Source of the DNA: Candidatus Omnitrophota bacterium
GTDB taxonomy: Bacteria; Omnitrophota; Gorgyraeia; Gygaellales; Profunditerraquicolaceae
Direction: 5' to 3'
Assembly (NCBI GenBank): GCA_023247825.1
Contig: JAHFFR010000001.1
Span: 23,009 to 87,008, forward strand
Length of the DNA stretch: 64,000 nt
Notes under the pieces: generated by a model
The model's input: only the letters and a program-made list of their open reading frames with translations
The model's database searches: none
Told to the model about the DNA's origin: nothing
Program-made: the position numbers and the translations under genes
Shown: piece by piece, positions 1 to 64,000 of the stretch
Layout of the letters: every line of letters starts with the position of its first letter
Position numbering within the stretch: the stretch's first letter is position 1

Positions 1-901
1 TCCGAACCGATAGAGCCCGCTGCCCCGGTGATTAGAACCTTTTTATCTTTCAGGTATTTAGCTATCTCGCACTCATCAATAGTTACAGTCTCCCTGCCTA
101 AAAGATCTTCAGGCCTTACCTCTCTTAAGCTAATCTTTAACTCTCCGCTTATGATCTTAGCCAAGCCCGGGACAATCTTCAACTTGATATTAGGCACTTT
201 GCAACAGGCGATTAAATCCCTGATTACCTCGCCTTTTGCCGAAGGAATAGCTAAAACAATCTCCTTTACATTATAATCCTTAGTAACCTTAGATATAGCG
301 AGCCTATCCCCTAAAATCCTCACCCCCTGGATAGTCCCATTCTGTTTTGCCTTATCATCATCGATAAAACCAACCACCTCTCCTAATGTGGGATTACGCC
401 TGTATTCTTTCAAAAGCAATATCCCCGCCTCTCCGGCTCCAACGATAAGCACATTAACCTGCTCATTTTTTAAAAGCGCTCCATGATACCTTTCCCTAAT
501 AATACGAGTTAAAAAACGTATTCCCCCTATAAAAAATACACAAATAATAAAATCGTTTATAAATATGAATCTGGGGACAATAGTTGCTCCAAATATAAAA
601 ATAGTGCCGGGAATAAAAACTACTGTAGCAACTATGTTAGCTTTTATTATTTGTTTAAGGTCATAAATACTTACATACCTCCAAAGGCCGTGAAATAAAC
701 CAAAATAATAAAAAACCGAAAGTTTGATAAGAACCAAAAACGGCAAAGTCTTAATAAAAACCTTAAAATAATCAACGGGCAGATTGAAATCAAAACGAAG
801 CACAAAAGACAGATAGTAAGATAAGGACACCAAAAATAAATTAATAAACAAGATAAGCGGGCGACGGTATTTTAACATAAACGCTTTATAAACTTTTTCC
901 A
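1..901 (-). CDS. CapD/PglF/WbpM-like membrane-bound NDP-sugar 4,6-dehydratase, N-terminal part (the gene runs off the window start)
   Basis: My own minus-strand translation starts at the ATG at 901-899, 8 bp after the stop of the upstream gene. It reads MEKVYKAFMLKYRRPLILFINLFLVSLSYYLSF... with about four TM helices, a VLIVGAGEAG segment, then VLITGAAGSIGS (Rossmann motif) at the window edge. The gene is missing from the ORF track because it has no in-window stop. Confidence 0.7.
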
Positions 902-908
902 TGGTTTT

Positions 909-1472
909 CTAGTGCGCTACCCCTTCTCTCTTTACGACCTTAAGCACTGTGACCATTATAATTTTTGCATCCAGAAGTAAACTCTTATTTTTTAAATAAT
1001 ACTCATCAAATTCAACCTTAACCGGGATAGGCAATTCATCCCGACCGTTAATCTGGGCCCATCCGGTAACTCCCGGGGTAAGAGTATGCACATTCTTTTT
1101 AGCCCTTAATTCTACCAAATCATCCTGGTTGAACAACGCCGGCCTGGGGCCTACAAATGTCATATCACCTGACACTATGTTAAATAATTGCGGCAGTTCG
1201 TCTAAACTGAATTTACGCAAAAAATAACCGACGGGCGTAATATACCGATCCGCGTCTTTAAAAAGATGCGTGGCAACTGCCGGGGTATCCGCACGCATCG
1301 TGCGAAATTTGCACATTTTAAATATCTTATTATTCTTTCCAACGCGGTCTGACCAGTATAACACCTGGCCGGGAGAGGTCAATTTAATAATTACCGCAAG
1401 CACAATTAACGGTAAGCTTAAGCAAACCAATAGCAAAACTGCAACAATTAAATCAAGAATACGCTTTATCAA
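909..1472 (-). CDS. Small PglC/WbaP-C-terminal-type initiating sugar phosphotransferase (polyprenyl-phosphate hexose-1-P transferase)
   Basis: 187 aa with one N-terminal TM helix. Carries the bacterial sugar transferase motifs KFRTMR and DELPQLFNIVSGDMTFVGPRP. Uses a TTG start. Confidence 0.85.
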   Translation of the reverse strand: MIKRILDLIVAVLLLVCLSLPLIVLAVIIKLTSPGQVLYWSDRVGKNNKIFKMCKFRTMRADTPAVATHLFKDADRYITPVGYFLRKFSLDELPQLFNIVSGDMTFVGPRPALFNQDDLVELRAKKNVHTLTPGVTGWAQINGRDELPIPVKVEFDEYYLKNKSLLLDAKIIMVTVLKVVKREGVAH

Positions 1473-1535
1473 ATATAACAGGCCTCCTTAAATGTACGCC
1501 TTATTATAATAATATGTCAAAAACTGATATCAAGG

Positions 1536-2987
1536 CTAATCTTTCCCTTCCATCTTGCTTAAAATTCCGGTTACGTAGCCGAAGGCCCTTTTGGGATTAT
1601 CGGGGGCTTTCTGCCCGACTATTTTAAAAGCCTCATCCACTTTAGCCGCGCCATAAATGTTAATAAACTTAGCGGTTTGCTCAATCACGCTTAAATCATA
1701 ACCTTTAAAAACCACAAAAGAATAGTCCCTGCTCTTGGTTATTAATTCTCTGCCATAACTATCCTCAAGGCGTCTTAAACCATGCTCAAATTCGCGCATA
1801 TCATATAACCCTAAGAAAACTATTGTTGGCGGCATCCTATCCTCGTACCCTTGATCAATCGAGCCATACCTGACATTAATTATATTGAAATCCCTCAACG
1901 CTTTCATTCCCGCGTAAAGCGCGTTTCTGTTTACTCCATATTTTTCGCTAATCTGGGGGCGAGAAAGCATCCATTCCGGAGGATACAGTTTAGGCCCTAT
2001 TTCGGCTAAATTAACCAAAAGACAGGCCTTAGCAGCCATATTCAATCTATTTGCCCAGCCATAATCCCAATAGGACAGAGGAATATTAAAGCTTTCCCCT
2101 TCTGCATTTTTTAACAACTTTATTTTAATTGGCTGATTGAATTGAGTATCTATTTCAACTAATTTGTATAGCCTGCTTAAACCCCGAAGCTGGCGGTTTA
2201 TCTCCTTGCGGTAAATCAGCCGATCCATATCTTTTAGCAATCCTAAACTATCAGCCAATGCTTCGTAATTTGTATCAACCGCGCCTTTGGCATTACCGTC
2301 ATAATCCCTTAAAAGTAAAAGCCAGATGTCAAAACCTCTTTCATTGTGCCTGCGGAGCATTTCTGGAACAACCCCGTTTTTTCCCATTGCCCAACAGGGA
2401 ATTTTAACACTTAAGCCCTCCTCTAATTCAGGCCCTGAGAGTTTAATCTTCGAAAAATCATCCAAAAGCCGCCTGGCGAGATCAAAAGAGTTAATTAAAA
2501 ACGATACTTCATTATTTAAGGAGAGCGAGGCATCAGACCAGTTGTGGCTGCCGGAAATAATAATCCTTTGATCAATCACAATGGCTTTAGTATGGGTGTA
2601 GGCCTGGACGCTGTCAAAACAAACGTCAATCCCCTTTTCTTTAAGAAATTTAAAGGCTTCAAAATTGGGCGCGCCGGAAGCAAGGCCGGAACCACTCCTT
2701 TGGTAGTCCAAGATAACCTTAACGTTTACACCGCGAAGCTTAGCTTTGACAAGTTCGTCGATTAGTTGAGAAACTTTTGAATTTTTATCTTCTTTGTTGA
2801 AGCTGATCAAATACATCACTATAAAGATGGATTTCTTAGCCTGAGAAATTGCCTCTTGCGCGGCGGGGAAATACTCTTGGTTGTTAAGGCGAACAACATC
2901 GGCCGGGAGACAAAATGCTTGGGTTGCAACCAGAAGGAGGAAAAGGCAAATTAGAGCTTTATGTATTTTGTTTTTTCTGATGGACAA
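1536..2987 (-). CDS. Secreted phospholipase-D-superfamily protein with a single HKD motif plus a ~280-aa C-terminal domain of unknown function
   Basis: N-terminal signal peptide (MSIRKNKIHKALICLFLLLVATQAFC). One HxK(x4)D(x6)GSxN motif (YTHTKAIVIDQRIIISGSHNWS). No second HKD motif seen. The C-terminal half has no recognisable motif. Confidence 0.6.
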   Translation of the reverse strand: MSIRKNKIHKALICLFLLLVATQAFCLPADVVRLNNQEYFPAAQEAISQAKKSIFIVMYLISFNKEDKNSKVSQLIDELVKAKLRGVNVKVILDYQRSGSGLASGAPNFEAFKFLKEKGIDVCFDSVQAYTHTKAIVIDQRIIISGSHNWSDASLSLNNEVSFLINSFDLARRLLDDFSKIKLSGPELEEGLSVKIPCWAMGKNGVVPEMLRRHNERGFDIWLLLLRDYDGNAKGAVDTNYEALADSLGLLKDMDRLIYRKEINRQLRGLSRLYKLVEIDTQFNQPIKIKLLKNAEGESFNIPLSYWDYGWANRLNMAAKACLLVNLAEIGPKLYPPEWMLSRPQISEKYGVNRNALYAGMKALRDFNIINVRYGSIDQGYEDRMPPTIVFLGLYDMREFEHGLRRLEDSYGRELITKSRDYSFVVFKGYDLSVIEQTAKFINIYGAAKVDEAFKIVGQKAPDNPKRAFGYVTGILSKMEGKD

Positions 2988-3099
2988 TTTTAATTAGTCC
3001 TCTAGCTTAATGGTTATGCTTTTTAAACCGACAGGGAATTCTTTCTTCCTTCTGCCATGTGGAACCTCCTGTTTATGAGAATCTTATATCTAAATTTAG

Positions 3100-3414
3100 T
3101 TAATACGCTTTAACCGTCTCTCTTATTCCTTCCTCCATGGTAAAAGGCGGTTTCCAGCCCAATAAATTGTGGATTTTACTGCTATCAACAAGCAGAGTCC
3201 CTGTTAATTTTTCCACCTCTTCGCCCTTGCCTGCAATCTTACACAGCACCTTTAGAATGCCAGGATGTAAAGAAAATAGAAACGCCTTCTTCTTCATTGC
3301 AGAAGCGATCATCCTTATCAAATCTGGAGTAGAAATATCCTGCCCATCACTTACTAAGAAAGTCTCCCCTGCCGCTTTTGGGTGCTGGACGCAAGTTATA
3401 ATAGCATCAACCAA
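3100..3414 (-). pseudogene. Duplicated 3' fragment of the NAD-dependent epimerase gene at 4800..5738 (orphan C-terminal 104 codons)
   Basis: The nucleotide sequence 3112..3414 is identical to 4812..5114. The translation VDAIITCVQHPKAAGETFLV... matches the C-terminus of the 312-aa epimerase except for the last three residues. Confidence 0.7.
3112..3414. repeat. Left copy of a 303-bp perfect direct repeat
   Basis: Identical to 4812..5114 by direct comparison. Identity breaks at 3111/4811 and at 3415/5115. Confidence 0.85.
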
Positions 3415-4723
3415 CTTCGGCCAAAAGCCATTTCCAGAGAGGCACTATTTTCACCGTATGACCGTTCAACTTTTCTTCGCCTTCCGTTGCGTCCGTGACG
3501 ATAGTCGCATCTGTAATGTTCAAATCTTTCATGCCTTTATGAAGGCTGCGCAACTCTCGATTCCTTGTCTTTTCATCCTGCATATTCCAGCAGACTTGAA
3601 TTAAGCTCGTTACTTTCAAGCCTTCCTTGATAACGAAATCAACCTCGCTGTGATGGATATCTTTCCAATAAAACAGCTCAATATTCGGATTTAAATTTTG
3701 TTTCCGTTTGAGCGCCACAAAAACAACATTCTCGGCGAGTCTCCCATAATTCTCCGAAAATCTAAAACCAACAGCATTGCATAAACCGGTATCAATCGCG
3801 TAAATTTTGCGCGGACTTTTTTCCTGTTCTTTAACCTTGAATGAAAATCGTTTTAATGAAAAAACTAGATACGCCTGCTCAAGATATCCGGTATAGCTCT
3901 TGACGCTGGTTATCGACATATCAAGTGAACGTTCTATTGATTTAAATGTAGAAGGCGCGGAGATATTAGAAAGGTAATACTTCACAATGGTTCTTAAGTC
4001 CTGAGCTTTCTTTATCTTGAATCTTCGTAAAAGATCTTTAGTTATTACATCCTCAAAATAGCTTAATAAAATCTCTTTTTTCTGCTCTGACAGAACGACT
4101 TCGGGGAATGAACCATATTCAATGTATTTTCGTAAAGCTCCTTTTATTTCCGATTCCCTTCCGATTAACCCCAGCTTGCCGGTCAACGAGATATTATTAA
4201 AAGAAAGAAATTCCCCGAACGATAACGGAAAGACCTCCATATCAAGATGCCTGCCGGTAAGCAATGTTCCAAGTTCCCGGCTTAAGAGGAGCGCGTTTGA
4301 ACCAGATATAATTATTTTTGCCTTTGAAAGCTCATGCATCATCCTAACCCATTTCTCGAAGCCTTCTATTTCCTGTATTTCATCAATGAATAAGATCGGA
4401 GTGTTTTGGGCAGATATGTATTCGCGGTAAGTCTCAAAAATCTTGCTTAAAAGCGAAACTCCCGACTCAGTAAACCGCGGATCCTCAAAATTGACATGCA
4501 TTATATCCTTTGAATTATACCCACTATTGATCAGCCTCTTTATCATTTGACGTATGATAAATGATTTGCCTGCGCGCCTCGGGCCCATTATAGTAATAAC
4601 TTGGTTAGACGAAAAAAGGGATTCAAGTTTCGAAATATAGATAGGCCTTGAAACGCCTATTTTCTGGTCTCGATTCCAAAAATTCCAATCATCAAGTATC
4701 TGAATTATCTCATTTTTTGTCAT
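3407..4723 (-). CDS. AAA+ ATPase of the AAA_14/DUF4143 (COG1373-like) family, the only gene between the two repeat copies
   Basis: Walker A (IMGPRRAGKSF) and Walker B (ILFIDEIQEI) motifs. The C-terminal region is typical of DUF4143. The last 8 bp including the stop codon lie inside the left repeat copy. Confidence 0.8.
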   Translation of the reverse strand: MTKNEIIQILDDWNFWNRDQKIGVSRPIYISKLESLFSSNQVITIMGPRRAGKSFIIRQMIKRLINSGYNSKDIMHVNFEDPRFTESGVSLLSKIFETYREYISAQNTPILFIDEIQEIEGFEKWVRMMHELSKAKIIISGSNALLLSRELGTLLTGRHLDMEVFPLSFGEFLSFNNISLTGKLGLIGRESEIKGALRKYIEYGSFPEVVLSEQKKEILLSYFEDVITKDLLRRFKIKKAQDLRTIVKYYLSNISAPSTFKSIERSLDMSITSVKSYTGYLEQAYLVFSLKRFSFKVKEQEKSPRKIYAIDTGLCNAVGFRFSENYGRLAENVVFVALKRKQNLNPNIELFYWKDIHHSEVDFVIKEGLKVTSLIQVCWNMQDEKTRNRELRSLHKGMKDLNITDATIVTDATEGEEKLNGHTVKIVPLWKWLLAEVG

Positions 4724-4799
4724 TTATCACCTCACTATGTAACAAGATTTCTAAATCCTATTATTTACATAGTAAATATACACCAAAATTACCGTTTTG

Positions 4800-5738
4800 T
4801 CAATCATATACAACCGTCTCTCTTATTCCTTCCTCCATGGTAAAAGGCGGTTTCCAGCCCAATAAATTGTGGATTTTACTGCTATCAACAAGCAGAGTCC
4901 CTGTTAATTTTTCCACCTCTTCGCCCTTGCCTGCAATCTTACACAGCACCTTTAGAATGCCAGGATGTAAAGAAAATAGAAACGCCTTCTTCTTCATTGC
5001 AGAAGCGATCATCCTTATCAAATCTGGAGTAGAAATATCCTGCCCATCACTTACTAAGAAAGTCTCCCCTGCCGCTTTTGGGTGCTGGACGCAAGTTATA
5101 ATAGCATCAACCAAATTACCAAGATAAATAAAACTGCGCCGATTATTAATATCCTTGAACGGCAAAGGCAAGCCAGAACCAACAAGTTTAATCAAACTCT
5201 TAAAATTAGCCTTTACTCCCGGTCCATAAACCAAAGGCAGCCGTAAAATTACTGTCTGAAGGCCGGTTTCGGCAGCTATTCGAGACAATACCCGCTCTGC
5301 CTCCATCTTGCTGATACCATAAACATCCTGAGGTTCAGGAAGATCATCTTCGGTATACGACCAAGAAGCTCCTTCGCCATTTATTTTGACCGAACTGATA
5401 AAAATGAACCTTTTGACTCCTGCTTTTGCGGCCATTTGCGCCAATCGTTCGCTCCCCATAATATTAACTTTCCGGAAAGCATTAAGAGGATTAGACGCTG
5501 AATCATTCATAACATGGACTCGTGCCGCCAAATGAATAACCGTATCAACACCAACTAATGCCTCTTGCCAATCAGTTTGAGGGCCGATATCACCAATTTC
5601 AACTGTTTTGCAATTAATAGGCAATCTAATATCTATATTATGCCGCACCGCTGCGCGCAGATTAAAACCATAATCACTCAAGGTTTCACATAATGCCCTT
5701 CCAATAAAACCTGTCGCACCGGTAATTAATATCTTCAT
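4800..5738 (-). CDS. NAD-dependent epimerase/dehydratase (extended SDR), likely NDP-sugar 4-epimerase/reductase
   Basis: Starts MKILITGATGFIGRAL. Carries a YGISK (YxxxK) catalytic motif. 312 aa. Confidence 0.8.
   Translation of the reverse strand: MKILITGATGFIGRALCETLSDYGFNLRAAVRHNIDIRLPINCKTVEIGDIGPQTDWQEALVGVDTVIHLAARVHVMNDSASNPLNAFRKVNIMGSERLAQMAAKAGVKRFIFISSVKINGEGASWSYTEDDLPEPQDVYGISKMEAERVLSRIAAETGLQTVILRLPLVYGPGVKANFKSLIKLVGSGLPLPFKDINNRRSFIYLGNLVDAIITCVQHPKAAGETFLVSDGQDISTPDLIRMIASAMKKKAFLFSLHPGILKVLCKIAGKGEEVEKLTGTLLVDSSKIHNLLGWKPPFTMEEGIRETVVYD
4812..5114. repeat. Right copy of the 303-bp perfect direct repeat
   Basis: Identical to 3112..3414. Lies inside the 3' end of the epimerase CDS at 4800..5738. 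Confidence 0.85.
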
Positions 5739-5805
5739 AATCTGTATTTAACGTCCAGCGTTTTGACAATTAGGTTTTTCAGCGGATTGGTTGGCGGCTT
5801 GGCCG

Positions 5806-6987
5806 TCAGCGCAACCATGTATATATATCAGAGGCATTATTCGGTGGCTGTTTGATAACCTTATCCCAGAGTTCCCTATCCAATACCGCCCACATTTTTT
5901 TAAATTCTTCGTTTAACATATCCAATGTTTCCGGAATCACGGTAATCTGTTGTACTGGGCTCGAGAAAAGCGCCCGGGCAAAATTGCCATTTTGAATAAA
6001 GCCCATTGTAAGCAATGGTTCGGATAAAGAATTAAGGAGAAGAAATGGTTTGGAACCGAAAAGCGCCATGCTGCCGGGCCCGGAAGCCGCTCCCATATGT
6101 ATGGCCGCGCCATTGATCAGGGCCAGATCCTGTTCAACGCCCGCGCGAAAGTCTTTTGTCATGAGCACATTTGAGCAGCGCTTGAAACGTTCGTCCATTT
6201 CGGATTCCGCTCCGATGATGATGAATTTAACCGGATATTGCTCTTTGCATACGGTAAAGAATTCAAGCCAGACATCATAATTAGAATTACGGCCTGGGTT
6301 AACTTTATTCTTTCGCAATTGAACTGTTACCGGAAGAAAAGGAAAGACATGTTTGTGCATAAAATCAGAGGCCCAAGAAAGCATATTGGGCCTTGGATTC
6401 AAAGCGGGGAGCCGGTTATTTTTTTGGTAATACTCAGCAAGGAGTTCGTGATAAATACGATAGATCAGGTACTCCCGGGAAAAATACGTTCCTGCCGACG
6501 GCCAAACCAGATATCGGTCCATATTGTCCGCCACAAAACGTTCCAGATGGTCATGGCTATTAAACAGGAATAGAGAGCCAAGGCGCGAGTTCATCTGCGC
6601 TACGGGAAGAATCAAAGCCAGGTGAAAAAGGTAATTATCTTCGGTGATACCGGACAGGACAGGATCAGGAGCGGCGGGGCGAGCAGGGTTGTAGACCAAC
6701 GCAAAATCGACGGCCGCACAATTATTTTTCTCGAGCAAAACAAGGCCGGCTTCCTGAAAAGTAAGAATGTCGCCGACACTATAGGGCTGGCTTGTCAGGT
6801 CATAAATCATCAGGACACGCCGATCTTCTTTCCGGACGACACAAAAAATACTATGCGGTAAGGCAAAAAACCAGGCAAATATGCCTATAATTCTGTATAT
6901 GGGACTTCTAACCGCGCGAAATACGGCCGCACACGGAGGAGAAGTATTTCTTAATCTTTTAGCGATATTCCACAAACGCCGCCACAT
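5806..6987 (-). CDS. Hypothetical protein, possibly a GT9 (heptosyltransferase-like) glycosyltransferase
   Basis: Weak resemblance to GT9 motifs (VLMIYDLTSQPYSVGDILT; HMGAASGPGSMALFG compared with D(T/S)GPMHLAAA..LFG). No firm family call. Confidence 0.4.
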   Translation of the reverse strand: MWRRLWNIAKRLRNTSPPCAAVFRAVRSPIYRIIGIFAWFFALPHSIFCVVRKEDRRVLMIYDLTSQPYSVGDILTFQEAGLVLLEKNNCAAVDFALVYNPARPAAPDPVLSGITEDNYLFHLALILPVAQMNSRLGSLFLFNSHDHLERFVADNMDRYLVWPSAGTYFSREYLIYRIYHELLAEYYQKNNRLPALNPRPNMLSWASDFMHKHVFPFLPVTVQLRKNKVNPGRNSNYDVWLEFFTVCKEQYPVKFIIIGAESEMDERFKRCSNVLMTKDFRAGVEQDLALINGAAIHMGAASGPGSMALFGSKPFLLLNSLSEPLLTMGFIQNGNFARALFSSPVQQITVIPETLDMLNEEFKKMWAVLDRELWDKVIKQPPNNASDIYTWLR

Positions 6988-7048
6988 AAATCCCCCTCAT
7001 TATTTTAAAATATTATAATATATTCTACCATCACCTTTATAATACTAT
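6988..7048 (-). promoter_or_regulatory. AT-rich intergenic leader with a strong SD (GAGGGGG) 7 bp upstream of the ATG of the 5806..6987 gene; possible internal promoter (TAGAAT / TATAAT-like hexamers)
   Basis: The reverse complement reads ...ggtgatggTAGAATatatTATAATattttaaaataatGAGGGGGatttATG. This is one of the few >50-bp gaps in the operon. Confidence 0.25.
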
Positions 7049-8419
7049 CTACCCTTTTAAATTACTGTGCCAGCTTATTCTGCAGTATTGCCAAGTTACA
7101 AATACCAGAGGAATTATTATAATGTTTACAATCAAATATCCCATGGCGACCCCGGCAGCTGAATAATATTTTCCCAGAATAATTGTTAACCCTCCGATAA
7201 GCGCTCCTGCCATAACCGATAAGAATACGAGTGGTTCTTTTTTATGCGCACGCAAATATCCTGACGCGGGAAGCGATACGCTTACAATAATCTGCGCCAA
7301 TAAAAAAATAGCTACCGTTAATGGTGGTAGAAACCTTACGGCAAATTTACTATGAAAATTATATAGCAAAAAAATACCAAACCAAATCGATAAACCTAAA
7401 ATTACAGAAACAATTAAAACAACCCTTGTCATCTTAAAGAATAGCTTATCCAGTGTTTCGTAATCTTTCTTAGCGATAAGCATTCCGAATCTAGGAATTT
7501 TTGGCGCAAGCCAGGCACTCGATATCCAAATAACAATCCCTACCAAATTCCATGTCATTCCCATTTGCCCTGCGACGACTGACCCGTGGAATTTGAATAA
7601 TACCGGCGTAAATAACGAAAAAACAAAATATCCACCAACCCAAGAGACAGCTATCCTCCATTGCATTGGGAAGATATCCTTATACCATTTAATCCGCGGC
7701 CCTTTCGCATTAAGAAAAAACAGGCTTCTGAAAAAATACCAATATTTGTATTTTATGAAGAATAGGCCGCACGCCAGAAACATTATACTTGAAACAGAAA
7801 GCGCAAAAAGCCCTGCCCCGGATAAGATTGCAATCCAAATAGATAAGTTTACCAGTAATCCTTGCCAAAACTTAAAAAAATATAATTCTGCAAGTTGATT
7901 GCACCCTTCCAGCAGCGACCATATCGGGGCCAGGCAAAGATTTATACCAGTTAAAAAACATAAGCTAAACCATGGAAATACCCAACTGATACCGGATTTT
8001 TGTGATTCTAAAAAGAATACATACCCGCCTATTCCTAAAAAAAGAATTAGGAAGGCCGCGCCGACTGCATACCATCTTAAAGACAACCGTGCTAAACTAC
8101 CCAGCCTTGACAGCGCTTCTTCACTGCCCGCTATAAAACCTTTTTCTGTAATACTAAGGCGCGACCATTCATGGCTTGCAAATTGAATGATTACAACTCC
8201 AAGGCCTAGCTCCACAAAAACCTGTAGCGCAAGAAGCGTGCTGAAGGTATAGTAATACCCCTGTAATTCAGGCGAAAATTTGATAATGATAAGTATAATC
8301 GTAATGGGGCCTGTGATGATCAACCATGCTTTCGATAAGATACTAAAAAATGCGGGCCGATCAACTTCAATCTTCCGCAAATTATTCTTAATAAAATTTC
8401 TCGCCTCGGATATTTTCAT
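7049..8419 (-). CDS. Polytopic membrane protein, Wzx-like (MOP/polysaccharide biosynthesis flippase family) candidate
   Basis: 456 aa with about 12 predicted TM helices and a Wzx-like N-terminal region (IIIKFSPELQGYYYTFSTLLALQVFVELGLG). Confidence 0.55.
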   Translation of the reverse strand: MKISEARNFIKNNLRKIEVDRPAFFSILSKAWLIITGPITIILIIIKFSPELQGYYYTFSTLLALQVFVELGLGVVIIQFASHEWSRLSITEKGFIAGSEEALSRLGSLARLSLRWYAVGAAFLILFLGIGGYVFFLESQKSGISWVFPWFSLCFLTGINLCLAPIWSLLEGCNQLAELYFFKFWQGLLVNLSIWIAILSGAGLFALSVSSIMFLACGLFFIKYKYWYFFRSLFFLNAKGPRIKWYKDIFPMQWRIAVSWVGGYFVFSLFTPVLFKFHGSVVAGQMGMTWNLVGIVIWISSAWLAPKIPRFGMLIAKKDYETLDKLFFKMTRVVLIVSVILGLSIWFGIFLLYNFHSKFAVRFLPPLTVAIFLLAQIIVSVSLPASGYLRAHKKEPLVFLSVMAGALIGGLTIILGKYYSAAGVAMGYLIVNIIIIPLVFVTWQYCRISWHSNLKG

Positions 8420-9477
8420 TTCTTAAACCTTTGACTTGGGCCCATATTTATTAATATGCGGCCCCCTGTTCCCTTCTTTAGCTTATTCAGCGCCTTATTG
8501 ATATTTGACAAACTACACATATCGCCGATAAGCTCGCCGATTTTTAATTTTCCGGATAAATATAAATCCGCATACATCGGTATATCAATATCGGGGTTTG
8601 TTCCGCCACCCCAAGCGCCTACGATCCCTTTACCTTTTATCAAATTAAAGGGGTCAATCGATATTTTATCTCCCTGCGGCAAATTACCCGTTATTATACA
8701 AAGCCCGCCTTTATCGCGGACTGACTGAAAAGCGGCTTCCATCATCGCCCTACTTCCCGAACATTCAACCGCATAATCAACGCCCTTACCTGCCGTAATT
8801 TCCATTATACAAGATAAAACGCCGCCTTTCTTAGCGTTTATTATATCTGTAGCACCAAGTTGCCGGGCCTTTTCAAGTTTATACTCAAACTTATCAACCC
8901 CGATAATACTGGGAACACCTATCATCCGCGCAGCCAATAAAGCGCTCAACCCAATACCACCCAATCCAAAAATAGCTATACTGTTGGCATATCCTTTTTT
9001 TATTGCTTTAATCACAATACCTGCGCCGGTTGGAATAGCGCATCCGAACAATGCGGCTTCCTTTAAAGGTATGCCGTCAGGAATTCTGACTACGCGATTT
9101 TCAGAAACTACCGCTTTCGTCAAAAATGTTGAGATAGCTCCTGAATTAACAATGCCACCATTGCCTTTTAAGTATTGGCAGGATGGGACATCTATTCCGG
9201 AGCCTTTTAACCATGTTAATACCACAAGATCGCCAACTTTAACTTTTTTTACACTTTCGCCAATCGCCGCTACTACACCCGACCCCTCATGCCCAAGAGT
9301 ATGCGGCAAAAACCTATCCTCCCCTTTCAATCCACCGATTTCATTCAACTGTGAATGACAAATGCCGCTATAAGCTATTTTTACCAATACCTGGCCATGT
9401 TTCAGCTCTGGAACTGTCAGCTCCTCGATGCGTAAAGGATTATTTATTTTCTCTAATACAGCCGCTAAAGTTTTCAT
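8416..9477 (-). CDS. Zinc-dependent medium-chain alcohol dehydrogenase/reductase
   Basis: GHEGSGVV zinc-ligand motif, a GLGGIGLSA Rossmann motif and a GICHSQ motif. 353 aa. Confidence 0.8.
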   Translation of the reverse strand: MKTLAAVLEKINNPLRIEELTVPELKHGQVLVKIAYSGICHSQLNEIGGLKGEDRFLPHTLGHEGSGVVAAIGESVKKVKVGDLVVLTWLKGSGIDVPSCQYLKGNGGIVNSGAISTFLTKAVVSENRVVRIPDGIPLKEAALFGCAIPTGAGIVIKAIKKGYANSIAIFGLGGIGLSALLAARMIGVPSIIGVDKFEYKLEKARQLGATDIINAKKGGVLSCIMEITAGKGVDYAVECSGSRAMMEAAFQSVRDKGGLCIITGNLPQGDKISIDPFNLIKGKGIVGAWGGGTNPDIDIPMYADLYLSGKLKIGELIGDMCSLSNINKALNKLKKGTGGRILINMGPSQRFKK

Positions 9478-9492
9478 TTCATTTACCTATCT

Positions 9493-10164
9493 CTAATCCG
9501 CGATAAACCACCAATAATCCCCGCTATAGCCGACTTCAGCGAACAGCTTCTTCCATTCGTCAACATGCATCATTGTTTCAGCAGTAAGTACCCACTTAAA
9601 GAGGTTAACGCGCTCCTGCTCGTTGCGCCAGGCGTCAATGGTAATATAGCTATTCCCGCGGCAGACACGCTGAATTTCCCGCAGGGATATTTTAAGACGC
9701 TCAAGAGAAAGATTGTGGATCGAATTAATAGAAATCACTAAATCAAAAGATTTATCGGGATAAGGCAATTTTTCAGCGCTGGCGATTTTCAGAAACGGTT
9801 TTACGGAAGCCATGGCGTTCTCGATCGCGTATTCACTGACGTCTATGCCGGCAACGGTTGCCTGCGGCATCAACTCCTTAAAATCATGAAGCATAAAACC
9901 TTTAGCGCAGCCGATATCAAGAATCGCGGCATTATCCGGCAGATGATAAAAATTCTTTATCAGCTTTACGACCGTCCTCCAGCGGCCATCATATTTATAA
10001 CCACCATAGCCACATCTCCTATCACCATCGAAGAAATCCCGACTGAATTGCTTGGCTAACTTAATAATTTCCTGTGTCTTTTCACGTGCACGCTTATCAT
10101 AATCACGCGCGGTTTTTGGATAGCTATCCAATAAATTTATTTCACTCATAATTTTAATTTTCAA
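9493..10164 (-). CDS. Class I SAM-dependent methyltransferase
   Basis: Motif I is ILDIGCAKGFML. 223 aa. Confidence 0.7.
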   Translation of the reverse strand: MKIKIMSEINLLDSYPKTARDYDKRAREKTQEIIKLAKQFSRDFFDGDRRCGYGGYKYDGRWRTVVKLIKNFYHLPDNAAILDIGCAKGFMLHDFKELMPQATVAGIDVSEYAIENAMASVKPFLKIASAEKLPYPDKSFDLVISINSIHNLSLERLKISLREIQRVCRGNSYITIDAWRNEQERVNLFKWVLTAETMMHVDEWKKLFAEVGYSGDYWWFIAD

Positions 10165-10172
10165 TTAAATCT

Positions 10173-11093
10173 CTAAAATAATTCAGACTTTACCTTTTGT
10201 ACAATATTATCCACGGTAAACCCAAGAAGTTCACAAATATCTGCATAAGAGCCATAATCCCTGACAAAGATATCAGGTATAGCAATAAATGAATATTTTA
10301 TACCAGCCAGATCTTTAGTAATTCTGAGGACTTCATCGCCCATTCCTCCATACATACTATGCTCTTCTATAACAATAACTTTCTTGGTATTTTTAACACT
10401 TTCCAGTATCAATTTCTGATCAAAAGGTTTAATGGTGTGCATATAAATTATCTCTGCATCAAAACCAAACTTCTTCAATAACTCAGAGGCATCCAACGCA
10501 GTTTTTAACTGAGGGCCAGTGACTACAATAGTTAGATCGTTACCCTTCGTAACCTTTATCCCCTTTCCTGATATAAGCTGCTCTTTGCTAAAAATAAAAT
10601 CATGGGATAACCTAGGGATACGAAAATAGGATACCTTTCCATTGTTATACGTTTGTTTAAAAAGGGTAATAAGTTCTATTGGGGAAGCGGGAAAAAATAT
10701 CTGAGTATCGGGTAGCGGTTTTAACAAAGCGAAATCAACGTAACAATGATGAGTACATCCAAGAGTTGAATAATCAAAAGCGCTGCCGACAGTAATAATA
10801 TTAACTCCCAGCTCTTGATAACAAAAATCTAGCTTTATCTGCTCATACGACCTTTCTACAATAAACGGAGCGATGGTATGTACAACTGGATAAAAACCCA
10901 ACATCGATAAACCAGCTGCCATATTTACAATGGTTGGCTCGCAAATACCAATATTATAATATCTACCCTGGCATGCCTTAGCAAAATCCAGAAGCCTAAA
11001 ATGGCTTATGTCACCAACCATAACCACAAGGTTTTCATCCTTCTTACCTACCTCAAGGAGCGTATCAGCAAACTCCTCACGCATATCCTTCAT
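10173..11093 (-). CDS. Transketolase, C-terminal (pyrimidine-binding) subunit of a split transketolase
   Basis: Transketolase pyrimidine-binding/C-terminal domain pattern. Its start overlaps the stop of the N-terminal subunit gene by 4 bp. Confidence 0.85.
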   Translation of the reverse strand: MKDMREEFADTLLEVGKKDENLVVMVGDISHFRLLDFAKACQGRYYNIGICEPTIVNMAAGLSMLGFYPVVHTIAPFIVERSYEQIKLDFCYQELGVNIITVGSAFDYSTLGCTHHCYVDFALLKPLPDTQIFFPASPIELITLFKQTYNNGKVSYFRIPRLSHDFIFSKEQLISGKGIKVTKGNDLTIVVTGPQLKTALDASELLKKFGFDAEIIYMHTIKPFDQKLILESVKNTKKVIVIEEHSMYGGMGDEVLRITKDLAGIKYSFIAIPDIFVRDYGSYADICELLGFTVDNIVQKVKSELF

Positions 11094-11878
11094 AAGGCAA
11101 GCTCCTTATAGATTAATTCTAATTCTTCTTTATTGGGAACTTTATAATGCCACGGCCCATGCGTTTCCATAAACTTAACCCCTTTACCTTTTACAGTATC
11201 AGCGATTATAACTTTGGGCTTTGCATTAAAGTCAAACTTTGTTTCTTTGAATACTCTCTCAATCTCTTCCTCTTTATGACCATTAATTCTATGCACTTCC
11301 CAACCAAAAGAGCTCCATTTATCAGAAAGATTTGAAACAGGCAAGACCTGAGTCGTGGAACCATTGTTATCTATTATACAACAAAAGTTACCCAATTTTA
11401 AATTTGCTGCTACTAAAGCTGTTTCCCAGACGGTTCCTTCATTGCATTCTCCATCTCCAACAAGCGCTATGACTTTATTTCTTTTATTCCTTATCTTAAG
11501 ACCCAAAGCAATACCCATTGCTGTAACAATGCCATGCCCTAAGGAACCAGTACACGCCTCAACCCCCGGAACTTTTGTCCTATCAGGGTGCCCTCCCAAA
11601 ATTGCGCCTTTTTTGCTCTTATTATCTAAATCATCCTGAAGAATAAAGCCATGTTTTTCCAAAACTACATAAAGAGCTGCGCAACCGTGCCCTTTACTTA
11701 AAATGAAATAATCTCTCCCATCCCAAAGTGGATTTTTAGGGTTAAACTTAATGACCTTATCATATAAGTATGCGATTATATCAATTATTGAGAAAGCGCT
11801 TGGAATATGCCCCTCTCCAGCCTTATAAACCATATCTACTATCTTTTTGCGCAATTCTTTATTCATCATGTTATTCAT
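11090..11878 (-). CDS. Transketolase, N-terminal (ThDP-binding) subunit
   Basis: GHPDRTKVPGVEACTGSLGHG and GDGECNEG ThDP-binding motifs. Confidence 0.85.
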   Translation of the reverse strand: MNNMMNKELRKKIVDMVYKAGEGHIPSAFSIIDIIAYLYDKVIKFNPKNPLWDGRDYFILSKGHGCAALYVVLEKHGFILQDDLDNKSKKGAILGGHPDRTKVPGVEACTGSLGHGIVTAMGIALGLKIRNKRNKVIALVGDGECNEGTVWETALVAANLKLGNFCCIIDNNGSTTQVLPVSNLSDKWSSFGWEVHRINGHKEEEIERVFKETKFDFNAKPKVIIADTVKGKGVKFMETHGPWHYKVPNKEELELIYKELAL

Positions 11879-11901
11879 TTAATCTTCTTAAATTTTTAAT
11901 A

Positions 11902-12678
11902 CTACTGTCCAAAATATCCTCTTCCTTGCCCGCCATCAACAGGAATAATACTTCCAGTATTAAAAGAAGCTAATTCTGAACAAAGAAAAACCACAAAATT
12001 ACCAATTTCCTCTGGGCTTCCGAAACGGCCTATTCTTTGCCTCTCAGCTAAAAATCTCTTTACGTGTTTGGGATTACTTTTAGAAACTTGATCCCAATAG
12101 CCACCTTTTGTAAAAACAGCTCCCGGTAAAACAGCAGAAACAACTACACCATCAGGAGCAACTACTCCCCCAAAGCTCCTAGTATAAGCGGTCAAAGCGG
12201 CTTTCATGGCGCAATAAGTTACCGGGCCATGATTTTCCATAGCTGAGATAGAAGAGATATGAATTACCCTACCCCATTTATTTTTCTGAAGATAAGGAAC
12301 AATTAGGCTATTAATCTCAACTGCTACTTCAAAATTAAAACGATATACTCTTCTCCATTGCTGTATAGAACAAAACGGATCTTTAATGTCAAGGGTTCCT
12401 CCTAAATTATGCACAATGATCTCAGGAATCCCAAAACTTTTTCTTAATTTATTAAAAAGCAACCGCGGGGATTTTTCTTTCTCAAGATCAAGAACTACAG
12501 CAATATGGTTCTTGCTCCCGCCAGGCATTTTAGCGATTAAACTATTGAGATCGGCCTTAGACCTGGAAACAACAGCAATACGCGCGCCTTCATTTGCTAA
12601 ACCAAGCGCAATAACGTTTCCAATCCCCCTACCACTACCTGTTACTAAAGCTAACTTGCCCTTAATTCCAAGCTCCAT
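11902..12678 (-). CDS. Classical short-chain dehydrogenase/reductase (SDR)
   Basis: TGSGRGIGNVIA glycine-rich motif. 258 aa. Confidence 0.8.
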   Translation of the reverse strand: MELGIKGKLALVTGSGRGIGNVIALGLANEGARIAVVSRSKADLNSLIAKMPGGSKNHIAVVLDLEKEKSPRLLFNKLRKSFGIPEIIVHNLGGTLDIKDPFCSIQQWRRVYRFNFEVAVEINSLIVPYLQKNKWGRVIHISSISAMENHGPVTYCAMKAALTAYTRSFGGVVAPDGVVVSAVLPGAVFTKGGYWDQVSKSNPKHVKRFLAERQRIGRFGSPEEIGNFVVFLCSELASFNTGSIIPVDGGQGRGYFGQ

Positions 12679-12694
12679 CCCGCACCTCTTTTCA

Positions 12695-13897
12695 TTAAAT
12701 GTTGTGAAAAGGATAGATAATATTCTTCGGCCTAATAGATAAAAGTTTAGTCATAATTGGTTTCACATTGTCCACTGCAGTTATAAAAACATTTGAATTA
12801 CTTAGCACATCATTTTTGATTTTACCGGAATAACAAATTTGCACGGGCAAATTAACGTAATACTTTCCGTCTTTTTTTACATCATCATCCAATAGCGCTT
12901 TTAAAAAAGTAAAATCTGTTCCCAAATGGTAACCTAAAATCGGCAGCATCATTGCCGCCCCATATCCGTAAATGCCAGAATTGGATAGTTTCTTTAATAA
13001 CTGCATTACATTGTCCATCTGTTTATGAAAAATAGATACTCGTTCTCTAATTTCATTTTTCTGGTAATTAAATTTAAATATTCTTTTTTTGGACCTGCTC
13101 TTTTTAAAAGCCACTACCATCGCCCCCCAGTTATGATAATTTTTAGTCCAGGAAATTATTTCTGCTCCACTCATACTCAAAATACACTCAAAAGAAGCAA
13201 GACTAAAATACTGCAGATGCTCATGAAAAACCTGATCAAAACGATATCTTTCAATTAAAGTTTCAAAACAAGGTGTTTCAAAAATAAAAATGGTGTCCTC
13301 ATCTGCAAACTCCATTAATTTTCTAATAACAATTTCTGGTTCAAAGATGTGTTCGATTGCATGCCTGCAGAATACAATATCCGGCTTAGAAATTATATCT
13401 TTCTCAAATTCGACATCTTCAATCGTCTTACCTAAAACCCTTGTTCCATCAGATAAATTACCGGTGTTTTTTTGATTCCAGATAGGATCTATGCCTAAAC
13501 GCTTTCTTATAAAAGACGCTGCCTCATTCAACAAATACAGATCATTACATCCAACATCGATGCCATAATTCAAAATCTTTTTACCAATTAATGATTTTAA
13601 AAAATTCAATAAGAAGTTTGTTCCTTCTTTTGCGCTAGCACTTGCCGAGGTCCTAAAAGTATATTTATCAGAATCATACAATATAACCGGATTAACCTGA
13701 TGCAATAACTGGCCCTGTCCGCATTTCGGACACCATAATAATTTCTGATTAACCCCTTGAACAGGCAAACTTTGTTTTTTATTTGAAAAAAAACCTGTTA
13801 AAGGCAGATTTGGTAAATCTAAGATACTAACAAGATTACCATAACCGCAAATACTACAACCTTCCCTTGTTTTAACTATAATATTATTAAATTTCAT
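12695..13897 (-). CDS. C-methyltransferase-family protein (Zn-ribbon plus class I MTase plus C-MTase C-terminal domain), a TylC3-like NDP-sugar C-methyltransferase candidate
   Basis: N-terminal CxxC...CxxC motif (CSICGYGN...CPKCGQG) and motif I (IDVGCNDLYLL). A paralogue of 27383..28633. Confidence 0.6.
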   Translation of the reverse strand: MKFNNIIVKTREGCSICGYGNLVSILDLPNLPLTGFFSNKKQSLPVQGVNQKLLWCPKCGQGQLLHQVNPVILYDSDKYTFRTSASASAKEGTNFLLNFLKSLIGKKILNYGIDVGCNDLYLLNEAASFIRKRLGIDPIWNQKNTGNLSDGTRVLGKTIEDVEFEKDIISKPDIVFCRHAIEHIFEPEIVIRKLMEFADEDTIFIFETPCFETLIERYRFDQVFHEHLQYFSLASFECILSMSGAEIISWTKNYHNWGAMVVAFKKSRSKKRIFKFNYQKNEIRERVSIFHKQMDNVMQLLKKLSNSGIYGYGAAMMLPILGYHLGTDFTFLKALLDDDVKKDGKYYVNLPVQICYSGKIKNDVLSNSNVFITAVDNVKPIMTKLLSIRPKNIIYPFHNI

Positions 13898-13928
13898 AAA
13901 TGTTGTTTAGGTTTATTTAATTTCTAAA

Positions 13929-14126
13929 TTAAAATGGCCCCTTAAACCAGCCTCCCGGCACATCACTACCGTTACTAGAATCAGTGACGGCTTCCACGGG
14001 GACCCGAAACATAGCCGCGGCTATCCGAGTGATATCCACGGCTCGGGGATAATAGTGTTTCGCCAGCTCCCAGCTTGCTGGCGTCGGTAGATCCGGAAAC
14101 GCGACTCGTCGTGGAGCGCATTTCAA
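13929..14126 (-). pseudogene. Remnant encoding only the C-terminal ~65 aa of an E1-beta (ThDP enzyme) subunit
   Basis: VAFPDLPTPASWELAKHYYPRAVDI aligns with the C-terminus of the intact E1-beta at 15724..16779 (ITFPDVPTPTSPALAKYYYPRAVDI). The fragment is visibly more GC-rich than its surroundings. Confidence 0.6.
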
Positions 14127-14233
14127 GCTGTCGAGGCATTTTTCCGCTGCCAGCGCTTTCCTATATCGCTACCTATACCAAGAATACCAAGAATAAAAAC
14201 ATTTTTTGTGACTGTCTTCTTTCCGACCATATT

Positions 14234-15724
14234 CTATTTTCCTGAAGAAGGCATAATATTTTTGACCATGCTGTTTACGCCCAGATTTCGCCTGGTGTTC
14301 ATTCGCCAATCTTCTAATTCTGCCATCGTGATGCCGTTTATTCTAGCAACAGCCTTTTTTCTTTCTGGAGAAGAAAAATTTATCCTATCCCATTCGAACG
14401 AACGCAAAACCTCAAGCTCAAACGTTGTAAATTCTTTTGTTGATATAAGCCCTTTTCCATAACCTGAATATCTTGACATATTCTTAATGTAATCTTTTGG
14501 CAATAGGCCTTTGCGCACACATATATCCATCAACTCTGTTTTAGGCAACGGTGTCGCTATGTGAAAATTTACTATGTCTACGTCCAATTTTTCAGCAAAG
14601 GCAAATGTTTCGCGAATCTCATGCCAGGTTTCACCTGGAAAGCCTACGACGAAATTAGCAAGTATATTGAAACCCATGGACTTGGCAAGCTTAAGCGTCG
14701 AGGGGACGCTTTCCAGCTTTATAGGTTTTTTTATAATATTTTTAAGAACACGCTGATTGCCTGATTCTATTGAGACGGTTATAAAATTACATCCACTTTT
14801 ATACATAAGCTTCAGAATCTCTTCGTCAAGCATCCAGACGGTAACATTAACGCATTTCCAGGTCAGATCCTTATGGTTTCCCAAGATGCCTTTCATTATT
14901 TTTATAGCCCGGTCCCTGTCCACCAGGAAATGGTCATCCAAGAAAACCACCTCTCTGATACCCTGTTTATAGAGGCTATCGATTTCATTAAGTACGTTCT
15001 CCGCGCTCCTGAATCGCATTTTCTCGCCGCTCACCGTCTTACCGGCACAGAATATGCATCTGTAGGGGCAGCCCCTGGAAGTAATGGTAACAGCCGATGG
15101 ATAATTTCGCGCCAGTAGCCCCGGGGCATACTTGAATTTAATATTGCCGTAATCGCGCAGGGCGGTCTCGATAATAGACGAATAATCCGGAAATGGGACC
15201 TCGTCGAGATCGCTTACAAATTCCATTTTGTTTATAACCGGCTCAGCGCCCTGCCAATAAGCCAAGCCGCTGATATCGAAAGAATCTTTTGAGCCTCTGC
15301 GCAATTTTTCTATAAGAAGCGGGAAAGAACGTTCCCCTTCGCCCATGATCCAGTAGTCAACAGACTTATCCTTCATGGCCTCTTCTATCATTACCGTAGG
15401 GATCACGCCGCCAAAAACAATCACCGTTTTCGGAAGGTATTTCCGGATAAGCGCTATCATATGCCGGGTAACGCTAAAATATTCCGTGGAAACAGAGCTA
15501 ACCCCGACTAAATCGGGGTTGATCTTCTTTAGAAACTTTGCGGTCTCTCCCTCGGACAAGTTCTTAAAATTCGGGTCAAGCACTATAACTTCCTCCGCAA
15601 GGTCTTTAATTACGGCTTTTAACAAACATAGAGTATAGGGCGGAAATAGCCACGTCCTTTTGGAAAGCCATGCGTAATTAGGTTGCGTTAAAAGTATTTT
15701 TTCGATTTTTCTTCGTCGTATCAT
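14234..15724 (-). CDS. Cobalamin-binding radical SAM enzyme (class B)
   Basis: An N-terminal B12-binding-like domain followed by CPYRCIFCAG (CxxxCxxC). 496 aa. Confidence 0.85.
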   Translation of the reverse strand: MIRRRKIEKILLTQPNYAWLSKRTWLFPPYTLCLLKAVIKDLAEEVIVLDPNFKNLSEGETAKFLKKINPDLVGVSSVSTEYFSVTRHMIALIRKYLPKTVIVFGGVIPTVMIEEAMKDKSVDYWIMGEGERSFPLLIEKLRRGSKDSFDISGLAYWQGAEPVINKMEFVSDLDEVPFPDYSSIIETALRDYGNIKFKYAPGLLARNYPSAVTITSRGCPYRCIFCAGKTVSGEKMRFRSAENVLNEIDSLYKQGIREVVFLDDHFLVDRDRAIKIMKGILGNHKDLTWKCVNVTVWMLDEEILKLMYKSGCNFITVSIESGNQRVLKNIIKKPIKLESVPSTLKLAKSMGFNILANFVVGFPGETWHEIRETFAFAEKLDVDIVNFHIATPLPKTELMDICVRKGLLPKDYIKNMSRYSGYGKGLISTKEFTTFELEVLRSFEWDRINFSSPERKKAVARINGITMAELEDWRMNTRRNLGVNSMVKNIMPSSGK

Positions 15725-16779
15725 TAAAAAGGACCTGTGAATGTTTTATCAGGTATATCCAGCGGAACATTAGTAGTCATTTCTCCTTCTTCCTCTAATT
15801 TTCTAAAGAGATTAAACATAGGTCTTATGCTATTAACAATATCTACTGCTCTAGGATAATAATATTTTGCCAAAGCCGGGCTTGTAGGTGTCGGTACATC
15901 GGGAAATGTAATACGTTGAGGTTTAGCCTTAAATATCCCATGTCCTTTTTCTGCCACCAAAGCGATAACCTCTGCGGCAATGCTACAACTACGCCAAACC
16001 CCATCCACTACAACCAAGCGACCAGTTTTTGTTACTGATTTTACTATGGATTCCTCATCTAAAGGCCTGATTGTGCGCAGGTCTATAACTTCTGCATCTA
16101 TATCGTCTTCCCTTAGCATCTCTGATGCGCGCATTGCCTCCAAAACCATGTATGACGAAGAAATAATAGTAATATCCTTGCCTTCCCTGGTTATTTTGGC
16201 TTTATGCAAAGGCTCTCTATACATCTTTTCAGGAACATAGTCTGATATGCCATAAAGCCAACGATGTTCGATGAAAATCACAGGATTATCATCTTCAACC
16301 GCCGAAATCAATAGTCCTTTAGCATCATAAGCGGTAACAGGCATAACCACCTTAAGGCCGGGAATATGAGCGAATAATGACTGCAGGCTTTGTGAATGCT
16401 GAGGCCCCTGTCCCCATCCACGTCCGATAAGCATACGGATTACCAACGGAACTTTCATTTTTCCACCGAACATATAATGCCATTTAGCGGCATTATTGAT
16501 GATTTGATCTAAAGACAAGATCATAAAATCAACACGCTGATGCGTTAAGATCGGACGCATTCCCATTAAGCAGGAGCCTATTGCTACTCCGGTCATAGCA
16601 TTTTCAGCAACAGGCATATCCATAAGTCTATTGCCATATTTTTTTTCAAGCCCAAGAGTAGTCCCGAATACTCCTTTCGGGTCGGTTACGCCTAATCCCA
16701 TGATATAAACCGACTTGTCCTTAGCCAAACATTGATCGGTTGCTTCTAAAATAGCCTGTGCGTAAGTGAGTTTTCTCAT
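15724..16779 (-). CDS. ThDP-dependent dehydrogenase E1 component, beta subunit-like
   Basis: Transketolase-like pyrimidine-binding and C-terminal domains. 351 aa. Forms a pair with the alpha subunit upstream. Confidence 0.85.
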   Translation of the reverse strand: MRKLTYAQAILEATDQCLAKDKSVYIMGLGVTDPKGVFGTTLGLEKKYGNRLMDMPVAENAMTGVAIGSCLMGMRPILTHQRVDFMILSLDQIINNAAKWHYMFGGKMKVPLVIRMLIGRGWGQGPQHSQSLQSLFAHIPGLKVVMPVTAYDAKGLLISAVEDDNPVIFIEHRWLYGISDYVPEKMYREPLHKAKITREGKDITIISSSYMVLEAMRASEMLREDDIDAEVIDLRTIRPLDEESIVKSVTKTGRLVVVDGVWRSCSIAAEVIALVAEKGHGIFKAKPQRITFPDVPTPTSPALAKYYYPRAVDIVNSIRPMFNLFRKLEEEGEMTTNVPLDIPDKTFTGPF

Positions 16780-16790
16780 TTTATCGGTTA

Positions 16791-17762
16791 TTAAGCGTAA
16801 AGGTCAGAAAAAATCTCTTTCCTCGCGGGAAAGGGAGAATCTTTCGCAAAATTTACTGCTTCATTTATTTCCTTCTCGATTGTTTTCTTAATACACTCGG
16901 TCTGCTCCGTATTAAGTATTTTCTGCCGGAACAACTTTTTCTCAAAATTATCCAACGGGCACCTCTTATACCAATGTCTGAATTCATTTTCGCTTCTATA
17001 GCCAAGATCATTGTCGAAATTATGCCCGCAGTGTTCACGGTATCTGTAGGTATCGAACTGTAAAAATGAAGGCCCTTGGCCTTGCCTTGCGAGTTTGATT
17101 GCCCTTTCTGCTTTCTGGTAAACAGCGGCTACGTTATTGCCGTCGCACTTTTCAGCACGCATTCCGTAGCCATTGGCAATTTTCAAATTATCTCTTTTTT
17201 TCGGCTGACGCACTAATAACGGTGAATATACCGAATACAGGTTATTTTCGCATACAAAAACTACCGGCAATTTTTTTAATGAAGCGAAGTTTAAACTTTC
17301 AGAGAATACGCCTTCTTCAGTAGCGGCATCCCCGAAAAAAGCAGCAGTTACTTTTTTCTCTTTCTTCATAGCCGCTCCAAACGCAACACCTACGGCTACC
17401 GGAATCACTCCAGCTACTATGGGCGTAGAACCAAGAAAATTAACGCTTAAATCCACTAAATGCATAGAACCGCCCTTACCCTTTGAGCACCCCGAAGCCT
17501 TACCATAGATTTCAGCCATCATTGCCTTTAAATCTCCACCCTTGGCTAAAAAATGCCCATGGCTTCTATGATTACTTAATACATAGTCATCCTTCTTCAG
17601 GTTCGCGCATACCCCTGCAGCTACCCCCTCCTGCCCTATGCAAATGTGCACCGGACAGCGCATCTCCTGTTCAGGATATAATTCACAAATTTTTTCCTCT
17701 ACCATACGAATCCGCAACATTTGATAATATAATGAAAGGTATACTTTTTTATTTATTTTCAT
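16791..17762 (-). CDS. ThDP-dependent dehydrogenase E1 component, alpha subunit-like
   Basis: GKGGSMHL motif and the E1-alpha ThDP-binding fold. 323 aa. Confidence 0.85.
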   Translation of the reverse strand: MKINKKVYLSLYYQMLRIRMVEEKICELYPEQEMRCPVHICIGQEGVAAGVCANLKKDDYVLSNHRSHGHFLAKGGDLKAMMAEIYGKASGCSKGKGGSMHLVDLSVNFLGSTPIVAGVIPVAVGVAFGAAMKKEKKVTAAFFGDAATEEGVFSESLNFASLKKLPVVFVCENNLYSVYSPLLVRQPKKRDNLKIANGYGMRAEKCDGNNVAAVYQKAERAIKLARQGQGPSFLQFDTYRYREHCGHNFDNDLGYRSENEFRHWYKRCPLDNFEKKLFRQKILNTEQTECIKKTIEKEINEAVNFAKDSPFPARKEIFSDLYA

Positions 17763-17767
17763 AGATA

Positions 17768-18706
17768 TTAAAGCTTAAGCGTCTTCATTGTTTTTATATT
17801 ATACCATCGGTCTTCATCCTTTAGATGGCCTGCTTGGAATTCATTAACAAGTTCTTTTATCGCATCGTCAACGCTGTACTTCTGCCTAAACCCCGCGGCA
17901 CGCAACTTATCTGAACAAAGCCTGTAAGAACGAGGGTCATTTGATTCGCTAATAATAATTTCTGCCGGCACTTGAGTAACGATCTTCTTTGCTATATCTA
18001 AGATAGATATATTCTCAAAACCAGCGTTATAGATACCTTCTATTTTATCTCCCATTTTGAGAAGATATGAATATACCGCAACCATATCTTTAATATGTAT
18101 ATTTGGACGTACCTGGCTCCCTCCTAAAACCGTAATTTTACGGTTAGCTAAAGCCTGAACGGTCAGCATATTTACCGAGAGGTCAAGCCTCATCCTTGGA
18201 GAATAACCACAAACCGTGGCCGGCCTGACACATTGAATTAAAATTTTATCCCGGTAGCTTATAAGCACTCTTTCGCTTATCATTTTAGTTTTGTTATAGT
18301 CGGAAATCGGAACCAGAGAAAGTTCTTCCGTCACATCCGATTCTTCTTTGACCCCATATACACTTCCTGAGCTTGCATATATAAACTGCTTCACCTTGTT
18401 ACTGATAGCGCGCTCAACCAAGCGCATAGTTGCTAAAACATTAACATCCCAGCTAAGTTGAGAATCCAATTCACTACAAGGATCGTTAGCCACGTTGGCC
18501 AAATGTATAACGACGTCTATCGCCTGCATGGGTATTTTTTCAACATTACGCACATCTTCCCGGATAACTCTCAGGTTCTTGTGTTCCTTGAGAAAATTAC
18601 CAAACCACATTATATCGACTACGGTAACATGATGCCCATCACCCAGAAGAGTCTCAGTAAGAATAGTCCCGATATAACCACAGCCGCCCAGCACAAGTAT
18701 CTTCAT
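17768..18706 (-). CDS. NAD-dependent epimerase/dehydratase (extended SDR)
   Basis: MKILVLGGCGYIG and YNKTK (YxxxK) motifs. Confidence 0.8.
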   Translation of the reverse strand: MKILVLGGCGYIGTILTETLLGDGHHVTVVDIMWFGNFLKEHKNLRVIREDVRNVEKIPMQAIDVVIHLANVANDPCSELDSQLSWDVNVLATMRLVERAISNKVKQFIYASSGSVYGVKEESDVTEELSLVPISDYNKTKMISERVLISYRDKILIQCVRPATVCGYSPRMRLDLSVNMLTVQALANRKITVLGGSQVRPNIHIKDMVAVYSYLLKMGDKIEGIYNAGFENISILDIAKKIVTQVPAEIIISESNDPRSYRLCSDKLRAAGFRQKYSVDDAIKELVNEFQAGHLKDEDRWYNIKTMKTLKL

Positions 18707-18723
18707 ATGTTTACCATGTCTAC

Positions 18724-20265
18724 TTAGAAACTAAGCAGAGCCATCCCGCCTTTTAATAACTTATTCTTTTTAATGGAATCGGCATTGCCGATAATGCGAA
18801 CTGCTTGTGCCCCTGCCAATTGCCCCATAAAAGTAACCAGGTCTATCGGCAGGCCTTTTGCAGCCGCCAAAGAAGTCACAGAGCAAAAGGCGTCCCCTGC
18901 ACCCACGGTATCAACTACAGATTGCTCAAAAGGCATACACTCACATTCAGGTTCGCCGGATTTTACGCCGATTGTATCCGTGGCGCCGCGAGTTAGCCAG
19001 CCATAACGTGCGAACAACTTGTGTTGTAACTTTTTTAATTCTTCGGAAAAATTTATATTTCGTCTGCCGCAAGCCAAAGTTAGCTCTGTTTCATCTAAAG
19101 AAAATGAATCCGCGCGATGATATTTTTTATCGATTATATTAAAACCATAGTTATAACTGTTGGTCTGGCAATTAAGAGCTAGAAACGGCGACTTTTTCTG
19201 GACAAGTTCGCGAACTTTCTCCTGCATAAGGCCATGGCCAAAATCCATCACCATAACCAAATCATAATCTTTTATGCAACTATTTATAACACCGCAAAGC
19301 GAGGTTTGAATCTTTTCGTCTAAATACTGCTCTTTTATTATGTTAATAGCGAATAGCTTGGATAATTCTTTCCCTTCAGAAGGCGGCTCAACAAAACGCT
19401 GTTTGATAATAGTAGTAAAATCAGGGCTGCGGATTATTCCATCTTCATTAGGGCTTACATATTTAGCTAAAGCCGGACCTACCCATTCCTCCGTACCTAC
19501 CAAACTAACAAGTTTAACATTAGAGGTGAACTGTTTTACGTGGCGAAAAACCGCCAAGGCGCCGCCTGCCTGCGTTTCTTCGGCCAAAAATCTTGTGGAA
19601 ATAATGCGGTTTTTAGACGTAAGACCCTGCACTTTAACCGAAGAATATCGATCAAAAATGACATCCCCAATAATTAAAACTTTTAAATTCCTAAAACTAT
19701 CCACTATCTCCCTGAATTGGTTCGGCGTGTATTTTGCCGCCAGTTTCTTACAGAATTCTTTCATTGGTTTAGGGTGAACTTCAAAATGATTATTAAGTAG
19801 CTTTGTTGAACTAAAAACAACTGAACCTACATAATGCACCCGGCCGCCTAAGCGCTCCACAGCTTGAATATCATCGTGAATATTACCGGTTACGTCAACC
19901 TGAGGGTCTTCATACTCTTTTCCTTTACAATATATATGCGGACGGATACACTCTATCGCTTCGCGGGCGGCAGGGAAAGGTACTACTACCACATAATCGA
20001 CATATTCTAAAGATGACAGATATTTAACTCTGATCTCATCATTAAAATACGGCCGGCCCGGGCCTTTATTCACATATTCCTCTGCGGTAATAGTTACTAC
20101 TAAGATATCGCCCATAGCCTTAGCTTCTTCAAAATGAACAATGTGGCCGGGGTGAAGAAGATCAAATGTTCCGTGGCATTGAACGATTTTTTTGCCCTCG
20201 TTTTTAAGTTTAGCGAAAACACGCGGAGCATCCTGAAAAGAAAGGCCCTTCTTAGAACTAAGCAT
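18724..20265 (-). CDS. Bifunctional sugar-1-phosphate nucleotidyltransferase (cytidylyltransferase-like, N-terminal) / PfkB-family sugar kinase (C-terminal); HldE/RfaE-like but with inverted domain order
   Basis: N-terminal CHGTFDLLHPGHIVHF (HxGH motif). C-terminal DTVGAGDAFCS (ribokinase/PfkB GAGD motif). 513 aa. Confidence 0.75.
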   Translation of the reverse strand: MLSSKKGLSFQDAPRVFAKLKNEGKKIVQCHGTFDLLHPGHIVHFEEAKAMGDILVVTITAEEYVNKGPGRPYFNDEIRVKYLSSLEYVDYVVVVPFPAAREAIECIRPHIYCKGKEYEDPQVDVTGNIHDDIQAVERLGGRVHYVGSVVFSSTKLLNNHFEVHPKPMKEFCKKLAAKYTPNQFREIVDSFRNLKVLIIGDVIFDRYSSVKVQGLTSKNRIISTRFLAEETQAGGALAVFRHVKQFTSNVKLVSLVGTEEWVGPALAKYVSPNEDGIIRSPDFTTIIKQRFVEPPSEGKELSKLFAINIIKEQYLDEKIQTSLCGVINSCIKDYDLVMVMDFGHGLMQEKVRELVQKKSPFLALNCQTNSYNYGFNIIDKKYHRADSFSLDETELTLACGRRNINFSEELKKLQHKLFARYGWLTRGATDTIGVKSGEPECECMPFEQSVVDTVGAGDAFCSVTSLAAAKGLPIDLVTFMGQLAGAQAVRIIGNADSIKKNKLLKGGMALLSF

Positions 20266-20277
20266 TGCTACTTACTC

Positions 20278-21288
20278 CTATTCTTTATGAACATATTCAA
20301 ACGGCTGCTTTTTTAACTCTTTGAGATTATCATCTACCCAATTTATTGTTTCCCGTATGCCATCTTCCAGCTTGATACGATCTGTCCAACCTAATTCATC
20401 GCGCAACTTACTGCTATCCAATAAATATGCCGCATCCTTACCCGGATTCTCACCCACTATTTCAACAAGTTTTGTAAAATTTGCTTGCATCATTTTGCAA
20501 ATCGATTCTACTAAGACCTTTATAGAGATATATGAATCTGTAGATATATGATATATTTCCCCCACAGTCCCTTTTTGCGCGATTTTTAGAGTAGCTGCCG
20601 CCATATCCCGAATATGAATAAAAGAACGCACTGAATGCCCCCCGCCACGTAATTGCAGTTTCTTGCCAAGTTTTATATAAAGAATAGTTCGAGGTATTAC
20701 CCTATAGAGTTGTTGTCCTGGGCCATAGACATTGGCTGCGCGCGTAAAAACTACTGGAAATTTATAACGATTAAAGAATGTCTTCAGGTGCAGATCACAA
20801 GCTGCTCTTGAAGCAGCATAAGGAGTGCTGGGATTAAATAACATTGACTCGGTTACTTTCCCGGCACAATTACCATATACCTCCGGAGTTGACACATGGA
20901 CATATTTTTTCAGAAAATTGAACTTTCTTATTTTATCATGAAGCTTTACGTTACCGACGACATTAGTCTGATACCAATGTTCCGGATGCTCCCAGCTTTG
21001 AGCTACCATAGCCTGCGCGGCAAAATTTACAATGTAATCCGGGCAGAACTTCTTAATGCTACCGGCTATCCTATCTGTATCACAATTTATATCAAGCTTT
21101 TCAAACCTGAATGAGCCTGATTTATTTATATCATTCCACTTATACGGCAAAAACATGGCAGGCGACTCATGAGAACGACTTATACCTAATATTTCCATTC
21201 CTAAAGCAAGGCAATGTGCCGCAAAACTTGCCCCGGAAAAAGAATTGCTTCCTATTACAGCTATCTTCTCGCGCAGCTTAATCATCAA
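20278..21288 (-). CDS. NDP-sugar 4,6-dehydratase/epimerase-family extended SDR
   Basis: 336 aa. The usual YxxxK motif reads PYAASRAACD, with Arg at the Lys position. Confidence 0.65.
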   Translation of the reverse strand: MMIKLREKIAVIGSNSFSGASFAAHCLALGMEILGISRSHESPAMFLPYKWNDINKSGSFRFEKLDINCDTDRIAGSIKKFCPDYIVNFAAQAMVAQSWEHPEHWYQTNVVGNVKLHDKIRKFNFLKKYVHVSTPEVYGNCAGKVTESMLFNPSTPYAASRAACDLHLKTFFNRYKFPVVFTRAANVYGPGQQLYRVIPRTILYIKLGKKLQLRGGGHSVRSFIHIRDMAAATLKIAQKGTVGEIYHISTDSYISIKVLVESICKMMQANFTKLVEIVGENPGKDAAYLLDSSKLRDELGWTDRIKLEDGIRETINWVDDNLKELKKQPFEYVHKE

Positions 21289-21847
21289 GCATTCCTTTCT
21301 TAAGCCACTGCACCAACATATGCCCGACTATAAGCTGCAGATCCTCCGCTATTTGCATATCATTAACAGAAAAATGTATAGGGATATCCACCAAGCTTAA
21401 ACATTTACCTCCGTCAAATCCTAGGATCGCGCAAGTTAAAATACCATTATTTTTGGCACTATCTATTGCCTTCAAAATATTTGGAGAATTACCGCTTCCG
21501 GAAAGAACAATAAGAAGATCGCCTTTCCTCCCCAATCGTTCCAATTGGAATGAAAAAATATTCTCATATCCGGCATCATTAGATAAGCAGGTCAAAACAG
21601 CCTGATTGGCCGGCAATGCTGTAACTTTTATCCCATTGCCTTTCCATTTTAACTGAAGACACAGTAGGTCATTAGCTATATGCATCGCATTGGTAGCACT
21701 CCCACCGTTACCGCACAAAAATACATGCCGATCTTCTTTCTGAAAAGACAGGATCTTTTGGGCAAGCTGCGCTACCGGCGACCAGTCAAAAGATTGCATA
21801 CAATTAATTAGACGGTCCTGGTAATTTTTAATGGTTTCTTTTGGCAT
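21278..21847 (-). CDS. gmhA: Sedoheptulose-7-phosphate isomerase (SIS domain)
   Basis: SIS motif FLCGNGGSATNAMHIANDL. 189 aa. Confidence 0.8.
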   Translation of the reverse strand: MPKETIKNYQDRLINCMQSFDWSPVAQLAQKILSFQKEDRHVFLCGNGGSATNAMHIANDLLCLQLKWKGNGIKVTALPANQAVLTCLSNDAGYENIFSFQLERLGRKGDLLIVLSGSGNSPNILKAIDSAKNNGILTCAILGFDGGKCLSLVDIPIHFSVNDMQIAEDLQLIVGHMLVQWLKKGMLDD

Positions 21848-23012
21848 ATATTATCCTCTTTTTAAAAAAATCCTCCATAATTTTCTTCAAAAACCTTAAT
21901 TTCTCCATATTTACAAATTGGTTATTCCCAATATAAAAAGCATTGTTATGAAGAAAATCCGCATTTTTAAAGTTTTCAGGGTCATAATAAGTTTTTAGAA
22001 ACGGTTGCAACAATAAATTGCCGCTAATAAGAGGCCTAGATTCTATCCCATGCTTTGTAATAAACTTTTGAAATTTCCTCTTTTTTATCTGATCCTTGAA
22101 AAAAAATGGCAGGCTAAAGGATGAAACACCTTTTGACTTTAACAAAATTAACTCATCGTATTTCCTGCACATTTCCATAAAATCAGCATAGTTTGAATTT
22201 CGAATTCCTATATAATTATCTATTCTTTCTAACTGGCTCAGGCCTATTTCGGCGTGTAATTCGGTATTGCGCATGTTAAATCCATCCGTTAAAAATAAGA
22301 ACCTGAAATCGATGTTTTTATTTCTTTTTCTTATCTCTCTATGGTACTTAAGGGGTAACTCGCGGGCCAATCCATGAGAACGTTTTAATAGTAAAATTTT
22401 ATAAAGCTCCTCATCATCGGTACAAATCATACCTCCCTCAACCGTAGTCATATGATGGCCCCAATAAAAACTGAACGTGCTGCCGATTCCAAAGCTCCCC
22501 ACTTTTTGGCTACCTATCGTTGCCCCCTGAGATTCACAACAATCTTCCAAAATAGCAATAGAACGATTACCAACAATTTTATTTATTAAAAGCATGTTTG
22601 CAGGTATTCCAATAAGGTGAGTCACAAAAATGGCCCGCGTATTTTTGGTTATTGATTTTCCCAATCTTTTGTAATCAAAGGATAAATCTTTAAGATTCAC
22701 ATCTACAAATACAGGTTTAAGTCCATTTTGAATTACGGGACCAATATTCGTAGGCCAGGTAACGGCAGGCACGATGATTTCATCATCTGCTGTCCATTTA
22801 TTTAATTCTTTCAACGCGTTAATTAAAAGGAAATTTGCTGAACTGCCTGAATTGACATAGACGCAATTTTTGCATTTCTGCCATTGGGAGAATTTCTTCT
22901 CAAACCTGCTTACAGTCTTAAACTGAGTAAAACGCGATGTGCTTTTAATAAATGCAATCAGCAAGTCTAAATCGCGTCTATTTAACACATCTTCTTGTAA
23001 TTTCCAAAACAT
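21828..23012 (-). CDS. DegT/DnrJ/EryC1-family PLP enzyme with His in place of the Schiff-base Lys; ColD/E1-type sugar 3-dehydratase candidate
   Basis: FSFYWGHHMTTVEGGMICT where canonical aminotransferases have ...SFHxxKxxTxGEGG. 394 aa. Confidence 0.65.
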   Translation of the reverse strand: MFWKLQEDVLNRRDLDLLIAFIKSTSRFTQFKTVSRFEKKFSQWQKCKNCVYVNSGSSANFLLINALKELNKWTADDEIIVPAVTWPTNIGPVIQNGLKPVFVDVNLKDLSFDYKRLGKSITKNTRAIFVTHLIGIPANMLLINKIVGNRSIAILEDCCESQGATIGSQKVGSFGIGSTFSFYWGHHMTTVEGGMICTDDEELYKILLLKRSHGLARELPLKYHREIRKRNKNIDFRFLFLTDGFNMRNTELHAEIGLSQLERIDNYIGIRNSNYADFMEMCRKYDELILLKSKGVSSFSLPFFFKDQIKKRKFQKFITKHGIESRPLISGNLLLQPFLKTYYDPENFKNADFLHNNAFYIGNNQFVNMEKLRFLKKIMEDFFKKRIIYAKRNH

Positions 23013-23832
23013 TCAATCTCCTTATTGCCTCGTTATTTACATATTTTCTCTCATTATCAAAAAACCATCCCCATTTATTGAAATATTTAACCCCGGAAAA
23101 AATAAGATATTTAAAAAGTTCTATGTTCTTATTAGAGCCTCTTTCATAATCATGATAAACAACTGCCTCTGGATAATATACAGTATGGTATAGCTTGTGT
23201 ATCCTTCTGGATAAATCAACATCTTCAAAATAGACAAAAAACCGTTCATCGAATACGCCTATCTTTTCAAAGACATCGGTTCTCACAAACATAAAACATC
23301 CCGATAAATACGGCACATCCATTGTCTTTGTGTAATTGGCAAATCTGAGTTCATACTTACTTATTAAATTAACACAAAGGCTTAAAACCTTGACATTAAA
23401 TTTTCTGAGTAATAAATCAGCGGGATTGGGTAGTAAACGGCATAGATATTGTAATGAGCCATCAGGATACAACACCCTCGGCATAACAGAGCCAAGCTTC
23501 TCGTTTTTCTCCATAAAACTAAATAACTTCTCAAGCGTTCCATTATTAAAATAAACATCCGGATTAAAAATCAAAGAATATTTCGTTATGCCCATCATCT
23601 TCCGTATAGCAATATTATGACCGGCGCCAAAGCCCAAATTATTATTGTTAAAAATATATTCCACATTCTTCCTATCGCAGATATCCCTCAAATCATCAGT
23701 TGGGGAATTGTCTATTATGCAAAGATGTGTATTTAGCGCGGTATTCAAAAAACTCGTAACCGCTCTTTCTAAAACATCTCTGTCATTTTTAAATACTACT
23801 ATTGAACCGGAGATATCGTACGTCTTATTCAT
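22978..23832 (-). CDS. Glycosyltransferase family 2
   Basis: GT-A N-terminal region (SIVVFKNDRDVLERAVTSFLN ... IIDNSPTDD). 284 aa. Confidence 0.75.
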   Translation of the reverse strand: MNKTYDISGSIVVFKNDRDVLERAVTSFLNTALNTHLCIIDNSPTDDLRDICDRKNVEYIFNNNNLGFGAGHNIAIRKMMGITKYSLIFNPDVYFNNGTLEKLFSFMEKNEKLGSVMPRVLYPDGSLQYLCRLLPNPADLLLRKFNVKVLSLCVNLISKYELRFANYTKTMDVPYLSGCFMFVRTDVFEKIGVFDERFFVYFEDVDLSRRIHKLYHTVYYPEAVVYHDYERGSNKNIELFKYLIFSGVKYFNKWGWFFDNERKYVNNEAIRRLNVLEITRRCVK

Positions 23833-25069
23833 AGTGCCGTATCCTGTTTAACCTAATAGCTTCTTCGTAATTTAAGATCAACTCTTTAATATGTTGAGAT
23901 GCTTCGTACCGCTTTACACAATTTTTGGCATTATTACCAAGTCTTGCCAAAGCTTCCGGATTTTTTATAATGTTTTCTAACACTTGCTTTAATTTATCGA
24001 CATCTCCGGGGTCAAACAAAAAACCATTATAATTATTTTTTACTACCTCGGTAATACCGCCAATACGAGACGCAACTACTGGAATCCCAGCTCTAAAGGC
24101 TTCTAAAATAACGATCCCAAAGACCTCATTCCATATTGAAGGAACAACCAAAATATCAGATTTATTATAACAGCCCCCTATGTCGTCATTGCTGATTTCC
24201 CCGTAAAATGTTATTCTTTTGTCTGAGTTAGCCATATTCTCCAGTTTATTTTTATACTTGCCGGAGCCAACGATTGCTAATCTCAAATTATCATTTTTTA
24301 TCCGCTTTACCGCCTCTATCAAAATTTGAATTCCTTTGTGCCTGGTCAGACTGCCAACATATAAAATATTTAAATTCGGCTTATTGATACCGACACTATC
24401 TGTACCAAAATTAGTATTGTTTAATTGTATCGGATACGGCAATATGACTTTTTTTGTTTTTTTGAAAAATCCGTTATCTCGGAATATGCGGGAGATAAAC
24501 TCCGATGGAAAAATAACGACATCCGCCTTGTTATCAATGATCTTTTTGGTTAATATTCTGTAGAGTTTGCAAAATTTACTTATATTCTTATCTGCGCAAA
24601 TCTCTCCTGATTTGTGCAAAAGAACTACCCGTCGGCATAATAAAAGGTAGTCATGCGCTGTGAATACTAAAGGTAACTTCATCTTTTTTACCGCATCAAA
24701 TGCGGACAGCGTAATATCTAAAGGAGTATGGAGATGGACAACATCGGGACTTTCCTTCCTAAGTATCGCAACGATTTTCGCATATGAATATCGATTATAG
24801 ATATCTAAAACTGTCCATAACCCTTGCAATAAAATTGACTTTTTACCGATTTCAGAACACGTGGAAATATTAAAAGGATGGAAGCAATAAATTTTTATTG
24901 CGCCATGAATTTTTATCGAGTCTTTTCTGTCTGGACTCGCAGTAATTACGACAACCTCATAATTTCTTTCCTGCAATTCTTTAACAATAGTATTTGTATA
25001 TACATTTGACCCGCCTATTAAATCCGGAGAATACGTATTAGTTATTATACAAACTTTCATAATTATCAA
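23825..25069 (-). CDS. Glycosyltransferase family 4 (GT-B)
   Basis: E(x7)E-like C-terminal motif EVFGIVILEAFRAGIPVVASRIGG. 414 aa. Confidence 0.8.
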   Translation of the reverse strand: MIIMKVCIITNTYSPDLIGGSNVYTNTIVKELQERNYEVVVITASPDRKDSIKIHGAIKIYCFHPFNISTCSEIGKKSILLQGLWTVLDIYNRYSYAKIVAILRKESPDVVHLHTPLDITLSAFDAVKKMKLPLVFTAHDYLLLCRRVVLLHKSGEICADKNISKFCKLYRILTKKIIDNKADVVIFPSEFISRIFRDNGFFKKTKKVILPYPIQLNNTNFGTDSVGINKPNLNILYVGSLTRHKGIQILIEAVKRIKNDNLRLAIVGSGKYKNKLENMANSDKRITFYGEISNDDIGGCYNKSDILVVPSIWNEVFGIVILEAFRAGIPVVASRIGGITEVVKNNYNGFLFDPGDVDKLKQVLENIIKNPEALARLGNNAKNCVKRYEASQHIKELILNYEEAIRLNRIRHYE

Positions 25070-25074
25070 ACTAC

Positions 25075-26319
25075 TTAGTGATCGTGTCCTACTTTAAGGG
25101 ACATATTCTTATTCACAAAATAATACATGAAAACAAAAAATATAAGACCGCCGTAAAAATAATTCCCCTGCCGCAATAGACTTAAGATAAATAAACAAAC
25201 AATTGAATTACTGATAGCCCATAAATGATTGTCTTTTTTTCTCGAAACATAAAATTTAATAATAAAATAAAGAAACAAGAAAGTCCCTAGCAAACCAGTT
25301 TCCGAAATAAGCCTAAAAAATAACCCTGAGGCATCATCTCTGTTCAAAGTGCACCAAATTTCCGCTGGATTTATTATTTGCGCAATGTATCGATCATAGG
25401 ATGTGGGATGACTTCCTAACCCCGAACCAAATAAAGGATTGCGCATAAAGCTTTTGTACGCGATGAAACCATTGCTACAAAAAGCAAATGTACTTAAATT
25501 CACGCTATTGAGCGGTTTCTTACCGCTAATAACAGCAACTGTTTCACTAACTTTCATTTTGACTATGGGTAAATATCTATACGATATAAACATCGTAGCA
25601 ACCAGTATAACCGCACACGCGACTATTAATCTTACATTTCTGTAATTTAACATGATTAAAATGAAAGCGGCAACTATACCAACATAGACCACAAGCGAGA
25701 AAGTTAACAGGGTGCTTATAATTATTAAAAAACTTGCTTTTTTGCTAATAAAGTCGCTTCTCCGTTCTAAAATATTTAGAACTGAAATAAAGAATGCGGG
25801 GATCATTGCTGTGCCAAAATGGGTAGGCTCTTGCATAATCGATGTGACTCTCAACATCCCGGATTGTATCTGGGGGTTCACAATCCTCGGGATAAAATAT
25901 CTAAAATCATAGCCGTACTCAAACCCGATAAAAAAACTAATTTCTTGAAAAATTCCGATAAGCGCAACAACAAAAGCAAGTTGTAAATATACTCTAAAGA
26001 GCTTCTCTACGTTATAGTTATTTATACGTACAAGCAAATAATACACTATGCCATAAAAGATAAAGCCAATTGTTGGTTTCACTAGGGAAGAAATAGGATT
26101 ACTTAAATAAAGGGTATTTAAAAAAGAGGAAATAATAAACAATATTAAAACATAAGCAAAAGTTCTATTAATATTTATAGTTCTGTAATGAAAAATATAA
26201 AACAATAAGAAAAAGGCCATGAAGATATAGTTTATATAAAAATCGAATAAACCCGTTGGTAAGATAAAGCTACCGGTAAAAATATTACTAATCAATAAAT
26301 AATTGAATAAATTTATCAT
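25075..26319 (-). CDS. Wzy/O-antigen-ligase-like polytopic membrane protein
   Basis: More than 10 TM helices plus a periplasmic loop with an SIMQEPTHFG-type motif. Confidence 0.55.
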   Translation of the reverse strand: MINLFNYLLISNIFTGSFILPTGLFDFYINYIFMAFFLLFYIFHYRTININRTFAYVLILFIISSFLNTLYLSNPISSLVKPTIGFIFYGIVYYLLVRINNYNVEKLFRVYLQLAFVVALIGIFQEISFFIGFEYGYDFRYFIPRIVNPQIQSGMLRVTSIMQEPTHFGTAMIPAFFISVLNILERRSDFISKKASFLIIISTLLTFSLVVYVGIVAAFILIMLNYRNVRLIVACAVILVATMFISYRYLPIVKMKVSETVAVISGKKPLNSVNLSTFAFCSNGFIAYKSFMRNPLFGSGLGSHPTSYDRYIAQIINPAEIWCTLNRDDASGLFFRLISETGLLGTFLFLYFIIKFYVSRKKDNHLWAISNSIVCLFILSLLRQGNYFYGGLIFFVFMYYFVNKNMSLKVGHDH

Positions 26320-27368
26320 GCGTAACTATTACTTTCTATAGCCTTTTCGCTACGTTTTTGTCTATAAAAAATACCACTACGGATTATTTCACGTTTTATT
26401 TTTACAGCAACAGACACAAGTTTTCTATTCTTGCTTAACAACCGGCAAAACGTAACTATTCTGTGATTATATCCGAAGGCAAACAATTTATTTTTAAATT
26501 TCTCCCATGACTCAGGATCTTTAATATATGAGGAAACATTGATGATTGTATACCAAGGATGCTCACGCGTCATAACCTTCAAAAATGAATTTCTCACACC
26601 GAGATCATCCGAGAGATATTTATCCGCCAATCGCAAATAACCATCAAAATCAAGCAGGAATCTTTTTACTAATCCGTGCGCGTCCTGAAAGCTTACATTA
26701 TCATTACGCCATAGCACAAGAGAATCTCTGATATATTTTAGTCTGCATTTTTGTTTGATGAAAGAAAGAAGCGATGAAGCGAGAGCGTATGCTGTTCCAT
26801 CAAAATCATGATTATATCCCGCCTTAGCCCATTCTTCGCGACGTAACACGATTGAACTCATATAACTAAAGAGCGCGCAGATCGAATTTGCCTCATTGCA
26901 ATATTTTATTAATTCATTTTTGTCGTGAAGATTAAATACCTTATCCTTAATTTTCATGGAAAGAAAAATACGGTCCGATAGAGGCTTCATGAATAAATCG
27001 CATGCTGTCACGTTACACAGGTATATCTCGTATCCGGATTCGATCTCTTTTAAAATCCTATTTATTGCTCCGGGTTTAAGCAGGTCGTCGTCTGAAAGCA
27101 TCCAGCAATATTTCCCGCGCGAAAGCTCGATAGTTTTTGCCATATCCCTGTCAACACCCATCTTTTTTTCACCGCGATGGTAAACTAAGTTTTTAAATTT
27201 TTGCTGATAACTTTGCACCAATTCTTTTGTATTATCCGTAGATGCGCCATCTACGATAACGATTTCAACGTTATCGCTGGCCTGGGAAATAACATTCTCA
27301 AGGATCTCGCTGATAAAACTAGCGCGATTGTATGTAGGTATACATATAGAAAGTTTTATGTCCGCCAT
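26316..27368 (-). CDS. Glycosyltransferase family 2
   Basis: LSICIPTYNRASFI...VDGASTDNT. 350 aa. Confidence 0.8.
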   Translation of the reverse strand: MADIKLSICIPTYNRASFISEILENVISQASDNVEIVIVDGASTDNTKELVQSYQQKFKNLVYHRGEKKMGVDRDMAKTIELSRGKYCWMLSDDDLLKPGAINRILKEIESGYEIYLCNVTACDLFMKPLSDRIFLSMKIKDKVFNLHDKNELIKYCNEANSICALFSYMSSIVLRREEWAKAGYNHDFDGTAYALASSLLSFIKQKCRLKYIRDSLVLWRNDNVSFQDAHGLVKRFLLDFDGYLRLADKYLSDDLGVRNSFLKVMTREHPWYTIINVSSYIKDPESWEKFKNKLFAFGYNHRIVTFCRLLSKNRKLVSVAVKIKREIIRSGIFYRQKRSEKAIESNSYA

Positions 27369-27382
27369 ATGATTTTTGCGTA

Positions 27383-28633
27383 CTATGATTCTTTGCCCGC
27401 CTTTACAACTTCCAGATTAGGCAGCGGAAAAACCAAGCTGAATCGCCTGTACCTCTCTTGCGCTAAGAAGAACTTCCTGAAATGCCAGGGTAAAACAATA
27501 AGATAATCCGGCTTCCCGGCAAGCAATTCGTCCTCCGGGATGATTGGTATCCACGACCCCGGGGTATAACACCCATATTTCTCGACGTTGATCTCGCCAA
27601 TAAACGGCACATCTTTGCCTGTTAAACCGCAATATTGTAACAGTACATTTCCTTTTGTAGAGGCTCCGAGCGCCGCCACCGTTTTGCCTTCAGAACGAAC
27701 GGCTTTGAGAAACTTAAGCAAATCATTTTTTGCTTTTTCCGCTGTTTTGGCGAAATCCTGATAAGGCTTAAGCCCACTTAAGCCTCTCTCTTGTTCCAAA
27801 GAAAGAATTTTTTGTACTGAAGGGGCGATAGTTAAATCGTCATTTGCCTTTGAAACCATAACCGAAAAACTGCCTCCATTAACATCGTTAAACTCAACAT
27901 CTATAATTCGCAAGCCCACCTTATCCGCCATCCATTTAATCTGGCGCAGAGCATAGAATTCAAGATGTTCATGACAGACGGTGTCGTAGGAATTAGCCTC
28001 AAGCATAGCCGGCATATAGCTTTGTTCAAAAACCCAAACCCCGTTGTCTGCGAGCACATCATACACTTGCCTCATAAAATCTATTGGGTCTTCCAAATCG
28101 TAGAACATAGAGAACGAAGTTATTATTTTCGCCTTTTGCCCGGGAAAACGTTCTTTTAACAATGTGGAAGAAAATAATTCCGGGATCAATTGAATGTGCG
28201 GAGGATAATAGTTATGAAATTTGGCACCTGTGGGATCGATTCCGACAAGCATTAAACCGGAAGGCGGATAGGCCCGCAGTGTAGTGCTGTCATTGCTGCC
28301 GATATCGATAACGAGATCGCCTTTACGCAATTCGACCTGCCCAAGGATTTTTTTTACCTTGCCATGCAAATGTTCCACCATGCTCGCGTTAAGTCCGGAG
28401 CGATAGCCATAGTTTTCGCTGTACATCTCCCCCAAATCGTAGGAATGCTCAAGCTGCAACAGTCCGCAAACCTCATCGCCCCCCATGCATTTTACAAGAC
28501 ACAGAGGCCCAATCGTAACCTTCGTTCCTTTTTCACACGGGAATACGCCGGTCAACATCTGCTCTCCCAAATCGAGCACTCGCTCCAAATTCGCATTATT
28601 GCATATCCTGCATTTATCGACTTTTCTATACAT
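27383..28633 (-). CDS. TylC3-type NDP-hexose C-methyltransferase. The likely true start is the internal Met (MYRKVDKC...), forming a TAATG junction with the upstream gene
   Basis: Zn-ribbon CRICNN...C, motif I VIDIGSNDSTTL, and a C-MTase C-terminal domain. The annotated ORF 27383..28705 carries a 24-codon N-terminal extension that overlaps the upstream gene. Confidence 0.75.
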   Translation of the reverse strand: MYRKVDKCRICNNANLERVLDLGEQMLTGVFPCEKGTKVTIGPLCLVKCMGGDEVCGLLQLEHSYDLGEMYSENYGYRSGLNASMVEHLHGKVKKILGQVELRKGDLVIDIGSNDSTTLRAYPPSGLMLVGIDPTGAKFHNYYPPHIQLIPELFSSTLLKERFPGQKAKIITSFSMFYDLEDPIDFMRQVYDVLADNGVWVFEQSYMPAMLEANSYDTVCHEHLEFYALRQIKWMADKVGLRIIDVEFNDVNGGSFSVMVSKANDDLTIAPSVQKILSLEQERGLSGLKPYQDFAKTAEKAKNDLLKFLKAVRSEGKTVAALGASTKGNVLLQYCGLTGKDVPFIGEINVEKYGCYTPGSWIPIIPEDELLAGKPDYLIVLPWHFRKFFLAQERYRRFSLVFPLPNLEVVKAGKES

Positions 28634-29589
28634 TATCTTAATTTCTGAAGTTCGGCATCCACCATCATCTTCACCATCTCGTCGAATTTTACCTCTGGCG
28701 CCCAATCCAGCTGCTTTATCGTCTTCTCTGGATTTCCCACCAGTTCTACCGGCTCAGCCGGACGGTACGCATTAGCGTCTTCCCGCACGTAATCGCGATA
28801 ATCCAAACCCAGATGCTTAAAAGCGATCTCACACAGATCCCTTACCGAATGAGTCTTACCGGTAGCCACCACATAATCTTCCGCATGCGGCTGCTGCAGC
28901 ATAAGCCACATAGCCCGCACATAATCCCCCGCAAATCCCCAATCCCTTCGCGCATCAAGATTACCAAGACGAAGCTCATTGGCCAGCCCCAGCTTGATCT
29001 TCGCTGACTGATAGGCGATCTTTCTCGTAACGAAATTTAATCCACGGCGCGGGCTCTCGTGATTAAACAAGATTGCCGAACACACAAACAGCCCGTAATA
29101 CTGACGGTAAATTCGAATCATTGAGTGCGCATAAAGTTTGGCAGCGCCATAGGGACTGCGCGGCTTAAATGGCGTTTCTACCGACTGCGGACTTCCAACT
29201 GCATCGCCAAACATTTCGCTGCTCGACGCCTGACAGAAATGAATACCGGAATCGACCTCGCTGATCGCCTTCAGCATGCGCGCGACTGCGAGCCCATTTA
29301 TCTCACCGATTCCAACAGGGTCATCGAACATACCTTCCCCAGATGAACAAGCTGCATAGTTGTATACTTCTACAGGCTTATTGCGCAAAAAAATATCCAC
29401 TATCTCTTTCTGATCCAACATGTCCCACTCAATCAACTCAACCCTGCTCATAAGTGAAGCAGACATGTTATCAGAAGTTTTATGTACATCCCTCACGGTA
29501 CCAACAACACGATATCCCTTAGCAAGCAAAAGCTCTGCCAGATACGAACCATCCTGACCGGCAATACCGGTGACTAAAGCCGTCTTCAT
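28633..29589 (-). CDS. Short Gmd-family enzyme (GDP-4-keto-6-deoxy-sugar reductase, Rmd/DmhB-like, or dehydratase)
   Basis: MKTALVTGIAGQDGSYLAELLLAKGY, YGAAK and FNHESPRRG motifs. At 318 aa it is shorter than a canonical Gmd. Confidence 0.75.
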   Translation of the reverse strand: MKTALVTGIAGQDGSYLAELLLAKGYRVVGTVRDVHKTSDNMSASLMSRVELIEWDMLDQKEIVDIFLRNKPVEVYNYAACSSGEGMFDDPVGIGEINGLAVARMLKAISEVDSGIHFCQASSSEMFGDAVGSPQSVETPFKPRSPYGAAKLYAHSMIRIYRQYYGLFVCSAILFNHESPRRGLNFVTRKIAYQSAKIKLGLANELRLGNLDARRDWGFAGDYVRAMWLMLQQPHAEDYVVATGKTHSVRDLCEIAFKHLGLDYRDYVREDANAYRPAEPVELVGNPEKTIKQLDWAPEVKFDEMVKMMVDAELQKLR

Positions 29590-29624
29590 CGGTTATCAGC
29601 CCTCCGGCATAAGTTTATCTTTCA

Positions 29625-30722
29625 TTAAGCAAAAAAACTTTCATATAACGAATAGTGTTCATCCGCGATTTGCTGCCATTCATCCCGATCAATATCAGCA
29701 TCATATCCACGCCGTGTCCCCGCATACACTGCAAGAGCCGACTTCATCTCTTGGATATCATCAACTTTCGCAAAGTAGATATTACGTTTTTTATCATAAC
29801 CATTTTGGGTCATCGATGTCGTTATTACAAACGCCCCATTCAATACCGCCCCATGGATTGAGCTGTTCCATTCGCCTCCGCCGTCGCGGAAAGGCAGGAT
29901 CACGGCATCCGTTACTGCCAGTAACGCCGCAGCATCGGCAGCGGAAAGAAAACCGGTGACCGTCATTTTTTCTATCCATGGCTCAGTAGAAGCGCGCTGG
30001 GCTATCTTACGGAAATAATCCCCTTTTTCATCAACCTCCCCGGCTATGATGATCTGGTCTGTGGCAGATTCGGCAATATCAAATAAAAATTCTACCCCCT
30101 TATGGGGATATACGAAACCAAAGAAAACGATCAACCGTTTCTGTTTTCTTAAATATTGTTTTTTTAACATCTCCTTTTCATGCTCTCCCAGATCAACGCG
30201 GGGAACACACGATGCGTTTCGTATGAGTAGAACTTTTTTTCCCCATAAAGCCCACCGCAGCAAAGGATGCAGGATCCTTTCTCTATATTGAGGACGAACA
30301 ACCACCAATTTACCGGGAATAATAGATATCAAAAAAAGCATCGGCGCGTTTCGCCTGCTGTATCCTTCGTGCCAGGTCTGCACAACTTTTTTTCTCATCA
30401 GAAAGGAGACAATCGGCAACAACCACGGCAACAGTCCATCTCCATAACCTTGCGTCGGATATTGTATATGCACAATATCGGGTAACCATTGCCGGATGGT
30501 CTTTACGATCTTCAACACTTCAACAAAATTCCACTTTTTTACAACAGGAAAAATTTCGACCCCGTCAGCATTATCAACCTTTGCTTTGGCAATACTTGTA
30601 AGCACGCCAACGCGAATACCCCTATCAATAGCAAGCGCTTTCGCCAAGCTATAACTATAGTCGCCAATCCCGCATCTCATCGGCGGATAGGAACCTGTGA
30701 TTAACAATACCCGTATAATCAT
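29625..30722 (-). CDS. Glycosyltransferase family 4
   Basis: Starts MIIRVLLITGSYPPMRCGIGDYS. Shows the C-terminal GT-B pattern. 365 aa. Confidence 0.75.
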   Translation of the reverse strand: MIIRVLLITGSYPPMRCGIGDYSYSLAKALAIDRGIRVGVLTSIAKAKVDNADGVEIFPVVKKWNFVEVLKIVKTIRQWLPDIVHIQYPTQGYGDGLLPWLLPIVSFLMRKKVVQTWHEGYSRRNAPMLFLISIIPGKLVVVRPQYRERILHPLLRWALWGKKVLLIRNASCVPRVDLGEHEKEMLKKQYLRKQKRLIVFFGFVYPHKGVEFLFDIAESATDQIIIAGEVDEKGDYFRKIAQRASTEPWIEKMTVTGFLSAADAAALLAVTDAVILPFRDGGGEWNSSIHGAVLNGAFVITTSMTQNGYDKKRNIYFAKVDDIQEMKSALAVYAGTRRGYDADIDRDEWQQIADEHYSLYESFFA

Positions 30723-31627
30723 ACAGACTTTCTAAGCGCCAACCATGCGAAGGTATATTGCTTTCCCCAAAAATTAATCGGTTTATTTTTACCGTCATAC
30801 ATCATCTCACCTACGGGAAATAAGCTATATCCTGCTGCTTCAGCAATAAACCCGATAATTTCATCTCTGGAAAAAATCTTCCAATCCATTCCAAAAAAAT
30901 CGATGCCTGCTGTATTGATCTTCTCCGACCAGTAATCGAACGACGCTATAAAGTAGCCGCCCGGCTTTAAAAGGCGCGACATCTCTTTCAGCAACGAATG
31001 ACCGCAAAAACCATGCTCAATTACGGAGATCGCTGTAATCGCCTGGAAGGATGCGTCGTTAAACTTTGTGCGCATAAAATCAGCGACTACATACCGTATA
31101 AAATCTTGATGCGGCATTTCCCGCAGATTTGGATTCAAGTCCACCCCGGTTAAATTTGAATAGCCCAATGCATGCAACGCTACAATCATTTCAGAAGCAT
31201 AAGAACCAATATCAAGTATAGGTTCCTTCCTTTGTACGTACCTCTCAAGAAAATTCAAGGTAGAAAGCACATCCCAGCTCTTTAACATATCTCCTATCGC
31301 CATTCCGCGCGTAAAGCCTGATCTTCTCATTAAAGAGCATAAAGGAGATTCGACAAAAGAGATCCCCCTTTTTACCATCTCTTGACGAGACTTACTTATT
31401 TGTAATTTATTCTGCAAAACTTTCATGGCCATTGTATTTAAAAAGCATATCCTGATACTCAAAACCAACCCGTCATCTCCAACTGCAGTGACTTTGGGGG
31501 TTTTAGCATGTACCACAAAATTCATATCCTTAATTATTTTTAAAAGTCCATCGCAACTCGACCCATTAGACTCAAGCCATCCGGAGTTAAACTCGCACAT
31601 AAGGTATTTAACATGCCTCTTTTGCAA
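30719..31627 (-). CDS. Class I SAM-dependent methyltransferase (Methyltransf_11-like). The annotated start overlaps the upstream gene by 88 bp; the true start is probably an internal Met
   Basis: LDIGSYASEM...VDLNP motifs. 302 aa as drawn. Confidence 0.6.
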   Translation of the reverse strand: MQKRHVKYLMCEFNSGWLESNGSSCDGLLKIIKDMNFVVHAKTPKVTAVGDDGLVLSIRICFLNTMAMKVLQNKLQISKSRQEMVKRGISFVESPLCSLMRRSGFTRGMAIGDMLKSWDVLSTLNFLERYVQRKEPILDIGSYASEMIVALHALGYSNLTGVDLNPNLREMPHQDFIRYVVADFMRTKFNDASFQAITAISVIEHGFCGHSLLKEMSRLLKPGGYFIASFDYWSEKINTAGIDFFGMDWKIFSRDEIIGFIAEAAGYSLFPVGEMMYDGKNKPINFWGKQYTFAWLALRKSV

Positions 31628-32232
31628 ATATTTAGATATACCTCGAAAAACATTCGGCTCAAAACTTCAACATCTACTTTCATGAGATTAATTACAGACA
31701 GAGATTGCACGGACGGATGTGAATCTAAGCGGCAAACCTGGACATTAACCGGAATTAATGATTTGTTGCTTGGAACCAAAGACGGAGAATGTAAATGAGC
31801 CTGATTTGGCAGGTGCAGATCCAGCCACTCTTCTTTATCCCCGGCCGCGCATTGAAAAGCATCAACATGGGTGATACGATTGCTCTTAAGGACAGTAACA
31901 AGTTTTTTGTACGCATATGGACTTGGCTCAAATGCCAGTACATGCCCCTTACTACCAACCAAACTCGCTGCCAGAGTTGTATAATACTCAACGTTTGCAC
32001 CCACATCCAAAAAATTACCGCCTGGTTTAAGTATTTCCTTAACCCAGCGGGATTGGACAGGTTCATATCTGCCAAGATATATTTGCCTTTGTATGGATTC
32101 GCCAACATCAAACTCCATCCGATAGCCGTTACATAACCCGTAGATTGATTTCGGCCTTAATCGGACGAAGAACAATAAAACGCTCTGTGGAAATTTCTGG
32201 AAAAGCTTCTGGAAAAATATATACATATTCAT
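31540..32232 (-). CDS. FkbM-family methyltransferase
   Basis: FLDVGANVEYYT...LAFEPSP, typical of Methyltransf_21. 230 aa. Confidence 0.65.
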   Translation of the reverse strand: MNMYIFFQKLFQKFPQSVLLFFVRLRPKSIYGLCNGYRMEFDVGESIQRQIYLGRYEPVQSRWVKEILKPGGNFLDVGANVEYYTTLAASLVGSKGHVLAFEPSPYAYKKLVTVLKSNRITHVDAFQCAAGDKEEWLDLHLPNQAHLHSPSLVPSNKSLIPVNVQVCRLDSHPSVQSLSVINLMKVDVEVLSRMFFEVYLNICKRGMLNTLCASLTPDGLSLMGRVAMDF

Positions 32233-32260
32233 TCGTACACCTTGCTATGTATTCACTTTT

Positions 32261-33349
32261 TTATAGCCCCTTATCATGTTTTTTGATCAGTTCCTGCTGT
32301 TTGGCATTTTTTAAATCATGGTGTATCATTTCAGCAACAAGTTCACGAAAGCCGGTCTTAGGAACCCATCCCAGTATGGCCTTTGCCTTGCTCGCATCGC
32401 CAAGGAGCGATTCAACTTCTGTTGACCGGAAATAGCGATGATCCACAGCGATAATATTACAGCCTTCTTGGGTATAGCCCTTTTCGTCTAGCCCATCCCC
32501 TTTCCACGTTAATTGAATACCGAGTTCGGCTGCCGCCAATTCAACGAATTCGCGCACACTGTGTTGTTCTCCGGTAGCAATCACAAGGTCTTGCGGCTCC
32601 GGCTGCTGCAGCATTAGCCATTGCGCCTCAACGTAATCTCTGGCGTGGCCCCAGTCACGTTTTGCGTTCAGATTACCCAGATATAGACACTCCTGTAAAC
32701 CAAGCTTGATACGAGTCAACGCCTGAGTAATCTTGCGACTAACAAAGAGTTCGCCTCGTATCGGAGATTCGTGGTTAAACAAGATACCGTTACAGGCGAA
32801 TATACCGTACGCTTCACGATAGTTAATCGTAATCCAATAGGCGTAAAGTTTCGCTACTGCATATGGCGAGCGGGGATAAAATGCGGTTGTTTCCTTCTGA
32901 GGAAATTCTTGCGCAAGACCAAAAAGCTCGGAAGTAGAAGCCTGGTAATAGCGCGTTTTTTTCTCAAGCCCAAGTATCCGTATCGCCTCAAGTACTCGTA
33001 AAGCCCCTAAAGCATCAGAATTAGCGGTATATTCGGGTTCTTCAAATGACACAGCAACGTGGCTCTGCGCCGCCAGGTTATATATTTCATCGGGTTGCGT
33101 CTGATGTATAATCCTGATAAGGCTGGATGAATCAGTCATGTCACCATGATGAAGAAAAAGACGGACATTTTTTTCATGAATATCGTGCAAAAGATGATCT
33201 ATCCGGCCAGTATTAAAAAGAGAGGTGCGCCTTCTTATACCATGAACTATATAACCTTTATCCAAAAGAAATTCAGCAAGATATGCCCCATCTTGACCTG
33301 TAATACCTGTAATTAAAGCAACCTTTGGTTTTGTCATCATTTTCTCCAT
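32261..33349 (-). CDS. gmd: GDP-mannose-type 4,6-dehydratase
   Basis: [40 protein letters not shown] and FNHESPIRG motifs. 362 aa. Confidence 0.85.
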
Positions 33350-33352
33350 AAG

Positions 33353-34252
33353 CTAACCACCGTGCACAACACGCCTAAGCTTTTTATAGATAACCGCTGG
33401 CAGAAATAATTTAACGAGATGTCCCGCTCCCCTACGTACTAAGTAATACAAATAAGTAGCCATGGCTTTGGTTTTCGGCAATCCATATTGTCTCAATAAC
33501 CTTAAATGTTCTTTCATGCTCTGAACAAGGTAACTTTCTCCAATGCCCCCGACTCCTCTATGAATCATAAGAGAACTGTTGTAAAAACCATTTCCACCGT
33601 TTAGATATAACCTCAAGAACCATTCATAGTCTGCGACAAATTTATATGTCATATCCATTAACCCCACTCTTTGGAAACATTCTCTTTTTATTACCATAGT
33701 TGGAAAATTACAACGCGGGTATCCGGATATTAGTGATTTCGCATAGTTTTTTTCACCTTTGCATATCGCGACTTGATCTCCATTCTTGTACATCACCATA
33801 TCTCCAAAAACAAAATCAGCACCTGACTCCAAAAGCGATCCGACTGCCATTCCAATAAAATCAGGATCAATCCAGTCATCTGACGACAACCAGAATATAA
33901 AGTCGCCTTTGGACATACTTACTGCTTTATTAAATGCATCGGATGTCCCGCAATCCGGCTCACTAATCCACAAATCGATTTTATCGTTAAATTTTTTGAT
34001 TACCTCTAAAGTGCCATCTGTAGATGCACCATCAACAACAATGTATTCGATGTTCGGATAGCTTTGATTCAATACAGACATTATTGTCTGCGGCAATGTT
34101 TCCTTCCGGTTCCATACGATTGTTATAACGGTTATAAGAGGCCGCTCCGGATCGCCTTGCCGTTTGCTAGCCGAACGACCCCCTATCTGACGAAGAAGAT
34201 GGGCAGTCTTCTTTAAATAATCGTCAATAGTAGGAACATTCTTCACTATCAT
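33353..34252 (-). CDS. Glycosyltransferase family 2
   Basis: ITVITIVWNRKETLPQTIMSVLNQSYPNIEYIVVDGASTDGT. 299 aa. Confidence 0.8.
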   Translation of the reverse strand: MIVKNVPTIDDYLKKTAHLLRQIGGRSASKRQGDPERPLITVITIVWNRKETLPQTIMSVLNQSYPNIEYIVVDGASTDGTLEVIKKFNDKIDLWISEPDCGTSDAFNKAVSMSKGDFIFWLSSDDWIDPDFIGMAVGSLLESGADFVFGDMVMYKNGDQVAICKGEKNYAKSLISGYPRCNFPTMVIKRECFQRVGLMDMTYKFVADYEWFLRLYLNGGNGFYNSSLMIHRGVGGIGESYLVQSMKEHLRLLRQYGLPKTKAMATYLYYLVRRGAGHLVKLFLPAVIYKKLRRVVHGG

Positions 34253-35616
34253 AATTTAAATATTCTATTCGAAATATAATAATTATATAAGCAATTGTGG
34301 ATTTTCTTGAAGAACTTATTAGGCGGAACGACTTTTATCAACCAGATAGCTATCTTATTAAGAGGAAAATGGAGTTTTGCAATCAACGCTCCAAGTAAAT
34401 ATATATTATACCGTATATCTTTTTCCTTTTCAGTAAAACACGGCATAGTGGGCCTTAAACTGCATCCGGTCATATCACCCTGATGCGAAGATGGATCAAT
34501 CAAACCCCTTTCCGCACAATACAGATATAGCTCAGTTCCTTTCATAGGCACGGTTATTGAATAGCTTGGATAGGCCACTTTCCCCTTTCTACACAACCCG
34601 ATTGTATCTAAATCATCTTGTAATGTGGATTCTGGGGCAGCGAGCATAAAATTGACCCAAGTGTTAATTCCGTGGTCTCTTATCATTTTCAATTTTTCCG
34701 CTATATCCACCTTTCTCATCTGTCTTTTCAAGATTTTCTCCCGGACATACTCCGAGGTGCTATCCACAGAAAGATGGACGGAAAAACAACCGGCCTTCTT
34801 AAGTAATTTTAATAGGCCGTCATCGACCAGATCAAATCTTAAATAACAGTTGAAGGGAACACCGATTCGTTTCAAATATTTGTCGGTAAATTCATCGAGC
34901 CAGGCATCGGCTTTCATAGCAAATAGATCATCGCCAAATTTAACAAAATCCATGCGGTATTTACTTTTTACCGACTCAATCTCCTGTATAAGCCTTTCTA
35001 CAGAAAATCGCCTCACTATGGGCCCTTTACCCTTATAGAGTTCATTGTAGTAATTATTGCAACAATAGGCGCACCTGTAGGGGCATCCACGAGTAGCATA
35101 AAAAGTTTTTTTAGGTACATTTTTAAGGAAGGAATTTGAAATTACCAGATCCCTGTCAGCAGTAGGTAATTCATCCAGATTTTTGATTAACGGTCTTACG
35201 GCATTCTTCTTATCTTTAGTGATTAAATTGGGTACCTCATCGAATGATTTGCCGCTCTCAACTTTAGTCAAGAAATCCTTGAACGCATATTCACCCTCCC
35301 CCACGCAATAAGCATTCATCTCACTCTGATCAAAGGTTTCAGGCGAAAATGTAGCCTGGGGGCCTCCCATAATCGAAACAAAACGGTGCTTTTGTTTTGC
35401 CTTTTTGTGATTCTCAACAATCTGCTTGAATCCCACTATGTTAGCGGAATAAGCAATAACATCGGGCTTTATCCTGCTTACTTCTCCCAGGAAGTCGTTG
35501 TCCTTTAGAGTGCAAAAATACGTAGAATGAGCCATATTTTTAGCTATTGCGGATAAATAAGCGATAGCAATATGGTCGGCAAAATCCAATTGAGATATTG
35601 AAAATAAAATCTTCAA
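34249..35616 (-). CDS. Cobalamin-binding radical SAM enzyme (class B), second copy
   Basis: B12-binding-like N-terminus plus RGCPYRCAYCCNN. 455 aa. Confidence 0.8.
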   Translation of the reverse strand: MKILFSISQLDFADHIAIAYLSAIAKNMAHSTYFCTLKDNDFLGEVSRIKPDVIAYSANIVGFKQIVENHKKAKQKHRFVSIMGGPQATFSPETFDQSEMNAYCVGEGEYAFKDFLTKVESGKSFDEVPNLITKDKKNAVRPLIKNLDELPTADRDLVISNSFLKNVPKKTFYATRGCPYRCAYCCNNYYNELYKGKGPIVRRFSVERLIQEIESVKSKYRMDFVKFGDDLFAMKADAWLDEFTDKYLKRIGVPFNCYLRFDLVDDGLLKLLKKAGCFSVHLSVDSTSEYVREKILKRQMRKVDIAEKLKMIRDHGINTWVNFMLAAPESTLQDDLDTIGLCRKGKVAYPSYSITVPMKGTELYLYCAERGLIDPSSHQGDMTGCSLRPTMPCFTEKEKDIRYNIYLLGALIAKLHFPLNKIAIWLIKVVPPNKFFKKIHNCLYNYYISNRIFKL

Positions 35617-35619
35617 TGA

Positions 35620-36501
35620 TTATGGTTTCCCTTTAAGCCACAGTGCTATCCTTTTGACATACTTAAGATACATAGATGGTTTTCTGATCCCTCGATTTAT
35701 CCTTCTAAAAATTAACCTATATCTTTCCATACTGTTCTCTATTTTTTCAATAAATATATTACCCTTGCCACGCCAACGTCCTCGTGGCCCCTGGGATGCC
35801 TTAAGGATTTCTACGTCAGAAAACGACTCAACCGGTATTGGTCTCCTTGATTGAACTTTTCCGTTGATTGTCCATAGACTTTCAAGCAACCCCCTATCAT
35901 GTTCCCAAAACTCATTGCATAAATTACTACTGGCGCTTTTATTTCTATCTTCATTTATGTATACATCACTCATCACAACTCTGCCTCCTGCTTCGTAGGC
36001 TCTCATTGTTAGATCTAAAGACCACATAACAGCTATAAAATTCTTGTCTATTCCACCTATATCACGATAAAACTTCTTTGACATTAGACCGCAAATCGGC
36101 ATCAAAGGAGTGTTCTCATCTCCGGCGAAGAAACGATGCGCAAAATGAGATTGATCTTCGCCATTCGTCATTATCTTTGACGACACAATTATTTTATCGG
36201 AATTACATAATTTGTAAATGGCATAAAGTTTATCCAGAGGCTGCGGGGTATTAAATTCACAGTCATCAGCTATATCCATCATAAGATCGGCAGTAGTATT
36301 CCTCACCGCTATCTCGACACACTGCGTTGGCTTTACAAACGACCTAATGAAACGAAAATTCTTTGGCAGTTCATAATCGGGTGGATTGGGCCCTACGAAG
36401 ACCAACTCAAATTCAACATCATTATCACCGATGCTCTTGTATAAAGCCATCCAATTCTGCGGCCTGTGAGCAGAAGCAACAATTCCAATCCTAGGACTCA
36501 T
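35620..36501 (-). CDS. Hypothetical protein, putative GT-A-fold glycosyltransferase (tandem paralogue A)
   Basis: DIADDCEF (DxD-like) and YRDIGGIDKNF (GGxD.xF-like) motifs. It has a near-identical 5' DNA tract with the next gene. Confidence 0.4.
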   Translation of the reverse strand: MSPRIGIVASAHRPQNWMALYKSIGDNDVEFELVFVGPNPPDYELPKNFRFIRSFVKPTQCVEIAVRNTTADLMMDIADDCEFNTPQPLDKLYAIYKLCNSDKIIVSSKIMTNGEDQSHFAHRFFAGDENTPLMPICGLMSKKFYRDIGGIDKNFIAVMWSLDLTMRAYEAGGRVVMSDVYINEDRNKSASSNLCNEFWEHDRGLLESLWTINGKVQSRRPIPVESFSDVEILKASQGPRGRWRGKGNIFIEKIENSMERYRLIFRRINRGIRKPSMYLKYVKRIALWLKGKP

Positions 36502-37364
36502 GGATTACCTCTTTTAGCCATTATTTTTGCGGCCATTCTCTTTGCATAATTAAGATACATAGATGGTTTTCTAATGCCACGCATTACCCTGGGAAGATTG
36601 GTTTCTATTTTTTCAAAAAGTATAAAACCATTGCCGCGCCATCGCCCTCGAGGCCCCTGAGATGCCTTGAGTATATTTATGTCAGAAAAAGGTTCCACCG
36701 GTTTCATTCGACAAAAATGAACCTTCCCGTTCTTTGTCCACAGACTATCAAGCAGTCCTCTATCGTGCTCCCAAAACTCAGTACATAAACTACTTCCTGC
36801 CCTTTTACTTTTATCCTCATTGAGGTATACATCGCTTATTACAACTTTGCCCCCTAAGGCGTAAACTCTCATGGCGATGTCTAAATCCCCAAAAATAGCT
36901 TGAAAATTCCTATCTATACCCCCAATATCACGATAAAGCTTTCTTGACATCAAAGCAGCTAACGGCACTATCGGCGAACTAGAATCGGAAAAGTGATGCG
37001 CCGAAGAGGATAGGTCTATGCCGTCCATCATATACCTGCATGACAATATTATTTTGTCATTGTTATAGCTTTTATATGTTTGGTAAAGCCTGCCCAGCGG
37101 TCTGGACCCCTGAAATTCGCAATCATCAGTAAAATTAAGCATTATAAGATCGGCAGTAGTATTCCTCACCGCTATCTCTAAACACTGCTGTGGTTTTACT
37201 ATCGATCTGATAAAACGAAAATTCTTTGGCAGCTCATAATCGGGCGGATTGGGCCCTACGAAGACCAACTCAAATTCAACATCATTATCACCGATGCTCT
37301 TGTATAAAGCCATCCAATTCTGCGGCCTGTGTGCGGATGAACAAATAGCTATTTTCGGATCCAT
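36498..37364 (-). CDS. Hypothetical protein, putative GT-A-fold glycosyltransferase (tandem paralogue B)
   Basis: A paralogue of 35620..36501. Residues ~11-48 are encoded by a DNA tract >98% identical to the paralogue; the rest has diverged. Confidence 0.4.
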   Translation of the reverse strand: MDPKIAICSSAHRPQNWMALYKSIGDNDVEFELVFVGPNPPDYELPKNFRFIRSIVKPQQCLEIAVRNTTADLIMLNFTDDCEFQGSRPLGRLYQTYKSYNNDKIILSCRYMMDGIDLSSSAHHFSDSSSPIVPLAALMSRKLYRDIGGIDRNFQAIFGDLDIAMRVYALGGKVVISDVYLNEDKSKRAGSSLCTEFWEHDRGLLDSLWTKNGKVHFCRMKPVEPFSDINILKASQGPRGRWRGNGFILFEKIETNLPRVMRGIRKPSMYLNYAKRMAAKIMAKRGNP

Positions 37365-37400
37365 ACATTACCTTTCTTAATCATTATTTTCTATATCATT

Positions 37401-38399
37401 CTAATAAAAATCCTGTGTTGAATACATAATCACCTGGCTTCCCAGTTTTTCAAAAGAAAAAGGGACATAGAGGATCTTACTTAATTTCTCCTTTATTTTA
37501 GGCTGAACTTGCGGCTCAGCGAACATAAGAATAAATCCTCCGCCTCCGGCGCCTAATAGTTTCCCCCCAAGCGCTCCAGCCCTGCGCGCAGTTTCATAAA
37601 TAGCGTCGATTTGGCTAGTAGAAATCATCTGAGTAAGGCTACGCTTAATTTGCCAGGATTCGTGCAGCAATTTACCAAAATCCCGAATATCGCAAGAATT
37701 ATCATTGAGGATGTCTACTGCCTTATCTACCATTCCCTGCATACTCTGCAATTGGCTCTTCAACGCCGGGGTCTTCTTAATCTGTTCTCCCGCAATATCC
37801 GAAGCATTTCGGGAAAACCCAGTAAAGAACAACATTAAGTAACTCTGCAATAACTCAATTTTTTCTTTGGGAATAGTTATAGGATGAACATAGAATTCAT
37901 CTTCGCCGCCGAACTCAATTTTATTTAGGCCGCCAAAGGTAACAGCCACCTGATCCTGGGCGCCGACGTTTTCTTTGATCAAATTATGCTCCACGTTAAT
38001 TGCATCACGCGCTAATTGCCGCTTGGTTACCATTCTACCCTTAAGAGCGTTTAAAGCATGTAAAAAACCTACGGTAAAAGCTGAGCTTGAACCAACTCCG
38101 GATCGGGCCGGGATATCGCTGGAATGGACCATCTCAATCCCATGTTCAATATTTATAAATTTTAAACATTCCCGCACGGAGGGATGCTTAATCTGAGAGA
38201 TATCCTGCGTTTCTTCGCGTTCAACATAACGAATACGATACTTATGGTCAAAAAAAGGAGGAAGATACCGACAATTAATATAACAGTACTTGTTAATCGT
38301 GGTACTCAGGACGGCTCCGCCATTTTCCTTATACCAGAGAGGATAATCTGTTCCTCCCCCAAAGAAAGAAATCCTTAACGGGGTACGCGTAATAATCAT
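37401..38399 (-). CDS. GHMP-family sugar kinase, D-glycero-D-manno-heptose 7-phosphate kinase (HddA)-like
   Basis: PLRISFFGGGTD and PARSGVGSSSAF motifs. 332 aa. Confidence 0.7.
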   Translation of the reverse strand: MIITRTPLRISFFGGGTDYPLWYKENGGAVLSTTINKYCYINCRYLPPFFDHKYRIRYVEREETQDISQIKHPSVRECLKFINIEHGIEMVHSSDIPARSGVGSSSAFTVGFLHALNALKGRMVTKRQLARDAINVEHNLIKENVGAQDQVAVTFGGLNKIEFGGEDEFYVHPITIPKEKIELLQSYLMLFFTGFSRNASDIAGEQIKKTPALKSQLQSMQGMVDKAVDILNDNSCDIRDFGKLLHESWQIKRSLTQMISTSQIDAIYETARRAGALGGKLLGAGGGGFILMFAEPQVQPKIKEKLSKILYVPFSFEKLGSQVIMYSTQDFY

Positions 38400-39394
38400 G
38401 CCTTTTCCTTCTTATCTTTACTCTCAGGCAAATAAACCTGCTTATACCAAGAGATTGTTTTAGCTATGCCGTCATAAATATCGGTTTTGGGGGTGAACCC
38501 AAGCAACTCTTGAGCTTTTTTGATGTCAATTAAGCGCATCGGAATCATTGAAGGCTTGCTTGAGTCATAGGTTATTTTGGCATTCTTGTATCCTTCAATC
38601 TCAAGAGCCATCCGCAGAATTTCTTTTAAACTATAGGCTTTGCCGCAAGCGATATTCACCGCATCAAAAGTAGAAAGTTTTTCCGCAGCCAAAATCAAAC
38701 CATCTATAAAATCATCAATGTAGATTAAATCTCTGATGTCCTGGCCCGTACCCCAAATTTTAATCGGATCATGCCGCTCAATTACCTTCCTTAAGGTAGC
38801 CGCCATCATATGAGAAGTGGCAAAATCAAAATCATCGTATGGGCCATAGATATTAGACGGCCGCACCACTACGGCAGCCATAGGGTTTTTAAGCTTCTGA
38901 GAATACAGACGACAGAGAATCTCAGTAAACCTCTTCATCCATCCCACACCAAAATAAATATCATACGGATCAGCATCAAACATTTCTTTCTCAGTTACCG
39001 GCTTATCCCCGCTAGGAGGATAAGCGGCATTACTGCTCAGAAAAATAAACTTTTTTATCTGCGCAAAATAAGCAGCTTCCAGTATCTGGGAATTCATAAT
39101 GATATTCGAAGTAACATGCACCAACGGGGTCGAAGCAATCACCGCCGCTCCCGACGTGTTTGCGGCACACATAAGAACATAATCCATACCCGCAACAGTC
39201 TTCCTGCAATCTTCCATGCTCATCAAATCACACCTGATATATTCAATCCGATCATCAATAATCACCGGTTCTCTTTTATGAATAGTGGCTCGGACATTAG
39301 CTCCCAACGAAAGAAGCCTGTTTACCAAGTTTGACCCTATAAAACCAGCTCCCCCCGCAACTAAAACCTTTTTAGTATTAAAAAAACTTGTCAT
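38396..39394 (-). CDS. GDP-L-fucose-synthase (Fcl/WcaG)-like NDP-4-keto-sugar epimerase/reductase, copy 1
   Basis: VLVAGGAGFIGSNL motif. An Fcl-like extended SDR of 332 aa. Confidence 0.7.
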   Translation of the reverse strand: MTSFFNTKKVLVAGGAGFIGSNLVNRLLSLGANVRATIHKREPVIIDDRIEYIRCDLMSMEDCRKTVAGMDYVLMCAANTSGAAVIASTPLVHVTSNIIMNSQILEAAYFAQIKKFIFLSSNAAYPPSGDKPVTEKEMFDADPYDIYFGVGWMKRFTEILCRLYSQKLKNPMAAVVVRPSNIYGPYDDFDFATSHMMAATLRKVIERHDPIKIWGTGQDIRDLIYIDDFIDGLILAAEKLSTFDAVNIACGKAYSLKEILRMALEIEGYKNAKITYDSSKPSMIPMRLIDIKKAQELLGFTPKTDIYDGIAKTISWYKQVYLPESKDKKEKA

Positions 39395-39433
39395 TATGCA
39401 GTTCTCCGTAATTCTATTAGTAAAGGCTTGATA

Positions 39434-40300
39434 TTAATTTAATACGTCCTCGATTATCTTAAAATGTTCATATGTCTGCTTGCTGGCAGCATCATGCCAT
39501 TCAAACACAATAGGGACATTACTAAAAATCTTTCTATACTTCATTAAATATTTTATTTGCCAAGAATCAACTGGCAGCACTCTGTGTGAATCTATATGAC
39601 CGTTATTCTCAGAGAGATGAAAGGCAAATATCTTTTTGCCGTAGTTATCGACGATTCTATCCAGGAATAAATCTCTATCAAAACGTAATATCTGCGAAGC
39701 CACATTCAAATGCCCAAGGTCAAGTAGAAGTCCCACTCTTTCATTATTTCTAAAATAAATTAAAAACTGCTCTACATCATCACTGCCACACAAAAACGAA
39801 AATTTATCATTTGCTGTTTTAAGCCCTAAATTCTCTACCCCTATCCTAAAATTTATCGGAATAACTTCTTCTGATAAAGACTCCACTGCCTTATAAAAAT
39901 CTTCTTTTAAATTAATTGTCCTGCCGTCCTTTATAAAAAACTTATCTTTAAGCTCTGGCAGCAATTCGCTTATAAATCCTGGATGCATGGTATATAAATT
40001 TTTGCCGAATTTCCGTGCAAACCTTAAAGCTTCTTTCACTAGAGCTATTGTCCTCTTTTTAATATCGAATTTGCGCGAGGCAATATTTATAACAAAATCT
40101 TTTTTCGGTGGTGGAAAATAATTATGAATCAAATAATCCAGCTTATACTCTTTCTGCAAGCTGATCAAATCGCTCTCAAAGTTATTATAAAATATAGTGC
40201 CTCCGGTGAGTTCTATATTCTTAAATCCTAACTCTGCTAATTGGCAAACCGCATTACCGATCTTATTCTTTTTAGAACACAAAGACGATATATAGAGCAT
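39434..40300 (-). CDS. Xylose-isomerase-like TIM-barrel sugar(-phosphate) isomerase/epimerase (tentative)
   Basis: 288 aa. I see no signature strong enough for a firm call. Confidence 0.4.
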   Translation of the reverse strand: MLYISSLCSKKNKIGNAVCQLAELGFKNIELTGGTIFYNNFESDLISLQKEYKLDYLIHNYFPPPKKDFVINIASRKFDIKKRTIALVKEALRFARKFGKNLYTMHPGFISELLPELKDKFFIKDGRTINLKEDFYKAVESLSEEVIPINFRIGVENLGLKTANDKFSFLCGSDDVEQFLIYFRNNERVGLLLDLGHLNVASQILRFDRDLFLDRIVDNYGKKIFAFHLSENNGHIDSHRVLPVDSWQIKYLMKYRKIFSNVPIVFEWHDAASKQTYEHFKIIEDVLN

Positions 40301-40314
40301 AAAAGTTTAAACTT

Positions 40315-40830
40315 TCAAAGACCCGGCACCAACGCGTCTCTCTCTGATAAAATCGGGTCTTTTATAGGCCAAAATATCTTAAATTTCGGATCATTCCATA
40401 ATATGGTAAATTGTTTTGACGATCCATAATAAGACGACTGTTTATAATGAAAAATTGACTTCTCAGTTAAGCATAAATGTCCATTGCCATGTTTCGGTGG
40501 AACTAATACCTGGTGTTTATTGGTCTGCGATAAAACAAAACTCTGCCATTTACCAAAATCCTTTGACTCTTCATCATAATTAATTACAACCAGGTAAAAT
40601 TCTCCATGCAAGCATGATATCAGCTTCCAAGTTGAGCTATCACCATGAATCCCTTTGATCACACCTTTGGTTGCTATAGATATGTCATCTTCTACGAAAT
40701 CAATATCGATGCCTTTCTCTTTATATAATTTCTTGTTATAGGTCTCTAGATAATACCCCCTATGATCTTCAAAATAAGTTGGTTTAATCAATAAAACTCC
40801 TTCGAGATTAGTTTGTATGACTTCTATCAC
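40315..40830 (-). CDS. RmlC-like cupin NDP-4-keto-sugar 3,5-epimerase
   Basis: GVLLIKPTYFEDHRGYYLETYN. 171 aa. Confidence 0.7.
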   Translation of the reverse strand: MIEVIQTNLEGVLLIKPTYFEDHRGYYLETYNKKLYKEKGIDIDFVEDDISIATKGVIKGIHGDSSTWKLISCLHGEFYLVVINYDEESKDFGKWQSFVLSQTNKHQVLVPPKHGNGHLCLTEKSIFHYKQSSYYGSSKQFTILWNDPKFKIFWPIKDPILSERDALVPGL

Positions 40831-40847
40831 GATACCCCCCGTTATAA

Positions 40848-41831
40848 TTATTTAAAATAATTCTTTTTCTCCAAGTATTCCTTTTGATTATTCATAAACC
40901 ATTCCCAAGTTTCTTTCAATCCGTCTAACAAACTTGTAGAAGGATCATACCCTATTGATTCCCTTGCCTTAGAAATATCCATAACTCTTTTAGGAAAACC
41001 TGAAGGCTTCGATGTATCAAACACATAATTGAAATCTAAAAATTCTCTTAAAGTTTCAACAAGCTCTTTTATTGAATATCCAATTCCACTCCCCAGATTA
41101 ACAAAACCACTTCCTGTACCATAATATAAAGCTAAAATTACTCCTTCCGCAACATCTCTGCTGTACGCAAAATCACGTATAGCCAAACCATCCCCCCAAA
41201 CAACCACGGGATCCTCTTTTTTAGCGATTCTATGCATCAAAGTAGGAATAACCATAGCATTATTAGGATCAAAATTATCTCCGGGACCATAAACATTACA
41301 AGGCCTGACAATTGCAAAATTATTTAAACCATACTGTATTTTATAAGCTTGGATTTGAAACTCTGCCATTCTTTTTGCCCATCCCGGAAACAGATCCATA
41401 GGCGACCCAAGTTGATCATCGCTTTCGCAAAAAACTTCAGCGCTGGAATATGCGCCTATAGAGCTGGTATAAACAACTTTCTGGACATTATTTATACGAC
41501 AAGCTTCAAGCACATTAGTATTAAACATTATAAGTGGGACAAAAAAACTAGCAGGTTTTTTCTTAGTGACATCAATAGAGCCTTTTATTCCAGCTATATG
41601 AAAAACGAAATCCATATCTTTTGTAAGCTGTTTGCACAAAATAAAATCTGTTAAATCCCCTAAAACATGTTCAACCCTATTATCAACTTTTATCTTATCT
41701 AGTGAAACAACCTTTACGTTGGCTCCGGTATCGCATAGAATCTTAACAACCTGCCTGCCAATAAGGCCAGTGCCACCCGTAACCAATACATTCTTCTTAT
41801 TAAAACTTTTCAAAATACCTGTTTTAATCAT
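40848..41831 (-). CDS. Fcl-like NDP-4-keto-sugar epimerase/reductase, copy 2
   Basis: VLVTGGTGLIGRQV motif. 327 aa. Confidence 0.7.
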   Translation of the reverse strand: MIKTGILKSFNKKNVLVTGGTGLIGRQVVKILCDTGANVKVVSLDKIKVDNRVEHVLGDLTDFILCKQLTKDMDFVFHIAGIKGSIDVTKKKPASFFVPLIMFNTNVLEACRINNVQKVVYTSSIGAYSSAEVFCESDDQLGSPMDLFPGWAKRMAEFQIQAYKIQYGLNNFAIVRPCNVYGPGDNFDPNNAMVIPTLMHRIAKKEDPVVVWGDGLAIRDFAYSRDVAEGVILALYYGTGSGFVNLGSGIGYSIKELVETLREFLDFNYVFDTSKPSGFPKRVMDISKARESIGYDPSTSLLDGLKETWEWFMNNQKEYLEKKNYFK

Positions 41832-41834
41832 TTA

Positions 41835-42635
41835 TTAGAAACTTCTTCCTTCGGAACCGTCTACTGCTATAGAAGCACCGTTAATTAAACTTGCCTGCTC
41901 TGAACAGATAAAAACAACTACATTTGCCACCTCTTCCGGATTCCCCAACCTTCCTAAAGGAAATTTCTCATCCAGCATAGCCTTAAATACAGCAGGATCT
42001 TTTTTCTGCTCCTCTCGCCATCCCGTATTAGGAATCATAATGCTACCCGGAGCAATACTATTAAAAGTTACCCCATCCCTAACTATTTCCTTCTTCAATG
42101 AAAGGTTTTTTATCAGGACTGTTTGCGCGGTCTTGGCGATATTAAACCACGGTCTGCCACCGGCTTCTCTGCCATATAAAGAGGTAATATTGATAATCCT
42201 GCCCCACTTCTGTTTACGCATATACGGAATAGCCAGCTTGATGAACCGGAGAGAGCTCATAACATTCTTATTATAAACCTCCTGCCACACCCTTTCATCT
42301 GTATCTATAATATCTTCCTGCCCCCATCTACCTCCTCCGCCCACGTTATTTATCAGAATATGCAAGGTGCCCCATTTCTTAATGATCTTATTAAATACCC
42401 GGTTAATATCTTCCCTGATTGTGACATCCGCCTGGATAGCCAGACAATCAACGCCCTTGGCTTTTAACTGTTTCTGTGTCTCTTGGATACGGGAAGGCGT
42501 CCGTGAGCATACCGCGACATTGCATCCTTCATTCGCTAAAGTAAGTGCAATTGCCCTGCCAATCCCATGAGTGCCTCCGGTAACTAACGCATATTTGTTC
42601 TTTATCCCTAAGTCCATTATTTTATTGGCCTCCAT
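41835..42635 (-). CDS. Classical SDR oxidoreductase
   Basis: ALVTGGTHGIGRAIA motif. 266 aa. Confidence 0.8.
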   Translation of the reverse strand: MEANKIMDLGIKNKYALVTGGTHGIGRAIALTLANEGCNVAVCSRTPSRIQETQKQLKAKGVDCLAIQADVTIREDINRVFNKIIKKWGTLHILINNVGGGGRWGQEDIIDTDERVWQEVYNKNVMSSLRFIKLAIPYMRKQKWGRIINITSLYGREAGGRPWFNIAKTAQTVLIKNLSLKKEIVRDGVTFNSIAPGSIMIPNTGWREEQKKDPAVFKAMLDEKFPLGRLGNPEEVANVVVFICSEQASLINGASIAVDGSEGRSF

Positions 42636-43603
42636 ATAATAAGGTTATACCCTTCCATAAACAAGCTTCCGAAGAATAACCGTTTTACTTTCAAAATCTT
42701 GGTTTTCCCTTCTTTTTCCAGCTCCTGTAGTCTCGGCAAAAAACCTTGAGTATATCCCCGTTTTTTATGGAATTCTATAGCAAGATAGTCAACTAAATTA
42801 TCCTTTTCGTATAATTCAACTGTAGGCTCGACATGTACACACAATTCGGGGCTATTATCTAAAAGATACTGCAAAAAATTCTCAAATTTACTTGCTAATT
42901 GCTCAATTGAGCCAATCGTAAAGATCAAACTGTTCTCTTTGAGCCGAAAGCTTTGATCGGGATTGATCATATCAAAAATAGCACCCTTTAATTTTATATT
43001 ATACGCCTTAGCTATCGCATTAACTAAATCTACTGATGATTTTACAAAATCTGTGCCGTATAAATTTTTGTCCGGATACAGCTGAGAAAGAGCAACGAGA
43101 TTAAAACCCGTACCGCAGCCGAATTCATAAATATTGCTGAATTCTTTAAAATATCTGGCGAAAAGCCATTTTCTGAACACCAAATAATAATCCAGTTCAA
43201 AATTAGGATTGGCCGAACAGATGTAATTTTGTTTATAGCGGATTATTTTATTGGGCCGGATAAACTTAGGCACTAATTTTTGCAGATCATAATTACTATT
43301 AATAAAATCCTGCAAATTCTCGTTCCAGCCATTACTCCAGATGTCCTGACGCTCTTTAGCACCGATAATCTGCCTGTCGCTTTCCAACTTCTTTAAAACT
43401 TCCAGTATGACCTCGTCTCTCTTGCTGCCTTCCAAAATCTCATAAGTAAAATCTTTTCGGGTAATCAAATCAATGCATTCCTGCGATATACTGTTTTCAT
43501 CAGCACCGAATGATTCAATAAAATCATGAAGAGTAACCTTCGGCATTTTCATTGCTCCGTCTTTTTTATTAAAATTAAAATGGTCCCTTAAATTTCTTCT
43601 CAT
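42617..43603 (-). CDS. Class I SAM-dependent methyltransferase (a paralogue of 49805..50740)
   Basis: YEFGCGTGFNL motif I. About 45% aa identity to 49805..50740 over the C-terminal 200 aa. Confidence 0.6.
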   Translation of the reverse strand: MRRNLRDHFNFNKKDGAMKMPKVTLHDFIESFGADENSISQECIDLITRKDFTYEILEGSKRDEVILEVLKKLESDRQIIGAKERQDIWSNGWNENLQDFINSNYDLQKLVPKFIRPNKIIRYKQNYICSANPNFELDYYLVFRKWLFARYFKEFSNIYEFGCGTGFNLVALSQLYPDKNLYGTDFVKSSVDLVNAIAKAYNIKLKGAIFDMINPDQSFRLKENSLIFTIGSIEQLASKFENFLQYLLDNSPELCVHVEPTVELYEKDNLVDYLAIEFHKKRGYTQGFLPRLQELEKEGKTKILKVKRLFFGSLFMEGYNLIIWRPIK

Positions 43604-44615
43604 GGCTATAAAACTCTATGCCATCAAAACTCATCGGCTTTAATTTAAGCATATCCTCAACTTCTCTTATTATATTTTTTGCGTTAGGAAAAAATTCGTT
43701 CTCTAAATGCCTGGCAGTGGGACACGGTGTATGCGCGAAACCTATTCTTCTTACCGGGCTTTTGAGCTTTCCAAAGCACCTTGATGATACGCGCGCCGCT
43801 ACTTCAGCGCTAAAACCACAAAACAACCAATCATTATCAACAATAATACATCTACCCGTCTTCTCAACTGACGCCACAATACTTTCTTCATCTAAAGGGA
43901 CTATTGTTCTTGGATCAATTATTTCAACGTTAACACCTTCCTTCATTAGTAGCTCTGCCGCAAAAACCGCCTCTACGTTCATCCATGAAGTCGCGACTAT
44001 GGTAATGTCCCTGCCTTTACGTAAAATATTTGCCTTACCAAACGGCAAAGCATAAGAGGACTTAGGAACTCCTCCCTTTTGCCAATATAACCAGCGGTGT
44101 TCAATAAAAATTACAGGATTATCATCCCGAATCGCGGAGATAAGAAGCCCTTTAGCATCATAAGCCATCGTGGGTATAACAACTTTAATGCCTGGGATAT
44201 GAGCAAATACTGAATACATGCTTTTACTATGTTGAAAACCCTGTCCCCAGCCGCGACCTATAATTCCCCTTATCACCATAGGCACTTTAAGCTTTCCGCA
44301 AGATGAATAATTACTACATGAAAGCATATTAGCGATTTGGTTAAACGCTAAAAGCATAAAATCAATCCTAATATGGATATGTATCGGGCGCATGCCATTT
44401 AATGCTGCTCCTAAACCAAATCCGGTCATAGCATCTTCGGATAAAGGCGTGTCAAAACACCTCGTTTTGCCAAAACGCTTTACGAGCCCGGCAGTAGAAC
44501 CAAATATTGCCTTATGGTCAGGAACACCTATCCCATACACAAAAACTTTACCATCCCTTTCCATCTCCTGAATCATGGCCTCACGCAATGCTTCGCAATA
44601 TGTAATCTGTCTCAT
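43575..44615 (-). CDS. ThDP-dependent E1 beta subunit-like, second pair
   Basis: Homologous to 15724..16779. 346 aa. Confidence 0.8.
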   Translation of the reverse strand: MRQITYCEALREAMIQEMERDGKVFVYGIGVPDHKAIFGSTAGLVKRFGKTRCFDTPLSEDAMTGFGLGAALNGMRPIHIHIRIDFMLLAFNQIANMLSCSNYSSCGKLKVPMVIRGIIGRGWGQGFQHSKSMYSVFAHIPGIKVVIPTMAYDAKGLLISAIRDDNPVIFIEHRWLYWQKGGVPKSSYALPFGKANILRKGRDITIVATSWMNVEAVFAAELLMKEGVNVEIIDPRTIVPLDEESIVASVEKTGRCIIVDNDWLFCGFSAEVAARVSSRCFGKLKSPVRRIGFAHTPCPTARHLENEFFPNAKNIIREVEDMLKLKPMSFDGIEFYSHEKKFKGPF

Positions 44616-45571
44616 TGAAAAACTCCCTTATGCAATTCATCCGTACTGCTTAACTTAGCATTTTTTACGTTCTTTATAGTAAACACAACTTCATTCAATA
44701 TCTCTTTTTCTATTTTTTTAATCTCACCGTTAACATACCCGGATTTCATAAGTCTGATCCGCTGAAGACTGACAGGGTCTCTTTTAAGCCACTTTTTGAA
44801 TTCATCTTTCTTCCTGTATCCTGCATCAAAATCATAATTAATCCCCACATGTTCGAGATAACGGTAATATTTAAAATTCATGAAATATGGCTCTGGCTTT
44901 TTGCGCAGCACATCTATGGCCTTAGAAGTAAGATTATAAATTTCCTCCGCATCAGTAGAATCAATTTCAAGAGTCTGGCAACGGAATTTCTTAACGATTT
45001 CCGTTATAGAATTATATCCACGGCGCTCTTTTATATGACTATGAACAGCAAGCTCGTTGTCTTCACACACAAAAATTACCGGCAGCTGCATTAAACTGGC
45101 GATGTTTAAACTCTCCCAAAAAACACCCTCATCCACAGCGCCATCTCCAAAAAACGCAACAACAATTTTTCTGTTTTTATTTATCTTGTTTGCCCACGCA
45201 CACCCTACTGCGACAGGAATATGTGCAGAAACTATCGCTGATGTCCCCATAAATCCCTTTTTAGGCAGACATAAATGCATTGAACCACCTTTTCCTTTTA
45301 AGGAAGACGTCTCTTTTGCGTACATTTCAGCAAAAAATTCGTTTACATCGCCTGTTTTGGCAAGAAAAATAGAATGAGTCCGATATGTAGTAAATATCTG
45401 ATCGCTTTCGGTCAAAGCATGACAAACCCCGGCTGCAATAGCTTCATTCCCCATAGACATATGCATAGGAGTCTTCATCTCATCCTCATGATAATATTTC
45501 TGTATCTGTTTCTCTGCGCATCGAATCAGATACATCTTTTTATACAATTCTATACTAAGTTTTTTATTCAT
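44612..45571 (-). CDS. ThDP-dependent E1 alpha subunit-like, second pair
   Basis: GKGGSMHL motif. 319 aa. Confidence 0.8.
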   Translation of the reverse strand: MNKKLSIELYKKMYLIRCAEKQIQKYYHEDEMKTPMHMSMGNEAIAAGVCHALTESDQIFTTYRTHSIFLAKTGDVNEFFAEMYAKETSSLKGKGGSMHLCLPKKGFMGTSAIVSAHIPVAVGCAWANKINKNRKIVVAFFGDGAVDEGVFWESLNIASLMQLPVIFVCEDNELAVHSHIKERRGYNSITEIVKKFRCQTLEIDSTDAEEIYNLTSKAIDVLRKKPEPYFMNFKYYRYLEHVGINYDFDAGYRKKDEFKKWLKRDPVSLQRIRLMKSGYVNGEIKKIEKEILNEVVFTIKNVKNAKLSSTDELHKGVFQ

Positions 45572-45578
45572 TTGTCCT

Positions 45579-46190
45579 CTATTTCTCTACGGTTAATGCT
45601 TTCCAAGGGGAACGCTTGAGTTCAAATCTCCAATAATTTAAAACATCCTCTAAAGTCTGCTCCAAAGGAATAACTGGTTCCCACCCTGTTTCATTACGAA
45701 ACTTATCTATACACGGTATCTGTAAGGTTACGTCAGACGGCCGGAAGAGCTCAGGATCGACTTTTATCTCCGGCTTGACTTCGGAAAAAGAAATCAAAAT
45801 ATCCAGGGCCTCGCCGATAGTCATCGTCCGATTACCGCCGATATTATAGACTTCGCCCGGTTTACATTTACTGATCATAATCCAATACGCTTTCACTGCA
45901 TCAGGCACATCACAAAAGGTCCTCACGGATTTAAGATTTCCAACCCTGACAATCGGTTTACTTAGTTTCAATTCCGCGGCAGCAATCTGCTTTGCGAAAA
46001 ACATACTGCAAAAACATCTCCTCTCCTAGGTCCGGTATGAGTAAACATTCTAGTACGAATAGTCTTAATCCCATGCGACAACCAATATTGATATGTTACC
46101 ATATCTTCTCCAACCTTACTTACCGCATAAGGCGATACCGGCCTTAAGGGACAGTTTTCTCTAATGGGACTATTGCGAAATACCTCTTTT
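45579..46190 (-). pseudogene. 5'-truncated, frameshifted paralogue of the Gmd/Rmd-like gene at 56501..57514
   Basis: My own translation of 46190..46010 gives EVFRNSPIRENCPLRPVSPYAVSK...TIRTRMFTHTGPRRGDVF. A frameshift follows near 46005, then the ORF 45579..46004. Homology stops exactly at the inverted-repeat element at 46192. Confidence 0.6.
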
Positions 46191-46191
46191 T

Positions 46192-46282
46192 GTCATTCTG
46201 AGCACATTCGTTTCGCTCAGTGTAAACTCCGCGAAGAATCTATTTATCGTCGAGATTCTTCGGCCTTCGGCCTCAGAATGAC
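46192..46282. mobile_element. 91-bp MITE-like structured element with 11-bp terminal inverted repeats (GTCATTCTGAG ... CTCAGAATGAC) and nested internal palindromes
   Basis: Inner pairs are CGAAGAATCT/AGATTCTTCG and GGCCTTCGGCC. It sits exactly at the truncation point of the Gmd/Rmd pseudogene. There is no flanking T-run, so it is not a typical terminator. Confidence 0.45.
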
Positions 46283-46311
46283 GTAAAATTGGGAGTTTCG
46301 CAACAGCCCCC

Positions 46312-47646
46312 TCATGACACTTTCCACAATATCTTGTCTATTATCAATTTCAAACATGGCTTTAAACTTTCTTTTAAACGCTCTCCAAGTCTTTTAGGAA
46401 GAATCGGCCTTGCGGCTTTAAAACAAACATATGAGCATTTAAATAATAGCCAACGCCAATCCGTTATTCGCTGATACCAGAGATAGAAACAATACGATAA
46501 TTTATGAGAAAGAAACCAATCAGTGATTTTTAGCGATAACGCCTGAAAAAAAGGCAAGCTTCTCAGCCGCGGCCATGGGAACTCAATCGTTTTCCTTCCC
46601 CAGTTAGCTAAGATCGATTGATCATCTGCTTGATCCAACTGATAAGGATAATCTCTTTTAAAGAGCTTGCCAGGTGTTGCGGATGAAATTAATTCTTCTG
46701 TTTTATCCAAAACAATCTTCCAGAAACGGCGGGCCGAATAATACTGTTTTGTTTTGACATAACCATTATGAGCTATCCTGACCCTTTCGGCCTCGTTTTT
46801 CAGGTAATACCTGGCTTTTTTCAATAGGTCCGCATTTGAAAAATAAGGAACATAGTCAACATTAGGGATGAATAATTTGGCAGTTTCCGGAGCTGCTTCC
46901 TCCAGAAGCATAGCCCCGCAATTCGTAACTTCAAATGCCCGGGCATTAGTGACCGGAATATAACCGGGGCAGGAAAAACTCAAAACAATTTTAGAGCGCT
47001 GAAAAATTTCTGCAAATTCAGCAATAGGCAGGTGCTCTTCGTGTTCGCCTCCGGCACGATAAACTTTTAAACCATGTTTTTCAAGATACTTTATCCTCCG
47101 CAATCTAGCCAGTTTTGTCGAGCCGGGATAGCTAAGGTCAATATCTCTTTCTCTGCCAGGATCATAAAAATATTCGGGATTCTTCGGAACCCAAAAATAA
47201 GAAAATTTCTGCGGATCTTTCATACGCCGAAAAACTACGCTGGTAGCGGTAAACATATTGAAATCGATAAATGGCTGGAATACGTCCGATATTTTTACCA
47301 GTATTTCACATTCGAAATCCCCCCAAATAGCGAAGAACGGAATCGAAAAACGCTTTTTTATTGTTTCTAATGTCTTAAGGGACGGAGTATTAACAGCATC
47401 AGGAAAATTATAGATCACCAGACAGATTAGTTGAGGCCGGAATTCGGCTATTTTACTCAAAAGGGCCTCATCGCCTTTAGTCCCGGTTGTCCGGTAATAT
47501 TCGTCAAAATGGAAGACTTCCACTTCGGCCAAATTGACGGCTTGGAGAGACTGCCATAAATTGCCCTCCCAGGCCGATAGGCCCCAATCAATATTGCCGG
47601 AACACCACTTGTCCGCAACGAATAGTATCCTGGGTTTATTTATCAT
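46312..47646 (-). CDS. CgeB-like (Glyco_trans_1_2 / DUF3880-type) GT-B glycosyltransferase, tandem paralogue A
   Basis: C-terminal region AEFAEIFQRSKIVLSFS...NARAFEVTNCGAMLLEE. 444 aa. Confidence 0.55.
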   Translation of the reverse strand: MINKPRILFVADKWCSGNIDWGLSAWEGNLWQSLQAVNLAEVEVFHFDEYYRTTGTKGDEALLSKIAEFRPQLICLVIYNFPDAVNTPSLKTLETIKKRFSIPFFAIWGDFECEILVKISDVFQPFIDFNMFTATSVVFRRMKDPQKFSYFWVPKNPEYFYDPGRERDIDLSYPGSTKLARLRRIKYLEKHGLKVYRAGGEHEEHLPIAEFAEIFQRSKIVLSFSCPGYIPVTNARAFEVTNCGAMLLEEAAPETAKLFIPNVDYVPYFSNADLLKKARYYLKNEAERVRIAHNGYVKTKQYYSARRFWKIVLDKTEELISSATPGKLFKRDYPYQLDQADDQSILANWGRKTIEFPWPRLRSLPFFQALSLKITDWFLSHKLSYCFYLWYQRITDWRWLLFKCSYVCFKAARPILPKRLGERLKESLKPCLKLIIDKILWKVS

Positions 47647-47647
47647 G

Positions 47648-49036
47648 TTAATTTATCTTCTCTTTTTTGTCGCTATTTACAATCCAGGAACTCAATCCAC
47701 AACCCTTGTATTCGCATGCCAGCCATTTTACCATAAATGCGGCGCATGGTTTTAAATATTCTTTTAAGCTATCCCCCAGCCCCTTGGGTAGAATATACCT
47801 TATGGCTTTAAAGAACCCGTATGAGCAGTTGAACATAAACCGGCGCCAATCCTTTATTCGCTGATAACGAAGATAGAAAAAATACAATAATTCATAAGAA
47901 CAGAACCAGTCGGTAACTTTCAGCACCACCGCCTGAACACGTGATAACTTTCTTAGACGAAACCAGGGAAGATCGATAGTTTTTCTTCCCCAGTTAGCCA
48001 GGATCAATTGGTCATCGGCCTGATCCAGCTGATAAGGTTGGCCCCTATCGTAAATTACATCGTCCGATCTGCCCGAAATAACTTCGTCAGTTTTAGCTAA
48101 AATTATTTTCCAAAAACGATAAGCTGAATAATATTGCTGTGTTTTTAGCTTACCTGAATTTGCTATTTTCACTCTTTCGGTTTCATTTTGTAAATAATGC
48201 AGGGCTTTATTTAACATATCTTTATTCGAAAAATAAGGCGCGTAATCCACATAGGGTATGAATAATTTTGCGGTTTCGGGGTTAGTTTCGTCCAGAAGCA
48301 TGGCCCCGCAATTCATAACTTCAAATGTTCGCGCGCAGATAATCTGCGTATAGCCGCTTTGGGAAAAACCAATAATAATTTTAGCACGCTGAAAAATCTC
48401 GGCAAATTCCGCAAGCGGTAAATTCCCTTGACGTTCGCCTCCGGCACAATAAACTTTTAAACCATGTTTTTCCAGATATTTTATTCTTCGTAATCTGTGC
48501 GGGTTCATGCCTCCGGCAAAGCCTATATCTATATCTCTTGAACGTCCGGGATCATAAAAATACTTGGGATTTTTCGGCACCCAGAAATAAGAGAACTTTT
48601 TCGGATTTTTCCAACGCCTAAAAGGCGCGTTCGTGGCGGTAAAGGCATTGAAATCAATGAAAGGCCCAACTATATCTGATACACTCATCAGGCTTTCCGA
48701 TTGTGGATCCCCCCAGATGGCAAAGAGCGGAATGGAAAAACGTTTTTTTATCATTTCCAGCGTTTGCAGGGATGGCATATCAATAGTACCGAGAAAATTA
48801 TTAGCCACCAGGCAAATCGCGCTAGGCTGAAATTCTGCTATTTTCTCTAAAACGGCCTCATCGCCCCTGATTCCATTTACGCGATAATACTCGTCAAAGT
48901 GAAAGACTTCCACTTCAGCCAAATTGACAGCTTGAAGAGACTGCCATAAATTGCCCTCCCAGGCCGAGAGGCCCCATTCAATGCGGCCGGAACACCACTT
49001 GTCGGCAATAAATAAGATTCTGGGCTTGTTAATCAT
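47648..49036 (-). CDS. CgeB-like GT-B glycosyltransferase, tandem paralogue B
   Basis: About 70% aa identity to 46312..47646. The 5' ends are about 90% identical at the DNA level. Confidence 0.55.
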   Translation of the reverse strand: MINKPRILFIADKWCSGRIEWGLSAWEGNLWQSLQAVNLAEVEVFHFDEYYRVNGIRGDEAVLEKIAEFQPSAICLVANNFLGTIDMPSLQTLEMIKKRFSIPLFAIWGDPQSESLMSVSDIVGPFIDFNAFTATNAPFRRWKNPKKFSYFWVPKNPKYFYDPGRSRDIDIGFAGGMNPHRLRRIKYLEKHGLKVYCAGGERQGNLPLAEFAEIFQRAKIIIGFSQSGYTQIICARTFEVMNCGAMLLDETNPETAKLFIPYVDYAPYFSNKDMLNKALHYLQNETERVKIANSGKLKTQQYYSAYRFWKIILAKTDEVISGRSDDVIYDRGQPYQLDQADDQLILANWGRKTIDLPWFRLRKLSRVQAVVLKVTDWFCSYELLYFFYLRYQRIKDWRRFMFNCSYGFFKAIRYILPKGLGDSLKEYLKPCAAFMVKWLACEYKGCGLSSWIVNSDKKEKIN

Positions 49037-49040
49037 AATA

Positions 49041-49757
49041 TCATCCTTTCTTAATAATCATAGCTTGATCAGAATAATAAAATCTATTGATAACTTTATT
49101 AGCCAGATTAAATCCAGTAATCGCCTTTCCTTGCAATACAATTATTTCTTCCGGCTTGTCTTTTAAAAATTCACTCACCGCCTTTTTAGCTCCCGGCAAA
49201 TATCTGTTATAATAATCGTGAATCAGAATAACTCCGTTTTTCACCATCAGAGGATAAAAGAATTTTAACCCATCAAGCGTCGACTCATAAATATCCGCAT
49301 CCAAATGCACAAAGGAAAACCTGAGTGATTTTTTTCCCAATTCAACAACGCTATCCGGAAATATCCCTTCATAGAAAAAAATATTATCATACTTAGCCAA
49401 ATAATCTTTTACCTCGCTCAAAGACCCACCTCTGATTTCTCCTCTGTTTATTTTATTAATCGAAAACTCATTGGGCGGCAAGCCGGAAAAAGTGTCAAAT
49501 AAATGCAGCGATCGCCTACCCTTAATCTCACAGATCAATTTTGCGCTTCCCCCAGAAAAAACTCCAAGCTCAGCGATATCCCCGGGGAGCATTGCTGTAT
49601 TTTTAACTCTGTAATAAATATTCCACATCTCCCCGAAACCTAATAATATCTTTTTTTCACCCGAGAGCTGTCTGACCAGTCTTTTAAATTTTATTTCAAA
49701 AGCAATGATAAATCTCGCAAAAACTCTCCCCATGTTTATAATGATAATGTTCTTCAT
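49041..49757 (-). CDS. TylF/MycF (macrocin-O-methyltransferase)-family sugar O-methyltransferase
   Basis: FVHLDADIYESTLDGLKFFYPLMVKNGVILIHDY. 238 aa. Confidence 0.65.
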   Translation of the reverse strand: MKNIIIINMGRVFARFIIAFEIKFKRLVRQLSGEKKILLGFGEMWNIYYRVKNTAMLPGDIAELGVFSGGSAKLICEIKGRRSLHLFDTFSGLPPNEFSINKINRGEIRGGSLSEVKDYLAKYDNIFFYEGIFPDSVVELGKKSLRFSFVHLDADIYESTLDGLKFFYPLMVKNGVILIHDYYNRYLPGAKKAVSEFLKDKPEEIIVLQGKAITGFNLANKVINRFYYSDQAMIIKKG

Positions 49758-49804
49758 CAGCGGCTCCTCATAAAATTATTGGCTTCTAAATAATTTTAAT
49801 ACAT

Positions 49805-50740
49805 TTATGCTATGGGAGTCCAAATAATAACAGAATAGCCTTCAATAAAAAAACTGCCCACGTAATTCCTTTGGGCTTTAATGATTTTTACTTTCCCTTT
49901 TGATTCAAGATCTTTAAGGTAGGTCAAGTAACCGCTAAGGTAGTTTCTTTTCTTAAAATAACGTATTGAAAGATAGTCCAAAAGATTTCCTTGATCCAAT
50001 AATTCTTCTACAGGTTCGGCATGAATACAAATACTCGGCTTATTTTTAAGGAGATAATCTATAAATGAATGATATTTTGATCCTATTTGTTCAAGGGAGG
50101 CAACAGTATATATGGCTGAGCCCTGCTTTAGTTTCAAGCTAAAATCCGGATTAAAATAATCGAATTTTTTGGCGAATAGCTTTTTATCAGAGTTAACAAG
50201 CGCATATTTATTAATCATGTCCTGCGACGACTTAGCCCAATCAAGCCCCCAAAGGTTAGCTTTGGGATTAAACGATCTTAATCTGACTAAATTGTGTCCG
50301 GTTCCACAACCAAATTCATAAATATTTTCATAATCTTTAAGATATTTATCAAACAACCAATCTAGGATAACTCCGAGCATATTATACTCAAAATTCGGGG
50401 AAACAGGCCTGATAAACTTTTGCTTCAATCTGTTTATCTCGTGCTTTCCAAAGTAACGAGGTATCATCGCGTCACTAGCGTTTCCTTTCAATAACTCATC
50501 TAAATTCTGTCTCCATCCTTTTTCCCATTGTTCATACCTATGCTCTCCGGAATACATAAAATCTCCACTTTGCAAAACTGATATGATTTTACTGAAGCAA
50601 CTATCGCGCTCTTCAGGAGTAAGATTCCTGTATCTTAAATTATATTTCTTTATTCGGTTTTTGACGCACGAGCTAAGCGATTCCCCAAACAACGATTCAA
50701 AATCACCTGGAGTTAAAATGTGTTCACGCGACTCCGTCAT
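49805..50740 (-). CDS. Class I SAM-dependent methyltransferase (a paralogue of 42617..43603)
   Basis: YEFGCGTGHNL motif I. 311 aa. Confidence 0.6.
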   Translation of the reverse strand: MTESREHILTPGDFESLFGESLSSCVKNRIKKYNLRYRNLTPEERDSCFSKIISVLQSGDFMYSGEHRYEQWEKGWRQNLDELLKGNASDAMIPRYFGKHEINRLKQKFIRPVSPNFEYNMLGVILDWLFDKYLKDYENIYEFGCGTGHNLVRLRSFNPKANLWGLDWAKSSQDMINKYALVNSDKKLFAKKFDYFNPDFSLKLKQGSAIYTVASLEQIGSKYHSFIDYLLKNKPSICIHAEPVEELLDQGNLLDYLSIRYFKKRNYLSGYLTYLKDLESKGKVKIIKAQRNYVGSFFIEGYSVIIWTPIA

Positions 50741-50746
50741 TTTCTA

Positions 50747-51685
50747 CTATTTCCTTATTTTCGGATAATTAGAAACAAACCACTTTACTGTTTCTTCAAT
50801 TCCTTTTTCTATGGATGTAAATTCAAACTTCGGCAAATATTTTCTTAATTTTGTAGTGTCTGACGGTTTTCTAAACTGCCCTTCGGGTTTTGTCGTATCA
50901 AATATTACCCTACCTTCAAATCCAATTTTCCTAACAATAACATCGACAATGTCCATTATTGATGTTTCTATGCCGTGCGACAAAATAATGGAATACTCTT
51001 CGCTATAATTTTCTAAAGCCCATATCGCCAATTCCGCGATATCCTTTGAATACACCATTTCTCTTAGCGGCTTCCCGCTACCCCAGAGCACAAGGTCTGT
51101 GTTATTTTTCATTGCCAAATAGCATTTGTGTATCAAAGAAGGGATAACATGGCCGTCTTCTAAATTGAAATTATCATTAGGACCATAAGCATTTGTCGGT
51201 ATAGCTACAATATAATCGCATCCCCATTCTTTTCTATAAGCGACGCTCTGAACTTCAAGCATTCTTTTTGCATAAGCATACCCAAAATTTGACGGGTGAG
51301 GCGGGCCATTATGAATATCCTTTTCATTAAGCGGATATTGACAAGCTTCAGGAAAAACACATGTAGACATAAAAGAAACGAGCTTCTTAACACCACATAA
51401 ACGCGCTGCCTCAAGGACATTGATGTTTATCATTATGTTATTGCAAAAATATTCCCCGGAATGTATCATATTACCGCCTAATCCCCCTACTTGAGCGGCA
51501 AGATGAATTACCTTATCCGGCTTGATTACATTAAAAACATCTTTTGTTGCTGTGAAATCTGTAAGATCCGCGTCTTTTCTTGTCAAATAGGCCATTTCGG
51601 GTAAACCAAGACTCGTGATGGCATGTCCGATAAGACCCCCGGCACCGGTAACCAGTATCTTAGGCATTATCATCCTCTCCCACAC
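50747..51685 (-). CDS. GDP-L-fucose synthase (Fcl)-like epimerase/reductase, copy 3 (most canonical)
   Basis: ILVTGAGGLIGHAI, GYAYAKRM (YxxxK) and GPNDNF motifs. 312 aa. Confidence 0.8.
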   Translation of the reverse strand: MWERMIMPKILVTGAGGLIGHAITSLGLPEMAYLTRKDADLTDFTATKDVFNVIKPDKVIHLAAQVGGLGGNMIHSGEYFCNNIMININVLEAARLCGVKKLVSFMSTCVFPEACQYPLNEKDIHNGPPHPSNFGYAYAKRMLEVQSVAYRKEWGCDYIVAIPTNAYGPNDNFNLEDGHVIPSLIHKCYLAMKNNTDLVLWGSGKPLREMVYSKDIAELAIWALENYSEEYSIILSHGIETSIMDIVDVIVRKIGFEGRVIFDTTKPEGQFRKPSDTTKLRKYLPKFEFTSIEKGIEETVKWFVSNYPKIRK

Positions 51686-52722
51686 GGTACATTATCATGC
51701 GCATAAAGCAGCTTCTGCCATTCTATGGTCTTCTTGAGCCCTTCAGTAAAGTCAACATATTCTTTTTTGTTAAATTCATGTTCAGCCTTCGACATGTCTA
51801 AAAAAACATCTTCCGGGGCACCGGCCAAGCCTTCAGGTAAATTGTCCGGGCAGGTAACTGGTACTTTTAGATAGTCGCCGATCTTGCGCGCAAGATCCAT
51901 TATCGTAACGCTCGAATGGCCGCCTACGTTGTAAATCGCTTCGGAGCCCTTAAAAAGTATATTCCACATTATATCGACTGCATCGCTTACATAACAATAT
52001 GTCCTCTTTGCCCGTCCATGATCCAGCAAGGATATCCCGCCTTTCAAACCTTTTCGTATAAATTCGTTGATCACTCGCTTGTCTCCATCTTTTGTTCCGG
52101 GTCCGTATGCAAGCGATAACCTTGCGGACTTCGCCTTAACTCCCTTCTGCCTGTAGGCGTTACAAATTGCTTCCCCACACCTCTTCGCCTCAATATAACA
52201 AGCTCTTGGATGGTCCGTATTAGTCGAACCGACGTCGGTTTCTACATGCGGAATGCGCTTCTGCCCGGTATAGATTTCACTTGTACTTAAAAACAACAAC
52301 TTACCATTGGCGGCAAGTTTATCAAAAAGTTCGAACAACACAACGGTATTCAATTTGATGGTCTTTACAGGATCCTGCAAAAATCTGCCGGGCTGGCCAT
52401 ATCCCGCCGCATGTATGATATAGTCGGCCTTAGGCAAGCCGCGGCAAACATCGACACCCGTTAAATCCCCCCGGACTATCTCCGACCCATCGAATCCGGC
52501 TATATCTTTAAAATATTCCGCCGGCTCACTATTAACGGTACTGTAAACTTTGAAAGGCAGCCTTTTTTTTGTCTTTAAATAATTAAGGCTGGCCAGGAAA
52601 TGCGTTCCGACTAAACCGGACGCGCCTGTTATGATTATGCTTTTATCTTTTATCTCCTCAAAATCTACCCATTCGCAGACCGTTCGCGCGTCTTCTAGTA
52701 TCAATTCAGCAAGTCTATTCAT
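51670..52722 (-). CDS. NAD-dependent epimerase/dehydratase (extended SDR)
   Basis: IIITGASGLVG and YIEAK motifs. 350 aa. Confidence 0.7.
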   Translation of the reverse strand: MNRLAELILEDARTVCEWVDFEEIKDKSIIITGASGLVGTHFLASLNYLKTKKRLPFKVYSTVNSEPAEYFKDIAGFDGSEIVRGDLTGVDVCRGLPKADYIIHAAGYGQPGRFLQDPVKTIKLNTVVLFELFDKLAANGKLLFLSTSEIYTGQKRIPHVETDVGSTNTDHPRACYIEAKRCGEAICNAYRQKGVKAKSARLSLAYGPGTKDGDKRVINEFIRKGLKGGISLLDHGRAKRTYCYVSDAVDIMWNILFKGSEAIYNVGGHSSVTIMDLARKIGDYLKVPVTCPDNLPEGLAGAPEDVFLDMSKAEHEFNKKEYVDFTEGLKKTIEWQKLLYAHDNVPCGRG

Positions 52723-53596
52723 TTATGAGGCTCCCCAGCTTCAAACGAATATTTTGCGGCGTCAAACCAATACATTGATTATGATCTTGGGCTTTTCCAT
52801 ATTGAGTTAAAAAGACATGCGGAACTCCTATATGCTCAATCTTAACGCTATTAATGCCAACTGATTTTATAACATCATAATCCAAGGCACCTGAATAATA
52901 TGGTTCGCATATGAGTATCTTTGAGGATGCGCAGTTTTGCCTTAAAGTTTCCACGTCAAATGGTTCTAACGAAGTATAATATAAAATTGTAATATCAATA
53001 TCAACACAAGCAGACATTACATCTTCCAAAACAGGGCCTACCGCAATTATGGTAGCCTTGGCCCCCCTTTTTAATACTGCAGCCTTACCAAATTCAACAC
53101 TGTTAGGTAATGAATTACCCTTTTCGGTCAATCTGAAATATGTAGCTCTTCCGTTAGTGTAAGACTGCTGAAACAGCCTATCAAACTCTTCGGGGTGACC
53201 AGGGACAACAATTTGCATGCCTGGGACATTCTTTAGGATTCCAACATCACCCGGGCAGTGATGCGTACAACCAAGAGCGGCATAGTCGAATGAACTGCCC
53301 ACGCTTATAAAATTACCACCAAGATTTTGGTAGCAAAAGTCGATTTTGATCTGTTCCAAGCTTCTTTCGACAATGAAAGGAGCAATAGTATGCACAACTG
53401 GAATAAATCCCTCTGAAGATAATCCCGCTGCAAGCCCCACAGTAGCCTGTTCTAAAATACCGGCATTATACATCCTATCAGGATATTTTTCGAAAGCACG
53501 CCTAAAACCAAAAACCCCAATGTCTCCGAGCAATACAATCAATCTACTATCCTGTTCAAGAACCGACTCAATAGTTTTAACAAATTGTTGTCTCAT
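52715..53596 (-). CDS. Transketolase C-terminal subunit, second split pair
   Basis: A paralogue of 10173..11093. 293 aa. Confidence 0.85.
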   Translation of the reverse strand: MRQQFVKTIESVLEQDSRLIVLLGDIGVFGFRRAFEKYPDRMYNAGILEQATVGLAAGLSSEGFIPVVHTIAPFIVERSLEQIKIDFCYQNLGGNFISVGSSFDYAALGCTHHCPGDVGILKNVPGMQIVVPGHPEEFDRLFQQSYTNGRATYFRLTEKGNSLPNSVEFGKAAVLKRGAKATIIAVGPVLEDVMSACVDIDITILYYTSLEPFDVETLRQNCASSKILICEPYYSGALDYDVIKSVGINSVKIEHIGVPHVFLTQYGKAQDHNQCIGLTPQNIRLKLGSLINE

Positions 53597-53598
53597 TA

Positions 53599-54360
53599 TC
53601 AGTCCAAGCTCTTAAGAATTTCTATCAACTCATCTTTTGTGGGTGACCTGTGATGCCATGCAGGATTATTTTCCATCACTTTACATCCTCTTCCTTTTAT
53701 CGTATTGGCAATAACAGCTACGGGTTTATCTTTAGGAGTATCCCTCAAGGCATTATATATTTGTTCGTGATCATGCCCATCAATCTCACAGCTCCTCCAT
53801 CCAAAAGCTTCGAATTTCATCGCAAGATCGCCAACGTTCAAAGCTCTGTCGGTCGAATGATTGTAATCAATTATGCATATGAGATTGTTCAATTTATGAT
53901 GCGCCGCCAAAAGCACCGCCTCCCAAACAGAGCCTTCGTTGCATTCACCGTCTCCGATTATTGTAAATACCTTTGAAAACGATTTTTTTATCTTCAGAGC
54001 TAGGGCAATCCCAACAGCCATAGGGAATCCATGGCCTAAAGAACCTGTTGAAGCTTCCACGCCAGGAATTTTATTCCGGTCAGGATGGCCTCCTAAAATA
54101 GAATCATATTTTGCAAAATTATCTATTAGCGATTTGTCAAAAAACCCTTTTTCAGATAAAACAACATAAAGGCCAAGCGAAGCATGGCCTTTGCTTAAAA
54201 TAAATCTATCACGGCCGGGGTGAATAGGATCATGAGGATATACATTCAGGATTCTGTCATATAATACCCACAATATATCCAGCACGGACAAGGCACTCGG
54301 GATATGCCCTTCTCCCATATTTGCCGCTATCGTAATTATTTTCTCAACAAATCTTTTCAT
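53599..54360 (-). CDS. Transketolase N-terminal (ThDP-binding) subunit, second split pair
   Basis: GHPDRNKIPGVEASTGSLGHG and GDGECNEG motifs. About 50% identity to 11090..11878. Confidence 0.85.
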   Translation of the reverse strand: MKRFVEKIITIAANMGEGHIPSALSVLDILWVLYDRILNVYPHDPIHPGRDRFILSKGHASLGLYVVLSEKGFFDKSLIDNFAKYDSILGGHPDRNKIPGVEASTGSLGHGFPMAVGIALALKIKKSFSKVFTIIGDGECNEGSVWEAVLLAAHHKLNNLICIIDYNHSTDRALNVGDLAMKFEAFGWRSCEIDGHDHEQIYNALRDTPKDKPVAVIANTIKGRGCKVMENNPAWHHRSPTKDELIEILKSLD

Positions 54361-54374
54361 ATTTAAACTTTGCC

Positions 54375-55682
54375 CTACTTTTTATTAAGCTCCCATTTGG
54401 TGCCGCCCAGCACACAACACCAATTATTAGCTCCCTGTCCATACCGCAGCATCGTCGAACCTGTTTCAACAACATTAAACCGCAAAGCATCTTCACGCGC
54501 ATCTATAACGTACGTATTAGGATGATGCGCATACAACCGAACAACATATCTGTCGGGTACGAGAAAGTTAGCTTTAAGCCACACCGACGTTTTGCGTAAA
54601 CCGGGCTTAAGTTCCGCAAACTCCTTATTGTTGCCGTCAGATAAACTGGAGAATAATACCTTAACGCCAAGCGAATTTTCTAATACAACGGTGACTTCCG
54701 TATTTGCGGTCAGGCTTATTACCTGAAATTCAAGACCAATCATAAACGGTTTCAATACGTCTACATTCACGGTTAAATTACCCTGATCGTCGGTTATCCA
54801 TGCCCGAGTGAAAGACACATTAGCGCCCGGACGCGGAATAAACTCAACAGCAGCGCTTGCTATCTCGTTCTTATCCGAAAGGTATTGTTCTATAACAGAC
54901 GCTGCCTCGCCCTGAGCCGCCAATTTACCCCTATCGAGTAAAATTGCTTGCGGGCATAATGTTCGCACCATCGGAATATTGTGGCTCACGAATAATAATG
55001 TTCGCCCATCCTTAGTCAAGTCGCTCATCTTACCCAGGCACTTCTTCTGAAAGACAATGTCTCCCACTGCCAGAACTTCGTCTACCAGTAGAATCTCTGA
55101 CTCCAGATGAGCGGCTACCGCGAAAGCCAGCCGCACGTACATGCCGCTTGAGTAACGTTTCACCGGCGTATCAAGAAAACGCTCCACCTCGGCAAACGCC
55201 ACTATTTCATCAAATTTCTTTTTTATTTCAACTCGGCTCATGCCAAGAATAGCGCCGTTAAGATATATATTTTCACTTCCGGTAAGCTCAGGATGAAATC
55301 CGGTCCCTACTTCAAGCAGACTTGCCACGCGCCCCTTGCTGGAGACCCTACCTTTAGACGGCTCCGTAATACGGCTCAAGATCTTCAAGAGGGTGGTTTT
55401 ACCCGCGCCATTACGCCCAATGATCCCGATACGATCCCCCTGACATATATCAAATGAGACATTCTTGAGCGCCCAGAATTCTTCAACTGTTGAATCTTTG
55501 TTTTTTACAGCACCCCTCTTAAAAAGCCTCCTTCCCGCTTCTTTGACTGAATTCATAATTACATCGCGAAGGGCTGTGTAGCGCCGCTCCTGATGCTCGT
55601 GACGCAGCATATATTTTTTACCCAGATTTTCGATTTTAATAACAGTTTTCATAATAACATTAGATAAAGTCCGCGAAAACAC
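54375..55682 (-). CDS. wzt: ABC polysaccharide exporter ATPase with a C-terminal ~180-aa extension (putative glycan-terminus-binding domain)
   Basis: Walker A GRNGAGKTT, signature YSSGMYVRLAF, Walker B ILLVDEVLAVGD, followed by a beta-rich C-terminal domain. 435 aa. Confidence 0.85.
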   Translation of the reverse strand: MFSRTLSNVIMKTVIKIENLGKKYMLRHEHQERRYTALRDVIMNSVKEAGRRLFKRGAVKNKDSTVEEFWALKNVSFDICQGDRIGIIGRNGAGKTTLLKILSRITEPSKGRVSSKGRVASLLEVGTGFHPELTGSENIYLNGAILGMSRVEIKKKFDEIVAFAEVERFLDTPVKRYSSGMYVRLAFAVAAHLESEILLVDEVLAVGDIVFQKKCLGKMSDLTKDGRTLLFVSHNIPMVRTLCPQAILLDRGKLAAQGEAASVIEQYLSDKNEIASAAVEFIPRPGANVSFTRAWITDDQGNLTVNVDVLKPFMIGLEFQVISLTANTEVTVVLENSLGVKVLFSSLSDGNNKEFAELKPGLRKTSVWLKANFLVPDRYVVRLYAHHPNTYVIDAREDALRFNVVETGSTMLRYGQGANNWCCVLGGTKWELNKK

Positions 55683-56499
55683 GCTCCGTTTTTCTGAAGT
55701 ACCATAATCCCGCCAACAATAGTAAAGCCATGACCAATGAAGAAGCTATAAAACCGGGCCAGTAAATCTGCTCGTTCCCGCCTAAGATCGCCCACCGGAA
55801 ACCGTCTATTACGCCCACCATCGGATTGAGGGAATAAAGCAAGCGCCATTTTTCGGGAATAATACTGCTAGAAAATCCGACCGGCGAGATGTATAGCCCC
55901 AATTGAAGAACGAAAGGGACGATATAACGAAAATCGCGATATTTAACGTTTAATGTCGCCAGCACGAGCCCGGAACCAAACGAAACCATAAAGGCCAAGA
56001 ACAGAAAAAGCGGAAGGATAATAATATGCCAGCTGGGGGTAAAACGGTAGCAGATCATGAGAACTATGAGGATAGCAAAAGAAATGGCAAAGTCAACCAG
56101 GCTTACAATCACCGTACTTGCAGGGATCACTAGCCGCGGAAAATACACCTTAGTGAGCATATTGGCATTAGATATTAAAGAGCCGCTGCTGTCACTCAGT
56201 CCATTTGCGAAAAATTGCCAGGGGAGCATAGCGGCGAATACTAATACCGGATAAGGCACATGGCCGGAGGGTAGCTTCGCAAGTTTACCAAAAATAATAG
56301 TAAAAACAACCATAGTCAGCAGAGGACGAATAACACTCCAGGCAATACCAATGACTGTCTGCTTATAGCGCACGAGCACATCGCGCCAGGCAAGAAATAA
56401 GAATAATTCTCTATAACGCCACAGATCCTTCCAGTAATGGAGCTCTGTTCGTCCTGCTTCAATTATCAAATCATAATCTGAATTAGTATTTGGATTCAT
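55660..56499 (-). CDS. wzm: ABC-2 polysaccharide exporter permease
   Basis: Six TM helices. Its stop overlaps the wzt start. 279 aa. Confidence 0.8.
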   Translation of the reverse strand: MNPNTNSDYDLIIEAGRTELHYWKDLWRYRELFLFLAWRDVLVRYKQTVIGIAWSVIRPLLTMVVFTIIFGKLAKLPSGHVPYPVLVFAAMLPWQFFANGLSDSSGSLISNANMLTKVYFPRLVIPASTVIVSLVDFAISFAILIVLMICYRFTPSWHIIILPLFLFLAFMVSFGSGLVLATLNVKYRDFRYIVPFVLQLGLYISPVGFSSSIIPEKWRLLYSLNPMVGVIDGFRWAILGGNEQIYWPGFIASSLVMALLLLAGLWYFRKTERVFADFI

Positions 56500-56500
56500 T

Positions 56501-57514
56501 TTAGCGTGTCAGGAAATGTCTCCCTGGTTTTACCCTGTCTCTCCAGTAATCAAGCAAATCTTTCATTGTTTTTTCAAAAGGTATCTCGGGTTTCCAACCT
56601 GTATGAGCTTTGAATTTTTTTGTATCAGGGACCTGCAGGTCGGCATCAAGGGGGCGCAGCCTGCTTTTTTCTGTTTCAACTTTTATATTCTTAGCAGTGG
56701 AGATGGAAAGCAAGTAGTTAAGCATTTCCCTTACCGTACAAGTGTAAGTGCCGCCTATATTGTAATATTCGCCCGCTATCGGATTGATAGTTACCAGCAT
56801 AAAATATGCTCTTACCGCATCCCGGACATCTGCCCATGTACGCAGAGAATCTAAATTGCCGGTTTTTACTATAGGCGGTATCATCTTATATTCTATCATA
56901 GCGATCTGTTTCGCAAAGGTGGATTCGGCAAAGACATCGCCGCGGCGGGGCCCGGTATGAGTAAACATCCGGGTAACAATAACTTTTTGTCCATACGCTT
57001 CGGCATGGAACCTGCCTGACAGATCAGTGCCTGTTTTTGAAATTGCGTAGGGCGAGGCTGGATGAAAAGAGCAGTTTTCGTTTATCGGCAATTTTTCTTT
57101 AGCGACTCTTCCGAAAATCTCAGACGAAGAACATACATGGATAATAGGATCAATGTCGTGGCACCTTCTCAATGCCTCAAGCAATCTCTCGGTTCCAAGA
57201 ATATTCGTGTCCAGGGTATGAATGGGGGAACTAAAACTTATAGTCGGATAACTCTGCGCAGCGAGGTGAAAGACGTAATCCGGACGGCTTTCCTCAACAA
57301 CATTCTGCAACGAAATATAGTCGCATAGATCGCCATATACGAAATAAACGCGATCTTTCCTGTTAGCTCGATCAAGAAGATGTTGAACATTATCTAAAGG
57401 GCTGCGCCATCGGCACATGCCGTAAATATCCCACCCGGTATTTCCCAATAAGAAATCGGCCAAATGGGAACCGACCATACCGCTAATTCCGGTAATAAGG
57501 GCTCGTTTTTTCAT
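56501..57514 (-). CDS. Gmd-family NDP-sugar 4,6-dehydratase or 4-reductase (Gmd/Rmd-like)
   Basis: ALITGISGMVGSHL, YAISK and FTHTGPRRG motifs. 337 aa. Confidence 0.8.
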   Translation of the reverse strand: MKKRALITGISGMVGSHLADFLLGNTGWDIYGMCRWRSPLDNVQHLLDRANRKDRVYFVYGDLCDYISLQNVVEESRPDYVFHLAAQSYPTISFSSPIHTLDTNILGTERLLEALRRCHDIDPIIHVCSSSEIFGRVAKEKLPINENCSFHPASPYAISKTGTDLSGRFHAEAYGQKVIVTRMFTHTGPRRGDVFAESTFAKQIAMIEYKMIPPIVKTGNLDSLRTWADVRDAVRAYFMLVTINPIAGEYYNIGGTYTCTVREMLNYLLSISTAKNIKVETEKSRLRPLDADLQVPDTKKFKAHTGWKPEIPFEKTMKDLLDYWRDRVKPGRHFLTR

Positions 57515-58263
57515 TATTTATCACCCCTAGATTTTTCAGTCTCGACAGATCTTTTAACCTTATTAAAAAAAGATTCTGCTTCCTTATACGAGCTTGATGT
57601 GCCAATATCGATAAATTTCGCATCTTGCGGAAATGCAAATAATCCGCTACCAATCATCTCCGGAAAAAAATTATTTTCGAGTGAGATATTTTCCTTTTCC
57701 CTTATTAACGCCACCGATCCGCGGTTTATGCAATATATTCCGGCGTTGATCCACCCGCTTTTGATATCCGCGCTTTTTTCATCAAAGGAAGTAACCATGT
57801 AATTTGAGTCAAAATTGACGCAGCCGTATCTGCTTACATCCGGTACGCGAACCAGGGCCAGTGTGCATGACGATTTTCTTAAAAGATGCCATTCTAATAA
57901 ATTCTGCGGATTAATCCCGCAGTAGGAGTCTCCGTTGTAAACCATAACCACATCGGATTTTATCATATCAAACGCATTTCTTATTGCGCCTGCCGTACCT
58001 AAAGGCTCTTGCTCTTTTGAATAACGCAGTGAAAGCGCCTTATACCTACTACCCAATAATTTTTCGATTTGTTCACCCATGAACCCTGTGCATAAAGTTA
58101 CATCCTTACCGCCCGCATTTGAAATTTGTTCGAGAATAAACGTAATGAACGGGCGCCCGGTAACTTCGGCAAGAACTTTTTGCCGGTCAGAAACTATTAA
58201 CCGCAACCTCTTGCCAAGCCCCCCACATAGAATCAATATGCTGATTTGAGACAGGTTATCCAT
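57514..58263 (-). CDS. Sugar-1-phosphate nucleotidyltransferase, HddC (heptose-1-P guanylyltransferase)-like
   Basis: ILCGGLGKRLR (G-x-G-x-R-L) motif. 249 aa. Confidence 0.75.
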   Translation of the reverse strand: MDNLSQISILILCGGLGKRLRLIVSDRQKVLAEVTGRPFITFILEQISNAGGKDVTLCTGFMGEQIEKLLGSRYKALSLRYSKEQEPLGTAGAIRNAFDMIKSDVVMVYNGDSYCGINPQNLLEWHLLRKSSCTLALVRVPDVSRYGCVNFDSNYMVTSFDEKSADIKSGWINAGIYCINRGSVALIREKENISLENNFFPEMIGSGLFAFPQDAKFIDIGTSSSYKEAESFFNKVKRSVETEKSRGDK

Positions 58264-58408
58264 CTAAACTCCGCTTTGCACCAACACAAGTAACATTACT
58301 TTGCTAGAAAATATTGTTAACTTTTTACCCTAACTCCTGCTATTCTACCGCTAAACCAATTACGCCTGCGCCTATAATCAAAATGTCAATTTTTCCATTA
58401 GTTTAGAT

Positions 58409-58439
58409 CGGGGACAGTCCCAAAAAACGGGACAGTCCC
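58409..58439. repeat. REP-like element copy A: GGGGACAGTCCC-AAAAAAC-GGGACAGTCCCC (two 11-13-bp hairpins)
   Basis: Each unit GGGAC-A-GTCCC is a self-complementary hairpin. Copy B is near-identical, down to the 3' flank TCTATT. Confidence 0.8.
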
Positions 58440-58441
58440 CT

Positions 58442-58660
58442 CTATTCGCCACCAATAGACGGCACCTGGAGTAAAACTGAAATTCTGTAGATTCTCGGAG
58501 AGAATAAGATACACCCGAACCCTATGGCACAAATTAATAGGAATACTCCAAAAAAAGTATTTTTGCGTTTAGCAAATAATTTGAAACACTGATACAGATC
58601 TATTTCCGCCTCCTCAAAATTGAACTGAGTTATTTGATCCATGCTACTGGCACCTCTCAA
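58442..58660 (-). pseudogene. Orphan N-terminal fragment (~70 aa) of a Wzz/GumC-type chain-length-determinant protein
   Basis: EIDLYQCFKLFAKRKNTFFGVFLLICAIGFGCILFSPRIYRISVLLQV has the typical Wzz N-terminal TM pattern. The ORF ends at REP copy A and has no downstream continuation. Confidence 0.45.
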
Positions 58661-58915
58661 TTTGCTGCCTACTTATTACTATCATTGATCTTGCCTAAAG
58701 AGATAGCCAGCTTCGTAGAAAGCTCCCGCTGCGTAACAGCAGGCTGAGACTCTATCTCTTTGATAATAATGAGGTTCTCTTCCTTTAAGGAGGATTGTTC
58801 AGGCATTGAACAGATATTTTAACTCGTTAGATAAGAAAGTCAAGTTCTTTAAGGGGATTTTTTTGGATTTAAATAGAAAAGGTGAGGCTTCTAGTTATTT
58901 AGGACGAGATCCCTG

Positions 58916-58946
58916 CACTGAGCGAAGCGAATGTGCTCAGGATGAC
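58916..58946. repeat. Partial inverted copy (29/31 nt identical) of the left arm of the 46192 MITE-like element
   Basis: cactgagcgaagcgaatgtgctcaggatgac matches the reverse complement of 46192..46222 (cactgagcgaaacgaatgtgctcagaatgac). Confidence 0.6.
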
Positions 58947-58982
58947 GATGAAATTCAGGATTCCCCCCCCAGAATAAGTATA

Positions 58983-59459
58983 TTACTCAAGTAACCGCGC
59001 AAAAGTCTTTGATTCAAGGAAATTAACTTCACCTGGCTCTTCAAGAAACCGGCTGACATCATTTCTAACTTTTGCCCAATCTAATCCCTCGGCAACTTTT
59101 CTAATTTCTGATTTCCAGTTTTGCGAATCAATCTTAACTGGCTCTTGCGATGTCTGAGCCATAGCGTTATTGAGCATAATATAATTCGGCTCTAGTTCTT
59201 TAAATTTTGTCAAATACCACAATAAATCATACCAATCCCTTCCCTTAGTATACTTGCGGCACAGAAGTGCATGCACTTTACCTGCAAGTAAAGAAGCTAA
59301 ATCATAATGAAGGACATAGAACATAGATGTTGAATTATACACATCGCTAACCTCCAAACCCCCCTGAGGCGGCTTGGAGTCAATCTCCACTTTGATAAAA
59401 ATCTTTTGTGTTTTTAACGGGCTTAAACCTGTTTCAAAAAGGATGTCGGAGAATGTCAA
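58983..59459 (-). pseudogene. N-terminally truncated AbiEii/AbiGii-family (DUF1814) nucleotidyltransferase toxin, C-terminal ~55% only
   Basis: VHALLCRKYTKGRDWYDLLWYL matches the family C-terminal signature. The N-terminal NTase motif is absent. REP copy B lies immediately upstream. Confidence 0.55.
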
Positions 59460-59474
59460 GGAAAACTTGATGTC

Positions 59475-59505
59475 GGGGACAGTCCCAAAAGGCGGGACAG
59501 TCCCC
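59475..59505. repeat. REP-like element copy B: GGGGACAGTCCC-AAAAGGC-GGGACAGTCCCC
   Basis: Lies between the ORF6N stop and the start of the AbiEii fragment. Confidence 0.8.
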
Positions 59506-59506
59506 T

Positions 59507-59890
59507 CTATTTCCCAGCTACAAGCAATTTTTTAATCGCCTCAAATATAACCTGAATGTCCGTTTCGTGTAATTGATATTTTCGCTCTAATTCTTCAAGT
59601 TTCTCTGCCAGCTCTTTATGTGTTAATAACAACTCACGTAATTTAACGAATGCCCGCATGATGGTAATGTTTACCCAAATGGCCTGCTTAGATTTAAGTA
59701 CACTAGAAAGCATTGCTACGCCTTGTTCTGTAAAGACATACGGCAAGTGCCTTCTTCCTCCCCAACTTGATATTCCTTTTTGGAATATCAAGTTTTTGCA
59801 CTCTTTTTTAGTTAACTGAAACATAAAATCTTCCGGGAAACGATCAATATTCCGTAATTTCTTAAAAAGGAATGGTAATTCCGGCTTCAA
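59507..59890 (-). CDS. ORF6N-domain protein, N-terminally truncated
   Basis: [21 protein letters not shown]...[27 protein letters not shown]...MRAFVKLRE is the canonical ORF6N core. The usual ~35 N-terminal residues are missing. The start overlaps the upstream gene. Confidence 0.6.
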
Positions 59891-60605
59891 TCCCCTGTTG
59901 GCCTTTACGGGATTTTAGCCTTATAAATGCTTCGGCGTCAAGATGTTCCAGGAATTTATGCGTCATGGTAAGGCTGATGCCTAAAGGATGGCCAAGCTCA
60001 TTCCTAAGCGCGAAAATAACTTTATTTCGGCCAAAGGTTACCTCTGCCCCAAATTCCATTGCCCTGATATTCCCCTGGCCATAATCTATCTGAAAATTTA
60101 GCCCTAAATTACGGCCAAACTTCCATTCTCCATATAGAATAAGTAGTTGGCTGGATGCGGCCAAGCGGCTTTGACGCATGCCTACGCCGATACGGTAGCG
60201 GATCTGGCCTTTTTTAGGATAAAGCGTGGGCGATTCAAGTTGGACCTTGAATTCAAAGCGGGAGGTTGAGCTGGCTTCAAAGATATAGACTAGCCGATCC
60301 TCTGAAGGCAATTGCCAATACCCTCTGAAGGTTAATGTGTCACGCCCATCTTCGGATGTATATTCAATCTGCTGATTTTTGTTTAACTTCCAGCTTCCCT
60401 TAAAGGTATAAGTTTGAGGCGGGCCTTTGCGCAAAGCAACCTCAAAGACAAGCTCATTGTATTCATTGGCGCGCCAGGTGCCTTTAAGTTTAAGTATGCG
60501 CAGGCGCTGGCGGTTGGTTTTGGATTCAGTCTGGATGGTTTCGATTACGAGAGAGCCGGATTCAGCGGCGATAAAACGCTTGCGGATATTATCGGTTGGC
60601 TTCAT
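59862..60605 (-). CDS. Hypothetical beta-rich protein, no recognisable family
   Basis: 247 aa. No signal peptide or TM helix. Locally higher GC content. Translationally coupled (17-bp overlap) to the epimerase gene upstream. Confidence 0.35.
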
Positions 60606-61638
60606 AGATCTGCTTAATCATTTCTTCTATGCCGTATTTATAATTCCAGGATGGGTAGTGCGATTTGAATTTGGAGACGTCGCTGATCCACCAGATATGG
60701 TCGCCGATGCGGTTAGAATCAATATAATCATATTCAAATTCCTCGCCCGTCAGCCCCTCGCACAGCTCAATCGCCTCAAGGATGGAAACATTGGCAAACC
60801 TGCCTCCGCCAATATTGTAAACTTCGCCGCAGCGGGGTGCCTGGAAATAATGGTAAAAGGCATTGACCAGGTCGAAAGAATGGATGTTATCCCTGACCTG
60901 TTTGCCTTTATACCCGTAAATCTTATATTTGTATTTTCTTACCGCGCATTTTACCAGGTATGATAAAAATCCGTGAAGCTCTGCCCCGGAATGCGCAGGG
61001 CCGGTCAGGCATCCGCCGCGGAAAATTCCCGTGCGCAGATGGAAATACTTTCCATATTCCTGCACCATGATATCCGCCGCAACTTTTGAGGCGCCGAAAA
61101 CCGAATGCAGGCAATTATCAATGCTCATTGACTCATCAATTCCTTTGAAATACTTGTGGCCATCTGAAATCTCAAAACGTTTTTCTTTTTCAATCAAAGG
61201 AAGCCGGTTAGGAGTATCGCCATAGACTTTGTTGGTAGAGGTAAAAATAAAGACCGCGCGGGGAGAGAATTTACGCAGGGCCTCAAGCATAACAAGGGTT
61301 CCGTCGGCATTGACCCCGAAATCAACCGCAGGATCCTTAGCCGCCCAATCATGGGACGGCTGGGCCGCGGCGTGCACAATTAAGGCGATATCTTTGTTGT
61401 ATTTTCTAAATATTGAATTTATTTTACGCTGATTGCGGATATCTACGGAATAATGGCGGTAGTTTTTATGCAGTTTCTGAAGGCGTTTTTGATTCCAAAG
61501 GATTGAGCCGTCTGCGCCAAAGAAGCTTTTGCGCATATTGTTATCAATGCCGACGATATCAAAGCCCTTTTCGGCAAAGAAACTCACGGTCTCCGAGCCA
61601 ATTAACCCGCAGGAACCTGTGACTAAAACAATGGACAT
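60589..61638 (-). CDS. NAD-dependent epimerase, CDP-paratose/tyvelose 2-epimerase-like
   Basis: [31 protein letters not shown] and NIGGG motifs. 349 aa. A strong SD (AAGGAAAAC) precedes it. Confidence 0.7.
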
Positions 61639-61651
61639 ATGTTTTCCTTTA

Positions 61652-61697
61652 AATTAGGGACAGCGGCTATTTATTTAAATAGTCGCTGTCCCTAATT
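61652..61697. repeat. Intercistronic 46-bp inverted repeat AATTAGGGACAGCG-G-CTATTTATTTAAATAG-T-CGCTGTCCCTAATT
   Basis: A near-perfect hairpin overlapping the last two codons and stop of rmlB and ending ~15 bp before the SD of the next gene. It shares the AATT-GGGACAG core with the REP copies. The T-tract on the transcribed strand is weak. Confidence 0.55.
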
Positions 61698-62729
61698 AAT
61701 ATAAAGCTTATTAATATCTTTTAACTTACTCTTAAGCCAGGCTTGATGCTTGAGCGACCAAGCTACGGTAAGCTTAAGGCCCTGCGCAAGTGAAACGCCC
61801 GGCTTCCAGCCAAGCTCTCTGGTAATTTTTCCTGAATCAAGGCTGTATCTTATATCATGGCCTAAACGGTCTTTAACAAACTCAAATCTATTCCGGCTGG
61901 CTCCAAGAGTTTTTAGTAATAATTTTACCGTATCAATATTCTTACTCTCGCAGGCGCTCCCTAAATTATACGCCTCTCCTATTTTGCCCTTGTTCATAAT
62001 TGCCAGGATGCCGGCCACGCAATCGTCAACATAAAGCCATTCGCGGACATTTAGCCCTTTGCCATAAACCGGGATTTTTCCGCCGCCTAATATTCTAAGG
62101 ATAGCAAGCGGGATCAATTTCTCAGGATACTGCCAGGGGCCGTAATTATTTGAAGGGCGGATAATTATCGCGGGAAATTTGTAAGTCCTGATATATGACT
62201 GCACTAAAAGATCGGCTGCTGCTTTAGAAGCCGCGTAAGGGCTGTTAGGCTTAATCGGAGAATTCTCGTTGAACTTGCCATTGGCAATTTCTCCGTAGAC
62301 TTCGTCTGTAGAAATAAAAATAAATTTCTTTGCATTATATTTACGGCCGGCATCGAGGAGAATTTGTGTTCCTTTAATGTTGGTTTCGATAAACGGAGTG
62401 GCGTCGTTAATGCTGCGGTCGACGTGGCTCTCAGCGGCGAAATGCACCACAATACCCGGATTTTCTTTTTTGAAAATTGAGTCAATCTTCTGCTTATCGC
62501 AAATATCAACTTGATAGAAATTGGGGACAGTCCCCTTCGGGGACAGTCCCCAATTAAGCCTCTTAAGGTCGCCGGCGTAGGTGAGGCTGTCTACTACGAT
62601 AACCTCGAAAGATTGAGATTGCTTCCCCGCCACAGAACTTTGGCGGGTCGCAATGACACGCCTCACAAATGCGCTGCCGATAAAACCCGCGCCGCCGGTA
62701 ACTAGGATTTTAGGTATTCTTTTACGCAT
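61692..62729 (-). CDS. rmlB: dTDP-glucose 4,6-dehydratase with a REP-like palindrome embedded in-frame
   Basis: ILVTGGAGFIGSAFV, SLTYAGDLKRL, PYAASK and ISTDEVYG motifs. 345 aa. Confidence 0.85.
   Translation of the reverse strand: MRKRIPKILVTGGAGFIGSAFVRRVIATRQSSVAGKQSQSFEVIVVDSLTYAGDLKRLNWGLSPKGTVPNFYQVDICDKQKIDSIFKKENPGIVVHFAAESHVDRSINDATPFIETNIKGTQILLDAGRKYNAKKFIFISTDEVYGEIANGKFNENSPIKPNSPYAASKAAADLLVQSYIRTYKFPAIIIRPSNNYGPWQYPEKLIPLAILRILGGGKIPVYGKGLNVREWLYVDDCVAGILAIMNKGKIGEAYNLGSACESKNIDTVKLLLKTLGASRNRFEFVKDRLGHDIRYSLDSGKITRELGWKPGVSLAQGLKLTVAWSLKHQAWLKSKLKDINKLYIN
62523..62551. repeat. REP-like element copy C: GGGGACAGTCCCC-TTC-GGGGACAGTCCCC, inside the rmlB coding sequence
   Basis: Lies within AATT...AATT flanks. 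On the coding strand it reads AAT TGG GGA CTG TCC CCG AAG GGG ACT GTC CCC AAT = NWGLSPKGTVPN. It replaces the variable loop between the LTYAGxLxxL and FxxxDICD segments of RmlB. Confidence 0.85.
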
Positions 62730-63523
62730 TCTTCAAGTACAGAATTAATATTCCTGACTTTGAATCCAGTTTTTTCAAGCTTACTTGTAGACAAAATCAG
62801 ATTAGTCCTGGCTAATCCGAGCTTACGGAAATCAATAACAGTATACTTAAATCCCGGGACATATTTTTGATAAACCTTCATAAGTTCGGGATAACGCAAG
62901 CCGCCCTTATTCACCACGTTATAAATCCCGCGGGCATCAATCTTTATCAAATGCTTAACTGCTTTAATAAAATCAGGAACATAGGTTACGGAATTGGGGA
63001 TATCAATAACCTTCCTGTATTTTATAAGCTTATCTAATACGTTCTTAGGATGCTTGGCATTATGTAAAGGGATCCTGATTCTTGTGATCAAAATATTATA
63101 CTCCTTTGACAGTGCCTCGAGGGCTGTTTCAGAATAAATCTTGCTGCGGCTGTAAAATAATTTAAAGAAATAATCCCGGCTGTCTTCTTTTATCGGCTTA
63201 TCTTTTTTATAATCAAAGTTAAAAATACACCCGCTGCTTATGTGCGCCAGTTTTATATTATTGCGTAAAGCCGCCTCTGCCAGCATCACCGGGATAAAGC
63301 TATTGGCCAGTAATGCCGCATCCTTTTCCAGCTCGCAGTCATCGACATTGCGCCTGCCGGTAATACCGATGCAATTAATGATTATTTTAGGATGGTATTT
63401 TTTAATCAGATTATCGGCATCGCGAAAACAATTTATCCTTGAGCCGTCAACCCTACAGTCAAATTCTTTCTGCAACCTTTCGCCGATAAAACCTTTCCCT
63501 AAAATTAAAATATTCTTATTCAT
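62702..63523 (-). CDS. rmlD: dTDP-4-dehydrorhamnose reductase
   Basis: ILILGKGFIGERL and the RmlD fold pattern. 273 aa. Confidence 0.8.
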   Translation of the reverse strand: MNKNILILGKGFIGERLQKEFDCRVDGSRINCFRDADNLIKKYHPKIIINCIGITGRRNVDDCELEKDAALLANSFIPVMLAEAALRNNIKLAHISSGCIFNFDYKKDKPIKEDSRDYFFKLFYSRSKIYSETALEALSKEYNILITRIRIPLHNAKHPKNVLDKLIKYRKVIDIPNSVTYVPDFIKAVKHLIKIDARGIYNVVNKGGLRYPELMKVYQKYVPGFKYTVIDFRKLGLARTNLILSTSKLEKTGFKVRNINSVLEECVKEYLKS

Positions 63524-64000
63524 CTTTTAAGTAAATCCTTTAAATATTCACCGTAGCTGTTGGGTGTCCGGCTGGCAAGCCTGGTTAATTGTTCCTTATT
63601 AATATAGCCCATACGGTATGCCACCTCTTCAATGCAGCCGATTTTTAAACCCTGCCTATCCTCTATTGTTTTAATAAAAATTGAAGCATCAATTAGAGAT
63701 TCGCTTGTTCCGGTATCAAGCCAGGCATGCCCGCGCCCGAGAAACTCCGCTTTAAGTTTTCCTTTTTTGATATATTCATTATTTACCGCGGTAATCTCAA
63801 GCTCCCCTCTTAGAGAAGGCCTAATACCCTTGGCGATCTCGACCACATTATTATCATAGAAATATAGGCCCGAAACAGCCCAATTAGATTTTGGTTTCTT
63901 GGGCTTTTCTTCGATTGAGATTACTTTACATTTTTTATTAAATTCAAGCACGCCATAGCGGCCGGGGTCTTTTACATAGTAACCGAAAATTACCGCGCCA
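63520..64000 (-). CDS. rmlA: Glucose-1-phosphate thymidylyltransferase, C-terminal part (the gene continues past the window end)
   Basis: Read through the window edge, the translation is ...AVIFGYYVKDPGRYGVLEFNKKCKVISIEEKPKKPKSNWAVSGLYFYD...GRGHAWLDTGT, canonical for RmlA. The M in the ORF track is only an in-frame GTG. Confidence 0.85.
   Translation of the reverse strand, partial: GAVIFGYYVKDPGRYGVLEFNKKCKVISIEEKPKKPKSNWAVSGLYFYDNNVVEIAKGIRPSLRGELEITAVNNEYIKKGKLKAEFLGRGHAWLDTGTSESLIDASIFIKTIEDRQGLKIGCIEEVAYRMGYINKEQLTRLASRTPNSYGEYLKDLLKR

Follow-up and report, generated by a model that had tools for sequence, protein, structure and literature searches.

According to our analysis, the gene at 21828-23012 of the window, the whole stretch of 64,000 nucleotides that was analyzed, encodes a ColD-type sugar 3-dehydratase in which a histidine stands at the position of the Schiff-base lysine of the DegT fold. 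The analysis shows the fold, the His-for-Lys exchange, the lack of the Fe-S motif of the 3-dehydrase E1, the conservation within the family, the synteny, and the relocation of the gene. We assign a probability of about 0.5 to the reading in which this enzyme converts GDP-6-deoxy-4-keto-D-lyxo-heptose to GDP-3,6-dideoxy-4-keto-heptose for a surface polysaccharide. The features discussed are collected in the table.

Table. Positions in the window of the ColD-like gene, its active site, and the associated sugar genes
Feature	Coordinates	Strand	Evidence or remark
GmhA-like sedoheptulose-7-P isomerase	21278..21847	(-)	TIGR00441 123 bits, cutoff 209; PDB 1x94 E 1.3e-27
ColD-type PLP/PMP sugar 3-dehydratase gene	21828..23012	(-)	394 aa, ATG start
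Active-site motif FSFYWGHHMTTVEGG	22431..22475	(-)	aa 180-194 of the ColD-like protein
His186 codon CAT, replacing the Schiff-base Lys	22455..22457	(-)	ColD His188 / E1 His220 position
Canonical GDP-mannose 4,6-dehydratase (Gmd)	32261..33349	(-)	TIGR01472 566.5 bits, cutoff 415
GHMP kinase, HddA-like (heptose-7-phosphate kinase family)	37401..38399	(-)	NCBIfam HddA 150 bits, cutoff 600
Two more Fcl-like SDR paralogs	40848-41831; 38396-39394		Fcl scores below cutoff 500
RmlC-like cupin epimerase	40315..40830	(-)	TIGR01221 148 bits
E1 alpha/beta-type thiamine enzyme pair	43575..45571	(-)	alpha 44612-45571, beta 43575-44615; candidate C2-branching enzyme
Vacated ancestral slot	45572..46311	(-)	Holds a copy of the dehydratase gene at 56501-57514 that is truncated and frameshifted
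GDP-fucose-synthase-like SDR, candidate C4-reductase	50747..51685	(-)	NCBIfam Fcl, cutoff 500
'Cluster 1' SDR	51670..52722	(-)	T-S-E and YxxxK motifs; candidate branch reductase or dehydratase
Split transketolase	52715..54360	(-)	N half 53599-54360, C half 52715-53596; candidate C-branching enzyme
GDP-D-glycero-D-manno-heptose 4,6-dehydratase-like SDR	56501..57514	(-)	PDB 7us5 372 bits, E 3e-110
Sugar-1-phosphate guanylyltransferase (HddC/ManC-like)	57514..58263	(-)	NCBIfam ManC-type 163, HddC 146 bits (cutoff 300)

The protein belongs to the DegT/DnrJ/EryC1 family (PF01041, E 5.6e-64) and adopts the fold-type I DegT/aspartate aminotransferase fold, as found both with PF01041 and with Foldseek searches of an AF2 model (pLDDT 84.9), the top matches of which were all ColD chains (2gms, TM 0.86, E 1.4e-32). 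The internal-aldimine lysine that follows strand f in DegT aminotransferases is absent, and its position is taken by His186, the first histidine of the motif FSFYWGHHMTTVEGG. In phmmer alignments to the PDB sequences of ColD, the wild type (2gms) has His in this column, and the mutants have Asn (3b8x, H188N), Lys (2r0t, H188K), or Asn-Lys (3gr9, S187N/H188K). A three-way MAFFT alignment sets His186 opposite ColD His188 and E1 His220. Lysine is present in the same column in 20 of 21 aligned DegT paralogs taken from related loci. GDP-perosamine synthase and the DegT aminotransferases share with our protein the fold (TM about 0.82) and a GDP-sugar family but, unlike it, retain the Schiff-base lysine (K186 in perosamine synthase). 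The alignments that the earlier note had proposed therefore bear out its claim of a Lys-to-His swap at the PLP-lysine position, the signature of a 3-dehydratase. The swap defines the 3-dehydratases, among which ColD has no cluster (review PMC8987622). Residues F180, S181, W184, G185, H186, H187, E192, G193, and G194 are invariant among the 120 best homologs (60-85% identity), and the exchange is therefore not a sequencing accident. The only lysine invariant in the ColD-like subfamily, K210 (119/120), aligns to an Ile of ColD and lies 24 residues beyond the canonical loop.

Among solved structures, ColD is also the best relative by sequence (2gms, 245 bits, E 9.6e-72, 36% identity) and E1 the second best (152 bits, 28% identity). 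The ColD residues D159, E162, S183, R219, N248 (N248'), and R331, which we take from the Cook and Holden structures to be those binding the cofactor and the pyrophosphate, align to D157, E160, S181, R217, N246, and R326 of the ColD-like protein, all of them invariant in the family. As in ColD (WbdK) of E. coli O55 (2gms, 3b8x, 2r0t, 3gr9), the histidine that replaces lysine is part of an HH doublet, the Fe-S loop is missing, and the length is similar; unlike ColD, the protein has Gly185 rather than Ser (ColD Ser187) before the histidine, and its subfamily conserves extra cysteines. What it has in common with E1, AscC, DdhC, and RfbH (PDB 3bcx, 3bb8) is the equivalent of His220 and, as predicted, the first half-reaction, whereas it is devoid of three of the four [2Fe-2S] cysteines, of the N-terminal extension, and of an E3 partner. 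The 8-residue insertion that carries C251 and C253 in E1 is missing from the alignment, no Cys occupies the columns of E1 C257 and C261, and of the C-X57-C-X1-C-X7-C [2Fe-2S] motif only the first cysteine is kept (C159, corresponding to E1 C193). Searches against NCBIfam returned no equivalog for the protein, the top model being that of RfbH (NF011936) with 231.8 bits, below its cutoff of 423. As to the partner reductase that the earlier note suggested looking for, no E3-type, ferredoxin, or FNR-type gene was detected among the annotated open reading frames of the 64-kb window, six of which have no family match, and no E3-type reductase was found among the conserved neighbors in 45 related loci.

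We consider it very improbable that the enzyme is E1- or SpnQ-like, either holding a noncanonical Fe-S cluster on its conserved cysteines with the help of an external reductase or working chiefly by transamination, of which SpnQ is capable. Such a role would agree with the four to six cysteines conserved in the subfamily (C159 in 100%, C282 in 98%, C197 in 97%, and C47 in 90% of the sequences), with the match of C159 to the E1 ligand C193, and with the label CDP-6-deoxy-D-xylo-4-hexulose-3-dehydrase that homologs bear at JGI. However, the loop that supplies the other three ligands in E1 is absent from our protein, the equivalent of C159 is also present in ColD, which binds no cluster, the reductase genes named above are missing from the window and from the conserved neighbors, and both sequence and fold are nearer to ColD. 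Judged from its sequence, the protein is specifically ColD-type and Fe-S independent rather than E1-type, so that of the ColD/E1-type assignment made previously the 3-dehydratase and its ColD-like character are retained and the E1 part is dropped.

The ColD-like gene lies next to a heptose cassette that consists of a GmhA-like gene, an RmlB-like SDR, and a reversed HldE-like kinase/nucleotidyltransferase. The GmhA-like protein retains the GNGGS, NAMH, SNDxGY, and SGSGNS motifs, and the first 20 nt of its gene are shared with the 3' end of the dehydratase gene. In the loci of the closest relatives (L006, L122, and L123; 76-85% identity), the ColD-like gene is found instead between a glycosyltransferase gene and the E1-alpha gene. 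The cassette of these loci has a counterpart at 39-58 kb of the window with 70-81% nucleotide identity, in which the slot is vacated, and two homology blocks meet at 21850 +/- 15. The dehydratase gene was thus relocated in a gene-sized move, and its adjacency to gmhA is secondary. None of 71 metagenome and 3 MAG loci with the gmhA/RmlB-like/HldE-like cassette contains a close ColD-like relative, and that cassette is missing from all 41 genome loci in which the ColD-like subfamily occurs. Since the 74 and 41 loci never combine the two and the synteny indicates relocation, we demoted this neighborhood as the pathway of the enzyme. The 21 DegT paralogs mentioned above belong to loci of this cassette, and the one without the lysine is a partial His-type open reading frame in L110, 26% identical and about 8 kb upstream.

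A present role of the relocated gene in the adjacent cassette, with action on a non-GDP 6-deoxy-4-keto-heptose that would probably be ADP- or CDP-beta-linked, is accordingly improbable. The 20-nt overlap with gmhA and the position of the homology-block junction would suit such a recruitment, as would the Lys-type DegT aminotransferases that separate the SDR from the HldE-like gene in other versions of the cassette, from which it follows that a keto-heptose accessible to DegT enzymes is made there. Against it stand the two sets of loci, the lysine kept by nearly all DegT proteins of the cassette, and the cassette SDR (20278-21288), which has Pro where RmlB has its catalytic Asp. Moreover, the protein shares 85% identity with relatives in a GDP context and shows no private substitutions at family-conserved positions, taken as a signal of substrate change, in comparison with P0002 and P0003, whereas a new nucleotide and anomer would demand such changes.

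At the head of the ancestral cassette, the window carries its guanylyltransferase and L006 an 87% identical ortholog of the 56501-57514 SDR. The latter scores 372 bits against the C. jejuni enzyme 7us5 and at most 144 bits against any Gmd, and it carries S-S-E and YxxxK motifs. The ManC-type and HddC scores of the guanylyltransferase are both below cutoff; its best PDB matches come from the 6-deoxy-manno-heptose pathway of Y. pseudotuberculosis (HddC). Those of the HddA-like kinase are the heptose kinases 3k85, 4n3o, and WcbL 4usk. GmhB was not found. The RmlC-like protein matches dTDP RmlC and the C. jejuni GDP-heptose 3- and 3,5-epimerases equally (about 113 bits each) and is 35% identical to the HS:5 C5-epimerase; the three Fcl-like SDRs reach 232, 160, and 152 bits against the NCBIfam Fcl model (cutoff, 500) and are 25-30% identical to the C. 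jejuni HS:5/HS:11 C4-reductases. For both protein types, the PDB comparison does not separate dTDP-sugar or GDP-fucose enzymes from heptose enzymes. A GDP linkage of the substrate is suggested by the presence of true Gmd in 8 and of Fcl-like SDRs in 29 of the 45 related loci, by the guanylyltransferase, and by the nearest solved folds in Foldseek, which are those of GDP-sugar enzymes. A heptose is the most likely scaffold in light of the heptose-type dehydratase, the HddC-, HddA-, and GmhA-like genes, the cassette shared with L006, L122, and L123, and the precedent in C. jejuni. The earlier proposal of a 3,6-dideoxy sugar, plausibly on a heptose scaffold, stands in outline, though its best evidence is the heptose-type dehydratase rather than the neighboring gmhA or the Gmd cited before.

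Several observations go against the heptose reading. The ColD-like protein is only 35-36% identical to ColD or to the HS:5 C3-dehydratase; its gene lies outside the ancestral cassette; outside the Omnitrophota clade, Gmd is far commoner than heptose genes (HddA in 1/45 related loci; GmhA, HddC, and HldE in 0/45); and the window contains a canonical and a second, short Gmd, while its HddC-, HddA-, and GmhA-like genes all score below cutoff. The cysteines conserved in the subfamily (C47, C159, C197, and C282), for which the ColD-type reading gives no reason, also count against it. Gmd would supply GDP-4-keto-6-deoxy-D-mannose, on which a ColD-type enzyme would form a 3,6-dideoxyhexose, either colitose- or tyvelose-like after reduction by an Fcl-like SDR or C4-branched and yersiniose-like after thiamine-dependent branching. 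We regard this as possible, albeit doubtful. It draws on the two Gmd genes of the window cluster, on the frequency of Gmd among the related loci where heptose genes are nearly absent, on the lack of private substitutions in the window protein, and on relatives with 72-74% identity that reside in two compact cassettes, ordered Gmd, split transketolase, SDR, ColD-like, and Fcl-like and headed by true Gmd (514 and 500 bits). On the other hand, the Gmd genes of the window form, with a C-methyltransferase and O-methyltransferases, a module that looks self-sufficient and is separate from the ancestral cassette, and in the cassette of the closest clade the 4,6-dehydratase is heptose-type, not Gmd. 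The full GDP-mannose reading taken from the compact cassettes was revised once the 56501-57514 SDR was recognized as a heptose-type 4,6-dehydratase, and Gmd, previously named as the substrate source, is left as a possible second-choice supplier.

The preferred heptose reading has a characterized precedent. In C. jejuni HS:5 and HS:11, a ColD homolog serves in the synthesis of GDP-3,6-dideoxyheptoses (Ghosh, Xiang, and Raushel, 2023; PMC10440746), and with this C3-dehydratase characterized, the view of the earlier note that 3,6-dideoxyheptoses are not a described sugar class does not hold. Our protein resembles that dehydratase in its active-site signature and in its predicted reaction on GDP-6-deoxy-4-keto-heptose, and the gene set resembles that of HS:5/HS:11 in having homologs of hddC, hddA, gmhA, the heptose 4,6-dehydratase, the cupin epimerase, and Fcl-like reductases. 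It differs in subfamily. Its 62-67% identity to ColD places the Campylobacter enzyme in the ColD clade proper, whereas the ColD-like protein, 35% identical to the HS:5 enzyme, falls in a separate subfamily of mostly uncultured lineages. Moreover, no thiamine-dependent enzymes are listed for the Campylobacter clusters as described (PMC10440746). The call on the ColD-like gene is correct but could be reached by careful homology annotation, relatives being already listed as 3-dehydrases at JGI, and with the sugar class known from Campylobacter it amounts to sound annotation rather than new chemistry. Its value lies in correcting the notion of 3,6-dideoxyheptoses as unknown and in the indication that an uncultured freshwater phylum carries a pathway of GDP-heptose deoxygenation, which has so far been characterized in Campylobacter alone.

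We infer the cofactor cycle, the nucleotide, the sugar scaffold, and the downstream steps as follows. By analogy with the mechanism of ColD, PLP would first be converted to PMP with L-glutamate, alpha-ketoglutarate being the expected by-product; the C4 keto group of a GDP-linked 4-keto-6-deoxy sugar would then react with PMP to give a ketimine, His186 would take the C4' proton so that the 3-OH is expelled, and hydrolysis would release PLP, ammonia, and the GDP-4-keto-3,6-dideoxy sugar. [quoted passage not shown] This product may then be epimerized and reduced by the RmlC-like protein and the Fcl-like SDRs, and/or serve as the ketone acceptor for the split transketolase and the E1 alpha/beta pair of the ancestral cassette. 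The final sugar would enter an ABC-transporter-dependent surface polysaccharide.

A thiamine-dependent enzyme accompanies the ColD-like subfamily in 30 of 40 related loci, which suggests that C-branching takes place downstream. The classes found are the split transketolase (15/45 related loci), the E1 alpha/beta pair, an ALS/YerE-like enzyme, and a short E1-like pair. The split transketolase of the window is syntenic with those of L006, L122, and L123, and in L123 and L006 the E1 alpha/beta pair lies immediately downstream of the ColD-like gene. No partner of the subfamily is as constant as the Cluster 1 SDR, detected in 37 of 45 related loci and mostly immediately upstream of the ColD-like gene. 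These partners, thiamine-dependent enzymes and an SDR of no assigned role, distinguish the subfamily from ColD, which has just Gmd and ColC. From these neighborhoods we tentatively propose that this large subfamily may furnish the ketone to which thiamine-dependent enzymes add a carbon branch on GDP-linked sugars, in this case with a C4-acyl-branched 3,6-dideoxy-heptose as the product. The coupling of a 3-dehydratase gene to a thiamine-dependent enzyme is like that in the yersiniose and erwiniose pathways (E1/E3 with YerE/ErwE and YerF; PMC9306805, PMC12247030), although the dehydratase is E1-type and the sugar CDP-linked there, whereas here the enzyme is ColD-type and the sugar probably GDP-linked, with the branching chemistry read from the gene neighborhood alone. 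If true, a yersiniose-type branch would occur on a heptose, a sugar type without prior description, and sugar branching by split transketolases would extend well past the 13 Streptomyces sequences of a 2025 review. A route to erwiniose or caryophyllose from a heptose by B12-radical-SAM methylation was considered and rejected, given that both derive from CDP-3,6-dideoxy-4-keto-glucose and long keto-acid donors (PMC9306805). The wide link between ColD-like dehydratases and thiamine-dependent enzymes of three or four classes is unstudied and might be a source of new branched deoxysugars and ketone-accepting carboligases. The related loci span Omnitrophota, Verrucomicrobiota, Acidobacteriota, Patescibacteria, and one Methanomicrobiales archaeon.

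The minus-strand ORF 21828..23012, which an earlier note had singled out together with its peptide FSFYWGHHMTTVEGG, was borne out in both respects. The encoded protein is assigned to PF01041 (DegT/DnrJ/EryC1; E value, 5.6e-64), FSFYWGHHMTTVEGG spans residues 180 to 194, and its first His is His186 (codon CAT, 22455-22457). When all PDB sequences were searched with phmmer, Escherichia coli ColD, a GDP-4-keto-6-deoxymannose 3-dehydratase, ranked first (2gms; E value, 9.6e-72; 245 bits), followed by the CDP-hexulose 3-dehydrase E1 (3bcx; 152 bits) and, behind both, by perosamine synthase and other aminotransferases (≤107 bits). At the sequence level, the printed alignments are self-calibrating through the ColD mutant chains: the His186 column holds His in wild-type ColD, Asn in 3b8x (H188N), and Lys in 2r0t (H188K), while 3gr9 (S187N/H188K) shows Asn-Lys there. 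A three-way MAFFT alignment placed His186 opposite ColD His188 and E1 His220, with the E1 residue count along the aligned chain matching the published numbering H220, C193, C251, C253, and C261. As an aminotransferase control, 21 DegT ORFs of related loci were aligned with the window dehydratase, and 20 of them have Lys in this column. F180, S181, W184, G185, His186, His187, E192, G193, and G194 are invariant in the best 120 homologs (60 to 85% identity), and the Lys-to-His swap is a property of the family. The sole invariant Lys of the family, K210, which is Ile in ColD, sits 24 residues past the canonical loop. By the column alignments (PDB, MAFFT, and DegT), His186 occupies the PLP-lysine position, as had been proposed, and K210 is probably too far along the chain to be an active-site Lys.

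The sugar 3-dehydratase class was also correctly named, and the enzyme is ColD-type rather than E1-type, with 245 versus 152 bits and the E1 Fe-S loop deleted. It is 36% identical to ColD and 28% identical to E1, and when its AlphaFold2 model (pLDDT, 84.9; pTM, 0.84) was submitted to Foldseek, the twelve best matches were ColD chains (TM score, 0.86), with E1 and GDP-perosamine synthase behind. The NCBIfam RfbH model was the top match, at 232 bits against a cutoff of 423. In E1 and SpnQ, four cysteines hold a [2Fe-2S] cluster and activity depends on a reductase, whereas ColD has no cluster and glutamate regenerates its PMP (reviewed in PMC8987622). The window dehydratase lacks the eight-residue E1 insertion with C251 and C253 and has residues other than Cys in the C257 and C261 columns; the only cluster-ligand Cys kept is C159, equivalent to E1 C193, which ColD has as well. 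C47, C158, C159, C197, and C282 are 88 to 100% conserved in the subfamily of ColD-like homologs (78 to 100% with C50 included; 120 members), and C159 alone among them matches an E1 ligand. In a search for the partner reductase, none of the annotated window ORFs was recognized as a ferredoxin or FNR-type gene. ColD D159, E162, S183, R219, N248, and R331, which we take to be the cofactor- and pyrophosphate-binding residues of the Cook and Holden structures, align with the family-invariant D157, E160, S181, R217, N246, and R326.

By analogy with ColD, L-glutamate would convert PLP to PMP with release of alpha-ketoglutarate, PMP would form a ketimine with sugar C4, and His186 would take the C4' proton as the 3-OH is expelled. 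Hydrolysis of the sugar-ene aldimine would then yield PLP and an enamine, whose tautomerization and hydrolysis would give a 4-keto-3,6-dideoxy sugar and ammonia. This product might undergo epimerization and reduction, or its C4 might be the target of a thiamine-bound acyl anion equivalent. The earlier note was mistaken in regarding a 3,6-dideoxyheptose as undescribed: the sugar had been reported in the Campylobacter jejuni HS:5 capsule before four HS:5 and HS:11 enzymes were characterized by Ghosh, Xiang, and Raushel (Biochemistry 2023, PMC10440746). The sugar class is already described, and the window gene belongs to a known enzyme kind; the C. jejuni C3-dehydratase is 62 to 67% identical to ColD, and the HS:5 sequence in the supplement of that work bears FSTFFSHHMATMEGG and is 35% identical to the window dehydratase.

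The ColD-like gene has been relocated by about 23 kb inside a single large polysaccharide cluster whose genes share one strand, because its slot is vacated, its homology block is gene-sized, and the homology junction is abutting. The window is collinear over 57.5 to 39.4 kb with the Omnitrophota loci L006, L122, and L123 (70 to 81% nucleotide identity), in the common order heptose-type dehydratase, Wzm, Wzt, split transketolase (TK-N, TK-C), cluster 1 SDR, Fcl-like, 311-aa protein, TylF methyltransferase, glycosyltransferases, E1 alpha, E1 beta, 328-aa protein, FabG-like, Fcl-like, RmlC-like, and TIM-barrel protein. All three keep the ColD-like gene between glycosyltransferase and E1 alpha. 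The dehydratase homology block (23023-21851) meets, within ~15 nt, the start (21815-21865) of homology to seven independent copies of the downstream gmhA cassette. The last eight codons are alien to the family and modeled at low confidence, and no private substitutions at family-conserved sites were seen relative to homologs still in place. Adjacency to gmhA is secondary. The vacated slot is an intergenic gap at precisely the ancestral position; the fragment in it covers approximately aa 144 to 330 of the heptose 4,6-dehydratase-like 56501-57514 product (49 to 61% identity) and resembles a scar left by the rearrangement.

Features of the window discussed in the text or flanking the cluster
Feature	Position	Strand	Remarks
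Initiating sugar transferase (Bac_transf)	909-1472		
PLD-like protein	1536-2987		
AAA_14/DUF4143 ATPase	3407-4723		
Second heptose-type (gmhA) cassette	8416-21847	-	downstream of dehydratase gene
HldE-like fusion, domains reversed	18724-20265	-	N-terminal cytidylyltransferase fold, C-terminal PfkB kinase
RmlB-like SDR	20278-21288	-	STPEVYG, Pro for catalytic Asp
GmhA-like	21278-21847	-	20-nt overlap with dehydratase gene
ColD-like dehydratase	21828..23012	-	394 aa, ATG start
TylC3-type C-methyltransferase	27383-28705	-	
Second Gmd, short, P. aeruginosa-like	28633-29589	-	334 bits to 1rpn
Canonical Gmd	32261-33349	-	566 bits
Vacated dehydratase slot	45572-46311		only truncated, frameshifted copy of 56501-57514 gene
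AbiEii toxin fragment	58983-59459		
Genuine RmlB and RmlD-like gene	61692-63523		RmlB 404 bits, above cutoff

The ancestral cassette (~39 to 58 kb), where the closest relatives keep the gene, informs on the substrate better than its new neighbors do. Because its content is the Campylobacter gene set plus thiamine enzymes, a heptose is favored, and by this analogy we put the probability that the substrate is GDP-6-deoxy-4-keto-heptose at about 50%. The first SDR of this cassette (56501-57514) scores 372 bits (E value, 3e-110) to 7us5, the structure of the GDP-D-glycero-D-manno-heptose 4,6-dehydratase of C. jejuni, compared with 188 bits to Rmd and ≤144 to any Gmd (GDP-mannose 4,6-dehydratase). 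Directly upstream lies a guanylyltransferase with HddC of the Yersinia 6-deoxy-manno-heptose pathway as best solved relative, and at the opposite end a GHMP kinase closest to the heptose-7-phosphate kinases HddA and WcbL. The RmlC-like cupin (35% identical to its Campylobacter counterpart) and three Fcl-like SDRs (25 to 30%), as similar to dTDP and GDP-fucose enzymes as to the Campylobacter ones, could supply the epimerase and C4-reductase. The heptose scaffold of the earlier note is plausible from the 7us5-like SDR and the HddC- and HddA-like genes, although the Gmd it cited and the neighboring gmhA are not the best evidence. GDP-4-keto-6-deoxymannose, the main rival, is a less probable substrate that nevertheless draws on the two Gmd genes of the window, on only slightly more distant dehydratase relatives that sit behind true Gmd, and on the close kinship of the hexose-using E. 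coli ColD and the heptose-using Campylobacter enzyme; the window dehydratase may accept both. The product of the adjoining HldE-type cassette is improbable, as it would need a different nucleotide and anomer, yet without sequence change. Alongside the preferred GDP-heptose route, a separate GDP-6-deoxyhexose module (27383-33349, minus strand) with two Gmd, an FkbM-type and another methyltransferase, and a C-methyltransferase resembles a pathway to an evalose- or virenose-type 6-deoxyhexose bearing C- and O-methyl groups.

More than 6,500 database proteins match the window dehydratase at E ≤ 1e-20, many under the JGI label CDP-6-deoxy-D-xylo-4-hexulose-3-dehydrase; several metagenome contigs encode an identical protein, and the closest named relative is from a Candidatus Omnitrophota MAG (85%). 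A scan with one genome per species gave 41 subfamily loci (51 to 85% identity) in Verrucomicrobiota, Acidobacteriota, Desulfobacterota, Patescibacteria, Planctomycetota, Nitrospinota, Actinomycetota, and a Methanomicrobiales archaeon. Clustering all ORFs of subfamily loci (denominators 40 or 45) revealed a recurrent partner core, mostly on the same strand and ≤4 kb upstream: a thiamine-diphosphate enzyme (30/40), the cluster 1 SDR with T-S-E and YxxxK motifs (37/45), and a GDP-fucose-synthase-like SDR (29/45). True Gmd (8/45) and a GDP-mannose-mannosyl-hydrolase-like Nudix protein (8/40) are rarer, an HddA-like gene occurs in one locus, and GmhA, HldE-like, and HddC-like genes occur in none of those clustered. 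Loci L121 and L124, with dehydratases 74% and 72% identical to that of the window, show the compact order true Gmd (514 and 500 bits; cutoff, 415), TK-N, TK-C, SDR, ColD-like, Fcl-like. The thiamine enzymes come in four architectures (split transketolase, E1 alpha/beta pair, acetolactate-synthase/YerE-like, and short E1-like pair), and the exchange of one class for another at a given position speaks for a functional link with the dehydratase. Carbon branching of keto-sugars is known or proposed for each of the three main classes, as in yersiniose and erwiniose for YerE-like enzymes, aldgamycin and kibdelomycin for alpha-KADH2 pairs, and miharamycin for split transketolases, the last class being known so far only from 13 Streptomyces sequences (PMC9306805, PMC12247030). 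Two B12-binding radical-SAM proteins of the window cluster (34249-35616 and 14234-15724), with similar genes near the subfamily in other phyla (L004, L005, and L023), could methylate unactivated sugar carbons.

Besides this subfamily-wide coupling, the uncharacterized second heptose cassette adjoining the gene deserves follow-up. It also holds an SDR, an E1 alpha/beta pair, a B12-radical-SAM protein, a split transketolase, a Zn-ADH, an MT13-type and another methyltransferase, and FabG. The gmhA cassette is a widespread unit in its own right: its core recurs in 71 metagenome and three MAG loci (55 to 88% identity), Elusimicrobia and Opitutus MAGs among them, always with an E1 pair or split transketolase, and a close relative of the window dehydratase is found in 0/71 and 0/3 of these, some bearing two Lys-type DegT aminotransferases instead. 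In six loci (L048, L069, L094, L102, L108, and L117), such a pair separates the SDR from the HldE-like gene, which implies amino-deoxy-heptose variants of the pathway. Other variants, L049 17684-19542 (Opitutus MAG) and L047 15346-17121 (Elusimicrobia MAG), carry an acetaldehyde dehydrogenase and HMGL-type aldolase, resembling ErwJ/ErwI of the erwiniose cluster, or a YerE/ALS-type thiamine enzyme, and hint at long-chain keto-acid donors for branching on heptose.

What the first reader, a model, noticed from the sequence alone, without database searches (positions are those of the whole stretch)
27383..35616. Dense methylation/radical toolkit upstream of an ABC exporter whose ATPase has a terminus-binding C-domain
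Two class-B (cobalamin) radical SAM enzymes sit at 14234-15724 and 34249-35616. Two TylC3-type C-methyltransferases sit at 12695-13897 and 27383-28633. There are FkbM, TylF-like and four other class I methyltransferases. In ABC-dependent O-antigen systems such as E. coli O9a and Klebsiella O12, the Wzt C-terminal domain recognises a methyl or phosphomethyl cap that terminates chain growth. That is established knowledge. The 435-aa Wzt here has such an extension. Some of the methyltransferases may therefore build a chain-terminating cap, while the B12-rSAM enzymes methylate unactivated sugar carbons as GenK does.
Basis: partly seen in the sequence, partly recalled or inferred. Interest (0 to 1): 0.55.

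Follow-up and report, generated by a model that had tools for sequence, protein, structure and literature searches.

The report
Rare-sugar glycan cluster with cap-reading exporter
This is a real, very large surface-polysaccharide gene cluster from an uncultured (Omnitrophota-like) bacterium. Its ABC exporter does carry a glycan-end-binding domain, but comparison with related loci suggests the methyl and radical enzymes mostly build rare sugars, and that the end signal comes from a different gene cassette next to the exporter.

Summary
Region 27383-35616 and its surroundings encode two B12-binding radical SAM enzymes, two TylC3/TcaB9-type sugar C-methyltransferases, FkbM-, TylF- and class I methyltransferases, and Wzm/Wzt.

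The Wzt C-terminal domain models confidently (pLDDT 93). Its 17 best PDB matches are all Wzt carbohydrate-binding domains: A. aeolicus, E. coli O9a and the O12 type.

- No WbdD-like terminator was found: no protein-kinase domain and no coiled coil.
- The finding region is a portable block, 60-87% identical in two other MAGs. In one of them it pairs with a Wzt whose C-domain is only about 16% identical.
- In 11 of 11 informative loci with CBD at least 42% identical, and in one Patescibacteria locus (32%, same F[ST]SLSD motif), wzt is followed by a split transketolase, one or two SDRs, usually a 311-aa methyltransferase, and often a rare glycosyltransferase. That cassette is the better candidate for the recognised chain end.
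- The radical SAM at 34249-35616 has 56-85% orthologues across phyla. They sit inside a conserved GDP-sugar (heptose-type) operon, so it probably acts on a nucleotide sugar. Its chemistry is unassigned.
- The second radical SAM and C-methyltransferase lie in a separate Wzx/Wzy-like part.
- FkbM is frameshifted.

The parts
27383..28705 (-). Sugar 3-C-methyltransferase, TylC3/TcaB9/MtmC type (probable start 28633)
   Evidence: Pfam Methyltransf_13+23+14. Full-length match to 4RV9 (E=1.8e-51) and to TcaB9. Orthologues are 81% identical in L013 and 70% in L014.
28633..29589 (-). Second GDP-mannose 4,6-dehydratase (short, P. aeruginosa type)
   Evidence: Pfam GDP_Man_Dehyd 352 bits. 1RPN E=8e-99 against Rmd 2PK3 E=4e-28. 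42% identical to 32261-33349.
29625..30722 (-). GT4-family glycosyltransferase
   Evidence: Weak Pfam Glyco_transf_4 / Glycos_transf_1 hits. Conserved at 73% in L013 and 63% in L014.
30719..31627 (-). Class I methyltransferase (Methyltransf_11). The true start is probably near 31430; the 5' part of the ORF is the displaced C-terminus of FkbM.
   Evidence: Pfam. Orthologues in L013 and L014 are 237-240 aa.
31540..32232 (-). FkbM-family methyltransferase, frameshifted by a 1-nt deletion at about 31665
   Evidence: Pfam Methyltransf_21 covers only profile positions 1-122 of 173. The intact 59%-identical orthologue in L014 continues in the other frame.
32261..33349 (-). GDP-mannose 4,6-dehydratase (Gmd)
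   Evidence: Pfam GDP_Man_Dehyd 491 bits. 87% identical in L013 and 85% in L014.
33353..34252 (-). GT2-family glycosyltransferase, overlapping the rSAM stop codon by 4 nt
   Evidence: Pfam Glycos_transf_2. 71% identical in L013 and 62% in L014.
34249..35616 (-). B12-binding-domain radical SAM enzyme (rSAM2) of an uncharacterised orthologous family
   Evidence: Pfam B12-binding + Radical_SAM. CPYRCAYC motif at residue 178. No NCBIfam equivalog; the best solved relative is AprD4. Orthologues at 56-85% identity occur in 11 genomes of several phyla, embedded in a GDP-sugar operon.
35620..37364 (-). Two paralogous 288/293-aa proteins (65% identical to each other) without a Pfam family. They may be GT-A-like.
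   Evidence: Conserved next to rSAM2 in L013 and L014.
37401..45571 (-). Block C, a GDP-sugar (heptose-type) tailoring operon. It holds an HddA-like kinase, Fcl-like SDRs, a xylose-isomerase-like TIM protein, an RmlC-like epimerase, a short-chain SDR, a 328-aa methyltransferase and an E1 alpha/beta ThDP pair.
   Evidence: Pfam and NCBIfam. These genes are the conserved neighbours of rSAM2 orthologues across phyla.
46312..49036 (-). Two paralogous Glyco_trans_1_2 proteins (444 and 462 aa; 68% identical) from a rare family linked to wzt and the transketolase cassette
49041..49757 (-). TylF-family O-methyltransferase, present in this lineage only
   Evidence: Pfam TylF. Absent from L001, L005-L008 and L033.
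49805..54360 (-). Cassette A: split transketolase (N and C subunits), two SDRs (one Fcl-like) and a 311-aa class I methyltransferase of an un-named family
   Evidence: Pfam/NCBIfam. AF2 model with pLDDT 94.5 and methyltransferase-fold neighbours. The transketolase pair and first SDR follow wzt in every locus with the window-type CBD; the second SDR and the methyltransferase in most. The cassette also occurs without wzt in L011 and L012.
54375..55682 (-). Wzt ATPase with a C-terminal carbohydrate-binding domain (about residues 270-435)
   Evidence: NBD matches A. aeolicus Wzt at E=1e-62. CBD model pLDDT 93. The top 17 Foldseek hits are all Wzt CBDs.
55660..56499 (-). Wzm ABC-2 permease
   Evidence: Pfam ABC2_membrane.
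56501..58263 (-). Gmd-like 4,6-dehydratase and HddC/ManC-like guanylyltransferase, the entry steps for GDP-sugars
   Evidence: The dehydratase is about 80% identical in L017, L019 and L023, next to rSAM2 orthologues.
12695..15724 (-). Second C-methyltransferase (12695-13897) and second B12-rSAM (14234-15724), lying in the Wzx/Wzy-like part of the window
   Evidence: Pfam. They are only 25% and 23% identical to their counterparts. Neighbours are an E1 alpha/beta pair, a second transketolase pair, a Wzx-like protein (7049-8419) and a Wzy_C-like protein (25075-26319).

Best explanation
The window is one minus-strand surface-glycan (O-antigen-like) super-cluster of about 57 kb from an Omnitrophota-like MAG. 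It is assembled from portable modules.

The finding region (block B, 27383-37364) is one such module. Its inferred steps are:
- It makes GDP-4-keto-6-deoxymannose with two Gmd enzymes.
- It C-methylates that intermediate at the nucleotide-sugar stage with the TylC3/TcaB9-type enzyme.
- It transfers the products with a GT2, a GT4 and possibly two GT-A-like proteins.
- It O-methylates residues with the Methyltransf_11 enzyme, and with FkbM if that gene is intact.

The radical SAM at 34249-35616 belongs functionally with the adjacent GDP-heptose-type operon (block C). It modifies a nucleotide sugar; C-methylation is the most likely chemistry but is unproven.

The finished polyprenol-linked chain is exported by Wzm/Wzt, whose C-terminal jelly-roll domain binds the non-reducing terminus. 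The terminal structure read by this CBD subfamily is most likely specified by the wzt-adjacent cassette and not by the block B methyltransferases. That cassette is a split transketolase, SDRs and a 311-aa methyltransferase, attached by the rare Glyco_trans_1_2 protein.

Shown: gene identities, the CBD fold and the synteny patterns. Inferred: substrates, order of steps and the identity of the cap.
For: - CBD fold: model pLDDT 93; 8DKY E=3.9e-9, 2R5O E=1.4e-8, 5HNO E=2.8e-7; TM-scores (normalised to the query) 0.63-0.75.
- The C-MT is a full-length homologue of NDP-sugar 3-C-MTs and lies adjacent to Gmd.
- Block B is conserved at 60-87% identity in L013 and L014, and follows wzm-wzt in L013.
- The L013 Wzt has an NBD about 65% identical (63% by BLASTP; 67% by local alignment) but a CBD only about 16% identical. 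It is followed by an FkbM gene and not by the transketolase cassette.
- The window-type CBD (42-80% identical, motif F[ST]SLSD) is followed by TK-N/TK-C/SDR in L001, L005, L006, L007, L008, L010, L029, L030, L031 and L032, and in Patescibacteria L033.
- L009 has an NBD 71% identical but lacks both the motif and the cassette.
- rSAM2 orthologues co-occur with window genes 37401-45571 and 56501-58263 in Desulfobacterota, Planctomycetota and Chloroflexota.
- NCBIfam places those genes nearest HddA, HddC, Gmd, Fcl and RmlC.
- E1 alpha/beta pairs are known to add two-carbon branches to NDP-keto sugars (PMC4802897).
Against: - wzt and the cassette are adjacent, so co-inheritance alone could produce the co-variation.
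- Most loci are metagenomic and of unknown phylogenetic independence.
- The cassette also occurs without Wzt (L011 with a Wzx-type flippase; L012), so it is not intrinsically a capping device.
- The L009 CBD is 34% identical to the window's, with a higher alignment score than L033, yet it has no cassette.
- No glycan structure, no binding data and no enzyme assay exist for any of these proteins.
- The fetched loci cover only about 10 kb on each side, so methyltransferases further away were not seen.
- Lineage-specific methyltransferases such as TylF at 49041-49757 could still cap the chain.
Confidence: 0.5

Rival explanations
1. One or more methyltransferases of 27383-35616 (Methyltransf_11, FkbM) put a terminal O-methyl cap on the chain, as in A. 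aeolicus, E. coli O8 or P. aeruginosa CPA, and this Wzt CBD reads that cap.
For: - The CBD's best structural match is the A. aeolicus CBD bound to 3-O-methyl-mannose.
- That organism's O antigen is a D-rhamnan/mannan capped by 3-O-methyl sugars (PMC9445017).
- Block B carries two Gmd genes and two O-MT-type genes.
- Block B sits right behind wzm-wzt in L013.
Against: - The same block is paired in L013 with a CBD only 16% identical to the window's.
- No orthologue of the block B methyltransferases was seen within about 10 kb of wzt in any locus with the window-type CBD.
- FkbM is frameshifted here.
- Fold similarity says nothing about ligand, since sequence identity to the solved CBDs is 9-14%.
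Confidence: 0.15
2. The TylF-family O-methyltransferase at 49041-49757 supplies the methyl cap. It lies between the cassette methyltransferase and the Glyco_trans_1_2 genes, close to wzt.
For: - Its position is four genes downstream of wzt.
- The TylF family methylates sugar hydroxyls after glycosyl transfer (Pfam PF05711).
Against: It is absent from L001 and L006, whose CBDs are about 80% identical to the window's, and from every other CBD-clade locus. It therefore cannot be required for recognition by this CBD type.
Confidence: 0.1
3. The B12-domain radical SAM enzymes are not methylases. They would catalyse dehydration or deoxygenation (as AprD4 does) or a carbon-skeleton rearrangement on the sugar.
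For: - The closest solved relative of both is AprD4, E=7e-14 and E=2e-24.
- No methylase equivalog is reached; the KedN5-type C-methylase model scores only 45-78 bits against a cut-off of 700.
- The pathways lack the classical E1/E3-type 3-deoxygenation enzymes.
- Each block already holds ordinary methyltransferases.
Against: - From general knowledge of the family, most characterised class B rSAM enzymes are methylases.
- The AprD4 match covers only the radical SAM core.
- Both proteins retain a B12-binding-domain signature.
Confidence: 0.3
4. The glycan is not an LPS O antigen. It would be a protein- or lipid-linked glycan, or a capsule or S-layer glycan, and the Wzy_C-family protein would act as an oligosaccharyltransferase or ligase for another acceptor.
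For: - The wzm-wzt-cassette unit also occurs in Patescibacteria, which lack LPS.
- The initiating enzyme is a small PglC-type phosphoglycosyl transferase.
- The Wzy_C family includes O-oligosaccharyltransferases (general knowledge).
Against: The closest named relatives are Omnitrophota MAGs. That these are diderms is general knowledge and was not tested here. Nothing in the window discriminates between the acceptors.
Confidence: 0.25

Closest known systems
WzmWzt O-antigen ABC transporters with a Wzt carbohydrate-binding domain (A. aeolicus 8DKU/8DKY; E. coli O9a 2R5O; R. terrigena / K. pneumoniae O12 5HNO)
   Same: - Adjacent Wzm ABC-2 permease and Wzt ATPase.
- NBD strongly similar to A. aeolicus Wzt (E=1e-62).
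- C-terminal jelly-roll domain of the same fold (TM-score 0.63-0.75).
- Location inside a glycan cluster.
   Different: - CBD sequence identity to all solved CBDs is 9-14%.
- The domain is below the Pfam Wzt_C cut-off.
- It forms a small subfamily with its own F[ST]SLSD motif: 85 representatives at E<=1e-3.
- The ligand is unknown.
- The conserved partner is a transketolase/SDR/methyltransferase cassette plus a Glyco_trans_1_2 protein. It is not WbdD or WbbB.
WbdD (E. coli O9a/O8) and WbbB (O12) chain terminators
   Same: SAM-dependent methyltransferases are encoded near wzt, and the pathway logic could be the same (terminate, then export).
   Different: - No protein-kinase domain.
- No coiled-coil ruler.
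- No GT99 Kdo-transferase.
- The wzt-linked 311-aa methyltransferase resembles small-molecule and sugar methyltransferases (SibL, RedM, DnrK, RebM). It is about 55% identical across phyla, which is typical of a precursor-level enzyme.
GenK/GenD1-type cobalamin-dependent radical SAM sugar C-methylases (gentamicin)
   Same: An N-terminal B12-binding domain plus a radical SAM core with CxxxCxxC, encoded among sugar-tailoring genes.
   Different: - No close sequence relationship to any characterised methylase was demonstrated.
- The context is a GDP-sugar operon for a cell-surface glycan, not an aminoglycoside pathway.
- The nearest solved structure is the dehydratase AprD4.
Campylobacter jejuni capsule GDP-heptose modification pathways (HddA/HddC/GmhA, 4,6-dehydratase, cupin C3/C5 epimerases, Fcl-like C4 reductases; PMC10680097, PMC7949155)
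   Same: The same enzyme families occur together: an HddA-like kinase, an HddC-like guanylyltransferase, a GmhA-like SIS protein, a Gmd-like dehydratase, an RmlC-like epimerase and Fcl-like reductases.
   Different: - All scores are below the equivalog cut-offs.
- The operon additionally carries ThDP E1 alpha/beta or transketolase pairs, an un-named methyltransferase family and a B12-rSAM.
- None of these extra components is part of the C. jejuni pathways.
Two-carbon branched-chain deoxysugar pathways of antibiotics (Plm8/Plm9 paulomycose; AviB1/AviB2 eurekanate)
   Same: Pyruvate-dehydrogenase-like E1 alpha/beta pairs are encoded among NDP-sugar dehydratase, epimerase, reductase and methyltransferase genes (PMC4802897).
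   Different: - Here they lie in a surface-glycan cluster.
- The chemistry is GDP-type, not dTDP-type.
- They are duplicated, and are accompanied by two split transketolases.

Membership tests
Wzt with C-terminal carbohydrate-binding domain (Wzt_C, PF14524 type) | Wzt-type ABC nucleotide-binding domain encoded next to a Wzm ABC-2 permease | tested here: met
   ABC_tran and ABC2_membrane. 6AMX/8DKU E=1e-62 over residues 66-268.
Wzt with C-terminal carbohydrate-binding domain (Wzt_C, PF14524 type) | C-terminal beta-sandwich (jelly-roll) domain structurally matching solved Wzt CBDs | tested here: met
   AF2 pLDDT 93. Foldseek ranks 1-17 are all Wzt CBDs, E=4e-9 to 2e-6. Pfam Wzt_C scores only 25.0 bits against a cut-off of 30.4.
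Wzt with C-terminal carbohydrate-binding domain (Wzt_C, PF14524 type) | Binds a specific non-reducing terminal modification and is required for export | not testable with these tools
   This needs ITC or pull-down with the native glycan, and genetics.
WbdD-like chain terminator | Protein-kinase-like domain fused to a methyltransferase (O9a type) | tested here: not met
   No kinase domain other than the GHMP and PfkB sugar kinases was found in any of 63 ORFs.
WbdD-like chain terminator | Extended C-terminal coiled coil acting as a molecular ruler | tested here: not met
   A crude composition scan found no coil-like stretch of 42 aa in any protein. The 311-aa methyltransferase model is compact and globular. 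The scan is crude, so this is a weak negative.
WbdD-like chain terminator | Sequence or fold similarity to WbdD | tested here: not met
   phmmer against the PDB at E<=10 gave no WbdD hit for 49805-50740. No WbdD entry appears in the top 50 fold matches.
Class B (cobalamin-dependent) radical SAM methylase, GenK-like | N-terminal B12-binding domain plus radical SAM core with CxxxCxxC | tested here: met
   Pfam PF02310 + PF04055. CPYRCAYC and CPYRCIFC motifs.
Class B (cobalamin-dependent) radical SAM methylase, GenK-like | Orthology or close similarity to a characterised sugar C-methylase | tested here: not met
   No NCBIfam model comes near its cut-off (best 84 and 170 bits against cut-offs of 577-750). 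The best PDB relative is AprD4. The GenK sequence itself was not available for comparison.
Class B (cobalamin-dependent) radical SAM methylase, GenK-like | Methyl transfer to an unactivated sugar carbon | not testable with these tools
   This requires an enzyme assay.
TylC3/TcaB9-type NDP-sugar 3-C-methyltransferase | Three-domain architecture (zinc-binding N-domain, class I methyltransferase domain, C-terminal domain) with full-length homology to solved members | tested here: met
   27383-28705 has all three Pfam domains and matches 4RV9 over residues 27-418 at E=1.8e-51. For 12695-13897 the C-terminal domain is weak (E=6e-4).
TylC3/TcaB9-type NDP-sugar 3-C-methyltransferase | Acts on an NDP-4-keto-6-deoxyhexose | not testable with these tools
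   This is inferred only from adjacency to two Gmd genes.
FkbM-family methyltransferase | Intact full-length FkbM domain | tested here: not met
   The Pfam match stops at profile position 122 of 173. A 1-nt deletion at about 31665 relative to the L014 orthologue shifts the frame. This could be an assembly error.

The most novel reading that the evidence does not exclude
A distinct Wzt-CBD subfamily (motif F[ST]SLSD) is conserved from Omnitrophota to Patescibacteria. It would read a new kind of chain terminator. That terminator would not be a methyl, phosphomethyl or Kdo cap. It would be a rare GDP-derived sugar built by a split transketolase, SDRs and an un-named methyltransferase family, and attached by a rare Glyco_trans_1_2 transferase. 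In parallel, an uncharacterised family of B12-domain radical SAM enzymes would carry out C-H chemistry on GDP-heptose-type nucleotide sugars for surface glycans. That family occurs across at least five phyla and in the cultured Trichlorobacter thiogenes.
Probability: 0.25. Interest if true: 0.7.

Novelty: new variant of a known kind. Interest (0 to 1): 0.5.

Why it matters
ABC-transporter-dependent glycan export with a cap-reading Wzt domain is well understood for only three cap chemistries: methyl, phosphomethyl and Kdo.

This locus and its relatives offer a natural swap experiment. The same sugar-building block is paired with different CBDs, and the same CBD type is paired with one conserved cassette. 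That points to a possible fourth terminator type.

The locus also shows that B12-domain radical SAM enzymes and ThDP-dependent carbon-carbon bond-forming enzymes are recurrent, conserved parts of nucleotide-sugar pathways in poorly studied phyla. One cultured entry point, Trichlorobacter thiogenes, makes their chemistry testable.

If instead the enzymes do ordinary things, this is simply an unusually large and mosaic O-antigen-type cluster.

Tried and rejected
- **Rmd hypothesis for 28633-29589.** Rejected. It is a P. aeruginosa-type Gmd (1RPN E=8e-99 against Rmd E=4e-28).
- **WbdD-like terminator.** Searched for by Pfam on all ORFs, by PDB sequence search of the wzt-linked methyltransferase and the Glyco_trans_1_2 protein (only chance-level hits), by fold search and by a crude coiled-coil scan. 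None was found.
- **Source contig.** Exact look-up of the 425-aa Wzt (P0001) gave no record. The 435-aa form retrieved only the same assembly. The organism is inferred from the nearest named relatives (Omnitrophica/Omnitrophota MAGs).
- **Literature.** Searches for cobalamin-dependent radical SAM enzymes in polysaccharide or O-antigen clusters, and for transketolases in O-antigen clusters, returned only gentamicin and unrelated papers.
- **Strict form of the cassette hypothesis** ('cassette A is intrinsically a capping module'). Weakened, because the cassette also occurs with a Wzx-type flippase and without Wzt.
- **Per-cent CBD identity as a predictor.** It does not separate L033 (32%, cassette present) from L009 (34%, cassette absent). 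Only the motif does.

Full report
**What the window is**

About 63 ORFs, nearly all on the minus strand, run from 63.9 kb down to 0.9 kb at roughly 40% GC. Pfam and NCBIfam scans of every sizeable ORF show a single giant glycan-biosynthesis cluster.
- Nucleotide-sugar enzymes: many SDR dehydratases, epimerases and reductases, three Gmd-like dehydratases, an RmlC-like epimerase, a DegT aminotransferase, GmhA/HddA/HddC/HldE-like heptose enzymes.
- At least nine glycosyltransferases.
- Ten methyltransferase-type genes.
- Two B12-domain radical SAM genes.
- Four two-subunit ThDP enzymes: two split transketolases and two E1 alpha/beta pairs.
- Wzm/Wzt, a Wzx-like 11-TM protein (7049-8419), a Wzy_C-family membrane protein (25075-26319) and a small PglC-type initiating transferase (909-1472).

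The identical Wzt protein occurs on an NCBI contig of 89,762 bp. The nearest named relatives of several genes are Candidatus Omnitrophica/Omnitrophota MAGs.

**Observation check**

The C-methyltransferase at 27383-28705 is a full-length homologue of mycarose 3-C-methyltransferase (4RV9, E=1.8e-51) and of TcaB9. Both radical SAM proteins have B12-binding and Radical_SAM domains and intact CxxxCxxC motifs. The two weakly scoring 311/328-aa 'methyltransferases' are paralogues (40% identical) with a YEFGCGTG motif. The 311-aa one models at pLDDT 94.5 as a class I SAM methyltransferase.

Corrections:
- The region lies downstream of the exporter in the direction of transcription.
- 28633-29589 is a second Gmd (1RPN E=8e-99), not an Rmd or Fcl.
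- The FkbM gene has a 1-nt deletion (GAAG[G]TTTT) near 31665 relative to its intact L014 orthologue. The downstream frame runs without a stop codon into the Methyltransf_11 ORF.

**The Wzt C-domain**

The NBD matches A. aeolicus Wzt at E=1e-62, but no solved CBD is found by sequence. An AlphaFold model of residues about 270-435, built on 49 homologues, has pLDDT 93. Foldseek against the PDB returns only Wzt CBDs as ranks 1-17:
- A. aeolicus CBD with 3-O-methyl-mannose (8DKY, E=3.9e-9);
- E. coli O9a (2R5O, E=1.4e-8);
- the Kdo-cap-binding O12 domain (5HNO, E=2.8e-7).

The next hits, NPC2 and RhoGDI-type sandwiches, are clearly weaker. Sequence identity to solved CBDs is only 9-14%, so the ligand cannot be inferred from them. 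In the known systems the CBD binds the cap and is essential for export of capped chains (PMC9445017).

**Is there a WbdD-like terminator?**

No.
- No protein-kinase domain occurs anywhere in the window.
- The wzt-proximal methyltransferase has no PDB sequence relative at E<=10 other than chance hits.
- Its fold neighbours are small-molecule and sugar methyltransferases, not WbdD.
- A crude scan finds no coiled-coil-like segment in any protein.

**Comparative genomics: the exporter side**

I fetched the neighbourhoods of Wzt homologues and ran a metagenome scan with an alignment of the CBD clade only.

In 11 of 11 informative loci whose CBD is 42-80% identical to the window's, wzt is followed by a split transketolase and an SDR, usually also by a second Fcl-like SDR and the 311-aa methyltransferase, and often by a Glyco_trans_1_2 protein. 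The informative loci are the window itself, L001, L005/L027, L006, L007/L026, L008, L010, L029, L030, L031 and L032. The cassette follows wzt either directly or after one gene. L025 and L028 end too early, but they show Glyco_trans_1_2 directly after wzt.

A Patescibacteria contig (L033) has the same order, Wzm-Wzt-Glyco_trans_1_2-TK-N-TK-C-SDR-MT311, with a CBD only 32% identical but carrying the same F[ST]SLSD motif.

In contrast, L009 has an NBD 71% identical and a CBD 34% identical without the motif. It has no cassette, and FkbM/Methyltransf_23 genes and GT4s follow wzt.

The CBD subfamily is small: 85 representatives at E<=1e-3 and 28 at E<=1e-10 among 1.84 billion. This is probably an undercount, because the library is clustered on whole proteins. 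The Glyco_trans_1_2 family is also rare: 46 hits, from Omnitrophota and Patescibacteria.

The five-gene cassette itself is portable. It also occurs with a Wzx-type flippase and three B12-rSAM genes in a Falkowbacteria-like contig (L011), and beside HddC/HddA/GmhA genes in a Veillonellales MAG (L012). The 311-aa methyltransferase family has at least 1,349 members that are about 55% identical across phyla. That pattern is typical of an enzyme with a fixed small-molecule substrate.

**Comparative genomics: the finding region**

A genome scan with the radical SAM at 34249-35616 found orthologues at 56-85% identity over the full length. They occur in Pirellulales/Planctomycetota, Omnitrophota, Desulfobacterota (including cultured Trichlorobacter thiogenes ATCC BAA-34, plus Geobacteraceae and Desulfobacterium) and Chloroflexota.

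Mapping all window proteins onto these loci gave two results.

1. *The finding region is a conserved block.* The 293-aa protein, rSAM, GT2, Gmd, (FkbM), Methyltransf_11, GT4, Gmd2 and C-MT are 60-87% identical and collinear in L013 and L014. In L013 the block lies directly behind wzm-wzt, so the block does work with ABC exporters. However, the L013 Wzt shares 63% identity only across the NBD. Its C-domain is homologous at the fold level (hhalign probability 95%) but only 16% identical. It is followed by a 381-aa FkbM protein, and no transketolase cassette is present. So the same methyltransferase block is found with different CBDs, and the same CBD type is found with the cassette.

2. *rSAM2 keeps company with a sugar operon.* In the Desulfobacterota and Chloroflexota loci, the rSAM2 orthologue's constant neighbours are the orthologues of these window genes:
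   - 40848-41831, an Fcl-like SDR (70-81% identical in 11 of 11 loci);
   - 40315-40830, RmlC-like;
   - 38396-39394, an SDR;
   - 37401-38399, an HddA-like kinase;
   - 57514-58263, an HddC/ManC-like guanylyltransferase;
   - 56501-57514, a Gmd-like dehydratase (about 80% identical);
   - 43575-45571, the E1 alpha/beta pair;
   - 42617-43603, the 328-aa methyltransferase;
   - 41835-42635, an SDR.

This is a complete activate-dehydrate-epimerise-reduce-branch-methylate operon of GDP-heptose type. The enzyme families are those of the C. jejuni capsule heptose pathways (PMC10680097, PMC7949155). E1 alpha/beta pairs are known to add two-carbon branches from pyruvate to NDP-keto sugars (PMC4802897). 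rSAM2 is therefore best read as a nucleotide-sugar tailoring enzyme.

**What the radical SAM enzymes do**

This is unresolved. Neither reaches any NCBIfam equivalog; the best scores are 84 and 170 bits against cut-offs of 577-750. The closest solved relative of both is AprD4, a B12-domain radical SAM diol dehydratase that deoxygenates an aminoglycoside sugar. The methylases TokK, CysS and TsrM match more weakly. Methylation remains the most likely chemistry on general grounds, but 'as GenK does' is an analogy and not a result. Literature searches found no characterised B12-rSAM in a polysaccharide cluster.

**Mosaic structure**

GC content falls from 0.45-0.49 (C-MT, Gmd2) to 0.32-0.37 (GT2, Wzy_C-like, GT4, GT2, DegT) exactly at about 27.4 kb. 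That is where synteny with L013 and L014 ends.

The second rSAM (23% identical to rSAM2) and the second C-MT (25% identical to the first) lie beyond this boundary. Around them are their own E1 alpha/beta and transketolase pairs, GmhA/HldE-like genes, the Wzx-like protein and the Wzy_C-like protein. They may serve a second, Wzx/Wzy-type route or a different part of the glycan. They should not be counted as evidence about the ABC exporter's cap.

**Most likely mechanism**

Steps marked (shown) rest on the analyses above; steps marked (inferred) do not.
1. GDP-mannose and GDP-heptose-type precursors are activated and 4,6-dehydrated (families shown, substrates inferred).
2. They are then C-methylated by the TcaB9-type enzyme, extended or branched by ThDP enzymes, epimerised and reduced, and further modified by rSAM2 and the un-named methyltransferases (inferred).
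3. GT2, GT4 and GT-A-like enzymes build the chain on a polyprenol carrier, started by the PglC-type transferase (inferred).
4. Chain growth ends with addition of a terminal residue. I propose this residue is the cassette A sugar, transferred by Glyco_trans_1_2 (inferred from co-variation; confidence about 0.4).
5. The Wzt CBD binds that terminus and Wzm/Wzt exports the chain (CBD fold shown, function inferred from the A. aeolicus, O9a and O12 paradigms).

**Main caveats**
- Adjacency alone can explain the co-inheritance of wzt and the cassette.
- The loci are mostly metagenomic fragments covering about 10 kb on each side.
- L009 shows that CBD similarity near 33% does not by itself predict the cassette.

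**Verdict**

The system is a new variant of a known kind: ABC-transporter-dependent glycan assembly with a cap-reading Wzt. Its sugar-tailoring enzymes are uncharacterised and its terminator may be new. Interest 0.5.

Noticed in passing
window 31540-32232 and 30719-31627 (shift at about 31665): The FkbM gene has a 1-nt deletion (GAAG[G]TTTT) relative to the intact L014 orthologue. After the shift the reading frame continues without a stop codon into the Methyltransf_11 gene. Restoring the missing base would therefore give a fused FkbM-Methyltransf_11 protein. This could be a real pseudogene or an assembly error.
   Followed up: partly
window 10173-11878, 15724-17762, 43575-45571, 52715-54360: One glycan cluster holds four two-subunit ThDP enzymes: two split transketolases (50% and 40% identical between pairs) and two E1 alpha/beta pairs (42% and 49%). 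This points to repeated carbon-carbon bond formation on sugars. No precedent for the transketolase type in polysaccharide clusters turned up in the literature search.
   Followed up: partly
L017 (Trichlorobacter thiogenes ATCC BAA-34, NZ_FUWR01000001.1, about 128.8-150.2 kb): A cultured bacterium carries a 63%-identical orthologue of rSAM2 together with the SDR, RmlC-like, kinase, guanylyltransferase and 80%-identical dehydratase genes, and a transketolase pair. It is a tractable organism for testing the chemistry.
   Followed up: no
window 45579-46004 and the 300-nt gap up to 46312: A 141-aa ORF equals the C-terminal third of a 4,6-dehydratase and is 50% identical to 56501-57514. It is probably a gene remnant that marks a module junction. 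Similar fragments occur in L001, L006, L017, L019 and L023.
   Followed up: partly
window 58263-60605: The sugar genes are interrupted by an AbiEii toxin fragment (58983-59459), an ORF6N-domain protein (59507-59890), a 720-nt non-coding gap and a 247-aa beta-rich protein with no family (59862-60605). This looks like a mobile or toxin-antitoxin remnant inserted in the cluster.
   Followed up: no
window about 27380: There is a sharp compositional step, with gene GC of 0.45-0.49 above and 0.32-0.37 below. It coincides with the end of synteny to L013 and L014, and is probably a recombination junction between modules.
   Followed up: partly
window 18724-20265: An HldE-like bifunctional protein has the reverse domain order to E. 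coli HldE: the adenylyl/cytidylyltransferase domain is N-terminal (residues 17-156) and the PfkB kinase domain is C-terminal (residues 189-495).
   Followed up: no
window 35620-37364: Tandem paralogues of 293 and 288 aa (65% identical) have no Pfam family and are conserved next to rSAM2 in L013 and L014. A 'DDCEF' motif and a faint Glyco_trans_2_3 hit suggest a GT-A-like fold.
   Followed up: no
L011 (Falkowbacteria-like contig) and L005/L027: Other glycan loci from Patescibacteria and from relatives of the window carry up to three B12-rSAM genes, together with GT10/GT11 fucosyltransferase-family genes and a carbamoyltransferase. B12-rSAM enzymes therefore appear to be recurrent in the surface-glycan clusters of these phyla.
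   Followed up: no
window 1536-4723 and 5806-6987: Three genes of unclear role lie between the Wzx-like gene and the initiating transferase: a PLD-like protein (483 aa), an AAA_14/DUF4143 ATPase (438 aa) and a 393-aa protein with one TM segment and no family.
   Followed up: no

Follow-up and report, generated by a model that had tools for sequence, protein, structure and literature searches.

The window analyzed here is a 64,000-nt stretch of a contig from a Candidatus Omnitrophota bacterium, and the region considered below is part of a long polysaccharide cluster in which the local genes are all on the minus strand. An element of 145 nt without coding capacity (46166-46310) separates the stop codon of a glycosyltransferase gene (Glyco_trans_1_2; 46312-47646, minus strand), with which the upstream polysaccharide cassette ends, from a 5′-truncated GDP-mannose-4,6-dehydratase-like pseudogene (45579-46165, minus strand) that corresponds to residues ~136-330 of its orthologue. 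The truncated gene has an intact paralogue (GDP_Man_Dehyd, 337 aa) at 56501-57514, also on the minus strand. The original prediction had described 45579-46190 as a homologue of this paralogue with a frameshift near 46005, and both statements were confirmed. The stretch represents the C-terminal two thirds of the protein and is 52% identical to the paralogue from about residue 143, and comparison with the orthologous protein P0001 traces the single frameshift to the loss of 1 nt from a T run (about 46000-46005). A 141-aa open reading frame follows the frameshift (45579-46004, minus strand; MFFAKQIAAAEL...). Because its ATG sits exactly at the frameshift site, the C-terminal fragment could still be translated.

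The remnant is most similar to Omnitrophota proteins, with 87% amino acid and 78% nucleotide identity for P0001, which is encoded at locus L243 (MAG GCA_050012075.1). The dehydratase gene at L243 is intact (330 aa), and downstream of it are the same E1-dehydrogenase and transketolase-like genes as in the window. The 145-nt element is absent from L243, and no TGTC-tagged hairpin unit of the kind described below was found in the 17 kb of that locus. Nucleotide homology between the window and the orthologue extends from 45271 to 46173 (78%), and protein homology starts at 46168. Homology therefore stops at the outer end of the 145-nt element and not at 46192, the end point that had been claimed.

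Comparison of 43575-58263 with L243 revealed a mosaic cluster, in which the adjacent E1-dehydrogenase (E1_dh) and transketolase-like products are 57% and 63% identical to their counterparts, compared with 87% for the pseudogene. Each of the two cassettes has a dehydratase gene together with a pair of thiamine-enzyme genes. The stretch 58264-59890, which lies upstream of the first cassette, consists of gene debris. It includes a winged-helix-like fragment, a fragment that by eye resembles the N terminus of a Wzz-type chain-length determinant, part of an AbiEii toxin gene (58983-59459; profile positions 96-229 only), and an ORF6N-domain open reading frame.

The 145-nt element and its hairpin core

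The ends of the element were placed at 46166 and 46310 by end-to-end alignment with metagenome relatives. The left terminal inverted repeat is GGGACTATTGCGAAATACC (46166-46184, plus strand), the outer arm of a palindrome and a 19-mer that bounds about 20 small elements; the right one is GGGGCTGTTGCGAAACTCC (46292-46310, read on the minus strand). The two repeats match at 15 of 19 positions, and both fit the family motif GGGRCTRTTGCGAAAYWCC. The longer arms at 46166-46191 and 46285-46310 are 73% complementary, with the palindrome extending beyond the inner 11-mers. The element is flanked by an imperfect 5-bp target-site duplication, CTAAT at 46161-46165 and CTCAT at 46311-46315 (4/5 matching; chance about 0.016). 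The right copy overlaps the glycosyltransferase stop codon (46312-46314). Read on the minus strand, the left copy is ATTAG, the first bases of the pseudogene remnant, and ATTAG is also present in the orthologue. Where the orthologue reads CCG ATT AGA GAA, the window has the end of the repeat (...CCC) followed by ATT AGA GAA; the remnant therefore begins with the ATTAG copy of the duplication.

The element was originally taken to be 91 bp long (46192-46282), with 11-bp terminal inverted repeats and nested palindromes. The inverted repeats (GTCATTCTGAG and CTCAGAATGAC) and the nested palindromes (CGAAGAATCT and AGATTCTTCG) are indeed present, yet these 91 nt are the core of the element only, and the 11-mers are the heads of internal REP-like units and not its termini. 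Unit heads carry no duplication of their own in 127 of the 139 doublets among the loci listed. Unit A (46192-46241, plus strand) has the tag TGTC, the stem ATTCT/AGAAT, a GAG...CGA core, and a conserved 29-nt apex, CACATTCGTTTCGCTCAGTGTAAACTCCG. Unit B (46254-46282, minus strand) reads GTCATTCTGAG-GCCGAAGGC-CGAAGAATC and is predicted to fold into a 5-bp stem, a GA/GA internal loop, and GGCC-GAA-GGCC. Between them lies a spacer (46242-46253; CTCGACGATAAATAG on the minus strand) for which the family consensus is CTCGTCGATAA(A/C)TAG. Each half of the core thus has the form GTC-ATTCT-GAG-apex-CGA-AGAAT-C, and the whole unit type can be written [T/C]GTC-A-stem-GAG...CGA-stem'. The invariant 5′-UGAG/5′-CGAA core corresponds to a tandem G.A internal loop, and simple apexes are mini-hairpins of the GCGNAGC type. 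Hammerhead-like and K-turn identities were considered for this core and rejected, as it has neither a CUGAUGA core nor a 3-nt bulge.

The conserved apex (46203-46231 in the window) follows the pattern CACATTCGCTTCGCTCAGTG(T/C)A(A/G)(A/G)CTCCG, and the stems beneath it differ widely in sequence. By eye, its opposite strand can be arranged as an inverted basic unit, and the apex may thus represent a unit nested within another.

The whole element has a predicted free energy of −58.6 kcal/mol on the transcribed strand (z = −6.85 against shuffled sequence). Folding of the 91-nt core, a check proposed with the original prediction, also gave structures far better than those of shuffled sequence on both strands (z = −4.8 and −3.7). 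The window as a whole had no match to any Rfam family at gathering score, and for the element region at E values up to 10 the sole sub-threshold match was to ilvH, at 16 bits against a 55-bit cut-off. Position 1 of an independently assembled Logan contig (L003) is window position 46282; this assembly thus breaks off precisely where the inner hairpin unit has its head. Such a break is expected if the unit is repeated in the sample, as assemblies break at repeats.

The 64 kb contain one complete copy (46166-46310) and one decayed copy only, and no transposase gene with these ends was found within them. The decayed copy (58880-58946, minus strand) lies 12.6 kb away and was first noticed as a 31-nt inverted match at 58916-58946. 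This match, which covers a unit head and apex, has 29 of 31 identical positions (two mismatches; none expected by chance), and it is accompanied by the spacer-like sequence CTCGTCCTAAATAACTAGA. The copy aligns with the element over one unit and the spacer only, with no recognizable second unit and no clear terminal repeats. It thus belongs to the same family, as proposed, as a decayed and partial member.

Relatives of the element and a candidate transposase

A metagenome collection was scanned for the end motif GGGRCTRTTGCGAAAYWCC, which yielded 115 loci, a number estimated to be near chance level for a motif of such degeneracy; most of these loci lie in genes and represent chance matches. In 15 loci, the motif is located 7 to 9 nt outside a TGTC unit. 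Among TGTC doublets from loci collected earlier, 15 of 124 have outer inverted arms within 60-nt flanks, compared with about 1 expected. With 24-nt flanks, almost no flank complementarity was found family-wide. A systematic search identified 19 distinct complete copies of 100 to 205 nt, all of which align end to end with the window element, spacer included. Their common layout is repeat, linker, unit, CTCGTCGATAA(A/C)TAG, inverted unit, linker, and inverted repeat. One copy (L277) has a complex apex like that of the window element, on the corresponding unit. In total, about 20 complete and more than 15 truncated or larger relatives occupy unrelated loci on different metagenome contigs, and sample Ga0105164 accounts for at least nine of them. 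JGI metagenomes contained no exact match to the central 23-mer of the window copy; the window variant itself is not known as multicopy.

Target-site duplications in further copies had been proposed as a check on mobility, and they were found: 16 of the 19 complete copies have perfect 5-bp direct duplications (chance about 0.001 each). The duplicated sequences are AATGT, ACGTT, TTATT, ATCAT, ATGAT, GTAAT, GTGTT, TAAAT, ATTTA, TTGAT, CTATT, AATAG, CATTG, AAGTT, and ACAAG, with one of these 15 present in two copies. Copies with duplications at unrelated loci bear out the idea of a small non-autonomous mobile element, although not the anatomy first given for it (91 nt with 11-bp terminal repeats). 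A local inverted duplication of the start of the pseudogene by fold-back or template switching had also been considered as the source of the outer arms (local score 14; p about 0.001) and was rejected because the same arms bound other copies.

A candidate source of transposase was found at locus L258, which contains a 1,367-bp IS5-like insertion sequence. Its left end, GGGACTGTTGCGAAATACC, is identical to the MITE repeat at 19 of 19 positions, and its right end is ...TTTTGCAACAGGCCC. The 329-aa product has DUF772 and DDE_Tnp_1 domains, and its full-length match to NCBIfam IS5_4 scores 131 bits, slightly below the cut-off of 140. This IS is nested in another IS with only 17 nt of flank, where the duplication length is unreadable. 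IS5-family elements of L271 and its close Bradyrhizobium relatives (NF033581, 285 bits) have the ends GGGGCTGTTGCG(A/T)AATTC, which are related to the MITE repeat, and the Bradyrhizobium IS is flanked by 5-bp duplications at eight genomic copies (six perfect and two matching at 4/5). The combination of these ends with a 5-bp duplication is therefore an IS5-type signature. As a separate observation, the 1,125-bp Bradyrhizobium IS (L360-L367, 542-1666 in each) lies in every case within the 5-nt loop of a REP-like hairpin, CCTTCTCCC-CTTGC-GGGAGAAGG, and it duplicates this loop.

The element in the window has the features of a MITE: terminal repeats, no coding capacity, a 5-bp duplication, relatives at unrelated loci, and an IS that shares its end. 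Given the duplications of its relatives, the identical end in L258, and the 5-bp duplications in Bradyrhizobium, sequence comparison indicates that 46166-46310 is very probably a non-autonomous MITE of IS5 type. An IS with the ends GGGRCTGTTGCGAAAT would provide, in trans, an IS5-family DDE transposase that binds the terminal repeats and then cuts and pastes the element into a target with a 5-bp stagger. The target at this locus would have been AT(T/G)AG on the minus strand, comprising the glycosyltransferase stop codon and the first bases of the dehydratase remnant. When transcribed within the one-directional gene cluster, the element should form a very stable stem-loop (−58.6 kcal/mol), which, to judge from its predicted fold, could be a barrier at the 3′ end of the mRNA, as REPs are.

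Like other DDE-derived bacterial MITEs, the element is short (145 bp), non-coding, intergenic, and strongly structured, with a terminal repeat identical to one end of a transposase-encoding IS and a target duplication of fixed length. It differs from them in its interior, which is unrelated to the candidate parent IS. This interior is not IS derived and consists of two [T/C]GTC-tagged REP-like hairpins in inverted orientation, a doublet also found alone and inside other putative MITE families. TIMEs, the Tn3-derived inverted-repeat miniature elements, have a 5-bp target duplication and a 38-nt repeat whose ends start with GGGG. The window element shares the duplication length and the GGGG start, but its repeat is 19 nt long and has no known similarity to Tn3-family repeats. 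A Tn3-type TIME was rejected, as the matching autonomous elements encode IS5-type and not Tn3-type transposases. Published bacterial MITEs include RUP, NEMIS/Correia, ERIC, and Nezha (PMC3733652). Literature searches with the element sequence returned primers and unrelated matches only. The MITE family with these ends is new and of IS5 type, and no published description of it was found.

History of the truncated gene

Two histories of the truncation fit the locus about equally. The duplicated bases match at 4 of 5 positions (chance about 0.016), which suggests that the junction between the glycosyltransferase gene and the remnant existed first and that the MITE inserted into it at AT(T/G)AG. 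This history needs a coincidence of insertion position of roughly 1%, the frequency at which a random neutral insertion would strike the junction.

The original prediction held the element, or recombination at it, responsible for the truncation, and in our estimate this explanation falls not far short of an even chance. The MITE would have entered the intact gene at ATTAG first, and an adjacent deletion or replacement starting from the far end of the element would then have brought in the upstream cassette, mediated either by the transposase or by homologous recombination with another copy, for which the one at 58.9 kb is an example. Such a sequence of events accounts for the start of the remnant 0 to 5 nt from the element end. 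It is consistent with the orthologue, which has ATTAG at this position within an intact gene followed by the same downstream genes, and with the partial inverted copy at the other border of the 12.6-kb cassette; the 1% coincidence also counts in its favor. It leaves the 4/5 match of CTCAT with CTAAT to coincidence, however, while simple insertion into an existing junction would give just such a match. In addition, the N-terminal part of the gene (135 codons) was found nowhere in the window, and no allele in an intermediate state was found in the sequence collections searched, JGI metagenomes included.

Hairpin units within and beyond the element

Viral contigs were scanned for GTCATTCTGAG-N10-40-CGAAGAATC, which gave more than 120 loci among the matches listed, and a collection with one genome per species was scanned for the apex 21-mer GAGCACATTCGYTTCGCTCAG, which gave at least 118 genome loci; the host genome of the window was not among them. 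Real phages, with genes for terminase, capsid, and portal proteins, are among the viral matches. Among the matches listed, apex-bearing MAGs are labeled Chloroflexota, Omnitrophota, Methylomirabilota, Nitrospinota, Deltaproteobacteria, Planctomycetota, Bacteroidota, Saccharibacteria, Gammaproteobacteria, Firestonebacteria, and others, and hairpin units occur in MAGs labeled as at least 10 phyla. Unit A of the window (50 nt) is 98% identical to copies in MAGs labeled Chloroflexi, Planctomycetia, and Delta- and Gammaproteobacteria.

The 5-bp stem varies among units (ATTCT, ATTGC, ATCCT, ATTCC, ATCCC, ATTTC, and ACCCT). Each head type is found almost only with its own complementary tail, and the head-by-tail table is nearly diagonal. 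Since the genome loci were chosen by the apex alone, covariation in them is unselected evidence of intrastrand pairing. The base preceding GTC is mostly T (281, with 25 C; n = 324 among the matches listed). At the listed loci, doublets are predominantly arranged tail to tail with the tags outside (143 convergent versus 19 divergent, with tags inside); their median length is 98 nt, and 90 of the 143 are heterodimers. Genes enriched beside units or enclosed by two units were only phage structural and housekeeping genes, with no transposase enriched.

A search for empty sites among the fetched loci yielded one untidy indel polymorphism. Two related phage contigs (L114, 697-780, and L072, 4399-4680; 83% identical) differ by a TGTC doublet in a conserved, apparently coding region, and the contig without the doublet has 23 unrelated nt at the site. 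Elsewhere, five doublets form a tandem array with a period of about 86 nt at the end of a viral contig (L068, 8519-8980), and an Omnitrophota MAG locus (L135, 1900-7400) has a unit in each intergenic spacer, in sense orientation throughout. The apex also occurs inside GTAG-tagged REPs of the Nitrospinota MAG JBHIBA01 (GTAG-CCGCGATTT-GAG...CGG-AAATCGCGG), with differing stems at L130, L161, L198, L201, L205, and other loci.

The internal units resemble the CGTC/TGTC-tagged REP superfamily in anatomy, without its fully paired stem. CGTC-tagged REPs, described by Di Nocera, De Gregorio, and Rocco in 2013, include Neisseria dRS3 and Rickettsia RPE-4/6; many of the repeats have TGTC as the tag, with A-T at the first two stem positions, and the repeats form doublets with tags outside and heterodimers, with no dedicated transposase (PMC3733652). 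The published families have fully paired 8- to 9-bp stems and 4- to 5-nt loops, e.g., GTCATTCCCGCGAAAGCGGGAATC (PMC3733652). Window-type units share the unpaired [C/T]GTC tag and a stem that starts A-T, T-A, and they likewise form tags-outside doublets that are frequently heterodimers, with spacers of 20 to 100 nt and no dedicated transposase. They differ in that the stem is 5 bp long, the internal loop consists of tandem G.A pairs, the length of the apex ranges from roughly 3 to 60 nt, and the units travel inside a terminal-repeat MITE. Peptide signatures of the hairpin family (VILS...) are absent from the tables of PMC3733652.

The same features favor an account of the element not as a MITE but as a REP doublet of REPIN or BIME type, moved or maintained via single-stranded hairpins by a RAYT-type Y1 transposase. 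Inverted hairpin units with covarying stems, tags outside, heterodimers, and heads without duplication (at the listed loci) would all be accommodated, as would the fit to the description of CGTC/TGTC-tagged REPs (PMC3733652) and the same apex in GTAG-tagged REPs of the Nitrospinota MAG. REPINs and BIMEs (mobilized by RAYT, TnpA-REP) are also inverted doublets of imperfect hairpins, with heterotypic pairs such as Y and Z REPs. Y1 transposition, however, yields neither the outer repeats nor the 5-bp duplication, both of which are common to about 20 relatives, and the window units have TGTC in place of a GT[AG]G tag. No association with a RAYT was found. The sole RAYT gene encountered (Y1_Tnp; IMG/VR contig L032, 1045-1855) has GTGG-tagged REP doublets of its own on either side, and the TGTC units on that contig lie 3.8 kb from it and are not associated with it. 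The lack of an enriched transposase near the units also counts against this account; PMC3733652 likewise reports none for CGTC REPs. A pure REP/REPIN reading, first prompted by the lack of duplications at the GTCA heads, was dropped once the outer arms were seen to bound other copies, and we now regard it as improbable.

Least probable is that the sequence is an immobile local hairpin acting as an intrinsic terminator or mRNA stabilizer of the glycosyltransferase operon, since its place one base (46311) downstream of the stop codon in a one-directional cluster and its very stable fold are outweighed by the same sequence at unrelated loci with duplications, the balanced orientation of single units relative to genes (33 sense, 35 antisense), the lack of an Rfam match at gathering score, and, for a terminator in particular, the lack of a T/U run after the stem on either strand and of any match there in a terminator scan. 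The preferred reading therefore remains that of an IS5-type MITE carrying a REP-like hairpin doublet.

Hairpin doublets are also found between other terminal arms. Putative MITEs with a doublet as their core include L127 (3540-3770; arm CAGGGCTTTTCCAAAGTC, 9-bp duplication GTGGGAACG), L043 (13200-13440; arm CAGGTYGCTGAAARACT, duplication CTAG), and L031 (1280-1530; arm AAATTCCRGTTTAKCGAWCT, duplication of about 6 bp, CTCTTC), and a doublet may also form a MITE core at the viral-contig loci L065, L026, and L109 (arm GTAAATGATCGTTT...). The arms of these other doublet-bearing elements are unrelated in sequence. The doublet is thus the core of at least four putative MITE families, including that of the window, with duplications of 5, 9, 4, and about 6 bp. 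Since it is found inside several element types as well as in GTAG REPs, it looks like a module common to transposon families and REP types. This hairpin module is under-described and is a more interesting lead than the MITE itself. One tentative reading, which we consider somewhat unlikely, is that the module is a structured single-stranded DNA or RNA element, independently selected or mobile, that has been repeatedly captured by transposons or that invades hairpin loops. Its features in that reading may include the tandem sheared G.A pairs and either the GNA-type mini-hairpin apexes or the 29-nt apex that resembles a nested inverted unit.

At this locus, the structured element is selfish DNA that marks a polysaccharide cassette junction and not a regulatory RNA. 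For the family, a concrete pair of MITE ends and a candidate IS5-type transposase are now available for testing. CGTC-type REPs have so far had no known way of spreading, and one possible route between genomes and phyla is suggested by the hairpin doublets that several terminal-repeat elements carry as cargo and that also occur in phages. If the hairpin module is indeed independently selected or mobile, its enzyme or partner would be the missing mobilization system of the CGTC REPs.
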